Source: Octopus vulgaris (Eukaryota). Taken from it: a DNA stretch of 64,000 bases. Below, in pieces: positions 1 through 64,000 of the stretch; within the stretch, counting starts at the first letter, position 1, and each line of letters opens with the position of its first letter. Under the pieces are notes generated by a model, which worked only from the letters and a program-made list of their open reading frames with translations, made no database searches and had not been told where the DNA came from. The stretch is from NCBI GenBank assembly GCA_951406725.2, contig OX597833.1:32860001-32924000 (forward strand). The letters are read 5' to 3'. The translations under genes were made by a program, and so were the position numbers.

Positions 1-285
1 GAAGGCTTGCTCTTTTTTTCGTAGAAGGCAAAATGTAAATCGGACCATGTTAACACCAAAAATTATTTACATCAAAAAGGTGATTTTTTTCTATGAAAAT
101 CCATATTTTTTACAATCTTTTGACTGCTGTTTCGCCATTTTTCGGTGTATTTCAACCAGAAAAATGTTCACTTAAAGAGAATAACAAGCTACATAATGCT
201 TTTTACTTTTCAAAATTTTTACTCTCCAAAAATTCCAATTCTAAAGGGTCGAAACAAACCCGAGCAACGCCGGTGATACTGCTAG
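1..285 (+). mobile_element. 3' end of a non-autonomous Helitron-like element
   Basis: Ends in a short GC-rich hairpin (ccgagcaacgccgg, 260-273) followed by CTAG (282-285) then T, the canonical Helitron 3' terminus. Confidence 0.6.
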
Positions 286-492
286 TTCACTATCAATACA
301 CAACGTGTATTTATAGTGAATGTATAATGAAATGTGGAAATTGACGATTTAAAGTCTGTTCTCAGCATATTGGCATATAAATAATTTTTCTTTTGCCCTT
401 ATTTATAAGTTGTTTATAATTTTAACATTTAAAGATATTTTAATATGCTGCCAGTTTTGATGAAGTTTTTTCTGAAAAAAATTTATCCTAAA

Positions 493-493
493 T

Positions 494-543
<50 letters not shown>

Positions 544-560
544 TATATATATATATATAT
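493..560. repeat. (AGT)n followed by (TA)n microsatellite
   Basis: Direct inspection. Confidence 0.95.
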
Positions 561-750
561 CATTTGTAGAAATACATAAATCCAGAGGAGAAGCACACTC
601 TAAGATATAAAGGCCGGTTTATGGGGTCATCCAATGTTTCTCGCTCATAAGGGGTTTAGCCTTATAGTTCAGGTCAGCAGTGTTTCAGGTCTGAAGATAC
701 ACCGTAAAGCTAAACCCCTTACGAGTGAGAAACCGGCCTACCCTACTATG
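561..750. mobile_element. (TA)n-flanked palindromic mini-element with a degenerate hammerhead-like core
   Basis: ccggttt..ctcgctcataaggggtttagc (614-659) is the inverse of gctaaaccccttacgagtgagaaaccgg (709-736). On +, CTGAAGA (691-697)...GAAACCGGCC (729-738); the usual GTC is changed to GCC. Confidence 0.5.
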
Positions 751-921
751 ATATATATATATTTATATTTATATATATATATGTGTGTATTCCTTGGTAG
801 ACACCATCCCTTCATGAGGCTAACATAGCCTCTATCTGAATTCTCTCTCTCTCTCTCTTTCTTCTCCATTTTCTTTTATAGACTTTTCATTATATATATA
901 TATATCTTTATATATATATAT

Positions 922-1459
922 ATCTTTATATATATAAAACTGAGAATGTGTGTCTGTCTGTGTGTTTCCCTAAAACTTGAGAACTACACAATCAATTTCA
1001 TTCAAATTTTACACATGCCTTACTTAGGGTCCATGTAGTTTTATGGGGGAAAAAATGTTCAACTTCTTGCCGAGAGCGAGCCCATAGCAATATCATATCT
1101 TCTCCACTATTTCAGTATTACGTGATAAAAGTGAAACAAAAATATTTCTCTATTTTATGTCAGATGCTTTCACTTTAACAATAAAAATAATAATAACAAT
1201 TGAATTATATGTAGTAAGTAATAATTAAAATCAAACTAAAGTATAATATAATCGTAACATAACAAAAGTAGAAATAACAATTGGTATAAAATCGCATCAA
1301 TGATTTGAACTTGAATAAGTGGTTTCACATGAATGGGAATAAATAAAATATAAAATTAGCGTACAGAAATGGAATAGTCCAGATGGATAATAAAAAATTA
1401 AATTAAAGAAAAGACTATTGTCTATAAAGTATACAATGTAGAGAAAAAAGAAGAGCTAA
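922..1459 (+). mobile_element. 5' part of a Helitron-like non-autonomous element
   Basis: Starts A|TC-tttatatatataaaa then a short gtct microsatellite, typical of Helitron/DINE-like 5' ends; interrupted by the retroelement array. Confidence 0.4.
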
Positions 1460-3362
1460 CATTCCAGTCTTCATCGCGTGTGTTAAGTAATTGTTAGTTT
1501 TGCATATAGAAATTGAAATTTGAATCGCGCGAGGCATTTGCCGCTGCGCGTTAGAAACTTTTTGTAGAAAGTGCGCCGACCCTCAAGTCATGGAGACTTA
1601 CGCGGGGGTCGCCGCAATGAAAAGCGATACGCCGCTGACAGTAAGAGAGGTGTTCTTTAAAAAAGAACAGCTAGAGGAATTTGAGAAATTCATTGAAAGG
1701 GAGGGTGACAGAGTGAAGCTGGTCCCCCCTGTTGAAGCAAAGGCGGAAAAAGAGGACAAAACTAGAATCTATAGGACACAGGACACGACCACAAGAAAGC
1801 TATCGAGAATAGCGATAGAAGACATAGAAACATGCCTGGACGGCGTTATAAAAAAGGCTACCTTTGTATGCAGAGGCAGGAAATATGGTACGGTGGAGGT
1901 GAGGTACGCAACAAAAGAAGTTGTGGCCTCACTAGCTACCACCGTACTCAGAGGCGAAAACTTCGTCATGTGGCCTACCTACAAGGGGAAAAGAGGGGTG
2001 CGGGTTAAAATCCCAAACATACCCCCAGATTTAAAAACAGAATGGCTGGTAACAGCCATCCTAGGATCAGCAGAAGAAGGTATAGAAATTGGATCGATAA
2101 AAGAGACCAGCATAGTGAAATGGAAGGGATTCGGAGTAGAGATGTGGCTGACAGTCACAAACAGAGATATAGACCGAATTCCCTTCCAAATAGAAGTAGA
2201 AGATGGTAGACCTCTCTGCGTAATAGTTGAGGGGAGGAAGCCCAATTGTTATCTATGTGGGACAAGAGGTCATATTAAAAAAGAATGTCCGCTTTACGAA
2301 TTTGTGGCGGAGAGTGAAAAAGCAGAGAAAGAAGAAGAACCCGAAGAAGGGAACAATACTCTAAAGGAGAAAGAAAGCAAGGGAAAGGAAACAACGGTAA
2401 AAGAAAATAACAATACACAGAAGGAAAATGAAGGCAAAGAGAAGGAATTAATAGAAAAAGAACAAAAGTCACAGGTAATAGAGAAAGAAAAAGAAAGTAA
2501 AATAAAGGAAAGTGAAAAAACAGGAAAAAAACAAGAGAAGGAACAGAACCAAGAGAAAGGAAAGGCTGCTACACAAAAAGAAAAAGAAAAAACAGGAAAA
2601 GAACATACGACAGACAAAGAACCAAAAAGACAAGAGAAGGAAAAAGAAAAGGAAAGCAAAAAGAGAGAAAGAGAAAAACCGAGAGAGGGAAGTAAAGAAG
2701 AAGTAAGCCCGAAGAGGAAAACCAAAGAAAACATAGGGTCAAATAGAAGATACAAATTTTACGGAACATTGGTACAATATAAACACTGTGGGGAGATGGA
2801 AGAACTTATAAGCGAAACGGAAGGATATTCATGGGTCAGGATCGGCACGGAGTGGAAGGAAACGGGTGCACAGGTCCATGAAGACAACGCCGAGGCGTTT
2901 ATCAAGGCCGCTGGAACGAATGTAACAAGACAAATGAAGTGCCGACTACTAAGGTACCCAAAAGAAATGGAAAACTACAATGACCTAAAAAAGGTAATGG
3001 AGATAATTTAAAATTATAGAAAAAAAAGAGAAAATTTGGAAAGACTTTTGGTTATGTATTTTGAAACCTTAAAGATGTATTGCGAAAGATTTATATGTGA
3101 ATTTGTGAAAACAATTTTTCTGTAATTGATAATGTATTTTGAAATTATATTTTGAAATGTATTGAAATGTATTGCAAAATGCTGAAAAATGAATTTGTTA
3201 CTGTTGAAAACATTATAAAATGACGAAATGTAACCACCTGATTTCGGGGATCGGGTGGAGCATTACACCACATTTATACATATTTCATATTTCATTATTT
3301 TTATTTTTTTCCCCCGATTGTACTGTCCCCTCTATGTTCGCCCCTTGTGGGTAATAATAAAA
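1460..3362 (+). mobile_element. ORF1-only non-LTR retroelement, unit 1 of tandem array
   Basis: Begins with the shared motif attccagtcttcat; ~130-nt 5'UTR, intact ORF1, 3'UTR with two hairpins and AATAAAA; no ORF2. Confidence 0.85.
1590..3011 (+). CDS. L1/Tx1-type ORF1p-like protein (RRM-like region, CCHC knuckle, K/E-rich linker), 473 aa, intact
   Basis: N-terminal YA.V motif, RGRKYGTVEVRYAT and VRVKIPNIPP RRM-like segments, GRKPNCYLCGTRGHIKKECP knuckle; homologous to the ORF upstream of the APE ORF2 at 8613. Confidence 0.85.
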   Translation: METYAGVAAMKSDTPLTVREVFFKKEQLEEFEKFIEREGDRVKLVPPVEAKAEKEDKTRIYRTQDTTTRKLSRIAIEDIETCLDGVIKKATFVCRGRKYGTVEVRYATKEVVASLATTVLRGENFVMWPTYKGKRGVRVKIPNIPPDLKTEWLVTAILGSAEEGIEIGSIKETSIVKWKGFGVEMWLTVTNRDIDRIPFQIEVEDGRPLCVIVEGRKPNCYLCGTRGHIKKECPLYEFVAESEKAEKEEEPEEGNNTLKEKESKGKETTVKENNNTQKENEGKEKELIEKEQKSQVIEKEKESKIKESEKTGKKQEKEQNQEKGKAATQKEKEKTGKEHTTDKEPKRQEKEKEKESKKREREKPREGSKEEVSPKRKTKENIGSNRRYKFYGTLVQYKHCGEMEELISETEGYSWVRIGTEWKETGAQVHEDNAEAFIKAAGTNVTRQMKCRLLRYPKEMENYNDLKKVMEII

Positions 3363-5135
3363 TCTTCCAGTCTTCATTGAGTGTGTGTTGTAGTTGTGAC
3401 CAGACGGTGAATTTTTTTCTGTATAAATTGATTTGATATCGCGCGAGGCGTTTGCCTCCACGTGTGGAAACCTTCCGAAGAAGGTGAATTGACCCTCTAG
3501 TCATGGCGACTTACGCGGGGGTCACCGGAAAAAATAGCGATTCGTCACTAATTGTAAGGGAGGTGTTCTTTGAGAAGGAGAAACTCAAAGAATATGAAAA
3601 GCTTTTCAAAAGGGAGGGTGATAGCGTGAAGCTAATCCCCCCCCCCCCCGCGAAAGCAAAAGAGGATAAAGAAAGCAAGACGGTGACATATAGAACCCAA
3701 GACAAGAATACGAAGAAACTGGCAAGAGTGGAGATAGTCGAAATTGAGAAATGTCTGGGAGACATAATGGGAAAATAACCTACGTGAGTAGAGGCAAGAA
3801 ATTTGGTACGGTGGAGGTGAGATGTGCAACGGAGGAAATTGCGGCCTCACTGGCTACCACCGTACTAAGAGCCGAAAAATTCACAATGTGGCCCTCATAC
3901 AAGGGAAGAAGAGGGGTCCGGGTTAAAATCCCGAATATACCCCCAGAAGTGAAAATAGAATGGCTGGCAACAGCTATTCTAGGAGCAGCAGAAGAGGAAG
4001 TGGAGGTGGAATCAATTAAGGAGTCCAACGCGGTAAACTGGAGAGGATATGGGGTAGAATTGTGGCTGATGGCCACAAAAGAGGATATTGAAAGGTTTCC
4101 CTACAGAATTGAAATTGAAGAGGAAAAAACCCTCAGCGTAATTGTAGAGGGGAGAAAACCAAACTGTTACTTGTGTGGGACAAGGGGGCACATTAAAAAA
4201 GAGTGCCCGTTATATGAATTCGTAGCGGAGTGCGAGCAGGAACTTGAAGAAAAGAAGAATACTGTAAATGAGAAAGAAAGCATAGAAAAGGAAACAAAAC
4301 AACAAGAGAAAGGAAATAATAAGTCAATGAAGGAGAAAGAAATAAAAGAAAAGAAAGAAATAGAACCAAAACAGAGTCAGGAAAAAAAAGGAAAAAGAAA
4401 CAATAGGAAAAAAACAAGAGAGGGATCAGAATCAAACGAAAAGAAAAGACGGCACACAAAAGGAAAGGAACATAAAGCACGAGAGAAAGAGAAAACAGAC
4501 ACAGAGCCAAAAAGACAAGAGAAGGAAAGAGAAAGAAAAGAAGGCAAAAAGAGAGAAAGAGAGAAACAAAGAGAGGAGAACAAGGAAGAAATAAGCCCGA
4601 AAAGGAAGATGAAGGAAAACGCAGGACGGAAACAAGATTACTATTACTACAAGTTAGTAACCTACCATTTCTGCCCTGTAATGAATGACTTGACAAGTAA
4701 AACGGAGGGACATGTATAGGTCAACAGGATGACCGACCGGTGGCAGGAGACTGCTCTAATCCCCGAAGAAAGAGCCGCTGAGTTCCTCAGAGCTGCCGGG
4801 GAAAATGTAATATTTTACACGAAGGTTCGAGTGAGAGAGCGGCTACCTGAGGACTCAGTGATGGACTTCAGAGAAGTGAAAACAATTATAGAATATGTAT
4901 AGAATTGTGAGAGGAAAAAAAAAAGAGAAAAAAGAAAATTTTGTGAAATATATGTGACGAAAATGTAACCTCTTGATTCCGGGGATCGAGTGGACATTTA
5001 CATCTCATTGTAAATATTCTTTCATATGTCATTTTTACTTTTATTTTTTCCTTTTCTTGTCATTCGCTTTCTTATTTTAAGTTCCCCGATTGTATTGTCC
5101 CCTCTATGTTCGCCTCTTGTGGGTAGTAATAAAAT
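3363..5135 (+). mobile_element. ORF1-only non-LTR retroelement, unit 2
   Basis: Same junction motif (ttccagtcttcattgagtgtgt at 3365), same 5'UTR end (ccctctagtcATGG) and same 3'UTR hairpins/AATAAAA. Confidence 0.85.
3503..4902 (+). pseudogene. ORF1p-like paralog with a 1-nt frameshift and a premature stop
   Basis: One A missing in the run at ~3773-3776 joins ORFs 3503-3778 and 3751-4719. TAG at 4717-4719 where paralogs have TGG; homology continues in frame to TAG 4900-4902. Confidence 0.8.
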
Positions 5136-7060
5136 CATTCCAGTCTTCATTGAGTGTGTTGTTTAGTTATTTTGTATGTGAAAAATTTGGAAAAAAAACT
5201 GTTAAAAAATTGTCAAAAATTGAATCGCGCAAGGCGGTTGCCGCTGCGTGTTTGAACCTTTTATAGAAGGTGTGTCGACCCTCTAGTCATGGAGACTTAC
5301 GCGGGGGTCGCCACAACAAAAAGTGATGAGTCTCTTAGAATAAGAGAAGTGTTCTTTAGAAAAGAACAATTGAAGGAATACGAGAAGTTCATCAAAAGGG
5401 AGGGTGACAGCGTGAAGCTGGTCCCGTCTGTTGAAACAATAGAGGAGAGAAATAACAAGACGATAACGTATAGAACGCAAGATAGGAACACGAGAAAACT
5501 GGTGAGAGTGACGATTATAGAAATAGAGAAATGTCTGGGGGACATTATGAAGAAAGCGACTTTTGTAGACAGAGGAAAGAAATATGGTACGGTGGAGGTG
5601 AGATGCGCAACAAAGGAAGTGGCGGCCTCATTAGCTTCCACTGTTCTGAAAGCCGAAAATTTCACTATGTGGCCGACGTATAAAGGAAGACGAGGGGTAC
5701 GGGTAAGAGTCCCAAAGGTGCCCCCAGAAATAAAAACAGAAATGCTGGTAACAGCCATTCTAGGGTCAGCAAAGGAGGAAGTAGAAATAGGGTCAATCAA
5801 GGAGACCAACGTTGTAAATTGGAAGGGATTCGGAGTAGAGTTGTGGCTGATGGCCACAATGGAAGACATCGAAAGGTTTCCCTTCCAAATAGAAATAGAA
5901 GACGAGAAAACAATTAGTGTAATTGTGGAGGGGAGAAAACCGAATTGCTACTTGTGCGGGTCAAGAGGGCACATAAAAATGGAATGTCCGCTGTATGAAT
6001 TCACAGCGGAGCAAAAAGAGACACAAAGTGGAGAGAACAAAAAAGAACACGAAGGAAAGAACAGCGAAAACAAGGAAAAGGAAATAACGGAGAAACAACA
6101 AGAGAAGGGAAGTAACAGCGCACAGAAGGAAAATGAAAACAAAGGGAAGAAGATAGTAGAAAAGGAGCAAAATTCACAGGGTGGAGAAGTAGTGGAGAAG
6201 AAGCCAAGGCAGAAGCAAGAGAAAGAAAAGGAAAGTACATTAAAGGAAAGAGAAAAAACAGGAAAAGAACAAGAGAAGGAACAGAACCAAGAGAAAGGAA
6301 AAGATGGTATGCAAAAAGGAAAAGAAACAACAGGAAAGGAACATAAGGCACAGGGTAGAGAGACGACAGACAAAGAGCCAAAAAGACAAGAGAAGGAAAA
6401 AGAAAGAAGAGAAAGCAAAAAGAGAGAAAGAGAGAAACCGAGAGAGGAGAAAAAAGAGGAAGTAAGTCCTAAGAGAAAAACTAGAGAAAATGCAGGTACG
6501 AATAGAAAATTCAAATACTATGGAACGTTGATCCATCACATGCACTGTGAGGAGATGGAAGATTTAATAAACGTAAGAAATGGATATACGTGGGTCAGGA
6601 TGGGCACCGAATGGAAAGAAACAGGTGCACTCGTCCACGAGAACAACGCTGAGGCGTTCATCGAGGCAGCTGGCAAGAACGTGTCAAAACATATGAAATG
6701 CCGACTTACAAGGTGGCTACGAACGATGGAAATTTACCAAGATTTTGTAGAGATAATGGAGTATATATAAAAGAAAAGGTATTGTGAAAACTTTAATTTG
6801 GAAATGATAAAAAGAACTTTAAATTCTGAAGAAAAAAAATGTTGAACTTTGTAAAATTTTTGAAATATATGTTGAAAATGTGTAAAATGTTTTTATTTGG
6901 AAAATATTGTTGAGGAATAAAAAATGACGAAATGTAACCGCTCGATTTTGGGGATCGAGTGGGCATTACACCACATTGTACAAACTTCATAATTCATTAT
7001 TTTATTTTTCCCGATTGTATTGTCCCCTCTATGTTGCCCCTTGTGGGTAGGAATAAAACA
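5136..7060 (+). mobile_element. ORF1-only non-LTR retroelement, unit 3
   Basis: Junction motif at 5136, intact ORF1, conserved 3'UTR hairpins, AATAAAA at ~7052. Confidence 0.85.
5289..6770 (+). CDS. L1/Tx1-type ORF1p-like protein, 493 aa, intact
   Basis: Colinear with 1590-3011; GRKPNCYLCGSRGHIKMECP knuckle. Confidence 0.85.
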   Translation: METYAGVATTKSDESLRIREVFFRKEQLKEYEKFIKREGDSVKLVPSVETIEERNNKTITYRTQDRNTRKLVRVTIIEIEKCLGDIMKKATFVDRGKKYGTVEVRCATKEVAASLASTVLKAENFTMWPTYKGRRGVRVRVPKVPPEIKTEMLVTAILGSAKEEVEIGSIKETNVVNWKGFGVELWLMATMEDIERFPFQIEIEDEKTISVIVEGRKPNCYLCGSRGHIKMECPLYEFTAEQKETQSGENKKEHEGKNSENKEKEITEKQQEKGSNSAQKENENKGKKIVEKEQNSQGGEVVEKKPRQKQEKEKESTLKEREKTGKEQEKEQNQEKGKDGMQKGKETTGKEHKAQGRETTDKEPKRQEKEKERRESKKREREKPREEKKEEVSPKRKTRENAGTNRKFKYYGTLIHHMHCEEMEDLINVRNGYTWVRMGTEWKETGALVHENNAEAFIEAAGKNVSKHMKCRLTRWLRTMEIYQDFVEIMEYI

Positions 7061-7311
7061 ATTCCAGTCTTCATTGAGTGTGTAGTGAGTCATTATATTT
7101 TCCTCTGTTATATTCTACTGTGTTTCTGATTGACTTTGTCTGTATTGTCTGTTGTTGTACAATTATTGTAATCAGCCTTCGTGCGAGGGCTTCGTGTTGG
7201 TGTTCCCCCCTCCGTGGGGAAAATCTATCGTTATTGATGCATTTGAGGTTTGCAAAACCAAAAACCTTTTTTCGCGGTTGTGCTAAAGGCTTGTTAAGCC
7301 AGTTTTCAGAG

Positions 7312-8604
7312 ATGGACTCCCCCATCTCCTATTCACCCATGTCAAGTGATGCAGGATCACCGGCGGTGTCGCCGAAGAAAAAAGAGACCCCAGCACCAGC
7401 TAGAAAATTTTCTGAAGTCGCTGGAAAGAAAATTAAAAAAATTAACACTGAAAACCTACAGAAATACGCAGACTGTTTGATAAAAGAGGGCACAGAAGTA
7501 ACGGTGTTTACGAATGCCCAAAAGCAAGAAGAGATTGATAAAAAAAGAATAATATACAAGACTTTCAACATCACATGTAAGTCTATACAAAGAATAGAGG
7601 AGAAAAAAATAGAAAACTGCCTAAAGCCGATATGGGATAAGATTACGTACATCAATCGCGGGAAGAAATACGACACAGTGGAGGTGAGATTTGCAACGGA
7701 GGAGGTAGCCAAAAAGCTATCCATGGAACCCATGAAAGCGGAGAATATTGTTCTCCTCCCCCTGTATAGAGGCAAAAGAACCTCAAGGATAACAATGAAC
7801 AATATTCCGCCAGAAGCGGACGCCACATGTCTGGTGGCAGCAGTTATGGTAGGCCTGGAGGAAAAATAAACATCCTCCAGGCCACAGTAGAGGAGGAAGA
7901 AAATTGGAAAGGGCAGCGTATAACGATAGCCATCCAGGCAGAGATACAAACCCTGGAAGAGATTCCGGAGACACTGAAAATCAGTGAGGACGAAAGAGTC
8001 GTGGAGGGCAGAAAGCTGAGGTACTTCGGCTGCGGTAAGAAAGGGCATGTAAGGGCAGAATGCCAACCCAAACCGCAGGAAGCAGCTCAGCCAGGTGGAA
8101 GAACAGAAGAGGTGTCACCAGAAGCAGCGCCGGGCGGCCCAGAAGGGACGGCTGAAGGTGTGGAGGTGACAGAGGCAGCAGAACCGGCGGCGAAGGTAGT
8201 GGAGGAAACAAAGAGCGAGGAAACGAAAAATGAGGAGGGGTGGTCAAAATCACTAGGAAAAAAAGAAAAACTGAAACCACCCCTCCGAAAGTAAACCAAA
8301 AGAAAAAAGAGAGTCTTTGAACTCATTTATGGCCATTAAGGCCTCAAATAATAGACTCGGTAATGTGTTGGCAGCTATGGCCAAGGTAGAAAAAATTGGA
8401 AGAAAAAATGATTACATATTGTACAGAATAGGCCGGAAGGATTACGGACGGATAAAGTCCGAATTTTTTCATGACGTGAGCCCTCTCAGAATGGATATAT
8501 CATCACCATATATATTCGAGGGCCTGCGTCAGACTCCCCCGCGAGGCCCAGAAAAAGAGGAAAAAAATGAAGAAGAGAAAGGAAAAGTCGAACCACTGAT
8601 ATAA
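7312..8604 (+). pseudogene. ORF1 of the two-ORF element, frameshifted
   Basis: NRGKKYDTVEVRFATEEVA, ITMNNIPPE, knuckle YFGCGKKGHVRAEC (first Cys changed to Tyr); frameshifts near 7866 (one A missing) and ~8290. Confidence 0.75.
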
Positions 8605-8612
8605 GGTAAGTC

Positions 8613-9158
8613 ATGGATTACATTTATGTTGGTTGTTTAAATGTGCGCGGCCTGGGATCAAGCTGGAAGCAAGGTCGCTTCCTTAATGATATCAGGTCGC
8701 GTAATTTGGATGTTATTGTTGCTACAGAAACGCGGTTAGAGGGGCCAAGAGGTCTACTCCCGCTGTTTGACGGCTACGAGAGTTTTTTCTCTCCGGCCAG
8801 TCCTACAGGCGGGAGTGGGGTGTTGGTCCTATTAAAAAGAAACCGGGTTTTTGAGAAAAAGTTAATTTTTTCAGACCCAGAAGGTAGGCTGGTCGTCATG
8901 GATTTGACGTTCAGTAACGGTAAAGTTATCAGACTGGTTGCAACTTACGCACCCAACCAAAAAAGGCAAAGTGATTATTTTCGAGAACTGGAAAACTTTC
9001 TTGGTACTTCGCATTCATTAGTTGTGCTAGGAGACTTTAACACAATTTGCAAAGCGGATGTAGATTGTGTTGGCTTGCGTCCAGATAGAAAAGGTAACAT
9101 TGGCTTCCTGGAACTGCTAAGCCACTTTGAGCTAGCAGATCCTTATAGGTTGGAATAA
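8613..9158 (+). CDS. AP-like endonuclease domain of LINE ORF2 (N-terminal fragment)
   Basis: LNVRGL, DVIVATET, GGSGVLVL, GRLV, TYAPN, VLGDFN motifs; ends before the C-terminal D/SDH catalytic motifs; no RT. Confidence 0.9.
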   Translation: MDYIYVGCLNVRGLGSSWKQGRFLNDIRSRNLDVIVATETRLEGPRGLLPLFDGYESFFSPASPTGGSGVLVLLKRNRVFEKKLIFSDPEGRLVVMDLTFSNGKVIRLVATYAPNQKRQSDYFRELENFLGTSHSLVVLGDFNTICKADVDCVGLRPDRKGNIGFLELLSHFELADPYRLE

Positions 9159-9161
9159 TTG

Positions 9162-9189
9162 GAATAATTGGCACATATTATATTTACAG

Positions 9190-9249
<60 letters not shown>

Positions 9250-10082
9250 ATATATGCACTCTGCATCGACAGTAGATTGCATTCCCAGAATACAGAATGA
9301 TACCCTTTTAGTGAACATATTCAGAAATGTGCAAAGCAAATGCTACCACAATTTGTAATCTTTCTATTCTATCAATGTACCATTGGAGCACCAACACAAA
9401 TTAGATTAAGTAAGGAAACCTTTTCATTGAAAAATATAAGCTAAAACTTAACCATTTCTAACATTTTTAAATAAGGAAATTCTCCTCATTGAAAAAAAGT
9501 ATAAGGCAAAAACCTAACCACTTGTAACATTCTATTCCTTCTAAACCAAATTATGTTAAATTAATTAAGCCTAGTCATTCCCAACATCTTTGATTATCTC
9601 CCTTATACCGGAAAAAATCCCTAATTACCTACCCCTGCCTGGAACTCCATATTTCACAACATAGCGAAGAGATGACACGATATAGGTAAAGAAATTTTGA
9701 AAGAAAATACGAAAACAGTTATTTCTCCCAAAACTTGGTTACTATACGCAAAATTTTATAACATTTTTCTAACGATGTTACTGTTGTTTTAGCCCCAAGA
9801 AACATCGCTTCAAGATGACCGTACGACACAATATCTGTGTCCTTATATTTTCGAACAGGGATTTCGGCACTCCCACCTGGCGAAAAACACCATCTGTGAA
9901 CTAGTCCAAAGATGTTGTTTTGCGCTAGGTGAGAGTGCTGAACTCCCTGTACAAATATATAAGGAGACAGATAGTGTGTCGTACAGTCAGCTTGAAGTGA
10001 TGTTTCTTGGGGCTAAAACAACAGTAACATCGTCCTTGCCAGGACAGCTACATTACGTTGGCGAATAGGCTTTACTTTATAT

Positions 10083-10160
<78 letters not shown>

Positions 10161-10190
10161 CTGTAAATATAATATGTGCCAATTATTCGG
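9162..10190. repeat. Inverted duplication, arms 9162-9253 / 10078-10190 including (TG)n/(CA)n
   Basis: gaataattggcacatattatatttacagatat(gt)n..gcgtatata is the reverse complement of the right arm. Confidence 0.85.
9772..10033. repeat. Inverted repeat with ~80-bp arms
   Basis: 9772-9849 vs 9954-10033; the right arm is homologous to 38015-38090, just downstream of the hammerhead at 37928. Confidence 0.8.
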
Positions 10191-10380
10191 TAGCCAAAAT
10201 AAAACTCTGAGTTTCGGATGCCGAGGTGGAAATCCACAATACTATATCTTCAGTTATCCGGCCATCTCTGAAGATGGATTACTGAAGAGATGGTGGTGTG
10301 GATTTCCACCTCGGCATCCGAAACTCAGAGTTTTATCTTGGCTACCGAATAATTGTCACACATTATATTTACAGATATAT
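10157..10380. mobile_element. Palindromic mini-element with a hammerhead-like motif in each arm
   Basis: Arms 10157-10237 / 10298-10380. + strand: CTGAAGA gatg..catcc GAAA ctc a gag TT ttatc; - strand has ggataa CTGAAGA..GAAACTCAGAGTT ttat. Confidence 0.65.
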
Positions 10381-10775
10381 ATATATACATACACGTCTAC
10401 ACAACAGTCTACTCTATCTGTGTATATATAAAATGTGTGAATTAGGAAATACACATAGGCACAATCAAACATGCACACACAAGAAGATAGCGGTACACAC
10501 ACAAATACACACACGCATACATACATGCACAGTGACGCACACACATGCTCACAAACAAAGAGAGCGCACCTCGGATAAACGACAGAGTCAAGGACTATTG
10601 AAGAGTTTGCCAAACTCAACGAAAATTTTAGAAAAATAAATAAGTATATGAGTGGAAATCGAACAATTGTGTGTGCTAAATAAGGCACTAAAAGAGAAAG
10701 ATTCTCACCAGACACAGTAAAATATGCTTCAACACACGAATTCACATAAAGAATCTTGCAAGCCAAATACAAAAA

Positions 10776-10820
<45 letters not shown>

Positions 10821-10822
<2 letters not shown>

Positions 10823-12579
10823 AGAAAAACCCACCTTTTATTAATTCAAAATGAATAATTAAATTACACCATCTAGAAAATTACATATAATAGATTTAAA
10901 TGATAAATAAATAATTATATTATTTTAAAATACATATTATAGTAATATAAATTATTTTCAAAATAATATATATGTATTTTATTTGATTACTTATTATTTA
11001 GACTTTAAATTTATAGTAAATATTAAAAAAAAATTAAATGATATTTTATGTACTTATATATTACATTTAACTTATCCTTAGTATTATTAAACCTTATCTT
11101 GTCTCATGTGGCTTATTCATTTTATCGTAGATATTATCTAATAGTATTAAAGTATTTTTTACTGTTTTATTATAAATCATATTAATTTTTTAAAAAAATA
11201 ATGATGAATAATATTTTTTGATGATGAGTTTGAGATGAGTTTTGGGCTTCATCTGTTAGAGTCTATAGGAAGGGTTGAATGGTAGGAGTCTGAGAATTTG
11301 ACGTTAGTTGGCAGTTTGTTGTAGATTGGATTTTGGTAGCGATGGTAATAATTTATAATGATATTAATAATGTTAATAATTATGTTGATTATTAGAATAT
11401 TAATGATAATAATATTTATAATCGCGTATGGCTTATTATAGGATCAGGGTAGTGATGATGAACAGGTAATACTGAATATACTATTTTTACTATTACTACT
11501 TTTATTAACTTTATTTAATTCCCGTATTTCATTAATTTTATTTTTTTAGCCTTTTTCATTAATAGTTATTTTCTATTTTTCCATGCAACGTCTCCACGAG
11601 TTTTATTTCTTATAGACGCTAAGTATTATTCTTTACGTTTAAAATCTCAAATTTTCTCAAATTTTTTTAGTTCATGAGGCTTTAAAGTTTTTCGTCTTTT
11701 CGTATTTTTCATTGATAAAAATTTCGCCACGTTCATTGAGTATTTATTCTATTTCTTTGCACTATGTATCCACGCGATAATTTTATAAACGCTTTAACTA
11801 TTTATTTTTTTAAATCAGTTTCTCTTCAATCTTCGCTAAACGAAGTCTGACTTTTTATCGTTTCTCTATTTCATTTGAATATTGAACCGTTGTGTTTGAA
11901 ATTATTATTATTGTTGATATTATTATTGTTTGATGTAATATTATTATTTATTTATACTTTCTTGATAGCATTTTTTACGTCCGATGTTTAATTCTTATAA
12001 AAGATTTTACGTTTTACATATTATTTAATTTGAGAATTAATAATGTTAGACTATATTTCTTTTAATTATTAGATAATATTTTCATTAAATAGTATTATTT
12101 TAAAATAAACTGGTTTTTATTTTAATATAAAGTTTATGTTTAACTTTTTTCTCGTGTGATATATTAAATCTATAGATATTATACATGGATATTAATATAA
12201 CGAGTTTATATAATGGAGTTGAGTATATTTGTACTATTTCAAATTTTTGATTGTATTTTTCAAGAATGGAATCGATTGAGTTGATTAATTAGACGCTTAT
12301 CATATTGATACATTTAAAATCTAGATAGATTAACAGAATCGTTGAACTTAGTAAATTAGTTCGTTTACCAATATTATTTAGTTCTTGCTATTATTTTGAC
12401 TTTGACCGTTGTTATTATTGGTATTGTTATTGACTAGTTTGGTAGAGAACTGGTGATTGTAATTGTACATCTTCATAGTGTATTGTTCTTTGGGTCTAAT
12501 ATTTTTGCACCTTTCGTTAATTTGGGGTTGATAGGTTTTCTTACTTTCCATTAACATATTCTCGCCATATATAATATAT

Positions 12580-12632
<53 letters not shown>

Positions 12633-13216
12633 TGGCTTATGTATTTGTAATACTAAATTTAAGTTAATTAGGTATTATATTATTTGATACTTAGTCAACT
12701 TTGTTATAGATTGTTATATTAAATCTATAGATACTACACATGTATATATGGTTAGCTTATTTAAGGGGTTTGTCTATATGGGAAACATTTCTTATTTTGA
12801 TTAAAATTTAATGACTTGTACTAGCGTTGTGTATTTTATTTAATTTTAAAGTATTTAATTATTTAAGTATTATTTTATTTTTCACTTATGTATGTTTAGG
12901 ATTTTAATATACATATATATATATATATATATTTGTTAATTAATTATTTTATTGTTCTATATTATTTTTAACCTGATGAGCGACTATATTTATATCGAAG
13001 TGATTTCTCTACTACTATAATCAGTTCTAGAATATAGCAGGAAACACGTGTCGTTTTTCTACCTATTATATACATTTTTATTATCATTTTTTGCAATTTA
13101 CTTAATCTTTATATTTTACTGTTATTTTAATTTTAAATTTTCTATTAAATGTAATTTTCTAGATGGTGTAATTTAATTATTCATTTTGAATTGATAAAAG
13201 GTGTTTTTTTTTCTAA
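10821..13216. mobile_element. Degenerate Penelope-like element with inverted terminal repeats
   Basis: ~65-bp inverted termini (10821-10886 / 13150-13216), (TA)n flank, AT-rich decayed interior, hammerhead core at 12970-13055. Confidence 0.55.
12970..13055 (+). ncRNA. Minimal type I hammerhead ribozyme-like motif
   Basis: aac-CTGATGA-(ctatatt..aatatag stem II)-GAAAC acgt GTC-gtt; palindromic stem III as in PLE hammerheads. Confidence 0.6.
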
Positions 13217-13249
13217 TTGTTCATATATCTAGGCGCATATATCTATCTA

Positions 13250-13424
13250 GGCGCAGGAGTGGCTGTGTGGTAAGTAGCTTGCTAACCAACCACATGGTTG
13301 CGGGTTCATTCCCACTGCGTGGCATCTTGGGCAAGTGTCTTCTGCTATAGCCCCGGGCCGACCAATGCCTTGTGAGTGGATTTGGTAGACGGAAACTGAA
13401 AGAAGCCTGTCGTATATATGTATG

Positions 13425-13455
<31 letters not shown>

Positions 13456-13665
13456 TTGTGTGTCTGTGTTTGTCCCCCTAGCATTGCTTGACAACCGATG
13501 CTGGTGTGTCTACGTCCCCGCCACTTAGCGGTTCGGCAAAAGAGACCGATAGAATAAGTACTGGGCTTACAAAGAATAAGTTCCGGGGTCGATTTGATCG
13601 ACTAAAGGCGGTGCTCCAGCATGGCCGCAGTCAAATGACTGAAACAAGTAAAAGAGAGTAAAGAG
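13250..13665 (+). mobile_element. tRNA-derived SINE, family A
   Basis: A-box/B-box-like head (gtggctgtgtggtaag..gggttcattccc), internal (TA)/(TG) run, conserved tail ..gactgaaacaagtaaaagag; many copies in the window. Confidence 0.85.
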
Positions 13666-13799
13666 TATATATATTGTATAGTGTGAAATTTGATTTAGTA
13701 TTTCTAAATTGAATTTTTTTCCTTGTAAGTTTGGATTTTATTTCCTCAAATATTCATTAATATATATATATATATTTATATATGTATGTATGTATGTAA

Positions 13800-13861
<62 letters not shown>

Positions 13862-14182
13862 TCCTATCTGATACTCTTATTATCCTGCTTATTCTGGGTA
13901 TGCTAACAATATTGAATACACATAGGCACACGCGCGGGCACAGACACACACACTCTGTCTTTCACTCTCACACAGAAGCATCTGTACACTCATGCGCGCA
14001 GGTACACACAGAGATGAGCGTACACAAAAAAGCAGCTGAAATAACACCGAGAACACCGCGAAATCAAAAATACTGTTTGAAACATTATATACGCTAAAAT
14101 ACTATGATATATACAAATATGCATAGATACATATATGCACAGAAAGATACATAGATGTATACAGAAACTCGCTCTGAAGCAC

Positions 14183-14413
<231 letters not shown>

Positions 14414-14416
14414 AAT

Positions 14417-14830
14417 ACTCTTTACTCTTTTACTTGTTTTAGTCATTTGATTGTGGCCATGCTGGAGCACATCCTTTAGTCGAGCAAATAAACCCCAGGA
14501 TTCATCTTCATAAGCCTAGTACTTATTCTATCGGCCTCTTTTGCCGAACCGTTAAGTTACGAAGACGTAAACGCACCAGCATCGGTTGTCAAGCGATGTT
14601 GGGAGGACAAATATAAACACACAAACATACAAACACGTACATATATATATATATATATACATATATATGATGGGCTTCTTTCAGTTTCCGTCTACCAAGT
14701 CCACTCACAAGATTTTGGTCGGCCCGAGGCTATAGTAGAAGACACTTGCCCAAGGTGCCACGCAGTGGGAATGAACCCGGAACCATGTGGTTGGCGAGCA
14801 AGTTATTTACCACACAGCCACTCCTACGCC
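14417..14830 (-). mobile_element. SINE family A
   Basis: Reverse-complement homolog of 13250-13665. Confidence 0.85.
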
Positions 14831-15575
<745 letters not shown>

Positions 15576-15577
15576 AC

Positions 15578-16634
15578 GGGAAGCTTTATGAAAATAGACA
15601 AAAGACGAAGGCAGGTGGGAAACAAACAAACAATTGTATTAGTATGGCGCTCAGGAAATATAAATAAAACAAGTCTTTAACGTTTCGAGCCTACGCTCTT
15701 CAACAGAAAGATACACAGAGAGAAAAAAACACAGAAAGAAGGAGAGAAAAAAAATGCGTGCAGTAACTAACGAATCAACATGGCGATCTGATTTCGGCCA
15801 GAGGTCAAGATCAAACATGAGACGCGAGAGCGAAATAAGGGGAGATAATAGGGTTGATAATAGGGTTGAATGACCAGCTATTAGTGTGTAGGAGAGGTCT
15901 GGACGTGTGTATGTATAGGGTTGGTGTATGTATTAGTATGTATTACTATGTATAAGGGTGTGTGTGTGTGTGTGTGTGTATGAGAGAGTATTAGTGCGTA
16001 TGATAGGTCTGGACGTGCGTATGTATGGGGTTGGTGTATGTATTAGTATGTATTAGTATGTATTAGTACGTATTAGTATGTATAAGTGTGTGTGTGTGTG
16101 TATGAGAGAGTATAAGTGCGTATGAGAGGTCTGGACGTGTGTATGTATAGGGTTGGTGTATGTATTAGTATGTATTAGTATGTATTAGTACGTATTAGTA
16201 TGTATTAGTTGGTGTATGTATTAGTATGGCACATCATATATGATGTGATGTGTAAAGTCGTGTGGTGTAGTGTGGAGAGAGGAGAAGAGGGGGAGAGGGG
16301 GAAGAGGAGAGGAGGGGGTGAGGGGGAAGAGGAGAGGAGGGTGAGAGGGGGGAGAGAGGAGGGGGAGGAAGGAGGAAAGAGGGAGAGGGGGAGAGAGAAG
16401 GGGAGTGAGGGAGCAGAGGGAAGGGGAAGAGGGAAGGAGGGAGGGAGAAAGAGGGAAGAAGGGAAGGGGAGTAGGGGTGAAAGGATGAAGGACTGAAGAA
16501 GTAGGGGTCGGGGGGAAGGATAGGTGAGGAGGGGAGAGAGGGGGTTAGATGAGGAGGGGGGGAGAGTTGAGGGGGGAAGGATAGGTGAGGAGGGGGAGAG
16601 GAGGGTTAGATGAGGAGGGGGGAGAGAGATATAC

Positions 16635-16702
<68 letters not shown>

Positions 16703-16870
16703 TCAATTTACAAAAACAAAACAAAACAAAATACAAAGACTGGTGTGTAAACAACAAACAGATGCATTAGTTTAACGCTCGGGAAGTGAGAAAGTATTTT
16801 ACGTTTCGAGCCTACGCTCTTCAACAGAAAGGAACACAGAAATAAACAGAGAGAAAATAAATAAAAAGGT
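15578..16870 (-). mobile_element. Pair of ~150-bp direct repeats, each with a hammerhead-like motif (PLE pseudo-LTR/retrozyme-like)
   Basis: 15578-15740 resembles 16700-16870; the minus strand of both reads cttt CTGTTGA agagc gtag gctc GAAACGT; third copy on + at 54850-54990. Confidence 0.55.
15880..16628. repeat. ~120-bp tandem repeat x3 plus a polypurine (G/A) tract
   Basis: aggtctggacgtg..gtatgtatta units at ~15895, 16005, 16127; G/A-rich 16275-16628. Confidence 0.85.
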
Positions 16871-17098
16871 TTAGTGGCCAGCGATCAATCATTGCGAAGG
16901 CCAGACAGAGGTCGTCAGACAGGAGAGCTCGGAAGAAGGGGAGATAATAAAGCAGTGGTGATCCCAAAATGAAGGTGCGCGTGCGTGTGTATGTGAAATC
17001 ATCTATGTGCGTGTGGATAGGTGAATTTGACTCGTGCGCATGTGCATATGTAGGTGTATGTATGATGGTTTGCATGCTAGGAAGTAATCATATATATA

Positions 17099-17183
<85 letters not shown>

Positions 17184-17204
17184 CATGATATTATATATAT
17201 ATAA

Positions 17205-17478
17205 TGGAGGCGCAATGGCCCAGTGGTTAGGGCAGCGGACTCGCGGTCGCAGGATCGCGGTTTCGATTCCCAGACCGGGCGTTGTGAGTGTTTATTGAGC
17301 GAAAACACCTAAAAGCTTCACGACGCCCCGGCAGGGGGTGGTGATCTTTCACCACTCTTTCTTCTGTTGGCCTGCTCGCTTAGCCAGCGGGGTTGCGTCA
17401 TTCGAAGGCTAAAACAATGCGAATGCATTGTGACCAGCGATGTGTAACAACATCTGATGGTCTGGTCGGTCACGTGAC
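17205..17478 (+). mobile_element. tRNA-derived SINE, family B
   Basis: tggcccagtgg A-box and ggtttcgattcc B-box; homolog on minus at 60305-60588. Confidence 0.8.
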
Positions 17479-17498
17479 GTGATATATATATAATATAT

Positions 17499-17571
<73 letters not shown>

Positions 17572-19399
17572 ATGTATAACTATAGTCCATGCATCCTACA
17601 CATAAGAAATGTTTTTGTTTTTTGAGATTCATTCTGCATCTTTCTCTTGTAATTGTGAGACAGAAAATTATAAAATAAAAATTTGAATAAAATCAAAATG
17701 TTTATAAAATATTTTGCTTCGAATTATCTTTTTATGTATGCATATATACATCAATCCACCCATCGACGCTTTCATCTATCAATCTTTCTATCAATTCATC
17801 CATGAACTCATATAAATGTGTGTGCATGCGTGTACGTTTAACATACAAATGTACAAATACACACGCATATGTTTCAGCATTTGTATATGTGTAACTGGGA
17901 ATCGACTTGTGGTCAAATATGACCACCTCTTGGTTTTTACCATGGAAGCCATCATGGATTGAATGGGAGTAGACATATATACATGCCCGCATGCATACAT
18001 ACATATATACATATAAACATACAAATACAATGACTTTGAGCGCATTTTTCAGTATATCCATGATAAACAACAGAAAAATATTACAAGTTCTACTAAATCT
18101 AGAAGACATCACCACTTCCTCACTAAATATGAACAACATTCAGTCAAGAACCCCAGAGTCGTTCCAAATACCCTTCTACCACTGAGGATCTCCCCTGGCG
18201 GAAGCACATCCTTAGCATAGCTAAAACAGCATTCCAAAATTGGCGCTTCGATTGAGGGTCAAAAATTATTTCAATCCTCAACGGCTGACACTCTAAAGGG
18301 CTGCTCTCAATGTGGCACGGTGCTGCTGCTACGAATAAAGACATCTTGGAGCGCATCAAGGGAATGACCATGAAATTAAGTGGAATTTAATACCTAACCG
18401 ACTTGGCTCGGCCTCTGGCCCACTGATATGCTGTGTTCTATCCATGTCTTTAATATCTAGTAACCATAGTCTTTGTATATCTTCCAGACATATGAGACTG
18501 ATACAGTGGATACTCATCAAGATACAGAAATGTTCAAAGATAGTATATCTTTTAATGGTCCAGGAGTGTAGATTAGTGACATTCTAGCAAGATTGTTAGT
18601 TTCTATCTTAGCTAACTTCAATTATTAGTACCTATGATTTATAGACTTAATCAATAATATGTAAAATAACAGGCTATACCATGGTTACTTGCTATATTTT
18701 ACATCCATACTGGGAAACAACTGCAATGTTCCAACAGTTGAATCACTGACAGTAAGAAAGAAATGGGAGTGTTTGTAATTTGGTACAGTAACAAATACCC
18801 TAAGGGACTTCGTTCAAGAACATCTTTTCGGTATTGTCACCGATGTTTGCCGTTAAACTTCAGCGAGAGAAACACATACATATACACAGAAACGTGCACT
18901 CATGTACAGGCACACACATATACACACACACACTGACACACGCACAGAGATAAACAAACATGCATGCACATACATACATACAGACAGACACATGTAAGTA
19001 AGTAGTTAGATAGATAGATTTACAATTGGTGAAGTTATTAGAGTATCGGGCGAAATAACTTGCACTCTCCCCGTATCTTACGTTGGTGGTAATCATACTC
19101 TGTCATCGAGTTGAGCTCCATCACTTGGTTCTTGGGTATTTGGGTATCTTTGACAGAATCTAGCCTGTTGCAAGCATTTGGACCACTGAAAATACCTTCC
19201 TTCCCACTTTCCACTAGTTTCGCAGGTCCTTCAAACCGTTATATGTGCTAACTATATCTCGTTACTTGGAAAGAAATTCATGTGCGCGTGTATGTATGTA
19301 TATATATATATATACATACATAATACATACATAATACATACATACATAATACGTACATACATACATTCATACATACATACATACATGCATAGTGATAAA

Positions 19400-20715
19400 G
19401 CATTCCACTGATGCCATAGAGACACAAGTGTGGGTATTCCTACCGACGTACTGTAGTAAGCGAGTTGTTAGAGTGAGGGTGAGAAAAGTGCGACCGGAGT
19501 TGAATGAAACATGGCTGGTTGCCGCAGTCATGTACAATATGGAGAAGGATGCGAAAATCCTGAGAGTAACAAGAACGAAAAGAATGAAGTGGTGGGGACA
19601 CGGAATCGATATTGCAGTACATGTAAGTGTGAGTAACATGAATAAAATTCCAGAAGAAATCATTCTACCCGAAGATATGAGATTGAGAGTGGTACTGGAT
19701 GGAAGGCATCCCATATGCTACCTGTGTGGCGAGAAAGGCCACATGAAGTCGAGATGCCCCCAAAGAGAAGAGAAGAAACAACAGATGGAACAGTCTAAGG
19801 AGCAGGAGAGGGTGAACGATGTGGTGCAGGAAGATGAGAAGGAGGCAACAGGAATAGAAGAGGAATTTGAAGTGGTCAAAAAACGAAAGGGGAAAGAAAG
19901 AATGGGCTCTCCGCTGGAGAGACAGAAAAAGATAAAAAGGAAGCAGATAAAGAGGTGGAGAAGGAAGTCGTAAAGGATGTTCGAAAGGAGGTCGAGAAAG
20001 AGGTACAAAAAGAGGTTGAGAGGAGGTTATGGAGGAGGAGGGGGAGATAGAAGCAAGCATACGAAAGAATGTTTCAGGACAGCAACGAGAAGAAACAGCG
20101 ATACTAACCAGGATCGAGGCGGTAGCGCCAAGATTGGAATATAGAAAACAAGCAAGAATGGCGAGAAAACATAGCTGGAATTTCGTGACATATGCTAAAA
20201 GCATAAATACCTAAAAAAAAAAAAACAAGCTTAAATCCGTTATAAGGGTTAAGTTGCCAAAGGAGATGTACGGTGAAAATGTAAAAGCTATTTTAATTGA
20301 TAAAGAAAAATATAACAAGTTGAAGGAAAAGTGTCAAATTTAACAACCGGGATTTGTGGTGGAGTTCGACAAATTACCGCCAGTAGTAAAATTAAGTGAA
20401 CTAGAGCCGCACATAAGATATTAATAAAAAAAAGAGTAAAATTGTTTGCGAAAAAAGGAAAAAAGAGAGTAAACAAAATGATGCTAATTGTGAAAAACAT
20501 ATCTGGGAAAAAGAAAAAGATTATAAACTGAAAGTAAGAACGTTCAAATGGTACTATATGTGAGTGGGGTGCATGCAGCCATTTCATCACCATCGATTTC
20601 ATTATTCGTTTTTTGTTCATTTTTCATTAGTTTTATACTTTTTGTTCCCACTGTGGTGTTCTGCCTGTCCTTGTTTTGTCTCTCTGTGTTCATGGCCTTG
20701 GTGCCAAATAAAGAA
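19400..20715 (+). mobile_element. 5'-truncated ORF1-only retroelement (divergent lineage)
   Basis: VRVRVRKVRPELNETWLVAAV, GRHPICYLCGEKGHMKSRCP, K/E linker, decayed C-terminal domain, then 3'UTR hairpins and AATAAA; no ORF2. Confidence 0.75.
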
Positions 20716-20985
20716 AAGCAGTCAGCGAGATACGCTGTTCAGGCCAGTCACGCAGACGACGAAGTTACATCGTCATAATGTAGGACATATCAATGGCAAC
20801 GAGGAATCGGAGCTCACGCAGTGGGAAAATGTTTAAAATCCCGAGGTGGGATTTGAACTTCACACAGTGAAAAGTAATATACACACAGAGCATATATATA
20901 TATAAATGTAAAGATTCCAAAGAAAAAAATGTCAGATAAAACTGGAACTCTAACACAGAATTGAACTTCACACAATGAATATGTA

Positions 20986-22275
20986 CAGGGAGGGGAAGCA
21001 AAATTTACAATATTTTGAGGCAGGGATTGAAAGACAGTGTATGACCAATTAGTTTATTGAAAGTCATGAGAATTTATTTGCCAAAAGAAAATTTACATAA
21101 TAGAAAATGTTTTTATTCTATGTGTCCTCCTTCTTTCTCAATAACTGCCTTCATACACTTCCTGAAACTTGCACAAGTGTTCCTCGGATATTCGGGAGAC
21201 AACTTCCCCCATTCTTCTTTAATAGCATCGTTAAAAGAGTCGACATTGCTGTGTGATGTTCTATTGGTAGCATGTTCTAAAACGCCCCAAATAGCATAAT
21301 CCAGAGGGTTTAGATCTGGGCTAGAAGGCGGTCATAAACATGATTCCAAAAAATTGCTAAAGTTGGATTTGCAGAAATCTGGTATTTTTCTAGCTGTGTT
21401 GGCTGGAGCACCATCCTGTGTCCATACATAATTACCATCTGGGTAGTTTGCTTTAAGCCATGGCAATACCTGGTATCTCAGAGTCTTGTAGTAAGTATTA
21501 ACATTGATCTTTTCATCAGCTTTGTAGAATTTTATAGGCATTTTCTTTCCATCGGAAACCACAACACCAAAAGCCATAACTTGAGCAGGATGTTTTGTTT
21601 TAAATGTTCTCTTAACTTCAGCTGTTGATTTTGCGATAAATCTGTCATTTCTGCGGTTCAGAACAGCATCAACAGTGAAGATCTTTTCATCTGAAAAGAT
21701 CGTTACAATGGAGGACTTTTTCTTGAACCATGTAATAATTTTCTTGCACCTTTCCAATCTCTTTTCCTTCATAGCTGTTGTCAACAAGTGTTTTGGTGTT
21801 CTTGTGTAAGATTTTAACCTCAAATCATATTTTACTGCATTTCTAATGGTCTTGTTGTCTACCTGAAGTTCAATTGCCATTTTTCTCATGGATTTGGTTG
21901 GAGCCTTTAGGATTTTGGATTTGAGAGCTGTAATAAAAGCTTTGGTACGTTTTTTTGTTGATTCCTCCACTTCCAGACTTCATCGTAATAGTTTTGCTCT
22001 TAGTCATTCTATTCTTTACATTATAAACAGTCTTTATGGGCACTCCAACTATTCTTGAAATCTCCTTTGGTATGACGAGTGCATTCAGCAAATTACACAC
22101 TCTTTGACAATTGCTTTTCTGATTACTCATATGGGCAAAAGCTTCTGAAAAGGTAAGGATAATAGTGTTAGGTATGATTATGACATCAATATATGCTAGG
22201 TTTCAAAACAATTGACTTAGTGCCTGCTGAGAAAAACAACTTAACTTTCATTGTAAATTTTGCTTCCCCACCCTG
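20986..22275 (-). mobile_element. Tc1/mariner DD37D (maT-type) transposon with disrupted transposase
   Basis: TIRs cagggaggggaagcaaaatttacaat / attgtaaattttgcttccccaccctg with TA on both sides; FSDEK, QDGAP, and 37 residues to the D of SPDLNPLD; frameshift ~21960, stop 21332. Confidence 0.92.
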
Positions 22276-22591
22276 TATAAAAAAAGATTCTTAAGAAAAA
22301 ATGTCTGATAAAATTAGAACACTAACACAGAACTGAACTACACACAGTGAAAAGTGATATACAAAGTGAAACATATATAAAAAAAAGATTCTGAAGCAAA
22401 AAAATTTCTGATAAGACAGGTACTACCTGTGAGGCACTTTGAAAAAATACATGGTCCTGTGTAGAACAAAAAAAAATAATAATAAGTCCGTGCGAAGGAT
22501 TTAATCGGGTCGCGAAGCTCTATCGGTAAACAATGTAGACTGGTACTACCCACGGCATTTTGAAATAAGAAATATGGTTCTATGTGAAACA

Positions 22592-22729
<138 letters not shown>

Positions 22730-22902
22730 ATGTCTGCGTATGATTTAAGTCAGGTCGCTATATGTTAATAGCGCTACTGGTAAACAATGTAGACTGGTAG
22801 TACCTGCGGCATTTTGAAAAAATATATAATTCTGTGTGGAGCAAGAAAAAATCTAAATAAGAAAAGAAAAATAATTCTGGTTAGAAGAAAAAGAAATGAA
22901 AA

Positions 22903-22940
<38 letters not shown>

Positions 22941-23060
22941 TACTAATATAAGATGAAGTTTTTTTACAACGAGTAAATAATATGTGGAAACTGACGATGT
23001 AAAAGTCTGTTATCAGCTTATTGGCATAGAAATAATTTTCTTTGGCCCTTATTTATAAGT

Positions 23061-23099
<39 letters not shown>

Positions 23100-23264
23100 T
23101 TGTGATGAAAGAAGTGAAAAAATCTCAAAGGAGAGGTGTTGTAGAAGTCGCCCCTAGGTGGGAAGTGGGCTGGTTCAATTGTAATAAATACTGGACAGAC
23201 TCAGTAACTAGTGTCAGTCAGCGAGGTACGCTGTTCGGGTCAGTCACGCAGACGACGAAGTCAT

Positions 23265-23605
23265 GATTCACTGCGTGGTACCTTGGGGAAAATGTCTTCT
23301 ACTATAGCCTCGAGTTTAGTAGACGGAAACTGAAAGTAGCCCGTCGTATATATATCTCTCCCTCTCTCTCTCTCTTTCTCTCTCTCTCTCTGTATATATA
23401 TATATGTATGTGTGTCTGTGTTTGTGACCCCAGCATCGCTTGACAACCGATGCTGGTGTGTTTACGTCCCCGTAACTTAGCTGTTCGGCAAAAGAAACCG
23501 ACAGTATAAGTACTAGGCTTACAAAGAATAAGTCCTGGGGTCGATTTGCTTGACTAAAGCATGGCCGCAGTCAAATGACTGAAATAACTACAAGAATAAA
23601 AGAAT
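23265..23605 (+). mobile_element. SINE family A, 5'-truncated
   Basis: Homology to 13250-13665. Confidence 0.8.
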
Positions 23606-23609
23606 ATCA

Positions 23610-24237
23610 ATTTTATTTGTATCACAATGGAAAAGAAATGCAAAGTCAACGTGGTACAAATAAGAATAAGCATAGAAGAAACCGGATCAACAAAACAACC
23701 CAAAAAATTAGATTGAGAAATGTAAAGAAAGAAGGGATGAAAAGTTTATTTATATTATACTGCGATAATGTTTTTGTTAGAAGTAATACAAAATATAAAC
23801 AAACTTTTCATCCCTTCTTTCTTTACATTTCTCAATCTAATTCTTTGTATGTTTAACCTCTCATGATAAGTTACATTTGTCTTTATCCCATTTCCTCCCA
23901 TAAACAATTATAAATATATTTTTCAAGTGCATTGTGATGTTTTAGCAACATTTTAACGATCAATATTAGATATATTTCAACGATCAATATCTAATCACAT
24001 GAACCCCACGTCCTAATAAGTTGTTGTTTACATTTGAGAACTACAAAATACAGTCCTCAAATTAGTTATTTCGTGATTCAAGACCAGAAAATATACTTAC
24101 TTTTCCCTGAAGATACTCGATAATATATGGTTTTTCACATCTATAATCATTGTTTTGTTGATCAGGTTTTTTTATGCTTATTCTTATATGTATCACTTCT
24201 ACTTTGCATTATTTTTCCATTGTGATACAAATAAAAT
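23610..24237. repeat. Nested inverted repeats (MITE- or PLE-like)
   Basis: Outer arms 23610-23698 / 24150-24237; inner arms 23707-23757 / 23792-23842. Confidence 0.75.
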
Positions 24238-24473
24238 GAACCAAGTATCTATTATATTTTTCTTCTCCATTTTCTTTTATTAACTTTATAATTTATTAAA
24301 ACTCTGTCTCAGTTTTTCTCATTTTTACCAGGTGAGTGGACTGGAGCAACATGAAATGAAGTTTTGCTCAACACAACGCATCAGCCGGTCCAGGAACCGA
24401 AATCACTATCTTACGATCATGAATCCAACGCTCTACACACTAAACCATGCGCCTCTACACACGCACACACACA

Positions 24474-24532
<59 letters not shown>

Positions 24533-25699
24533 ATTTAAATATATGCACATATATATATACATATATACATACGACGAAATTTTTTATAGTTACTATTTCG
24601 TGCTTACCAATTTTCACTTACAAGGTATGGATTAACTATTATAGGTGACGCTATCATAGGTAGGGCGCACTGACATTCAACTTAGATCTTGCAGTGATAA
24701 TCCATCAATCCGATTAGAGATATACATGAAGGTCCATTCTTTGGAGTGATCCCGCTAAAAGGAGCCTTCATGGATGTATTTTGAGAACGGATCAGACCAT
24801 CAGTAAGCTTGTCGAACCAAAATTGATTTGATTCCGAGAGACACGTTCCCTTTTTTACCGAATCATCGAATGATCTGGTATGCATTTTCTTTTAGACATT
24901 TTCTATATACCTGCATATTGACTTTATCGCTAAGGTGGTGTTTTAATTGTGGTCCCAGCATATGATATCCATAGGATGTAGGAACGACATCCAATTTTCT
25001 TCTTTATCTCAACTTACTATCAATATTTTTATTAGTAAATTATATTTCATAGCAGAGTGCAGGTTAATAGCACTAAATTACATGCTCATCTTGATGTATC
25101 ACAGTCGCATAAAGCACTTTTCTGTCTGATTTTGTTTTGTAATACCATTTGTCCACTTGTAAACATATATCAGTTTATTTATGTAGATGTAAGTGGATGC
25201 TGTTAATTGTTGGTCTTGTGTTAGCAAGATTTTTATGCAGTGCCGTAGAAAATGCGTTTGTGACAGTCGTAGGTATTGAGAGAAGAGGATATTGAGGATG
25301 GAAACAAAAACCTGACATTACGGTTTATAAACATATAAAGGAATAGAAAAACAATTATCCTTGATCTATAAATAAATCCACAAAAATTTCACAAGAAAAC
25401 AAAAGAAGAGATAAAAGGGTAAACGTGAACAAATGAAAAGGGGAGAAAGTCCGTTATAAAAAGAAGGACAGGGTCTTTGAAGAGTTGACAGAATACCCTG
25501 AAATAAGCCCTATGCCATCAATACCAACTCAATAACCAAGACAAAAACAGCCAAAACCACAAACAACAGCCACAACAAAAGAACGCACAGACCACAACTT
25601 GCACTTCAGCCATACATTGTATAGAGGATGGATAACAAAATTGGCTTCTGTGAGGATCTGATTAATTTACACCGATCAAATTTTTGTTTATAGTCCATT

Positions 25700-26050
25700 G
25701 ACCATCACTACCTAGGGCTTGTCTGCATCTGCTAAGTAGTGAGTGTAACTTATCGGAAAGGTTTCTAATCATGTAGCCAATGCATAAAAGCTGTTCTCTC
25801 TCAACTCTTCTGCTTGACTCTTGAGTCACTACAACAGAAACTGGATGAGTTGAAGGTCATCCCATTCGAATCAAGGCACGGGAGAGTCACAATATATATA
25901 CAGATGGCGTCACCATAATGATGTCGGACACTACCGAAGTCGAGATTATGGAAGGTACGCATTCTACAGGTCAATCGGTCCTTCTGCTATCAACACCATG
26001 TACACAAACAGGTCATTGTGCCGTGGCTGTTCACGTACAAACATGCTATC
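25700..26050 (+). pseudogene. Possible highly decayed ORF1-like remnant
   Basis: Frameshifted RSFCYQ..CTQTGHCAVA resembles the CCHC knuckle; LDELKVIPFES upstream resembles DIDRIPFQI. Confidence 0.3.
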
Positions 26051-26526
26051 AAGAGTTTATCCGGTTCAGGATAAACTCCTGACACTACAGACGTGCCATC
26101 AACAAGTCTTATCTGAGATACGTGCAGAGTGTCGACGCTGTGCTACACGCGTTTGTTGAATGTCTAGTCCGAGGATTACTAATTTGTGGAGTTTTATCGT
26201 GGAGTTCCAATCTTAAAATTGAAAACAATTAAATTTGTGGATTTCAAAAACAAAAATGTAACAGTCAAGTTAAATCTGAATTCTAGATAGGACAGAAATC
26301 AAATCAGCATTCGGCCAGATGTCCGCTATCCAATTTGGCAGGTCAACTACACGCTTGGTTCGTACAATGAGGCTTCTGCAGAGGTTCCATCACCCAAGTA
26401 TGTTCAATTCAATGGGTATGGTATAAAATACTTGCACACGGTACGGCGCAGTGATATCGAACTGGAAGACACGTTATTGAGAAGCAAACGTAATTTAACG
26501 CAGGATCCACAACTGCATCCATTATA

Positions 26527-27787
26527 TTGGGTTGGTAACTAAGTTCCCGCCCTTTTTGTAAATTTTGGAATTCATTGCGTTTTTAAATTTTAGATTCTAT
26601 TTTTTTCGAGAATTCTAATTTTGAATCATTTTGGAATCTATTTTTTTTTTCTAGTTAATTTTTGTTAATTTTGTTTATTTTCAGATAATTAAGATGGAAT
26701 GTCAAGTTAAGAAAAAACGAGCATTTTCGGCACCTCCTTCTTTTTGCCTTTAATCAAGGTTCTAAGGGTGCAAAAGCTGCTCGCGACATTTGTGCTGTGT
26801 ATGGAGAGGGTGTCATAGCTGAAATAACCACTCGTGATTGGTATGCCAAGTTCAAAAATGGAAATTTTGACCTCAAAGACGCACCTCGTTCTGGCCGTCC
26901 AGTTCAGTTCAATGAAGAGCAATTAAACTAACTTTTGCCCGAAAATTCTCGTCAAACGACAAGAGAACTGGCAGAGAAAATGGAATGCTCCCACACTACT
27001 ATAGTGAAGCATCTTCACTCGATGCGAAAGGTTCAGAATTATGGAGCATGAGTTCCGTATGCTTTAAGTGACAACAACAAAAATCAACGAGCCACAATCT
27101 CCGCTGGTTTACTTGCTCGTCACTGCTCAACCCATGGACACAAGCAACGATTTCTTTACCGAATAGTTACTGGCGACGAAAAATGGTGCCTGTACATCAA
27201 TATGAAGCAGCGTAAGTAAAAAGCGACACCACGCATGAAAGAAGATCTTCATCCACGTAAAACGATGTTGTGCTTATAGTGGGACTGTGAAGGGATTATC
27301 AATTACGAATTGCTTGATCGGAACCAAACGGTCAACACGGAACTCTATGTTCAACAGATGGAACGACTCAACACGGCTATTCAAGAGAAAATACCTAATC
27401 GGCAGCATGGAGTTCTTCTGCTGCACGCCCTCATATCGCCAATATGAGCATGGAAACCACTAAAATGCATGGCTGGGAAGTGCTGCCACACCCACCGTAC
27501 TCTCCTGATTTGGCACCAACGGATTTCCACCTCTTTCGATCTCTTTCAAATGCTATGCGTGGAGTTTCGTTCAATATTGATGCAGAATTGAGAGCTTGGT
27601 TGGATCAATTTTTCGAGTCGAAATCGGATGATTTCTATCAACGAGGTATTGAACATCTTGTTAAACGTTGGGAAGATGTTGTAAATAATAAGGGTGAATA
27701 TATGATTGATTAATTAATTTTTATTTTTTAATAAAGCGTTTTAAAAATTTAATTAAAAAAACGGCGGGAACTTAGTTGTCAACCCCG
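26527..27787 (+). mobile_element. mariner (DD34D-type) transposon with pseudogenised transposase (26694-27713)
   Basis: TIRs gggttggtaactaagttcccgcc / ggcgggaacttagttgtcaaccc with TA flanks; RSGRP, IVTGDEKW, YSPDLAPTD motifs; several stops. Confidence 0.92.
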
Positions 27788-27898
27788 TATTATATGCGCA
27801 GCTTTAATTTCTGGTTAAGTTCATGTACAAGGGGCTGCTTTGTGATCAAATAAAAAAACAAGGTGTGTGTGTGTATATATATACATTCATGTGCACAC

Positions 27899-27948
<50 letters not shown>

Positions 27949-28087
27949 TGAAAATGCAAACTTATCTCATTTTATATGTTTGCAATTCGTATTGTAATTC
28001 GTAAATTGAAACAATGGTAGGCAATGTTAATAAATAAATAAATAAATTTTATATTCATTAAATCTTTCCATTTTCTTATTTAATTGT

Positions 28088-30330
28088 ATATACATAAAAC
28101 AGAAGAGGGGGTGTATTTCCACGCAGGAAAAAATATAGGCAAATTTATTCTAGAAAATGCAGCTAAATCGAAAAAATTGTAATTGCTTAAAATATATTTA
28201 TTTACATATATACCAAACTAGTTTCAACAATAGTTTTTGTTTATCAATTTTAAAAATTTGGAATTATGAATTAGAAAAACTCCTTTAAAAGTTTCAATGT
28301 TGACAAATTAGAATGTTCATAACAGATAAATTTAGAATTATGAATTAGAAAAACATGTTCAAAAATTTCGATGCTGATAAGTTTAAATGTTCATAACAGT
28401 GAATAATATTAAAACTGTTCATCATTTTGTTTGAATGTAAAAGCTCACTAGCGTTAGTAGTGATCAACAAGAAATGAATATCACCAAAGTTTCAGTCATA
28501 CTGAGTTAAGAGGGGGAAAAAGAGGGAGAAATGGAGATAGTAAAAAAAGGGATTTGGTTTACATTTTCTCTGATCCTCTTTCCGTCGTGCGTAGGAACTT
28601 TCGCTTGTAACGGCGTGTTTTGGAATTCGGTGTATTTATAAATTTTTTTCAGCGAGCGGATTTGAGTTTTGATTCGTTAAAGTACTGGTGACGTCTTGTT
28701 TTTCCGATGGTCAAGTTTGTGGCTCTACCTGGTTGGCTTCCCTATGGGGAACGGTCATCGATCGTTCCGGTTGGTTGATTATCATAAAGGGTCATTTTGT
28801 TGTATTTGCTGAAGTTCGATTTTGATTGGCCTAGAGTTAGGTGACGTCAGCAACTGGTGTTTGAAAAATTTCATTGGTCGAGAGATAGGTGACATCGGCA
28901 ACTGGTGTTTGTATGGTGTTATTGCATGATGATTTGGAGTTGCTGTTTCGAAACCCGGGTGGAAGAAGTTGCTAAATTTTTAAAAATTACTTGTTGTCCC
29001 TGGCTGCTTTTCGTTTTTCTCTTTAGTGTTCTTTCTTCTTTCTAAAGGATATTCAGCTGCGGTTCATATTTTTTAATGAGTTTTCTTACTTAAACGGAAT
29101 TGGGCTGAAGTGTTTCCGGTGCATTGATAGAGAGAGATGATTTGGTATTTCGGGTTTATGTTTACGGGGCATGGGTCTAAGTGTTTGCTTACTGGAATTT
29201 TCCTAGTTGTGGGGTCCCGGATTTGTTGCCTGTGCACTGTTAGTCTGTCCCTCAAATTTAAACTAGTTTGACCTATGTAGTCTCCGTCTTAACTCAGTAT
29301 GACTGAAACGCTGATGATATTCATTTCTTGTCAATCACTACTAACACTAATAAGCTTCGTACTTTCAAACAAATTGATGCACAGTTTTAATATTATTCAC
29401 TGTTATGAACATTTAACTTGTCAACATCAAAATCTTTGAACATGTTTTTCTAATTCATAATTCTAAATGTTTACCATTGATGAACAAAAATATTGTTGAA
29501 ACTAGTTTGCTATATATGTAAATAAATTTATTTTAAACAATTACAATTTTTCAAATTTAGGTGCATTTTCAACAACAATTTTGCCTATATTTTTCCTGCT
29601 TGGAAATAGACCCCCTTTTTTGTTATATATCTACCATGCAAGGAACGAAAATGACATCCAAACACAGGATAACACGACACCCGATAAAATCCTATGTGAA
29701 CTACAAGTCATCAATTCAAAGCTCACTCTCCTATCGGACAAACTCGATAAATCCATTGCAACTGCAAAGAAATGTGCCCAGAAAAAGGAAGATCTCTGCA
29801 GACAGAAATTAGTGAAACCGTCGAAAAAATCTATAAATCATTCGAAACCTCAATGCATAAATCTGAAAATAACCCTAATCCTGGAACGGAAAAAATAACT
29901 TCATCTGTCAACCACCTTCCGATGTCAAGAAAGCTATACTGCAAGTATGAGACAAAATATTATAAATTCGCTTGCTGGAACATGATGAAGAACTCCAGTA
30001 TACGAGAGATGGCTCAATTCAACTTCCTATATTCTCCCCAGAAAGCTACAAATTAAAGCCATCCCCAACGAACCAGCAAAACAGAGAGAACATAAGGGGA
30101 CAAATGGTTCCACACAACCGGAAAAAAGTCACTACCGGAACAATACCAGAATGACCATCCAGGACCAAGAATAACCAATACCCTCTGCAGGGTTCCTAAC
30201 ACTTATCAAAGATACAAAATGGGAAATTCCATTGCACTCTTCACCACAAGACAAAACACCCCTACTCAAAGTTACAGAAACCCATCTCTCCAAGAACCCT
30301 CCACAACTCATACTCATACTCATACTCATA
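28088..30330. mobile_element. Penelope-like remnant: long inverted repeats around a GIY-YIG fragment
   Basis: Arms 28088-28512 / 29287-29632; minus strand YIGQTSLNLRDRLTVHRQQIR at ~29220-29280. Confidence 0.7.
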
Positions 30331-31099
30331 CGGTCTCTCGTATGAGTATGTTGTAGATATATATACATATATCTACAACATACACATACGTGCATTCATG
30401 TACACACTCATACGCACAACACATACTCACAGAACACACAACTCATATACACACGCGCACACATACACATACATATACGTACATACGTATTAATCTATGC
30501 ACACTCATACGATTATATATAACTACATATATGTGCTTCAGTATCACGCATCTCAACATGTATGTGTGGATTTCTTCATGTAGATGAGAGAAAGGGGTGA
30601 TTATAGATTCCACTCGGGTACTCCCGAGTGAAATCAGGGTGTCACCCCATTCGGATTTACGGTTGAGGGTGGGTTTGTATTCCTGTATAAAGACAGCTTC
30701 AGGTGTGAAAAAATATTTTCCCGGGCTACACACAAAAGAACTGAGAACTCTTGAATGATTAACAAATCAACTTCTAAGGACACACAGGAAATGAATCATT
30801 TACCATGAATTTTGACCGTGAAACCGTAAATATTGAAATACTCGAATTCTGAGCTGGATATGCAGGTTCAAAACAATTTATTCGATTTCTAAAATGTCCG
30901 CACAAACCCAAAATAGTAACGATGTATGTATGTCAAATAAATTACTACTTCATCAGTATTATGTTACACCATCAGTTAATGTGCTGTTATTCTTAGTACA
31001 CAAAGTCACACACAAGATGCACATAATATATATATATAGTAGTAGTAGTAACAGAAAAGAAGGAATTTCGATACTCCCTACGTGGTGAGTTGTAATATA

Positions 31100-33190
31100 T
31101 ATAAGAAATTAATAAAGGAAAATACACACACTTTTCATAGTTATAATATAATTTTTAATATATCGACCGGTTTCGGTTTCGCTATTCATGATATTATGGT
31201 TTACTTATTTGAGTATGCATTTTCTTAAGAAGAAATTTTTGTCCATGTTGTGTGTGATGATATTTACGAGTGAATGACTTCACAAGTTGAAAAGTAAGGG
31301 GAGGTAATTGGTTATCGTTATTGTTGTGGGCAAAGGAAATAACTGTTCAGCTTTCCGTAAGGGGGTGGATATATATATATACGGACACACACAAAAAAAG
31401 GGTTTCGAAAAACTTGTTTAGTGAGGGGATTTATGTATAGTGATGTTATCGTGAATTGAAATATGCAAAAATATCCAAACTCGTAAATATCCAAACCTAC
31501 ATTCCAAACGTACATTCTCACTGTCCATTCTCATGAATGTGACCCCATTCATGCTACCCCTCTTATGGGACCTACACTCACGCTCATATATTAATATTTT
31601 TCTATTTATATTCATTTAGAATTATGAGTTTATACTTAAAATGGAATTTAATTCTATAGGATAAACTTATAGTGTTTGTTCGTACATTTCCAAATAGTTA
31701 TACATATCGTTATATGTCTATTCGCATATAATAATACTACTGTAGGTATACTTTTAATATTTATTCTATAATTACACTTCGTAGGTGCATATACATTTAT
31801 ACCTAATTATAAATACATGTATCCTTCACTTTGTATCATTCACTTTTAATCAAAATACGTTATACTCATACAAACTATTATGAAATTACATTACATATTT
31901 ACATAAACAGCGATATAATGATAATAATAATACAAAAAGGAACATTTATGAGTAAATAGATGATTGCTATAATCTGAAATAACAAAGGTTTCTTCCAAAT
32001 CCCAAAAACGAGCCTGTAAGCCTATGGTTACATTTCTCAACAATTTCAAAATCTTTGTTAATGTTATCATTGCATTATATGACGCATAGTGTCTCTTCAA
32101 AGCACAGGATACATGATGCTGAGTATGCATTATACGGTTATGCATTCCATATCACTGAGCAATACAGGCTGTATTGCAATTTTTTCTGTTTGAGGCTCCA
32201 GATCAAGTCAAGGAGGGATGTACATTGTTTTTTGCAAATGTTCCTAAATGATGCAGAATGGTTTCTCCAGCGGTTCTCGAAATTGTCGATTCTGGCACTT
32301 ATATATGTGTATATACAGGCACACTCGTTCTGACTGTACATGTGTACACACGGTTTCTATGCAAACGCTCATTTACCAGAGGACATGCTTCCTATTTCTA
32401 CGATGACAGTTATTTACTGCGCTATTTCCAGCTTGGTTTTTACGTGTCGTGTTTCTTTATATGTTTCTTCTAAGTGGTAATGTTTCTGTTATCATTATTG
32501 TTATTCGTTATCTCCAATGCCATTATTATTAGTGTCTATACCATTCCCGTCGTTGTTTACATTATCTATATTAACGTTGATAATAATACTTATGTTAGAA
32601 TCATTTGGACTAACTTAATTATGCCTTCTAATAATATAGTTATCTCCAATTGCGGGACCCGCGTTTTCATCGACCATATTTTTTGCTTTTGTGATTGCTT
32701 GATTCAGCTTATTATTAAGTTTATGAATATGGTATTTCAGGTTACTTGATATTGCATAGAACAGTTTCACCATATGCCTGTTAAACATTTTGTACTATTT
32801 ACTAGTTATAAGAAAGTGTCTAACGCTGAGAAAAGTTCCCTAGCAAATTTGGATAATACATGTAACCCGAATACTGGTATATTCCACAAAATATCTTTTA
32901 GACCTCCCATTCGGCTTAGTGTAATTCTTATAATATATAGTAGAGCCATGATTAAAATTCAAGTTAGATCTTTTTGTTCCTATTTCTCATATTTGTTTCC
33001 ATCATTATTTTTATTTTCAGTAATTTTTATTCCACCTCTTAAATACGATTTCGAAAGGAAGCCTTACTGTGAACTCAACATTATCACCTTAATTTTCATT
33101 ATGTTAACTATCAGTCCCACTTCCATATATTTTGGTGTTTTATTTTTACTTTTATATTGATTAACTATACTATGCTTTAGGTATATATTT
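31100..33190 (-). mobile_element. Decayed Penelope-like element
   Basis: Degenerate GIY-YIG-like C-terminus at ~31950-32200; GAAACCGGTC hammerhead 3' half on minus at ~31165. Confidence 0.4.
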
Positions 33191-33207
33191 AATTACTTTT
33201 TCATTGT

Positions 33208-34108
33208 ATGAGAGTGGGAGAAGTTCACGGGCTATGAAGGAGTGACGCTACAGCTGTGAACTGTAGCACGCATTAATTTCACCTATTCTTGTTACTAAGT
33301 GTATTGTTTCTTTCCAGGTAAACTGATAGCTGACTATTCAAAGAACTCTTCAAATGTTACGAGGAGCGACTTCTCTTGAAAATTTGGCATCATCGTGTTA
33401 TCAAGCCCCTGCAGAAAAACCGTTTGGCACCCAAGGATAGTCATGCTGACATGATTCCTACATTAGGGGATGACGCTCCAGCTTTATCATCAGTACAAAC
33501 GTTGGCAGCAAAATTTAAGAGGAGAACGGAGAGATTTGAAGATGACTTGAGTTTTGGACGTCTTGCACCTGCCACTATATTGATCGTGTTCGCCACACGG
33601 TGACGGCTGACAAGTGACTGACTATAAAAGAAATAGCCAATGCGATTAGCATATCACTTGAGAAAGTTGAGAATATTCTGCACAATGAAATTGGCATGAC
33701 GAAGGTTTCTGAACGGTGGAGGCAACGTCTTCTGATACCTGATCAAAAGTGCACCATGCTGATCACATCATCGGAAAGTGTGACATTCAGGCAGATCTAG
33801 ATGGTTTCCTTGAACATGGTAAGTGTTGGGTTCATCCACTCTGAGCCAGAGAGAACTATTTACTCCATGCGGTGGAAACACCTTTCCTCACCTACTCCAA
33901 AGAATGCCAAAGTCGTTTCATCTGCAGGGAAGGTAATGGACTCAGTATTTTAAGATGAAAATAACATTGTGTTTATTGACTGTCGTCAAAAGGACCACAC
34001 CATCAAAGGAAAATACTATGCCAGCTTGTCGAGGCAGTAAGGAAAGAATATCAAGACCAAACGGCCAGGAAAACTGACGTAACGGGTCTTGTTTGATCAG
34101 AACGATGC
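33208..34108 (+). mobile_element. Decayed mariner, 5' portion
   Basis: DMIPTLGDDAPALSSV..FKR..DD..GR and KVS..W-like segments; overlaps in sequence with 47820-47985. Confidence 0.7.
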
Positions 34109-34746
34109 ATACTAATTAGAGTTACTATGTTTCAGCGATTGCATGGAAGTTCGCCAGCGAGAACGTCTACATCATCGGTCAAGCTGTAAGAAATAGTTGT
34201 CAAATCCTTTTCAAATTTCACCCTACGGTCTTAAAAAATAAAGTACATATTGGACAATGTAGTCCTGCATATTCCATTACTGAAAAATGGAATTGAGCTA
34301 AATAAACGAAGCGATAAATTCTTTCTCTGAATTTAGTTTACGATGCGAGTGAATATTGGTCAAGAATAATTGCTGATTTGGAGGCAAGATACGGAGAATT
34401 TGCCTTTATTAAATGTTGTCAAAGTATATGGCACTGATTACTCAGTTGTAAATCTGACGAGAATCTGATATATGAGATATGTTTATCGGTTAATTGCCAC
34501 ATTAAGTCGGCACTAAACCACCACTTTATCGTGCGGCTACTGTATAAGTATCTCTGAGAGATTTAGAAATGCAATATTTCTAATTTTGTAGATCAGTGAA
34601 TTTATTTCATCTGAAATTCTATACGTTTTGATATCTATACGTATTGATATCTACCAAGCCACGCTCTTTTGTTGTTTTTTGAAGAAGTCTAAGCGAATTT
34701 TTGTGCGAAGCCACCATAGTTAGGTAGTGGTGAAACAATTGAAAAA

Positions 34747-35760
34747 ATGAAAAGTTACGCAGAGGCTACTGGAGGTCGAGTTCCCCTGGACCCACGTGTG
34801 CTGAAGTCAGAGATGATGGAGTAGAATGAGAAGAAATTATGGCATGATAAAAAAAGAAGGGTCAAATAATGGTCCTGCCAGAAGAGGAAAAAAAGAAAAA
34901 TGGAAAAGAAGACGGTCATATTCAGAACATTTTCGAATGTGAATAGAAGAATAGAACACGCACCGCAGGAAGAGATAGAGGAAATCTTGTAGGAACAAAT
35001 AGAAGGGATAACTTTCTTTACAAGAGGAAGGAAATATGCGACTATAATAGTAATCTTTGTATCAGAAGAGGAGACGAAAAAAACTAACAGGCTGATACAA
35101 GGAGAGAAATGGACGTTAATGTCAAACTGCTTGGGCAAAAGAATCGTTAGGATTAGGGTGGGAAGAATCTCACCGTCGATAGACCCAGTATGGGTAATAG
35201 TCGCAATTTTTAATTCCGAGCTGGAGAAAGGAAGTGAAGACCTGAAGATTGGCATAATAAGCCGAACACTACACATGAAATGTTGGGGCTACGGTATAGA
35301 GATAATCTGTGCAATGAGCCCGAAATATTACGACGAAATGGCGGAAACTGTGGAACTACCAAATGGAGAAAAGCAGGAAATAATGTTGAAGGGGAGACCC
35401 CCCTCCCCCCCACAAAGTGCTACGGATGTTGTGGAATAGGGCACTTGAGAAGGAAATGCCCTAGTGCGGCAGTGGAGATGGTAGAGGAGAGTGTTCAGGA
35501 AAATATAATGGAAAAAAACAGAACATGACGGGAATTTTATGGAAGTGAAACCCAGGGAAAGAGAGAGAAGGAAGTCACCGGCGACAGTGGAATTGAAGAA
35601 ATGTAAAGCAATGGAAGAGGAAACCCAACCCACGACGAGAAACGGAGAAAATTTTGCAACTGATTTATTTATTACCCACAAGGGGCTAAACATAGATGGG
35701 ATAATACACACATGCGGGGACACTCAACATATGAAAGAATGGAATAGTGACATTATACAA
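34747..35760 (+). pseudogene. Decayed ORF1-like gene (same family)
   Basis: MKSYAEATG, FFTRGRKYAT, RIRVGRISP..WVIVAI, knuckle TKCYGCCGIGHLRRKCP; multiple stops and frameshifts. Confidence 0.75.
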
Positions 35761-35764
35761 TAAA

Positions 35765-37500
35765 GATGAAACGGCGACCCTGGCCCCGCTGCAGGGTGGT
35801 TGCGTTATTTCAGTTATTTCAACACTTCTTTTCAAAATTACTTCAACATTTTTCAAAAGTTCTTTTCACAATTATCTCCACAGTCTTTTCAAAATTATTT
35901 CAACATCAAAAGTTCTTTTCAAAATTATCTTAACAGTTCTTTATAACATAAAACTCTACTTACCATTTTATATTGTTCTTAATTTCCTCATAGGTCACCA
36001 CTGGAGCGTTGAGTTGGAAATTCACCTCGGACCCCAGTGGGTTTATATCTGATGGGAAAGCCTCTTTTAACTTCCTATACTTATCTTTTTCCATTAAAAT
36101 CCATCTCGTCTCCTTATCGTAAACCTCCGAGAGGTCCACTTTAACAATGTCTTTCATTTTAGTTATTTTCCTTTCTATTTTTTGTGTCGACCGATATGTT
36201 ATCAAATATATTCTGTTCCGGTGTATCTCTTCCATCTGTATGTCTGTTCCTTTTTGGTTTTGTGACTCTGTACTATCATGTGTCTGTTCTTGTATATTTA
36301 TTTGTAGCTGTATGTCTGTCCTTTTATTTGTCTGCGGGTTTGCATGTTTGTGCGACTGTAAGTCTGCATATTGTGTCTGTGTATCTGTGCTTTTTGGTTT
36401 CTGGAAAAAAAGGAAAAACAAGTAACGCTTCCGTATGTATGTATGTCTGTGAGTTTATGCGTCTGTGAATCTGTCTGTTTGTACCATTGTGAGTCTGTAT
36501 GCTCACTTGGTGATGTTCTGCTTTTATCTTCTTTTCTCGGTGATCCTTCTTGATCCTGTGATTTATATGTCTTTCTTTGTTCAAATTTCGGCAATGAGCT
36601 CCTCCATTCTCTCTTCCTTGACTTAGCTTCCTCAAAATCGGCGCTCTGTGCCTGTTTCTTCTCCTCTATCACGCCTGCTTGCGTTTCCATTTCTATGTTT
36701 TTCATAATTTCTGAGCACCTTCTTCTAATGTGACTTCTTTTGCCACATTCATAGCACTTTGGAGGTTCCTTTCCAACATTATATCCAGCTTGTTCTAATT
36801 TGTCAGTTCCAGTGTCTCCGGTATGGTATCGCATTCTGTCTGCTTTGACGAGAAACCCACCTCCAAACCAAACTCCCATCAATTTATTTGTTGGGTTCTA
36901 GTTATCATAACTACCTCTACTTCTTTTTTTCCTGAAAAATTGCTGCCATTACCCATTCCGGTTCCATTTTCGGCGGGATCCTACCCACCCTAATCCTCGT
37001 TGAACGTCTACCTATCTGATTGGGAAAGAGCATCCAATTTCCTCCAGTTAACGTCTTATTTGCGTATTTCCTTGCTGGCTCTTCCGATTCAAATGTGACC
37101 TCTACAGACGCGTATGTCTTGCCTCTTGTGAAAAACGACACATCTTTCAATTCCTTCAAAGACTCCTCCACATCTTCCTTCGTTGTGCTCTCTATTCTTT
37201 TATTTTTCCTTGAAAACAATTTATATTCCACCACCGTAATTTCCATTTTGGCCTTTTCCTCCTCTGATGGCGTCAACTTTACGTTTGGCCCCTCTTTCTG
37301 TACCATCTCTAGATATTTTCCAAATTTTTTAGCCATGTCTTCATTCCAGTGTATTTCGTATTGCTTCAGCAGGACTGGGACCACGGAAGCCCGACTCCCC
37401 GTCGCTGTCGCATATGTCTTCCCTTTCTCCATCTCAGTAATGCTCACCAAACAATGGTGGGGTTATACTCAAAAACTGCTGCAAAGCACACAAAACGATT
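35765..37500 (-). mobile_element. ORF1-only retroelement (divergent lineage), disrupted
   Basis: 37450-36917 TYATATG, TRGKTYASVEVTF, RIRVGRIPP; CYECGKRSHIRRRC; C-terminal domain to 35960; then the family 3'UTR hairpin (35770-35806); no ORF2. Confidence 0.8.
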
Positions 37501-37569
37501 AAAAAAAAAAAAAATAGAAGCGAAGCAAAAACACGCCCGACAAGTAAGTTTTGCAGCTGTTGAATGAAT

Positions 37570-37906
37570 AGGTTTTCAAAAGTGAAAAACATTTGGTTGA
37601 ACGTTTGGGTTTAAAAAAAGGAAAAGAAAATAAGTAAATCCTGTATGAACATTTGTTAAAAAAGTTTATATTTGTAAGTTAAAAGCGAAAAGGGAAGTCG
37701 CCTCAGAGCGAGGATAGAAATTGTTATGTAACATGTAAAGGTTTAAAGGAAAAGAAATCCGCGGATTCATCTTGCAGTGGGAGCGAGATGGCCGTCTCAT
37801 TTGCATTGTAATTTTATTCATTTCACATTCATCCTTTCATGTGTTTTTTCCCCCGCATGTCTTTGTATGTCCTCTTTGTAATTAGGCCTTTTGCCTATAA
37901 TAAAAA
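37570..37906 (+). mobile_element. Isolated 3'UTR of a related retroelement
   Basis: Hairpin catcttgc-agtggga-gcgagatg, then tgtcctct..aggccttttgcct..AATAAA as in the ORF1-only units. Confidence 0.6.
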
Positions 37907-37912
37907 ATCAAG

Positions 37913-37988
37913 CTAGCAAGCCAAGCTACTCCAGACTGATGAAGAGCAATGACTCTGAAACTTGTCTCTGAGTGCTGGCTTTGCTGGG
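37913..37988 (+). ncRNA. Type I hammerhead ribozyme motif (intact core)
   Basis: actc(c)aga-CTGATGA-agag caatga ctct-GAAAC tt GTC-tctgagt; stem I extends via tagcaagcc / ggctttgctg. Confidence 0.7.
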
Positions 37989-38941
37989 TGGAGGTGCTTA
38001 CTCCCCTGTTGGAAAATGTAAGGACACAGTATGTTTGTGTCACATAGCTAACTGGAAATGATGTTTCCTGGGGCTAAATAGCTGTAGCATTCTTCCCTTT
38101 CCTGGGATTTCCACATTAATTTGGCAACAAACCATCACTTGATATATATACATATACACGTAAATGTGTGAAATGAGTGCTCAACAACCCATTGGTGGAT
38201 ATATAATTTCTGTATTTGTGAATTAAGGCGACCATTAGTTTCATGTTAGGAAGAGTAGAAAAATATCCGATCATATAGAGAAAGGCGTTTACCTACATTT
38301 TGGAAAATAGCCTCTTTTCGTTCACGGGTTTCTCATAAATTCGCTTAAATGAAACAGTGAATCAAGGGAGGATACTCTAGAAAGCATTTTTTGAAGTTTG
38401 TCTCCCTTCATTTGTCGTTTCGGTAAACTTCATAATTTTTTTGCATTATATGTTAGCTTTTTTCTCGATCAGTGTTTTTGTATTTGCATGTTGAGGTTGC
38501 ACGTCATTGGAAATTATTTCTCTTTCTTTGCGTGGAGTTTGTGATTTATTTCTTTTATTATAGTCCCTGCCTTTATTATTATAGTCTCTATCTGTCACTC
38601 TGTCCCTCGGTGTCTAGCTCCCTCACTCTTTTTCTCTTTGTACATTCTTATAAACACACACACGCACACAAATATGTATGTATGTATGTATGAGTGTTTA
38701 TATGTATGTTTATACATACATATATAAATAAAGACATACACTCACATGTGTGTGTGTATGTGTGTGTGTGAGTGTGTATACACAACCGATCGTCTTGGGT
38801 ATACAAACCGATTAATATATATATACGTTAATCCGTCAAGCATGAATAAATATTTATTTTATCTAAAATTGGACTCTTGATGTACTTCAATATTTATGCC
38901 TATGGTATAAATAAATGCATCATTATTTGTATAAAAATAAA

Positions 38942-39130
38942 GGCGATGAGCTGTCAGAATCGTTAACACGCTGGATGAAATGCTTAGCAGTATTTCGCCC
39001 GTCGCTACGTTCTGAGCTCAAATTCCGCCGAGGTTGATTTTGCTTTCATCCTTTCAGGGTCGAACATTGGAGCGATGTAATCGATTCCTCCCCACCACAT
39101 ACAAGGTGCCCTTGTGGTAAAAATTTGAAA
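38942..39130 (+). mobile_element. tRNA-derived SINE, family C (partial)
   Basis: ggcgatgagctgtcagaatcg..gagctcaaattcc B-box-like; head also seen at 63825-63872. Confidence 0.6.
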
Positions 39131-39277
39131 TAATTATTATCTGAACTAACACTGCTGAGTTCCTGAAGTCGATCCAACGGTAATTGTACCCCGAATGTGG
39201 ATGACACCAGGCAGGCCAAACTGTGCCAGTGCTCCACTAAACACTTCAACACACTAATCGATATATAGCCATTAGAC

Positions 39278-39320
<43 letters not shown>

Positions 39321-39324
<4 letters not shown>

Positions 39325-39803
39325 CGACTGAGGACGTTATTCACCACCAGTATTGCTAGAAGTAAGAGTATTATTTACTGACAAGGAAGGACAACTCCCA
39401 AAGCACCGGGCATAGCAAGATCAAGAGTGATTTCGTGTTTACATTAACGCTCGTCCGTGGCTCACACTAACGCCCTGGGTTAAACTCAACTACTCTCGTC
39501 AGCTTATAAGATCAACGTAGAAATCATACCGTGATTTCTTAAAAGGTAAACGTATAAATTATAAATATAGGTGGCTAATTATTAATAGTAATATTAATAA
39601 TTATAAGCTGACAGGGGTAGTTGAGTTTAACCCAAGGCACTGGTGAGAGCCACTGACAAGCGTTAATGTAAACGTGAAATCACTGGTGATTTGGCTTTCC
39701 CGGTGCTTAGGGAGCACGTCTCCCTTGTCGTACGATATGCAATAGTGGCTATGAGTCGTTTTGACTCATATTTCTGGTGTTGAATAGAGCCCTCAGTCGC
39801 TTT
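39321..39803. repeat. (TA)n-flanked inverted repeat with ~190-bp arms
   Basis: 39321-39509 vs 39601-39803; a CTGACGA..GAAA hammerhead-like spacing on minus but with poor stem I. Confidence 0.8.
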
Positions 39804-41191
39804 TGTGACGTATATATCTTTTGTCTTTCAGTTGAAAAATTGCTAAAAAGTCACCCTTGTGATATACAAAAGCAAACACATAATGCAAAAAACTGAACGA
39901 TGGGATTACCAGGTACGTCAGCTAGCATATATATACTTATCCCTTGGTTCAGTTTTTTGCATTATGTGTTTGCTTTTGTTCTGGTCAAGGTGTTTTTTGT
40001 TCTTGTATGTTGAGTTGGTACCTCAGTGTAATTTATATCTTTTTTGTATTGAGTTTGTAATTTATTTCTTCTTTGTTATGTGAAGTTTGTATGCTACGTG
40101 TTTTCACGTTTATGAAGGCTTCTATCATGGTAGAGTTGCTCTCGTTTATACTTATCCTTGTTTTTAGGGGGGTCTCCTTAAAAGCATTTGAGTGTAAAAT
40201 ATTGCTTGTGTATGCAGGGCGAGGTCTGTTGAATGTATAATATTTAATTTTTCAGTAATTCAGAGTTCCCATTTGGTACCACGTCATCTGTATTTTTTGG
40301 CTTTAGCAATAATATTCCATTCTATTCGGGGGTTGCTTATTCCACCTTCTTTCAATGACCATTTTTATATTTGATCCGGTTTGTTTTTGTCTCTGAATGA
40401 CGCAAGGTGTTGCGTATACCATTCTTTGAACGAGTTTCCTGTCATTCTGATATACGTCTTTCGTATTCCTTTAGAGTCCGTGATCATGGATTTGTATACG
40501 AGTTCTTTCTCTAGACAGCTGTTGTTTACAGGGCAGCAGTTTAAGAATCTGAAGTTGCACTGTCTTTCTGGAGTATTTCTGGTATGTTTATGTTTATTGG
40601 GATTAAGTATTATTGACCCTACATTGGGGGAAGCAACGATAACTAACTTTAACAGTGTTTCTGTTGAAGATTTTGTGGTATTTGTGTGAATGTGGAAAGT
40701 GGTTGTCTATCGGTTTAAGAATTTCGTAGCTATATTACTAGCTACAAATAGCACACAACTTCACATAAGAAGAAAGAAATAATTCGCAAACTCTACACAA
40801 AGAAGAAATAAGTTCCAGTGATGTACAACCTCAACATACATATACAAATACACCATGTTTAGGACAAAAGTAAACAAATAATACAAAAAAATCTTTTAAA
40901 TTACCGAAAAGATAAATCCAAGGGAAGCAATCTAAATAAATGCCTTTTAGAGTAACGTCTCTTGATTCATTGCTTCATTGTTTCATTTACGCGAATTTAC
41001 GAGAAATCCCGCGAACGAAACGAAACTGTTTTCCAAAATGGAGGCGAACACTTTTCTCCATGTGATTGGCTTGAAAAATTGTTAAGATACTAGGATATTT
41101 TCCTATTCGTCTTAACATGAAACCAATGGTAGCCTTGATTCACAAATTAGAAAAATTATATATATATTTCCCATTTGGTACCACGTCATCT

Positions 41192-41555
41192 GGAGTGGCT
41201 GTGTGGTAAGTAGCTTGCTAACCAACCACACGGTTGCGGGTTCAGTCCCACTGCGTGGCATCTTGGGCAAGTGTCTTCTGCTATAGCCCCGGGCCGACCA
41301 ATGCCTTGTGAGTGGATTTGGTAGACGGAAACTGAAAGAAGCCTGTCGTATATATGTATATATATGTATATGTGTGTGTGTGTTTGTGTGTCTGTGTTTG
41401 TCCCCCTAGCATTGCTTGACAACCGATGCTGGTGTGTTTACGTCCCCGTCACTTAGCGGTTCGGCAAAAAGAGACCGATAGAATAAGTACTAAAAGGTGG
41501 TGCTCCAGCATGGCCGCAGTCAAATGACTGAAACAAGTAAAAGTGTAAAAGAGTA
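41192..41555 (+). mobile_element. SINE family A
   Basis: Near-identical to 13256-13660. Confidence 0.85.
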
Positions 41556-41569
41556 AATTTAAATACATG

Positions 41570-41653
<84 letters not shown>

Positions 41654-41704
41654 CATGTATTTAAATATATATATAATTTTTCTAATTTGTGAATTTTAGA
41701 TTGA

Positions 41705-41903
41705 TTTAGATTGATCCTCCCAGAGATAACTTAGCAACTAACATTATGTTGTGACTACAGAATCAGGAGTCTGTTCTGAATAAGAGTAAGCTCAAGAAGA
41801 GATATGCGTGAATCATCGACGGTAGAATTAGCAGCAAGCTAACGAACTAAGAAGTTGGGTGTTTCTGAGGACGACCTAGAACATCTGACAACATCATAGG
41901 TGG

Positions 41904-41954
<51 letters not shown>

Positions 41955-42087
41955 ATCAGCAACAATTTAGATTCAAATGAATATGGTACTTAATTTAGAT
42001 GAACCAGAATTTTGTATGGTGTTACCCATAAAATTTGCGGGGTAACTATAATCAAAAAATTATAATCAAAAATAATTGTTTCGCACT

Positions 42088-42132
<45 letters not shown>

Positions 42133-42288
42133 TGTAGTGCGAAACAATTGTACCAAATTACCGGAGTCATTCTTGTTGCTTATTTTTGATTATAGTTATC
42201 CGCAAATTTTATGGGTAACACCATACAAAATTCTGGTGCATCTAAATTAAGTACCATATTCATTTGAATCTAAATTGTTGCTGATCTG

Positions 42289-42341
<53 letters not shown>

Positions 42342-42541
42342 CCACCTATGATGTTGTCAGATGTTCTAGGTCGTCCTCAGAAACACCCAACTTCTTAGTT
42401 CGTTAGCTTGCTGCTAATTCTACCGTCGATGATTCACGCATATCTCTTCTTGAGCTTACTCTTATTCAGAACAGACTCCTGATTCTGTAGTCACAACATA
42501 ATGTTAGTTGCTAAGTTATCTCTGGGAGGGATCAATCTAAA
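41705..42541. repeat. Near-perfect large palindrome with ~355-bp arms
   Basis: 41705-42058 vs 42182-42541, each arm containing a (TA)n run; inner mini-palindrome 42075-42149. Confidence 0.9.
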
Positions 42542-43479
42542 CAGCTGGTCCTGACAATATTCCCGTGGTTGTCTTCTGACTGTTGTTACAATTCGCATCA
42601 TCCGATTTATGGATAAATCAGGAGTGACATATCCAAAGCATTTAGGGAGGTTTGGCATACTGGTTTGCTTCATAAATTCTCAACCCTTGGTGAGTGTGGA
42701 AAGGTCTTTGTCGTCTTCAGGTCATTTATTCCTTTCTGATCATTGCGTGCATGTAACTATTCAATCAATGCCAGTGTTCCTCAAACTCTATTCTTGGTCC
42801 CACTCTGTTTCTCGTCTTCATCAAGGACTTTCCTGCTAATGCTTTCCAATTCATCATTGTTTATGCTGATAATTCTACTCTTTATTCTACTCTTTTTTTC
42901 TGGCATTCCTTCACCCTTGACACGGTTAGAATTTGGTGCTAAACTTGGCTGGATTTAAATAAAATATTTATTGGATTATAAAATAATACTTCTGTGTTGG
43001 TCGAAGGAGTTACACCGGGTGGGGATTTCCAGTGTTGTTATTAGTCATAATTAACGGAAATTTGTGACTTCTAAGATAGTCCCAATGATTACAAAGGAAG
43101 TTTTTGTTAAACACTAAGGATGCTATTTAATGTTTGTACGGCATTGTGTATACGTATGGGCTATATAAAGGAATAATAGACAGAGTTGAAGAGTACATAA
43201 AAATCATTAAAATCAATAGGAATTATAACGTGTAAGTGGGTCGGTAGTCTAACTTTCAAGTGAATTTATTATATAAGATTAATTCCCTAGTGTACTACGT
43301 AGATTAAAATAGATAGTTCGATTATTCGGGGTAATTAGTTTTAAAATGTGAAGTGAAGTTATGTTCTAAGGTAAGGGGAGTGTTTAGGGGAGGTAATGAG
43401 ATGTTAGGCAGGTCCGCTAATTACCTGTAATGTAGGGATAAGCGATATTTAAAGAATAAGTTGGGCTTAGTGATATTTC

Positions 43480-45340
43480 GAGAATAAGAATTTATCTTTG
43501 TGCAAACAAATTTTATTTTTCTCATCTCGTTTATTAAGTAATTCTGATTTGGCCATTAAAATGAAGAATTTATCGTTTATACATAAATTACATCGATTAT
43601 TATTAATGTTATATGAAGAAGTTTTGGCTAGGATACGCCATTCTAATCTATAGTTAATGTTATTGTCTTTCAGTTCTCAGATGTAACTACTTAGTCCGGT
43701 AGAGTTCGCTTTACTTCTATTTCTCAAATTTGAGCGATGGAAATTATATCTAAGTTTCATTTCATTTTTAGTTGCTCCAATATACGTTTTCTTGTAATTA
43801 TTTGCGAGTACATCACATTGGTAGATTACGTTTTTAGTTTTACATATATTTGAGAATTCACAAGTATTTTTATCTCTGCAGCCACATAAATTATGAAGCT
43901 TGTCTGTACCTATGATATGTTGAGGGGGTATTATTTATAAGGTAGTTGTATGCATTATGCATTATTTAGGGAGCTCATTTATTATATCAGATGATTGGTT
44001 GTTGTGCTTTATATTGCTATTCTACCTAGCTTCATAGAAGGTGTCTAGCTTTTTATTGTTGACAGAAGCTATAATAGTAGGTAGGTTGCTGGTTAAGCTA
44101 TGGCCTACTTTAATTTTATTGCTAAAGATTTCTGAGTATTTGATATTCATATTAAAGTGTTTATTTATAAGTCTCATTATAGATTTAACTATGTTGGCTT
44201 TAAGCTGCATCACGAAGGGGATTATTAGCCAGATGTTATCCTTATTCCGTTTGTTATTTCTAATATTATTCTTTTTGGTGTAGAAACTGTCCTCAGTATT
44301 ATTGTAGATCGTAAAGTTATGGTTATACTTATTATTATTATTATTCTTTGTATTGTTATTTTTATTATTATTACTATCAGATTTATTGGGGTTGCTTCCG
44401 TACGATTTATTTATTTAATATATCTCGCTATTATCATTTCTAGCAGGAGCTCTATTGGTTCTTTGAGGTGCGTTACTTTTATTTATATTTTTATTATTAT
44501 TGATATTATTATTTTTAGTATTGTTATTCTTCCCATTATTAGTATTTCTATCGTTATCATTTTTAATGTTATTATTCATATTATTCTCAATTTTATCAAT
44601 CTTCCTACTATTTTTGTTATTACTACTGTTATTCCTATTAATGCTGTTCGTATTGTATTTTGTGGTTATTATAGTCATTTCGGGAATAATTCCTATTATC
44701 ATAATAGTTTTGAACATTTATGTTATTCAGATCATTTTTATAGGTTTCTGAGTAAAGTTATTCAATTTTTTGCGTATAACCTGCTCTTTCTAATGTGCTG
44801 TTGTGGAATTCCTTATACTTATTAAAGATCTTTTTGTTAGAAGACAGATGTGAGATTCTTTTGCTGAAGCCTTGTACAAATCCTCTTTTTATAAAGTTAG
44901 GGTGGTTGCTAAGTATATTTATATATTTAAGGTTTGTATTCGGTTTTGTGTAGAGTTCGTGTAGTCCCATGGTTAGGTTGCAGTTAGCATCTAAGTAGTT
45001 AATAGAATTATGCTCATTTTCTTTTGTAGTGGTTAAGTCAAAACGTTTAAAAAACTTAAATAGTTTTTCTTTAGTAGTTCTAGTCTCCTATTTGAGATGT
45101 TCTTCAGGATAAATAATGCATCGTCTCTGTAGAAGCCTCTTCTGATCTCTGGAAATTCTTCCTGCAAATGTGATAAGTAAATGTCTATTAAGCCGGTTAC
45201 CTGTGCTGAATTAGGGGCTCCCATAGTGATGTCGAAGTTTTTCGGGGTATCTTTCCTTACCCATAGTTTGTTACCGTAATTTATTATGGATTTTCTCGCT
45301 TCTAAGATTATATATATATCCTCCTTCACTCCACATAAAC
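43480..45340 (-). mobile_element. Penelope-like element fragment (RT C-terminal half + GIY-YIG)
   Basis: FDITMGAPNSAQV..GFYRDDAL (RT), YTKPNTNLKYINILSNHP, KNVIYQCDV..KTYIGAT (GIY-YIG); frameshifted. Confidence 0.85.
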
Positions 45341-45399
45341 TCACACATGAGCATGCATGAAATGACCAAGTACAAACATTTTTCTGTCGAGAAAGTTTA

Positions 45400-46200
45400 T
45401 TGGAACTCTAAAATCGTTTCTGGACTAGTTGAGGGAGAAGGAAGGTGTAGTAACTATAGCAGACTGACATATACTGATAAACAGACATGTGAGAAAATAA
45501 CAGCATTTCTGTTTCGAAGTAGTTATTCATTTCCACGATCAAGCTGCTGGAAATAGGCATTGTTGTTCCTTCCATTTCCAGTAGGTCGTAATGGAGAATG
45601 TCTTTCATATTCCACCAAACACAAAGCAAGGATATTTGTGTATGGAGTTCTGTGTGTGTTGTAGGCATTGGCCTCTTATTACGTGATAACCATTGTCTTT
45701 CTCGTTTTCTATTGTGATACAAGACCTATTTTCATCATGTGTAACAAATGCTGCAGAAATGACAGGTTGTTATTCCTGGTTAGAAGATTAGAGCTCATGT
45801 CGATTTCAAACTCTCTCTTTGCGTATTTTCCCAATTTGCTTAAGTTTTTCGTGGCTAGTTGAATATGACATTCAATTTTTGCGCCAAATTTCTGGTGCGT
45901 TCACATAGATTCTAAACAATAGTCTCATTCAAAAGGTTGGCATTCAGAGTGGGTCGCCTTCCAAAGTGAGGCTTGTCGGATATATCCCAATCGCCATCTT
46001 AAAACATTTTAAACCACAACTGACATATACTAGCTTTCACTGCATCCGGATACACTTCACTAATGCTTTTTATTGCTTTTGTAGCGGTACTTTTCTTTCG
46101 AAACTCATACAGTATGCAATGGTGAATATGTTTTTTCATGATGTTCTTATCCCCCACGAGGTTAATTACAGAAATAACTATGAATTACACACTGTCAGAT
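45400..46200 (-). mobile_element. Decayed mariner
   Basis: LCVWWNMKDILHYDLLE transposase motif. Confidence 0.65.
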
Positions 46201-46375
46201 GGATGAGACAACATACTGTTTCTAGACAGTTCTCGCCCATTCGACCTTGGGTCTGACGTGATTGGTAGCTTCATATTTCATAGTAGTGAAAAGACGAAAT
46301 TACTTACCGAACACTCTAATATATATACGTGTGCACGTGCATATGTGTATGTGTATATGATTGTGTAGTCACATA

Positions 46376-46421
<46 letters not shown>

Positions 46422-46579
46422 TGTGTTCACATATATATGGGTGTCTGTATATATATACATATATGAGTGTATGTTTGCGTAAGTTTCTGTTTGTGTGTAT
46501 GTCAGTTTCTGTATTTATGTATGTATGTATGTATGTATGTATGTATGTATGTATGTATGTATGTATGTATGTATATATG

Positions 46580-46652
<73 letters not shown>

Positions 46653-47343
46653 ATATATATATAAATTTTTGTTCTTGGTTTTTAATAAGAAATACCAAAC
46701 ATCCAACCATCACCTTAAAAAGCTTTCAAAAGGCTACAAACTCCCAATATTTCACATTTAACTATATGGAAAGTGGGGAAGCATATTGGATTTTCTGGTG
46801 GTGGTCTGGTATTTTTTACGTCGACTATTTCAGTACAATTCTACGCATGCATGAAGCATCAGAGAAAGTGAAACACTGGTAAGTTTTAGCGTTTGAAAAA
46901 CGGGTAAGGGGCATTGAGAAAAAAACTTTTAAAACATATATATTTCCCAGATTCGTAATCTCTATTTTTCTACGTGAATAAAAGAAAATCAAAAAAGAAG
47001 TTGCAAATTAAGAAATTGCGGTGGGGACAGGGTGAGGACGGATGGGGGAATTAAAATTTTGAAAATGTGATTTCTGGGCAAAAGCGTAATAACCCACTTT
47101 TACACGATGAAACAATACATAATTTGGGATCCTTCTTAAGAACAGAAAGCACGTTAATGCAAATCCATGTAAATTGTACCCTCCCCATCTTCAGTTTTCA
47201 GCAAACAATAACTTCCATTACGTCATTATATCTCAGCTGTGTCGATTCTGCCCATAAGAAAGGAACAAATAATACAATATGGCTGTAGGTCATAACACCC
47301 AGGTGACACCGGGATGCATTACTAGTGTTTATATATATATATA

Positions 47344-47452
<109 letters not shown>

Positions 47453-47458
47453 ATGCAG

Positions 47459-47537
<79 letters not shown>

Positions 47538-47819
47538 CATCTATGTATTATGTGTATACACACACGTACAAACACACACGCACTTATATATAGATCGTAA
47601 GTACACTAGGACATGTGTATGCCTCCGCTCACACATGTGTGCGTCGATAGACACAATAATCATAAGCATGATTTGTAGCAACAAGTACATGTAGGCATGG
47701 GATTCATGTGTGCGTGCATTTGTATTTATGTGTGTGCGTGCTTTTGTATTTATGTGTGTGTGTGTGCATGTGTGTATATATATGTGTGTGTGTGTGTGAT
47801 TTCATCGATAGGGATGTTG

Positions 47820-48321
47820 ATGGACTCAGTATTTTAGGATGTAAATAAAATTGTGCCTTCAAAAGGACCACCCCATCTATAGAGAGTACTATGCCAAATT
47901 GCCGTGGTAGTAATGAATGACTATCAAGACCAAACGTCCAAGAAAACTGACGAAAAGGGTCTTGTTTGATCAAGACAATGTTCCAGCGCAAACGTCTTTT
48001 GTTTCAGTGACTTTCAACAGGTTGATCAGCTTCCCTGTTCTCCTCATTTGGTCCAATCTGCCTATCATCTGTCTCCGAAGAGAAAAAAAAAACACTTTTT
48101 AAAAAATCACTCGGTTGCAGCATTGATGACGTCATATCTGCTGTAGATGACGTTTTTGATCAACAGAATGAAAGTTTCTTCGCCAACGGGATCCAACCCT
48201 GCAACCCCGTTGGAAGATGTATGAGGATCGCAAGGGTGACCGTTTCGAAAAATAAGTCTCATTTGCTTACATTCCTGAGAGTATCTTCGTCAGCCTATGA
48301 AATTTTCAGTCGCCCCTCTTA
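47820..48321 (+). mobile_element. Decayed mariner, 3' portion
   Basis: KRPRKLTKRVLFDQDNVPA; ends in TIR-like cagcctatgaaattttcagtcgcccctct-TA. Confidence 0.65.
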
Positions 48322-50020
48322 GTTCTATAGCAGTGGGGGTGCGGGAGCTGATTGAACAATACGTTAGATTTTTGTTTTGAGATGAGTTCTTGAAGTTACT
48401 GTAATGTGTAAGTTGTCATAAAATACGGTGACTAATTTTAAATTTTGCATACTAACTAGTATTAGTATGTTTCAGTGATTGCATAGAAGTTCGCCAGTGA
48501 GAACGACTGCATCATCGGTCAATAGTAGTCAAATCACCTTCAAATTTCACGCTACAGTCTGAAAAACGAAATACATATTGGAAATCTTAGTCCTGCGTAT
48601 TCCATTTCAGTAAAACGGAATTAGGCTAAACAACAAACGAAGCGATAAATTCTTTCTCTGAATTTAGTTTACGATGCGAGTGAATATTGGTCAAGAATAA
48701 TTGCTAATATGGAGACAAGAGACTGAGGATTTGCATTTATGAAATGGTGTCAAAGTATATGGGAGTGATTACTCAGTTGTAAATGTGATGGGAATCTGAT
48801 ATATGAGACATGTTTATCGATTAATTGAATGTAAGTTTTTATTCTTTTGCATAATACTATGTTCTTATAGTTTCTGAACTGAGGATTAAACTTCTAATTA
48901 TGTTCCAAATTCAATTTCCAAATACACCTAAGTAAACCACAATATGTCTTTGGTTTATGCTTTCGAAGAAAGTATTTTTAATGAATTCTGAGCATGAACT
49001 AGTACTCACAGATGCACACACACACTCAAACAAAGAAGCAAACACACATACATACATATGTATAGATACACAGATACACATATATACATACACACATATT
49101 TGTGTGTGTGTATATGTGTGCGTGGGTTTTTAGCGTGTTTGAATGTGTATGCATGTGTGTGTTTGTAATCAACAGATGAAATCCAGAGATTCTCAGAGTA
49201 GACACCTTATGGCACTCAAATGGTACAAACTTTAGTTTGACTACGATGGCTTTTCGCAGAACCAATGCCGTAAACCTTTCAAATTATAACACTTTTTTAC
49301 TTCTTCCGTCTTAATTTTGTAAGTCTGATATATTAATATAAATATCTAAATATCTATACTTAATTATTCATCGCCTGGAAGTCTTTAGTCTTTCCTTCCT
49401 CGCATTTTGCATTTATTCATAGATGCATATTTTGTATATCAAACCCAAGCTTTAATATTTAAGTTATTTATGCACATAACTGCGATCATATATATATATG
49501 GCATGAAAACCTCTAGAGCATTAGTAGTCTCTGTTCCCCTACCCCTCTAACTTCAACCTACTGGCTTTTTGCTATAATACATTCAAACATATCTAAACTG
49601 AATTCCTCAAAATGAGGATGGGCTTATGGTTTTGACATTTGTACTACCCCTTCCTATATCTATAAATATAAAAAATTCTTGTTTGTCTCCATTCAACCTA
49701 GAATAAAACCCTCTCCCCACTGATAGACATAAATAACAAATTGAACTCAATGATAAAATCGACAGACGGAGAGTGAACATACTACTATCACATTTTTAAA
49801 ATGAAATCAACCTCTCTCTATATATATCTACCCTCTTTATAATGTTGGCAAATGAAATAGAGATAAGAATGTGCATTGTTCGTTTAATTGGAAAATTCTA
49901 TAAGTGGCTGAAGATTGCTCGACATTTTAAAACTGATGTAATACTTACAGTGTTTAATGAAATGAAGTAGCATGAAACAATTGTACTACCCTACCTTGGA
50001 TATCCTTGTTGCTTATTTTG

Positions 50021-50350
<330 letters not shown>

Positions 50351-50351
50351 G

Positions 50352-50390
<39 letters not shown>

Positions 50391-50440
50391 TGATTGATTC
50401 CAGTTTCAGCTTATGAGCTGTGGCCATGCTGGGGCACCGC

Positions 50441-50485
<45 letters not shown>

Positions 50486-50697
50486 TATATATTAATAATA
50501 ATATGGAATACAGAGATTTATATATCCAGTTTTATTCTGCTGTCAGTCACGTCTTTTCAATTCTGCACCTACATATGCTTCCATTGAGAAGCTTAGCCAG
50601 TATTTTTAAGTGGTGAAAGTGAATGCGGTAGCCGCTAGGATTACATATCCCAATCAAATTAATTTGGAAATTTACATCTATGTGTGTGTGTGTGGGA

Positions 50698-50744
<47 letters not shown>

Positions 50745-50843
50745 TTTGTGTGCGTGCGCGTGTGTGCTATGTGTGTGTATATGTATTCATATATATGTAT
50801 GTATAAACAAGAATGAAAACAATATCAGGATTTTGTTTACATA

Positions 50844-50849
50844 TTTATT
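50844..50849 (-). terminator. Candidate polyadenylation signal AATAAA of the host gene
   Basis: ~85 nt downstream of the stop codon. Confidence 0.4.
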
Positions 50850-50932
50850 CGGCAGATTCTTCAAATATATTTTCAGTAATAAATACAAATATTAACATAC
50901 ATGCTTATGTGTATATGACTTAACATTTCTAC

Positions 50933-53900
50933 TTAGAATATAGGCGCGCTTGTTGGTTTCAATTGCTCCAGGCGTTTGTGGATATCGTTGACCAATGTAG
51001 TCCAGGTGGAACCCAATAAAGCTGCCCAAGGTTTGAAGAATTCCAAAGCTTGCTGTGCAACTCTAGCGTTGACGTCGTTGATGTGGGCGATAAACTGAAA
51101 GTATAAAAAATATGCAATTTCATAAGTATATTCACAGTTGTAAAAGGTAATCTCAAACAAGATATTTCTTCCTCTCTTGCTTTTATGCTTTTATGACAGT
51201 CAATTCCATCGGAGAAAGTCATTTAAGATATCTTGTTTGCTTTTGGCAAAACAATGTCTGAGAATCAGCAGTATATCTTATCAAAGCTATAGAAGCTTAT
51301 TACTGGGACTTATTTCATCATTCCCAATCTGTAGTTAGGAGAATATATAATCCGAAATTCAGATCTATATGATACATTCTTCTATTTAACATCACAGTAC
51401 GAAAATTAGACGCAAATTTGAATTATGTAAATTATAATCAAATATCATTCTTATTTAGACCCAAAGAAATTAATAAAGATGGCGATTATTCACTTCCATT
51501 GACACTAGTTGGATATTTCTCGTACGAAGTCTTAAGAGAAATAAATAACTTTACGTCGTGTGTAATTTCTCATTTAATTTTAATTTCATTTCATTAAGAG
51601 AGTTGGCTATATAAATAGTCAGACAAAAACATTATTACAAAATAGATTTTCAGTACATTTGTAAAACTTCCATATTTCAAAAAACGATAACTTACAGTCT
51701 TAGCCAAAGTCTTGATATTTTCTATGTGAGGTTTCAGCTTGTCTTTTCCATTGGAAATAGCTTGGTGCAAGAAATCGTGCAAATCATGGAACTTTCCGTG
51801 AAGGTGGCCGACAATACGACGAAGTGTGTCATTGATTTTATCGAAGATATCGATCAAGTCACGTTTTTGGTGAACGTCGTAGCTGACCTGCATAAATGAA
51901 AGGAATTAGTTAAAATGTTACAGCAAGTTATAGGCGTCGGCATGGCTCTGTTTTTAAGAAGCTGCTTTGCTATCGTTATTATATGTACCAGACTTGAAAG
52001 AATACTAGGGTTGATTCGTTCGATTAAAATTCGTTCAAAATTGTGCCCCAGTATGGCCGTAGTCAAACGACTGAATCAAGTAAGTGATAAAAGACAAAAG
52101 GATTATTTGATCAATATTGTAATTATGGGTTCAATAACGAAAACTTAAATTGAATGTCAAAAATTTTGATGTTTCCATTTTCAAAAGTGACCACATCCAT
52201 ATTGCTGTCATTAGTTGATCCCACGTCAGCTCTGTTGTACCGACATGTAATGAGAATTGTTTCAGCCGAGTCCATAACGACTTCTCCTTGATACAAGATA
52301 TACAATGTTATGTCAGTATTTGATTTGGCACAGATTTGGCTTCTACCGACAGTAGAGGTGGTACTAACTAGTCACTCGTTTGCTTATCTTATATTCAACA
52401 TATGATTAATGTAAAGAGGAACACAGGTAAAATAAAATACTAATACGATGAAAACAATTACCAGCAACATTTCGGAAGAACTACATCCATGAGATTACAC
52501 TTCTCTTCGTGGATAAGCATTCATTATGTTCTGATTCGTTATTGACTCATTCTAACAAAACGAGAAACACTGCTGCTTCCTAATTCTCAGATTGTCTATC
52601 TAGCGATTCATATTACGTGATCAAAACAATGGACATACTCTCATAACATTCAAAGGATATTGACGATGTAGCTATCACATGCTGCACGCTTTCATGTGTT
52701 ATGAACAAATGCTTGAATATGAAGAAATCATCTTAACAAAAATATAATTGGATCAATAGCCAAATAGTCAATAGTAAATTATGAGGCTTTGCAAAAGCCG
52801 TATTGTAAGCATTATACATACGACGTGGGCAAAAACAAGGCTATAAACATTTCCCATCAAAAGTTAACGAAAATCTGTTAACGATTTGTTACTTACAGTT
52901 GCCAAAGCCTTTTCAAAGATGCTTTCAAACATTTGTTCGATATCAGTAATAAAATGCCCGCTCTCTGTAAATGACAATATATATATACACATATATATGT
53001 ATTAAAGTAAATAATTTTCAATGTGTAGATGTAATTATGTGCGTCTCTATTTTGTATGTGTGTGTGCGTGTGTGTAAAATGACATGCATATATTTACAAA
53101 ATATGGAAAATAGTGCAGTCGATAAAATGGTTTCAACCTAGGCAAGTGCTGCTCGAACAATCCTATGGTCAGACATTTCCTCTGTAATCATCTCGTGTGG
53201 TTGTATACTAATTCTGTGCAATGTGTCAGTCTCCCTCACGTCATTGCCTGTATCATTTGAGGAGATTGGTACAATGACTAGCTACAACCTCCTACGAAAG
53301 ATCTTTTTCTTCAACAAAAGGCAAATCCAGATAGCAAAAAGAAAAAAAGAAAATGAAAAATACAAACAAATCAAAATTCCTTACTTTCCATGGCATCAAT
53401 ATCTGCCATCAATTCATGGATGAATTTCTTGGTAACTTCGGGGCCCTTTTCAATACCATCTGCAATCTTCTGGGCTGACACACGAAGGTTTTCATAAACC
53501 TTCTGGGCAAACTACAGAAATGATATATGTGTATATTATCCAACAGAAAGAAAATCCTCAAAAAAGTACTCCAGGGAAGATAAATATCAATTTAAATACA
53601 ATACTGGAAGAACTACAAATATTTTTATGTTATTGTGATACTTGAATAGGCATAGTTATAAAATACGCCATGTATCCCTCAGACGCTGCTTATTGGTTAA
53701 ATATATATATATTTTTTTAAACAAGCACACTGGACAATAAGAAAATAAGAAAAAAAAAACGTGAAAAAAACCACGAAGAATTTGGTGAAAAAAATGGAAC
53801 GGCGAAAAAGAAATGAAACAAGAAAACTAAGATCCTAGTCCTCCTTCATTGCCGAAATCTCATTAAATACAACTGGTTCAGAAAAAGAAAATTTCAGAAA

Positions 53901-54191
53901 ACGTGCACAAGTCTGTGAGAGAGTAATTCAATCCGGAGCGCGTGGTGTCCACCAATTCGCTAAAAGTTTTCTTGATAACGTTTCTCCTTTCTCGTTCCAT
54001 TATTTGCACACATTTTCTTCACTTTCTTCCACTTTTTTCTAATGTACTTTAATATACTTACTTTGGTCTTGAGGTCAGCGAGACTGTGAACATGAGAGAT
54101 AACGGTGGTCACTTCTTCGCGGAGGGCTTCACCAAATTTGGCTGCTAGTTTCTGGATCAAACTGTATAAATGATATATGTCTGCATGTATG

Positions 54192-54272
<81 letters not shown>

Positions 54273-54503
54273 CCTTTAACAAGTAATTTTTACACGCTAC
54301 AAGAAGCAGTCAAACTGACTGGTAGTTTTCTCTTGTGCTTAAATTTACACTATTTGATATTGTGAATATGTTGTCTATTGACTATTTATACATGCTAGGC
54401 TACTGGTGGTGATATTTATACATATATATATATATATACGGCGGTGCATCAGCATGGTCACAGCTCCGTGCTGAAACTAGAGAGAAATATTATATATACA
54501 CAC

Positions 54504-54561
<58 letters not shown>

Positions 54562-54788
54562 ATGTGTGTTTGTGTGTCTTTGAGTCAGCATTTCTTCCCA
54601 CATCACCTCTTGATAACCGGTGTTGGTGTGCTTATGTCCCCGTAACTTAGTGGTTTGACCAAATAGACCAGTAGAATAAGTACTAGGCCCCAAAAAAGTC
54701 CTGGGGTAAATTTGTTTAACTAAAACACTTCAAGGCAGTACTCCAGCACGGCAGCAGTCAAGTCCTAGTAAGATGTAAAAGTATAAAA

Positions 54789-54823
<35 letters not shown>

Positions 54824-55007
54824 TAGATAGATCGTTAGCTACTGCACACATTTTTTTCTATCCTTGTTTTGTCTGTGTCCCTTCCTGTAGAAGAGCGTAC
54901 GCTCAAAACGATAAAGGCTTTTTATGTTCCTGAGCGTTATACTAATACAACTGTTTGTTTTGTACACCACCTGTCTTCGTCTTTTGTTTTTTTTCGCAAA
55001 CTCTCCC

Positions 55008-55048
<41 letters not shown>

Positions 55049-55387
55049 TTAAAATTAAAGGAAAAAATTTAGTCAATAGACTATACATTATTCAGAGAAG
55101 AATACAGTGTGCATTCAAGCACATAACAGATACCCGAAAAATAGGATATCTAACTCACTAGAAAGAGCAGTTAAACTCCAAGCCACTAATTGTTGTAATT
55201 CCGAAAGTGATTGAAAAATAAATAAGGTAAAAGTTTTTCAGTCACTTTCGGAATTACAACAATTAGTGGCTTTGAGTCTAACTGCTCTTTCTAGTCAATC
55301 AGATATCCTATTTTTCGGGTATCTCTTATGTGTTTGAATGTACACTGTATTCTTCTCGCTCTCTCACTCTCTCTCTCTCTCTCTCTC

Positions 55388-55418
<31 letters not shown>

Positions 55419-56545
55419 TTACTCACAGGCAGACACATTTATACATATATACACTATTTTATATGCATGTATGTAGATATGTATTATCTAAATATTAGAA
55501 TTTCTTATTCTTAAATGATATGAGTAAAAGTACGGCTGATAGCCAGTGTTGGTTTGTTTATATCACCGTATCTTAGCGTTTTGTCAAAAGAAACTGACAA
55601 AATAAGTAGCAAGCTTAAAAAGTACTTGGTACAATTTATTCGACTAGAACATATATATATCGTTCATTTCTGGTTTTACTTGTTTCTCGCACACACACAT
55701 ACATAAATGCATACATACATATATATGTATATCTGTAGTCATTGTCTATATACATACAAGCATAGGTATGTGATGTTTGTAAGTATGTATGTATGTATGT
55801 ATGTATGTATGTATGTATGTATGTATATATGTATGTATGTATGTATGTATGTTTATACATACGTCTGTATAAGTAAAAAGAAGATCGCTTTAGTATTTCC
55901 CTCCATTTCTATGACCTCACCTCAATTCAGATGGTGTAATATCAATACCGTCAGTGGTCAGAGCACTCTGGATTTCTGTCACGGCAAGTTGCTCCAGTTC
56001 CTGTGTAGCTTCTTTGATAAGGAGATCGAATGCTGAAATGTACGCAGAAAGTTAGATCCAATGAAAGCACATACGAATAAAAACATTCACTCATAGCCAA
56101 TGCATAAATCACAGCTCATCACACTGCTGTGCATTTAAGCTCAGATGGCCGTGAGTACAAATTGTTTGGAATTCTACAAGTCTGTATCAGCCGAAAAAAT
56201 CGAAAGAAATTTCTTCAATTATATAGTTTAGATGTAAATAGTTGAAGCTAAAATCACTGCGAAATATTTTCATTATACGCACAAGATACGCGTACACACG
56301 TACGCACACATACATGAACAGACACACACAAACACACAGAGATATACACACACACACAGAGTCACACATTCACACATACCACATGCATCGACACGTCAGA
56401 CGTACATACACATACATACAGGTATACTTAAACTACACATCCATTACTAGATGATCGTTGAAGACTTACCTTCTTTCTCAACCATAGATGTGATTGAGAA
56501 AGCCTGGCAGGCAGCTACGAAAAGGATGGCAAGGTAGAACTTCAT
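50933..56545 (-). CDS. Secreted, predicted alpha-helical protein of unknown family, 278 aa, 7 coding exons (56545-56470, 56032-55921, 54161-54062, 53511-53385, 52964-52897, 51887-51696, 51094-50933)
   Basis: All introns are GT-AG with matching phases (1,2,0,1,0,0); 837-nt open frame; signal peptide MKFYLAILFVAACQA; internal KR site; ends ..KPTSAPIF*. Confidence 0.9.
54540..54790 (+). mobile_element. SINE family A, 3' half (intronic)
   Basis: Diverged homology to the family A tail. Confidence 0.7.
55094..55357. repeat. Intronic fold-back element with ~125-bp arms
   Basis: 55094-55217 vs 55234-55357. Confidence 0.85.
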
Positions 56546-57760
56546 CTTGTCACTGAAAAAAACAACACGAGAAATATATGTATAAATATATCTGCCAAAT
56601 CTAGCAATGAAAGCAGAATAACCAACTTAGTTGACCCTTCGTTCACCACAGCTCTCCTCTGTTTATCTCTGGGAATTAAGGAATATGCAACAATTGCACA
56701 AAAGCAACCAGCAAATGCTGGTAACATTACGAAGCAGTCAGCAAGATCGCAAACACCCAGTTCAAAGATAGCGACTAGCCATAAACTTAGTATTTAAATT
56801 CTAAGCTGGGATGCTTTATAAGAAGATAAAACTGATCGTAGAATCTGATGAGAACTTGAATTTATCACATGTAAAACGACAAAGTAGACTGGGCATGATT
56901 TCAACCGAGGATGCAAACGGAAGTACTGCACTTGGACAGATTTCATCATCGCAATACAAATCTGTAGAAGAGAAACAAAGTCCAATGACTTTAGTTCCAC
57001 CAGTTTACTGAATAGCAGTGCATTGCAAAACGTATCGGTGAATACGAAGGGCCATATACATATATATACAAGGATAGTGCCCCAGCATTATCGCAGATTT
57101 TCGTTAACTTTTGATGAGAAATGTTTATAGCCTTGTGTTTGCCCACGTCGTATGTGTAATACGGCTTTTGCAAAGCCTCATAATTTACTATTGACTATTT
57201 GGCTATTGATCGAATTATATTTTTGTTAAGATGATTTGTTCGTACTATACATATGTGTGTAGACCCGTGTGTGTTACATGAAGAATAAAGTGCCAGTGCA
57301 TGATGGTGGATTAGGCGATATACTAGTGTTGGACGAAATGCCTTATAACTGAATTTGCCTTCGACTGTTCTTAGTTTTCCCAATGGACGACAACGCAGTG
57401 TGGAAAGGGAGTGGACTGCTGCCTTGGTAAATAGAGGTCTTTCATAAGAATAATGGATTTCCTCACAGAGGTTTGTATCACGGAAAGAAATTATTCCAGA
57501 TCCAAATAACTTATATATTATGTATGTATGTATGTATGTATGTATGTATGTATGTATGTATGTATGTATGTATGTATGTATGTATGTATGTATGTATGTG
57601 TGTATGTATATATGCATGTATGCATGTATGTATGTATTATGTATGCATGTATGTATGTATGTATGTATGTATGTATGTATGTATGTATGTATATATGTAT
57701 GTATGTATGTATGTATGAAAGTAAGCATATATGCGGCAGCGTATTCAAAACAGTTCTTAC

Positions 57761-57812
57761 CTGAGAGTAAGTGAATTTGATGGGACTGATTTGTCTGCCG
57801 GCGATATTTATA
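57761..57812 (-). promoter_or_regulatory. Putative core promoter and short 5'UTR exon of the host gene
   Basis: TATAAATA (57812-57805), Inr-like TCAGT (57789-57785), donor CAG|GTAAG at 57761; acceptor ttttcag at 56553, 7 nt before the ATG. Confidence 0.7.
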
Positions 57813-58141
57813 CTCTTCCAATCACGTGTATATGTAATTCATTGTATGTGATTCAAGCTGTGTCTATCAACTTCGACGAAAACATGCGTACTCACAAAGG
57901 CGCATACATACGAATAGTAAGGGACATACACCCTCTCACACATATATTTTATCTGTAAATATTGGTGCATATGTACGTATATACATAGATACGTGTTTAC
58001 ACACAGACATACACACACATATACACTTACATACATGTATACATATATATATCTATATATATACATACATACATACTTGTATATATGTATGTGTGTATGA
58101 GTGTGTTTATATATATATATGTATATGTATGTTCGTGTAAG

Positions 58142-58180
<39 letters not shown>

Positions 58181-59694
58181 GTTAGCGTGGGAGTATCCGC
58201 GCATGTGTAGAAAGATTACCTACACATAAGGTACCTTCCCACGATTCTTTATCTTCACTGATTAGACACATTCCTCACGACATGGCGCCTCTGTTTTAAC
58301 CCTATCCTTCTTTCATTCGATAGTCTTCAGTCTTAAAAGAAGGAATTTCAAGATGATCCAGTCGCTTGAGGCCAGTTTCTATACTTAAAAATCATCTATA
58401 TCACTGAGATTGCTTTCACCGAAATGTCATTCTTTATACTCATTGTATGCAATGTGCAAATACTTAACTATTAGTTAATAATCTCGTTGTTTATATATTG
58501 TCACTGGTATCCTTCTATGACCTTAGGACATCGCTCAGTCTACCACGATATAAACAGGTGCCATAAAGAACTTGAACACATTTTTGTTGTTAGTTCAGCT
58601 AAATATTGTTTTCAATAGTTCATTATATCATTCAAGTGTCTCGTGGGATGCTGTTGTGTTATAAAGCTTCTTTCAATCTCTAATAGCTATATACGTGTTA
58701 TTATAAGATCGTGCCTTTGAACTTTGTCTTTGAATTTATTTCTTTTCCCGTTACGAAGCCTGATTAACTTAATTTGGAAGCTTCAAAAATATAAAAAAGA
58801 AGAAAAAGAAACCGAAACTGGTTCAGTCATCTCCATCTCTTATATATTTGTGAGACTGGTCCTATGTAAATATTAATATATGTGAACGATTGAAACCACA
58901 TGATGTTGTTCCGATTTTTAACCTCTTCAGGTCATTTACATGGCTAATGATCTTCAGAAGATCTTTAAGGCCCATAGTTCTCATTGCTTATTATCTAGAA
59001 GCCTTAAGCACGTCGTAGAGAAAACAAAAAGAAAAGAAACTAATTTAGAGACGATATGATAATGTCTCGACCAAACATATTGTTTTGAACCTACTAGGGA
59101 ACATGTCATGAGTTAACATTGTCTGTCCCTACATGTTCAACCATATAATGAAGAATCACTAAAAACAGTCATCATGGCTTCCTTTGCAGCTCACTTGCTC
59201 TTGAACTTCTTAGGCCTTGGGGTAGATGTCTGACCACATTCCATAAACTGAGACTTAGGAATCGGTTGTGTTTCAATCCCTCAGACGAGATCGGAAAAAT
59301 ATGTTTTCATTGGAGTCAAGAGCTTCCATTGAATCAAAATAGATTTCCATCTTTCTATGTATTATTTCAACTATCAACCACTGAATTAACGACTTTGTAC
59401 ACTGTTTAGGATACCCAAAGTCTTCCTCCATCTACTGTAATGCATAATAATCACAGTCTTGTCATGCATCGAGCTTATGCATTATGCCACTTCTGGCTGC
59501 ACAAATCAGTTCATCCATTTATATATCTGATACTCTACCTCTAATTTCTCCTTTGTTCGTCTAACAACACTTTCTCCCCTCAATAAACTAGATTGTGCAT
59601 GAAGTATTGGGGAAAGAATCATATTGAAAAACTTTGTGTTGTTTCGAATATATATGACAGCATAATCATTTCGTCTGCATTCCTTTTCCGTTAG

Positions 59695-60057
<363 letters not shown>

Positions 60058-60266
60058 TTGAACTTAAAAATGGTTTATGACTATTTAATTTTTTCCCACT
60101 AGGCCGCTGGTGGCAAAAGAATTCTACAAAATATTTTTTGCCACCCTATATTGATTAATTATATATATATATATGTATATATATTTATATATACATACAT
60201 ACATACATATATATATCGATATATAGATAGAAAATAGATACATACATACACACACTCACACACACA

Positions 60267-60304
<38 letters not shown>

Positions 60305-60305
<1 letters not shown>

Positions 60306-60585
60306 GCTCGACAAGGCTATCAGATGTTGCTACACATCTCTAGTCACAATGCGCTTCGGATTTTTTTAGCCTTCAAATGACGCCACCCTGCTGGCTAAGC
60401 GAGCAGGCCAACACAAGAAAAAATGAGATAAATTTGTGGCGAAAGAGTACAGCAGGGATCGCCACCACCACCCTGCGGGAGCCTCAATAAACACTCAATA
60501 AACACTCAAAACGCCTGCTCCGGGAATCGAAACCACGATCCTACGACCGTGAGACCGCTGCCCTAATCACTGGGCCATTGCGCCT

Positions 60586-60588
<3 letters not shown>
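60305..60588 (-). mobile_element. SINE family B
   Basis: Reverse complement of 17205-17478. Confidence 0.8.
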
Positions 60589-60629
<41 letters not shown>

Positions 60630-61185
60630 CCAACATTTTACAGATTGATAGATCTGTGAAATGACAATTTTATTCCCGTTCATTATATGAACTAATATAA
60701 AACGTTCAGTGGAATTCTCAGGTACGAAATTAACTATCGGGCATATTTTAAATCCCTTTCGTGATATGAATTACTACAGATTTTAGAAAAAAAATTATCT
60801 ACAAGATATGTTTAACAGCGTTCATGTTATAGGTTCATCGGATCTCCTACCAGTCTCTTATAATGGCTATTGTTTTTAGACATTGCGCACTATAATCAAA
60901 TACTTTCGTGGAATAAATATAAGACATGCTACATTTGGTGCAATTCACGTAAGTACATTTTCGCTTTCAGCTCACTAATTTTTTCAACAACACCCAAACA
61001 ATATGAAAGGGTACTGGAAACAACATAATTTAGCTGACACCGAATTAAACTTATTCTTTGGAGGAATGTTTTAACTGTCAGCTATGTAGAAAGTAGCATT
61101 GGACATATTCGGACAAAATTTATATTTGTAGAAATATATAAAGAATAAAAATATTTATAAATTGTATAACTGTCATGATGTGTAT

Positions 61186-61223
<38 letters not shown>

Positions 61224-61539
61224 AAGGAGGAGGAGGAGGAGGTGGAGGAGAGAGAAAACGAAGATGAAATAGTGTAAAATATCATAAAACCTCTATCAGT
61301 CTTATAGTGATTGAAAGAGCCATTTCACACTGAATTAAAATGAGTTTTCTGAGTTAAATCTGTAGTTGAAATCTTTAGTACTAAAAGAAGCCCGAGAATT
61401 CATTTTAACAATAAAATATATTTTGAAATTAGAATTTTTAAGAATTTTTTAGGAAGCGTAGACTTTAATAATTGCTTTCCTTTCGTAAAAGTTGCATACT
61501 CATAATTAATATGCAACTTCCGATGTTTACAGCAGGGCT

Positions 61540-62235
61540 TGGAAGAAAGGTGTGTAGCGCGTGATCGTCGCATTGACCATGAAAGAGAAAGTTGAATGGA
61601 GTATCTGCATCAGATTTTGCCAAAAGCTTGACCATACCTGCCCAGAGGCCAACGCAAAGTTTTCAAAAATGTTTCATCGTTCTGGACACAATCAAAGAGT
61701 TCTTGTATAACTGAAACCCGAGTGACTATTTGGTCATCTGAAAGCAGTTTTGGCGTCTCATACCCAAATCTTCAGTGATTATAGACTGAAGTGAACCGTA
61801 ACTAATCTTTACACCTTTTGATAACTCACGGATGGTGATTCGACAATTTCTCCTCACCGATGCATGCATATCTGCGATGTTTATCTCAGTTCTGCTGGTT
61901 GCGAGTCTCCCAGAACATTCGTCAATATCGACATTTTTCGGTCAACTTGGAAACGTCTGTACCACTCGTACTGTTCGTACGGCTCATATTCTCCTCTCCA
62001 TACAGTTTCTGCTACTTTGTGTAGGCCCCTGAGCAGGTGTCGCCATGACAACTGTCTCTCTCATGGTCAATACGACGATTACACGCTACACAATTTCCTT
62101 CCAAGCAGTGCTGTAAACAGCAGAAGTGAGTGAGAACGTTAGATCATAATGCGCATGTACAGAAATTTTTTCACAGTCAGTCTGTGCCAAACAGCTTTAT
62201 TGCGCATGCTTTAGCTTCGTTACTAAGCAACAGTC
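61540..62235. mobile_element. Decayed mariner-like remnant
   Basis: CIRFCQKL HTH-start-like segment on +; RSSWPKNVD..DHHP-like segment on minus. Confidence 0.4.
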
Positions 62236-63102
62236 TGGATATTTATTGATCAGACCTCATACAACAAAACGTGAAAGTTATGAGTAAACAAGCCGAAGAG
62301 TATGAATTATCCTAAACTCCTCCCCACAAAATTTTCTGAACATTTTGATATAATCGTGATCTACATAGATTGTAATTATATCAAAAATTGATGTGAAAGA
62401 GACTTGTAGAATGTTTCGATTAAATATACCCATTTTTATAAAAGTTATGAGGAAACAAAATCGAGATCTGGGAATTATCCGAAACTTTTCACTCTTCAGC
62501 CCCGAATAAAATTTCCGTTTTGAATTCCTCTACAATCGTAATCTAAACTATATGATTCGTATCTGAAGAAAATTTCATTAAAAATATCAATTTTTTAGAA
62601 AGCTATGAGGAAACAAACTCGGGTGGTGGACACTTTCTTAGTGATACCGAAATATAAACAGAAACTTTAAAAACCACTATCTCGAAATGTATAAGAATTA
62701 GAGTCGCAGTGAATAAAAATTTGTTTTTGGAGTGACTGAAGAAGGTCGAGTTTTCAACGTGAAAACCACATATTCAAGAAAATGTATTGAATTTGAAATA
62801 TATAAAAAGTTAGGAGTCCAAACGAATTACGAAGCGGCTTTCATTATTATAGTCTCTCTGTAACTCACTCCCTCTCTCTCTACCTCTGTGTACATTCATA
62901 CACACACACACACGCATATATATATATATATATATATAAAGGCTCGCTTCGAGATTTGCATTCCCTCGCGTTCGGTACAAAATATGTTTATTATGGTATT
63001 TTTTCACTTTAAGAGTCCCTCTTAGCGTGAGACATTTACGTATAGATATAAATAAATATATTTAAAGTGAATAATAAATTTTCCCTTATGAGGTTTTTTC
63101 AC

Positions 63103-63246
63103 TCTAGTACTTATTCTATCGGTCTCTTTTGCCGAACCACTAAGTTACGGGGGCGTAAAGACCAACATAGGTTGTCAAGCGATGTTGGGGGACAAACACA
63201 GACACACAAACATATACACACACACGTACATACAAACACATACACC

Positions 63247-63316
<70 letters not shown>

Positions 63317-63495
63317 TATATATATATATACATATATACGACGGGCTTCTTTCAGCTTCCGTCTACCAAATCTTCTCACAAGGCTTTGGTTGGCCCGAGG
63401 CTATAGTAGAAGGCACTTGCTCAAGGTGCCACGCAGTGGGACTGAACCCGGAACCTTGTGGTTCGTAAGCAAGCTACTTACCACACACCCACTCC

Positions 63496-63497
<2 letters not shown>
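63103..63497 (-). mobile_element. SINE family A
   Basis: Reverse-complement homolog of 13250-13560. Confidence 0.85.
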
Positions 63498-63546
<49 letters not shown>

Positions 63547-63869
63547 GTGTGTGTATGTCTATAAATATACCTATATAAATAAACACGCATACACACACTC
63601 ACATATAAATGTGTGTGCTTGTGTGTGTGTCTGTATGTGTGTGTTCCCCACCGATCGTCTTGGGTATACAGATCGATTAACATATATATACGTTAATCCG
63701 TTTGTACTATTAAATTGTCAAGTGTGAATAAATATTTATTTTATGTATAAATGGACTCTTGATGTACTTTAAATATTTATGCTTATGGTATAGAAAAATG
63801 TATCTTATTTGTATAGAAATAAAGATGCTGAGCTGCCAGAATTGAAGCACGGTGGATGAAATGCTTAGC

Positions 63870-63928
<59 letters not shown>

Positions 63929-64000
63929 ATGTACATTTAAACAGAAGTGAAAATACCCATAACATGTAATTTTATACGCTAGAAGTAGCCAAAATGAACA

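Follow-up and report, generated by a model that had tools for sequence, protein, structure and literature searches.

The closest precedents for the arrays described here are Drosophila R1, R2, and the Tx1-Mar/SINEU elements. R1 forms tandem arrays at one target, in which a target duplication lies between the copies and growth takes place at the 5' side (Stage and Eickbush 2009, PMC2718515). Transcripts of melanogaster-type R1 were inferred to include 6–27 nt of upstream target sequence, which anneals when the second strand is primed and is seen as tags at off-target sites (PMC2718515). For R2, it was postulated that up to 36 nt of upstream 28S sequence on the RNA give rise to uniform 5' junctions (Eickbush et al. 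2013, PMC3774820). The Tx1 clade includes elements that target transposons (Tx1 in Tx1D, and Tx1-Mar and SINEU-3 in Mariner-N4_AMi), for which transcription from the flank is discussed (Kojima 2015, PMC4494074). HAL1, HeT-A, and Ag-Sponge are non-autonomous LINEs that possess an ORF1 (PMC5786205), and assays of SART1Bm and R1Bm showed that the RNA may pair with the nicked strand through a short target-like stretch at its 3' end (PMC7265360).

The arrays of Octopus vulgaris resemble those of R1 in that tandem units share one target, with a duplication between units, growth at the 5' side, and leader tags at off-target sites. The R1 target is conserved 28S rDNA, whereas the Octopus target is a site in a transposon. 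Also unlike R1, the Octopus leader spans the nick, mutates into many variants, and is common to several ORF1-only families, and a single family contains at least three coexisting target classes. The likeness to R2 is upstream target sequence carried on the RNA; the R2 endonuclease, however, is restriction-like and that of the Octopus LINE is of the APE type. R2 RNA is freed from the rRNA co-transcript by a ribozyme, whereas Rfam scans of window positions 1–12000 (15 sub-threshold matches) and of nine Octopus loci returned no match at gathering level, and a small-RNA or ribozyme origin of the repeated word discussed below was rejected on these scans. As with Tx1-Mar and SINEU-3, a LINE and its non-autonomous partners favour a DNA transposon and tandem copies sandwich the target duplication, but in Octopus a Helitron-like repeat serves as host and the partners code for ORF1; the excerpts of Kojima 2015 (PMC4494074) describe no RNA-borne junction that overwrites the target for Tx1 elements. 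Like HAL1, HeT-A, and Ag-Sponge, the partners encode only ORF1, and HeT-A also forms head-to-tail arrays; the Octopus elements differ in that they are not telomeric, have target duplications, and carry leader tags whose source is the host repeat and not the preceding unit. Annealing at the 3' end rests on assays in SART1Bm and R1Bm, and we only infer it for the Octopus elements, which lack the poly(A) found at SART1 insertions.

We analyzed 64,000 nt of the genome (assembly GCA_951406725.2, contig OX597833.1, forward strand, 32,860,001–32,924,000; hereafter the window). The 22-nt word TTCCAGTCTTCATTGAGTGTGT occurs exactly at 3365, 5138, and 7062, a copy with two mismatches lies at 1462, and 100 shuffled sequences gave no match. 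As a sequence-only reading of the window had stated, the three exact copies begin 2, 3, and 3 nt after the AATAAAA of the preceding unit; the copy at 1462 instead follows Helitron sequence, with no unit upstream. We put at about 0.7 the probability that the word is a junction created when a Tx1/L1-like LINE or an ORF1-only partner inserts at a fixed Helitron-like site, with 9 nt from the target and 13 nt from the unit start, and that this junction plus 5–8 nt of host flank likely forms the 5' leader of the element RNA.

All features of the array lie on the plus strand. It opens with the 5' arm of the non-autonomous Helitron-like host (923–1460; 1024 first-look candidates, 40 scored), the 3' arm of which was not found in the window. 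Within the arm is TATAAAG (1423–1429), a candidate borrowed promoter that precedes the nick by 39 nt in the standard host. Junction 1 (1461–1483) comprises the target duplication (1461–1470, one A lost), the leader remainder (1471–1477), and the unit start from 1478, and leads into unit 1 (type T1, 1478–3364), which has an open ORF of 473 aa with a CCHC knuckle (1590–3011). Junction 2 (3365–3386) consists of target-derived TTCCAGTCT, TCATTGA from the leader, and the unit start GTGTGT. In unit 2 (type T2, 3381–5136), the ORF1 from 3503 is interrupted near 3775 by a frameshift and at 4719 by a stop. Junction 3 (5137–5159) reads ATTCCAGTCT plus TCATTGA plus GTGTGT and precedes unit 3 (type T3, 5154–7060), whose open ORF encodes 493 aa (5289–6770); all three units are ORF1-only. 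A conserved 3' tail, common to the units and the autonomous LINE and ending in AATAAAA plus 2 nt, occupies 7017–7060 as well as approximately 3320–3364 and 5092–5136. Junction 4 (7061–7083), composed as junction 3, leads into the 5' part of the autonomous LINE (7078–9156), which has a fragmented ORF1 and an APE endonuclease (8613–9155). The LINE is cut off at 9156, with its remainder and the terminal 3' junction of this array missing from the window.

The arrays are built from a Tx1/L1-like LINE and its partners of three ORF1-only families, inserted at one base of a non-autonomous Helitron. The APE endonuclease in the window matches PF03372 (E=4.5e-11), and this part of the LINE is 89% identical to an open ORF2 elsewhere in the genome. 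Homologues of an open 1132-aa ORF2 from elsewhere in the genome carry PF03372, PF00078, and often PF13966, the architecture of the Tx1/L1 group (APE endonuclease, RT, and C-terminal zinc finger), and the only PDB matches of the endonuclease domain (nine sequences) are L1 EN/ORF2 entries. PF00098 is found in 3/3 ORF1-only units, one of them below the curated cut-off, and Atlas searches with ORF1 lead to CCHC, ZCCHC3-RBD, and RRM clusters, which fits the CCHC zinc knuckle/RNA-binding domains of Tx1/L1-group ORF1. Homologue and Atlas searches returned no labelled Tx1 reference, and "Tx1-like" is based on architecture and target behaviour. The partners are HAL1-like, without ORF2 and with the 3' tail of the autonomous LINE.

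Non-autonomous Helitrons have a 5' TC and a 3' hairpin followed by CTRR, and insert between A and T. The host conforms in termini and insertion: empty copies of about 0.7–1.0 kb start with TC(TTTATA) and end with a hairpin plus CTAG, TCTTTATA is visible at the start of most, and hairpin plus CTAG/TTAG ends all 26 copies with a located 3' end. The unoccupied site reads ...AACA-ATTCCAGTCT-GTTATA; it was recovered for 27 of 30 loci, and 154 exact empty sites were found. The primary target is this Helitron site. A 19-nt core of the conserved 3' tail has 244 exact genome-wide matches, all listed, and the fetched set, which is biased to arrays and leaves out divergent relatives among the 244, gave 156 on-host and 34 off-host ends (61 versus 34 when each stretch is counted once, by its first scored unit), placing the LINE among target-specific LINEs (Kojima criterion, >20% of flanks in one repeat). 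TATAAAG is present in 43/43 matched host arms from fetched array stretches (one arm being an empty copy) and in 24/27 empty host copies.

Against these empty sites the word resolves into two parts: TTCCAGTCT, its first 9 nt, is the target duplication, and TCATTGAGTGTGT, the last 13 nt, is the beginning of the next unit. The suggestion that the word is a regenerated target-site duplication therefore stands for its first 9 nt and fails for the other 13. Genome-wide, TTCCAGTCTTCATTGAGTGTGT has seven exact copies and its degenerate form 31, and all 31 of the latter are followed by an element 5' UTR.

The junction appears to be carried on element RNA. At one off-target locus (L147), a T3 unit and an autonomous unit each carry, behind a 17-nt duplication of local sequence, a foreign tag consisting of 5–8 nt of Helitron flank and the 22-nt word, and at a second locus (C7_13.51) the tag derives from target class C. 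Clear foreign tags number only three, from these two loci, and two further ones (L151, L126) are ambiguous; L148 looks like a duplicate of L147. The earlier suggestion that the word marks the start of the next unit thus has indirect support: new copies bring the junction along as a 5' leader, which itself begins about 5–8 nt upstream of the nick, inside the host flank. A GCC variant of the flank upstream of the nick was found at five Helitron sites, all filled, and at no empty one (11 matches, six unrelated). Solo units mismatch their own target within the duplicated stretch, and the mismatching strings recur elsewhere (C1_3.67, L190, L192, C2_46.85). Truncated first units (C4_93.96, C3_38.17) duplicate the variant of the neighbouring junction and not the pristine target. 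Later copies re-use the regenerated 5' junction, with stacking on the 5' side at two informative loci; to this extent, and with the Helitron site as primary target, the junction serves as a target itself, as had been proposed. In class B, the body's nearest neighbour shares the leader subtype in 11/32 units, where 8.9 would be expected (p=0.25), a null result that does not establish strict vertical inheritance.

These observations suggest a cycle. The transcript of the first unit would begin in host sequence shortly before the nick, possibly driven by the TATA box of the host; the start of the L147 tag equals base 1454, +31 from the first T of TATAAAG. The leader cDNA would then anneal to a matching target, prime the second strand, and overwrite mismatches, and full-length copies would be expected mainly at matching sites. 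Full-length units account for 138/148 on-target but 5/34 off-target insertions (53/61 on-host versus 5/34 off-host for the first unit per fetched stretch), an excess that could also reflect endonuclease or second-strand cleavage preference, or selection. Each insertion would remake the target on its 5' side, and the word would spread both as target duplication and as RNA leader, even across subfamilies. In the last and least secure step, the RNA would run a few nucleotides into the downstream duplication, since AATAAA lies only 3 nt from the element's end, and could pair with the nicked strand. Poly(A) tails are absent from all 194 3' ends, 188 of which have a single A after AATAAA (longest run 4). 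None of the 3' junctions showed an RNA-derived base past +1, so the case for this pairing consists of the missing poly(A) and of the off-target sites, 27/30 of which are closest to the usual flank of their own lineage.

One alternative, which we consider unlikely, is that the endonuclease alone picks the site and leaves an 11–19 bp duplication, with TCATTGAGTGTGT as the element's own 5' end and target classes A, B, and C as products of endonuclease evolution. It draws on the endonucleases, which group as lineage clades and whose majority residues differ at 17 (A–B), 21 (A–C), and 10 (B–C) of 250 positions, including 16–17, 41, and 116–118. These align with L1 EN S20-A21, H45, and T119, residues with a role in DNA contact. 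The endonuclease is also regarded as the main determinant of target choice (Kojima 2015, PMC4494074), and ORF1-only bodies 96.6–98.3% alike are found in different target classes. However, hairpin segment 184–201 is identical in all three classes, and protein-directed targeting leaves unexplained why an unrelated site carries host-flank tags, why the GCC variant is restricted to filled sites, and why solo duplications contain mismatches. It agrees with the RNA-leader reading as regards the choice of nick only.

In HeT-A-type pseudo-LTRs, start and promoter are supplied by the preceding unit from its 3' end, which yields an element-derived terminal redundancy. Applied here, the 22-nt motif would be poly(A) site and start at once, as the sequence-only reading had proposed, and arrays would be self-sufficient. 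AATAAA right before the motif, GU-rich sequence after it, junctions without poly(A), and stacking that re-uses the junction all fit, yet we consider this improbable. The data do not support the whole word as a pseudo-LTR: all 31 degenerate copies precede an element, and solo and array-terminal 3' ends, where the earlier reading would have the motif, consist of the target duplication followed by Helitron without the last 13 nt, an outcome which that reading had itself named as refuting. An array's first unit lacks an upstream neighbour, and the three clear foreign tags, a small number, all open with host-repeat bases and no element tail, yet 85/138 full-length on-host units occupy a later position in the stretch fetched.

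Tandem duplication or gene conversion at the DNA level, which long uniform arrays elsewhere (C7 at 100.1 Mb, C1 at 64.2 Mb) and the leader-body null would fit, is very improbable as the source of the motif copies and may add to such arrays, but is excluded for the window, whose units are only 72–73% identical pairwise, hence separate insertions and not one unit duplicated, and belong to genome-wide families, while solo copies bear target duplications and at L191 each of the neighbouring junctions is different.

An extension of the RNA-leader reading, which we hold tentatively and think rather doubtful, is that the RNA carries donor-site flank at both ends and that this flank, not the endonuclease alone, chooses the next site. 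Because endonucleases differ by lineage too, such RNA-guided retargeting is unproven. If true, target preference would be heritable and could switch once a copy had inserted downstream of a new promoter, which would explain why three target classes coexist, why endonuclease-less partners keep their lineage's target word even off-target (T2B copies start with AC in 4/4 and ACATG in 3/4 cases), and why ORF1-only parasites take the promoter-proximal slot ahead of others. RT is near-identical across the classes. The Octopus arrays provide a many-copy genomic record of how a LINE completes its 5' junction, the least understood step of retrotransposition. The short leader, a copy of landing-site sequence, apparently overwrites the target and seems to be associated with full-length integration. 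Were RNA flanks also to steer site choice, an APE-type LINE could be redirected by RNA, with implications for how sequence-specific LINEs gain new targets and for LINE-based gene insertion.

Off the host, TATA at -39/-40 occurs at only 2/19 sites with an adjacent duplication (background p ~0.003, the interval having been chosen from the Helitron spacing), which at most hints at general TSS targeting. The L147 site was considered as a histone-type promoter and dropped, as no such ORF was seen. The 5' UTRs of the units share a conserved CGCG-type motif, which could act as an internal promoter. Contigs assembled from four runs guessed to be RNA contain unit 1 nearly exactly (pieces of 1069–1208 nt, 0–1 differences), whereas the pieces listed for a control stretch were all short; this coverage shows neither transcript starts nor ends and is excluded from the evidence. 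The unit 1 contigs extend back to 1425–1444, beyond the start inferred near 1454, and one of the contigs spans a tail-junction-unit join.

The 22-nt motif reported by the sequence-only reading is present in exact copies at 3365, 5138 and 7062 of the window and, with two mismatches, at 1462; 100 shuffled sequences contained no match. It separates four stacked units. Three of these (1.75-1.9 kb, 72-73% pairwise identity) have coding capacity for a CCHC-knuckle ORF1 only, each belonging to its own genome-wide family, and the fourth is a LINE encoding an APE endonuclease, of which the window holds only the 5' part: it breaks off at 9156, and neither its remainder nor the downstream flank is present. 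The break is made by other repeats (9157-10380), in which a 30-35 nt motif occurs in inverted copies adjoining (CA/TG)n; a perfect hairpin spans ~10213-10322.

We interpret the motif as a self-copying junction, composed of a target duplication and a likely RNA-borne leader, and not as a pseudo-LTR (probability about 0.7). The sequence 5' of 1462 belongs to a high-copy repeat, for which 40 of 1024 candidates were scored; 27 of 30 fetched copies have an empty insertion site, in which GAGCTAACA, ATTCCAGTCT and GTTATA follow one another; the remaining three are the window itself, one motif-filled copy and one variant host. The empty pattern also matches the filled C14 locus among the 30, which leaves 26 truly empty copies. 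The exact empty-site sequence occurs 154 times. Empty host copies start with TC, end with a hairpin and CTAG, and measure ~0.7-1.0 kb, like non-autonomous Helitrons. The 3' ends of solo and array-terminal units read AATAAAA, two nucleotides, ATTCCAGTCT and GTTATA, and all 31 copies of a degenerate motif form are followed by the element 5' UTR. The motif is thus composite, with 9 nt of target duplication and 13 nt that are part of the downstream unit. The suggestion that it is a regenerated target duplication applies to the 9 nt and fails for the other 13, and both the 3' ends and the 31 motif copies speak against the motif as a whole acting as a pseudo-LTR; overall, the sequence-only interpretation is partly supported.

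A genome-wide count of exact matches to the 19-nt core of the 3' tail gives 244, and the fetched loci cover most arrays and most off-host copies (those outside the host repeats) of the core family, divergent relatives being left out. In 194 3' ends analysed with up to two mismatches, AATAAA is followed by a single A in 188 and by 3-4 A in three, and is missing in three. Three target classes recur: A (ATTCC), the window's Helitron; B (ACATG/ACCTG), the same Helitron with a ~300 bp insert at the insertion site; and C (AACTG), a different repeat. The class B insert (L061/L170) resembles part of the ORF1 of a related element, so this target may have arisen as an old insertion. In many class B leaders, the junction sequences 5' of the unit body, the ATG found in the pristine target (ACATGG) is lost (variants ACCTG, ACAGC, ACGTG, ACATC and ACACG); this might be due to selection against an upstream ATG. 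ACCTG is present in host copies too. Divergent relatives with a AATAAAGAAAT tail (C1_75.83, L157, L160, L163, L171 and C1_108.56) share the Helitron site or use a nick ~9 nt upstream of it. The class C host (L149, 3300-3745) has a ATTTGCAT octamer ~110 nt upstream of the nick, the fixed insertion base, and a short GC-rich stretch downstream; an Rfam scan of this repeat gave no match at gathering level. Arrays reach ~20 units, with ORF1-only units mostly 5' of the autonomous copy. Long arrays made up uniformly of a single ORF1-only type, to which DNA-level expansion may contribute, lie at G000:C7:100.09-100.13 Mb (~20 units), G000:C1:64.24-64.26 Mb (~8) and G000:C22:41.95 Mb (7 or more).

Several loci indicate that the junction moves along with new element copies. 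At the unrelated site L147, both an ORF1-only (T3) unit and an autonomous one have a tag identical to Helitron flank plus motif, placed after a 17-nt local duplication; the apparent duplicate L148 was excluded from the count. A class C tag within an A-like site is present at C7_13.51, and two further tags, at L151 and L126, are less clear. Clear tags begin with host bases, 5-8 nt 5' of the donor's nick. A GCC flank variant upstream of the nick occurs at five Helitron sites, all filled and none empty; six other matches are unrelated DNA. Solo units C1_3.67, L190 and L192 mismatch their own target within the duplicated stretch, with strings that recur at other loci, and C2_46.85 has a class C leader on a unique site matching it at 13 of 15 nt. 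The simplest reading is that the RNA would carry a ~25-nt leader, whose cDNA would pair with the target and then overwrite target bases. Of 32 class B units, 11 shared the leader subtype with the nearest body from a different locus, versus 8.9 expected, which counts against strict leader inheritance. The result would fit leaders that are also acquired through target duplication within arrays, or too little resolution between bodies that are 99% identical, but does not count as support.

Full-length units make up 138 of 148 on-host (8 more ran past the fetched stretch) and 5 of 34 off-host; counting the first unit per stretch, the figures are 53/61 versus 5/34. At C4_93.96 and C3_38.17, the duplicated stretch of a truncated first unit copies the neighbouring junction's variant and not pristine target, which shows 5'-side stacking at these two loci. 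The host has TATAAAG 39 nt 5' of the nick, the longest tag begins 31 nt past its first T, and TATAAA lies at -39/-40 in 2 of the 19 off-host sites that adjoin a duplication, making a borrowed host promoter, with TATAAAG as candidate, plausible; an internal promoter within the unit is possible.

The sequence-only reading also proposed that the transcript's end could pair with the target. From 34 off-host insertions, two without a parsable tail and two too briefly aligned were removed, and the 30 scored were assigned by nearest on-host tail to A (23), B (4) and C (3); L126, L145, L146, L148 and L153, being duplicates or ambiguous, were not used. At +2 to +5, 88 of 120 bases agree with the flank usual for the lineage, against a permutation mean of 55, and the element's own class gives the strictly best match at 27 of 30 sites (p<1e-4) and at 19 of 22 with a loosely confirmed duplication. 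This fits pairing of a 3' read-through tail at the nick, yet is confounded by endonucleases that also group by target class (52 rows); in 15 A, 21 B and 5 C copies, 10-21 of 250 residues differ between classes. Some of these positions align to L1 EN loops; the predicted hairpin segment is identical in all classes, and class A copies show greater divergence than those of classes B and C. Bodies of ORF1-only units can be 96.6-98.3% alike and yet belong to different target classes, as RNA-pairing and endonuclease models both allow. RNA-steered heritable retargeting seems unlikely.

Each component has precedent. Published work describes tandem Drosophila R1 arrays with target duplication in between and melanogaster-type R1, for which transcripts beginning with 6-27 nt of 28S upstream sequence are inferred (PMC2718515), R2 RNAs whose upstream 28S yields uniform junctions (PMC3774820), Tx1 families with transposons as targets and SINEU-3 tandems around a duplication (PMC4494074), non-autonomous LINEs with ORF1 (PMC5786205), and proposed 3' annealing of SART1Bm and R1Bm (PMC7265360). 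An octopus repeat paper counts L1-Tx1 families among the recently active ones, in passages without junction detail (PMC13282606). The combination and the overwrite evidence set the present case apart. We found no account of such junction behaviour in a Helitron-targeting LINE, in a search that covered few subscription papers and Repbase reports.

Elsewhere in the window are older ORF1-related remnants with 29-32% identity at 19374-19901 (-), 34912-35406 (+) and 36935-37291 (-), a related 3' tail at 35703 (-), and a perfect inverted repeat whose 232-nt arms (41716-41947 and 42298-42529) lie 350 nt apart. ORF fragments at 21332-22202 (-) and 27399-27713 (+) resemble Tc1/mariner transposase.

Follow-up and report, generated by a model that had tools for sequence, protein, structure and literature searches.

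Conservation of a 5′ splice-site sequence at the ORF1 stop of L1/Tx1-type LINEs in Octopus vulgaris

In the L1/Tx1-type LINEs of the Octopus vulgaris genome, the end of ORF1 is marked by a 5′ splice-site sequence that is conserved across the clade, as judged by comparison of genomic copies. One such sequence lies in the window, by which we mean the whole stretch of 64,000 nucleotides that was analysed (contig OX597833.1, positions 32,860,001 to 32,924,000 of the forward strand). Our preferred reading, which we offer tentatively, is that the motif may well bind U1 snRNP mostly without being spliced, that it works with a predicted duplex joining the start and the stop of ORF2, and that it is probably not what creates ORF1-only elements. 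The features of the window are as follows.

1453–1469, + strand: site in a host repeat at which the array is inserted; the same site flanks other arrays.
1461–3362, + strand: ORF1-only unit 1, with an ORF at 1590–3011 (473 aa, zinc knuckle).
3363–5134, + strand: ORF1-only unit 2, with a broken ORF at about 3503–4902.
5137–7058, + strand: ORF1-only unit 3, with an ORF at 5289–6770 (493 aa) and at least 40 genomic matches at 91–100%.
7013–7058 (also 3316–3362 and 5088–5134), + strand: 3′-terminal tail, common to the ORF1-only units and the two-ORF family.
7061–9156, + strand: two-ORF L1/Tx1-type LINE copy, 5′ end intact and 3′ end truncated, 94.9% identical to copy L033 over 7022–9156.
7085–7090, + strand: second donor-like motif, GTGAGT, close to the 5′ end of the element.
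7312–8604, + strand: ORF1 of the two-ORF element, interrupted by frameshifts and by a stop at 7867–7869.
8602–8604, + strand: TAA, the ORF1 stop codon.
8603–8611, + strand: U1-type 5′ splice-site motif AAG/GTAAGT, cut point 8605/8606, recognised by sequence and cross-family conservation and putative in function.
8613–9158, + strand: truncated 5′ part of ORF2, with an APE-type endonuclease (Pfam Exo_endo_phos, E 4.5e-11); the remaining ORF2 is absent from the window.
8617–8631, + strand: left arm of the predicted ORF2 start/stop duplex, whose partner around the ORF2 stop is absent from the truncated window copy.

As read from its sequence, the two-ORF copy in the window is dead: ORF1 contains the stop and frameshifts listed above, and homology to the family ends at 9156. 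At the break itself (9150–9170) a short sequence is duplicated in direct orientation, with a TG microsatellite after it, and the 3′ part of the host repeat is absent from the window together with the rest of ORF2. The genome was searched over 2.8 Gb in about 30 large contigs. This gave 736 candidate copies close to the window element, of which 40 were scored, at 90–100% identity, and 131 exact ORF1/ORF2 junctions of the family. Full-length copies have an ORF1 of 431–438 aa and an ORF2 of about 1131 aa, in which Exo_endo_phos, RVT_1 and zf-RVT all score above the Pfam cut-off, indicating an APE endonuclease, an RT and a C-terminal zinc region; the nearest solved protein is human L1 ORF2p (E 1.5e-65). 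By this domain set the element is an L1/Tx1-group non-LTR retrotransposon. CCHC residues are visible in the family ORF1, with no Pfam hit at E 0.01 for the ORF1 of L051 or L044, and zf-CCHC is detected in the ORF1-only units of the window. One distant protein relative (26%) carries the name TX1-like in its source; the relative found outside the source genome is one short, distant metagenome locus, and the protein relatives came without DNA context. L1-Tx1 families are described as recently active in octopus (PMC13282606). Some copies contain runs of A-to-G differences (L058 4417–7317 and the X10 contig). A GTRAGT is present in 22 of the 23 family 5′UTRs examined, sitting about 190–235 nt before the ORF1 ATG in L031–L061.

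The family also shows a Tx1-like target-sequence preference, in the form of a shared insertion site and head-to-tail arrays. The arrays (1453–7060 in the window, and downstream of the element in L031, L052 and L061) occupy one fixed site in the host repeat, which we take to be Helitron-like from its short 3′ hairpin and CTAG end. Each unit starts with a copy of the right half of this site, so that insertions stack head to tail, and family copies adjoin other LINEs in the same orientation at the common site. Very deep contigs join the shared 3′ tail (L052 7605–7625) to different upstream sequence, which suggests an abundant SINE-like element with the same tail. The loop of the 3′UTR hairpin is G-rich, and 9 of 23 loci have C-rich sequence complementary to it ahead of the tail, a possible pseudoknot; the two parts lie at about 7450 and 7587 in L052 and at 6938–6963 and 7008–7015 in the window, and similar pairs occur in both ORF1-only lineages. 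The Tx1 clade, as described for Xenopus Tx1 (inserted in Tx1D) and crocodilian Tx1-Mar (PMC4494074), resembles the present elements in having two ORFs, an APE-RT organisation, a fixed insertion site inside another repeat and tandem insertions. A donor between the ORFs and a duplex across ORF2 are not among the features described there, and both are present here, the duplex as a prediction. Our assignment to the Tx1 type is a putative one, made by domains and target preference.

A first-pass annotation of this DNA had pointed to a perfect splice donor between the ORF1 stop and the ORF2 start, and the letters bear this out: TAA (8602–8604), G (8605), GTAAGT (8606–8611), C (8612) and ATG (from 8613). 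The TAA closes the reading frame that holds the C-terminal region of ORF1. Among the four family copies with a full-length ORF1, two stop at the same TAA and two at a TGA five bases earlier. The donor matches the U1-complementary consensus at all 7 scored positions, this being the consensus that we assume for 5′ splice sites. The junction motif is thus confirmed as a real 5′ splice-site sequence, with binding by U1 and use in splicing putative. Within the window the bare motif occurs at chance level, both as AGGTAAGT (2 observed against 2.29 expected) and as MAGGTRAGT (3 against 1.80), and a further AAG/GTAAGT is found within ORF2 of one full-length copy.

The first-pass annotation had proposed conservation in other copies as a check, and the comparison went beyond what could be seen from the window. 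Within the family, AG/GTAAGT is intact in 36 of 40 copies. We do not accept this as proof of function, the flanking columns being equally constant. For comparison across families, a degenerate pattern for the start of the endonuclease was used, blind to the donor and excluding the window family itself. It gave 275 matches, and the 71 loci scored are 70 of these (the first 30, and 40 picked among the first 100 for variety in the matched bases) together with one family copy. GTRAGT is found in the 81 nt upstream of the endonuclease motif in 36 of the 71 loci and in 9 of 18 lineages, loci inside one lineage being non-independent in the first of these counts. The same loci give 105 of 3360 control windows (3.1%), the opposite strand 1 of 71, and shuffled sequences a mean of 2.9 and a maximum of 8. 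A score of 6–7 out of 7 consensus positions is reached in 30 of the 71 loci, as against 81 of the 3360 control windows. Where the motif varies it obeys the donor consensus (GTGAGT, GTAGGT, GTACGT, GTAAGC), and AG precedes the GT in 14 of the 36 loci with GTRAGT. The other 35 loci are without it; many look decayed, and some lineages may truly be without the motif.

The position of the motif is informative. The longest upstream open frame ends between −7 and +5 of the donor in many loci, frames in decayed copies being uncertain, and the gap from the donor to the ORF2 ATG varies from 1 to 68 nt (31 loci). In some loci the ORF1 stop is a TAA or TGA inside the donor motif, the consensus itself containing stop codons. 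The families that have the motif are as little as 41–60% identical in DNA to the window family in the endonuclease, and common descent without selection is therefore an unlikely source of the sharing. The excess of GTRAGT at this distance, together with its tracking of the end of ORF1 and the variable gap to the ATG, indicates selection on the motif and a link between it and the end of ORF1.

A second conserved feature is predicted for the same elements. The longest perfect inverted repeat in L052 3950–7700 is 15 nt, with arms at 4012–4026 and 7396–7410, 3369 nt apart; one arm is just after the ORF2 ATG and the other lies across the ORF2 stop. The left arm of the window copy gives a predicted duplex of about −26 kcal/mol with the ORF2 ends of its closest relatives. 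In 23 near-full-length loci from 8 lineages (the stops of two frameshifted copies being set by eye) the mean predicted energy is −28.5 kcal/mol for cognate ends, as against −17.1 with the ends of other lineages, and the largest lineage alone gives −28.9 against −19.2 kcal/mol when swapped. The cognate duplex is the best of all windows in its own element in 14 of the 23 loci, and in 17 of the 23 no end from another lineage beats it. It fails in two decayed loci (L198 and L207) and is weak in L193. The start and stop of ORF2 are thus predicted to form a co-varying duplex, and the donor is located at the base of its stem, with positions +1 to +6 predicted to be 46% paired to the right arm as against 76% for the ORF2 start (18 loci). 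Masking of the donor by a local hairpin was also considered, and was rejected as no better than in shuffled sequences (z −0.3). Pyrimidine tracts after the donor in several families look like acceptors because they pair with purines after the ORF2 stop. In L201, L217, L212, L173 and L208 the ORF2 stop is itself inside a donor-like AG/GTAAG, and this sequence is the pairing partner of the ORF2 start according to the duplex prediction.

Products of splicing at the donor were then sought in the genome. Spliced-type junctions, having the family ORF1 end without the donor after it, number 0 among 42 rows from four patterns (6, 13, 16 and 7): four of the rows are slightly altered copies of the family that run on into ORF2, and the other 38 are unrelated DNA. 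Pattern searches also gave no family copy deleted from the donor to the 3′UTR, and among the patterns tried there is no genomic copy deleted exactly from GT to AG in the manner of human SpIREs. These patterns cover copies whose 12–15 nt anchor is unchanged and whose next exon begins otherwise than with GTA. Comparison of 23 loci gave no 3′UTR acceptor common to families and no acceptor at a shared position in ORF2 (the best ORF2 bin held 8 of the 23), and hence no conserved acceptor paired with the donor of the kind known from copia. An acceptor-like AG of some kind is present in 19 of the 23 3′UTRs, at scattered positions. Of 30 tails from the family, 28 have a CAG before the shared sequence, and this CAG is missing in sister families; a branch point and acceptor before the tail were rejected as unconserved across families. 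An acceptor just before the ORF2 ATG, giving an RNA that skips ORF1, was also rejected: it occurs in 14 of 71 loci against 10% in the control, and its pyrimidine tract pairs with the purines after the ORF2 stop. The stretch was present in 19 of 24 sequencing runs, and contigs from seven distinct runs were also inspected; these runs are not recorded as RNA and may be DNA, and the contigs drop rare forms. Contigs from six of the runs bridge the donor unspliced, 0 of 15 joints in one set of contigs start at the donor or read GT..AG, the other set lists no joint, and among the loose ends listed none is at the donor; material of this kind speaks neither for nor against splicing.

ORF1-only elements are of at least two origins in the genome, an estimate supported by an ORF1 tree (FastTree, 123 ORF1 cores of 158 hits, the shorter ones dropped, and printed without support values). 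The three ORF1-only units of the window are 72–75% identical to each other and 35–37.5% identical to the ORF1 of the two-ORF element; in the tree they form one clade with no close two-ORF relative. They are therefore not recurrent births from the two-ORF element within the window, as had been suggested, and are too old for a test of breakpoints. A second ORF1-only lineage (L044 and L233–L262) gives 373 pattern matches in the genome and comprises six sub-lineages, 44–75% identical in the ORF1 end. It has GTAAGT in 30 of 30 loci and CAG/GTAAGT in 28 of 30, lying 133–145 nt upstream of the poly(A) signal in the loci with an identified one, with bases +3 to +6 of the donor in a predicted local hairpin (z −3.7 and −4.8). 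This family has at least 14 tandem copies at a spacing of about 1.75 kb (G000:C2:138768965–138791832). At L051 8674–10000 an ORF1-only copy has its own ORF1 repeated immediately after it in inverted orientation. Like HAL1, both the window units and the second lineage consist of ORF1 and a 3′ tail, lack ORF2 and have been amplified as families. No close autonomous parent was found for either among the 123 tree rows, and the retained donor of the second lineage fits internal deletion, which is how the ORF1-only LINEs HAL1, HeT-A and Ag-Sponge are described (PMC5786205, PMC5753468). Those elements share with the present ones the structure, independent amplification and several origins (PMC5753468, PMC5786205); the present lineages differ in being Tx1-like and target-specific, in standing in mixed head-to-tail arrays and, in one case, in keeping a donor.

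The reading that we tentatively prefer would fit these observations together as follows. While ORF2 is being transcribed the right arm has not yet been made, so the donor would be exposed, and U1 bound to it would protect the long A-rich transcript from early 3′-end formation. Once the end of ORF2 has been transcribed, the duplex would close and partly cover the donor. The closed duplex would hide the ORF2 AUG, favouring ORF1 over ORF2. It would also place the ORF1 stop in the vicinity of the 3′ end, and so weaken the decay of a transcript that has 3.6 kb behind its first stop. ORF1-only lineages would stem from deletions within the element that take out the looped-out ORF2 and can spare the donor. 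There are precedents for the separate steps: in copia the U1 site serves in splicing and also prevents premature termination (PMC5580714), a donor motif that stays unspliced influences 3′-end formation and export (PMC4380460), and the distance from stop to poly(A) governs RNA decay (PMC2689704). Covering of the donor by the duplex matters in this scheme because an exposed donor hinders 3′-end formation and export (PMC4380460).

Several points weigh against it. ORF2 has few poly(A)-like signals to be protected from (no AATAAA and 1–2 ATTAAA in five intact ORF2s), and half of the loci scored across families are without GTRAGT. Stop codons form part of the consensus, and some loci use one of them, TAA or TGA, to end ORF1; in the second ORF1-only lineage the local hairpin could be what preserves positions +3 to +6. 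The duplex energies are predictions, with the failures noted. The acceptor-like AGs of the 3′UTRs could be served by the duplex, which might help such a splice. Finally, an unspliced donor near a poly(A) signal harms export in human cells (PMC4380460), an effect that masking must overcome.

The strongest of the alternatives, although we regard it as unlikely, is that certain tissues do splice the donor to a weak 3′UTR acceptor, with the duplex bridging a 3.4-kb intron, and that the resulting ORF1 mRNA is rarely or never retrotransposed, having lost the 3′UTR hairpin. In its favour are the strength of the donor and its link with the ORF1 stop, together with a predicted duplex that draws donor and 3′UTR together, and copia provides a precedent (PMC5580714). 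The 3′UTRs are U-rich and poor in AG (85 observed against 134 expected), and the CAG before the shared tail could act as acceptor. However, other dinucleotides are as depleted as AG (GC 0.62, CG 0.71), the acceptor differs in position among families and is absent in some, and the branch-like CTGAC overlaps the predicted partner of the 3′UTR hairpin loop in the 9 of 23 loci noted above. The genome contained no spliced-type copy in the patterns tried.

It is considerably less probable that the donor splices to outside acceptors, in the next array unit or in host DNA, on read-through RNA, so as to give an ORF1 mRNA without the tail of the element. The head-to-tail arrays would provide the setting, and the proposal would account for a conserved donor without an internal acceptor, for its retention in an ORF1-only lineage and for the missing spliced copies. 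Against it, a genome pattern search for chimeric spliced copies of the main sub-lineage of the second ORF1-only family gave none, the 5′ ends of neighbouring units have no constant acceptor, and ORF1 output would hang on the chance of the insertion site.

We give similarly little credence to the proposal that the motif is a signal for translation or structure (stacked stops, stop-start coupling or the base of a stem) and has no more than a resemblance to a donor. The motif does contain TAA, TAG or TGA, overlaps a TAATG stop-start in many copies and is partly paired, and SART1 couples translation of its ORF2 through a stop-start and a downstream structure (PMC5972666). But neither the frame nor the distance to the ORF2 ATG is fixed, stop-free variants exist (GTACGT, GTATGT), the invariant G before the stop and the upstream AG are unneeded for termination, the motif persists where ORF2 is gone, and local folding pairs it no more than in shuffles (0.53 against 0.52).

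Still less probable is the full interpretation of the first-pass annotation, that splicing from this donor removes ORF2, that the spliced RNA is retrotransposed and that it repeatedly founds ORF1-only lineages. Its background agrees with the literature, both for spliced gag-only RNA of copia-type elements (PMC5580714) and for retrotransposition of spliced L1 RNA in human (PMC5860796), and two of its parts stand, namely the conserved donor and at least two origins of ORF1-only lineages, which have the 3′ tail in common. The ORF1-only lineage of the window has no strong donor at its stop, as expected of a spliced product. The part that finds no support is the origin by splicing. In the patterns tried, no spliced-type copy or deletion copy stands against the 131 intact junctions, families share no 3′UTR acceptor, and the window units are a single old clade. 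The ORF1-only lineage that can be examined retains the intron-side GTAAGT throughout, and a splice at this donor would have taken that sequence away. There is one narrow loophole, in that the motif would be restored if the acceptor were an AG with another GTAAGT immediately after it; among 29 loci, 7 have a GTRAGT close to the ORF2 stop. Human spliced L1 copies are in any case described as dead ends (PMC5860796), and ORF1-only LINEs as internal deletions (PMC5786205). A chance match, which the frequency of the motif inside the window would allow, is hardly credible at the junction and is excluded for the clade as a whole, since 36 of 71 loci have the motif where shuffles reach 8 at most, in families at such low identity.

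It is worth setting the preferred reading, that of a U1 site acting with the duplex, beside what is known of other elements. The type of element, ORF1-only derivatives, spliced L1 copies (PMC5860796) and structure-dependent translation of ORF2 (PMC5972666) are all known already; a literature search, which most subscription papers lay outside, found nothing on a donor between the ORFs or on an ORF2 start/stop duplex. The closest likeness is to the subgenomic gag RNA of Ty1/copia elements (EVD and relatives), which also have a conserved U1-type donor at the border of structural and enzyme genes; those are LTR elements with a short intron, a defined acceptor and a spliced RNA that has been shown (PMC5580714), whereas the element described here is a LINE known from genomic sequence, without a conserved acceptor and with a predicted long-range duplex. 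Human L1, as described for SpIREs, is a LINE with a conserved donor that mostly escapes splicing (PMC5860796), and the present family likewise has a donor-like motif near its 5′ end and presumably a similar escape; the L1 donor is in the 5′UTR and spliced copies exist, while here the donor is at the ORF1 stop and the searches found no spliced copy. In SART1, RNA structure downstream of the ORF1 stop controls translation of ORF2 (PMC5972666), as is predicted here, where many copies have a TAATG overlap; the difference is that the partner strand here belongs to the ORF2 stop, at a distance of 3.4 kb, and that the spacing to the ATG varies.

A broader proposal, possible but on balance doubtful, is that the clade treats ORF2 as a looped-out module, in which the U1 site and the co-evolving 3.4-kb duplex would form a switch of RNA fate timed by transcription, governing full length, export, the ratio of ORF1 to ORF2 and possibly a regulated excision of ORF2; the same loop would predispose to loss of ORF2 and so found ORF1-only parasites. 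The conserved U1-type site and the co-varying duplex are two small and mutable cis-elements. They make it directly testable, outside the cases of human L1 and SART1, how a two-ORF LINE produces plenty of ORF1 but scant ORF2 from a single unspliced transcript and how this transcript avoids premature termination and decay, and the arrangement would offer a route to ORF1-only elements by deletion and not by splicing.
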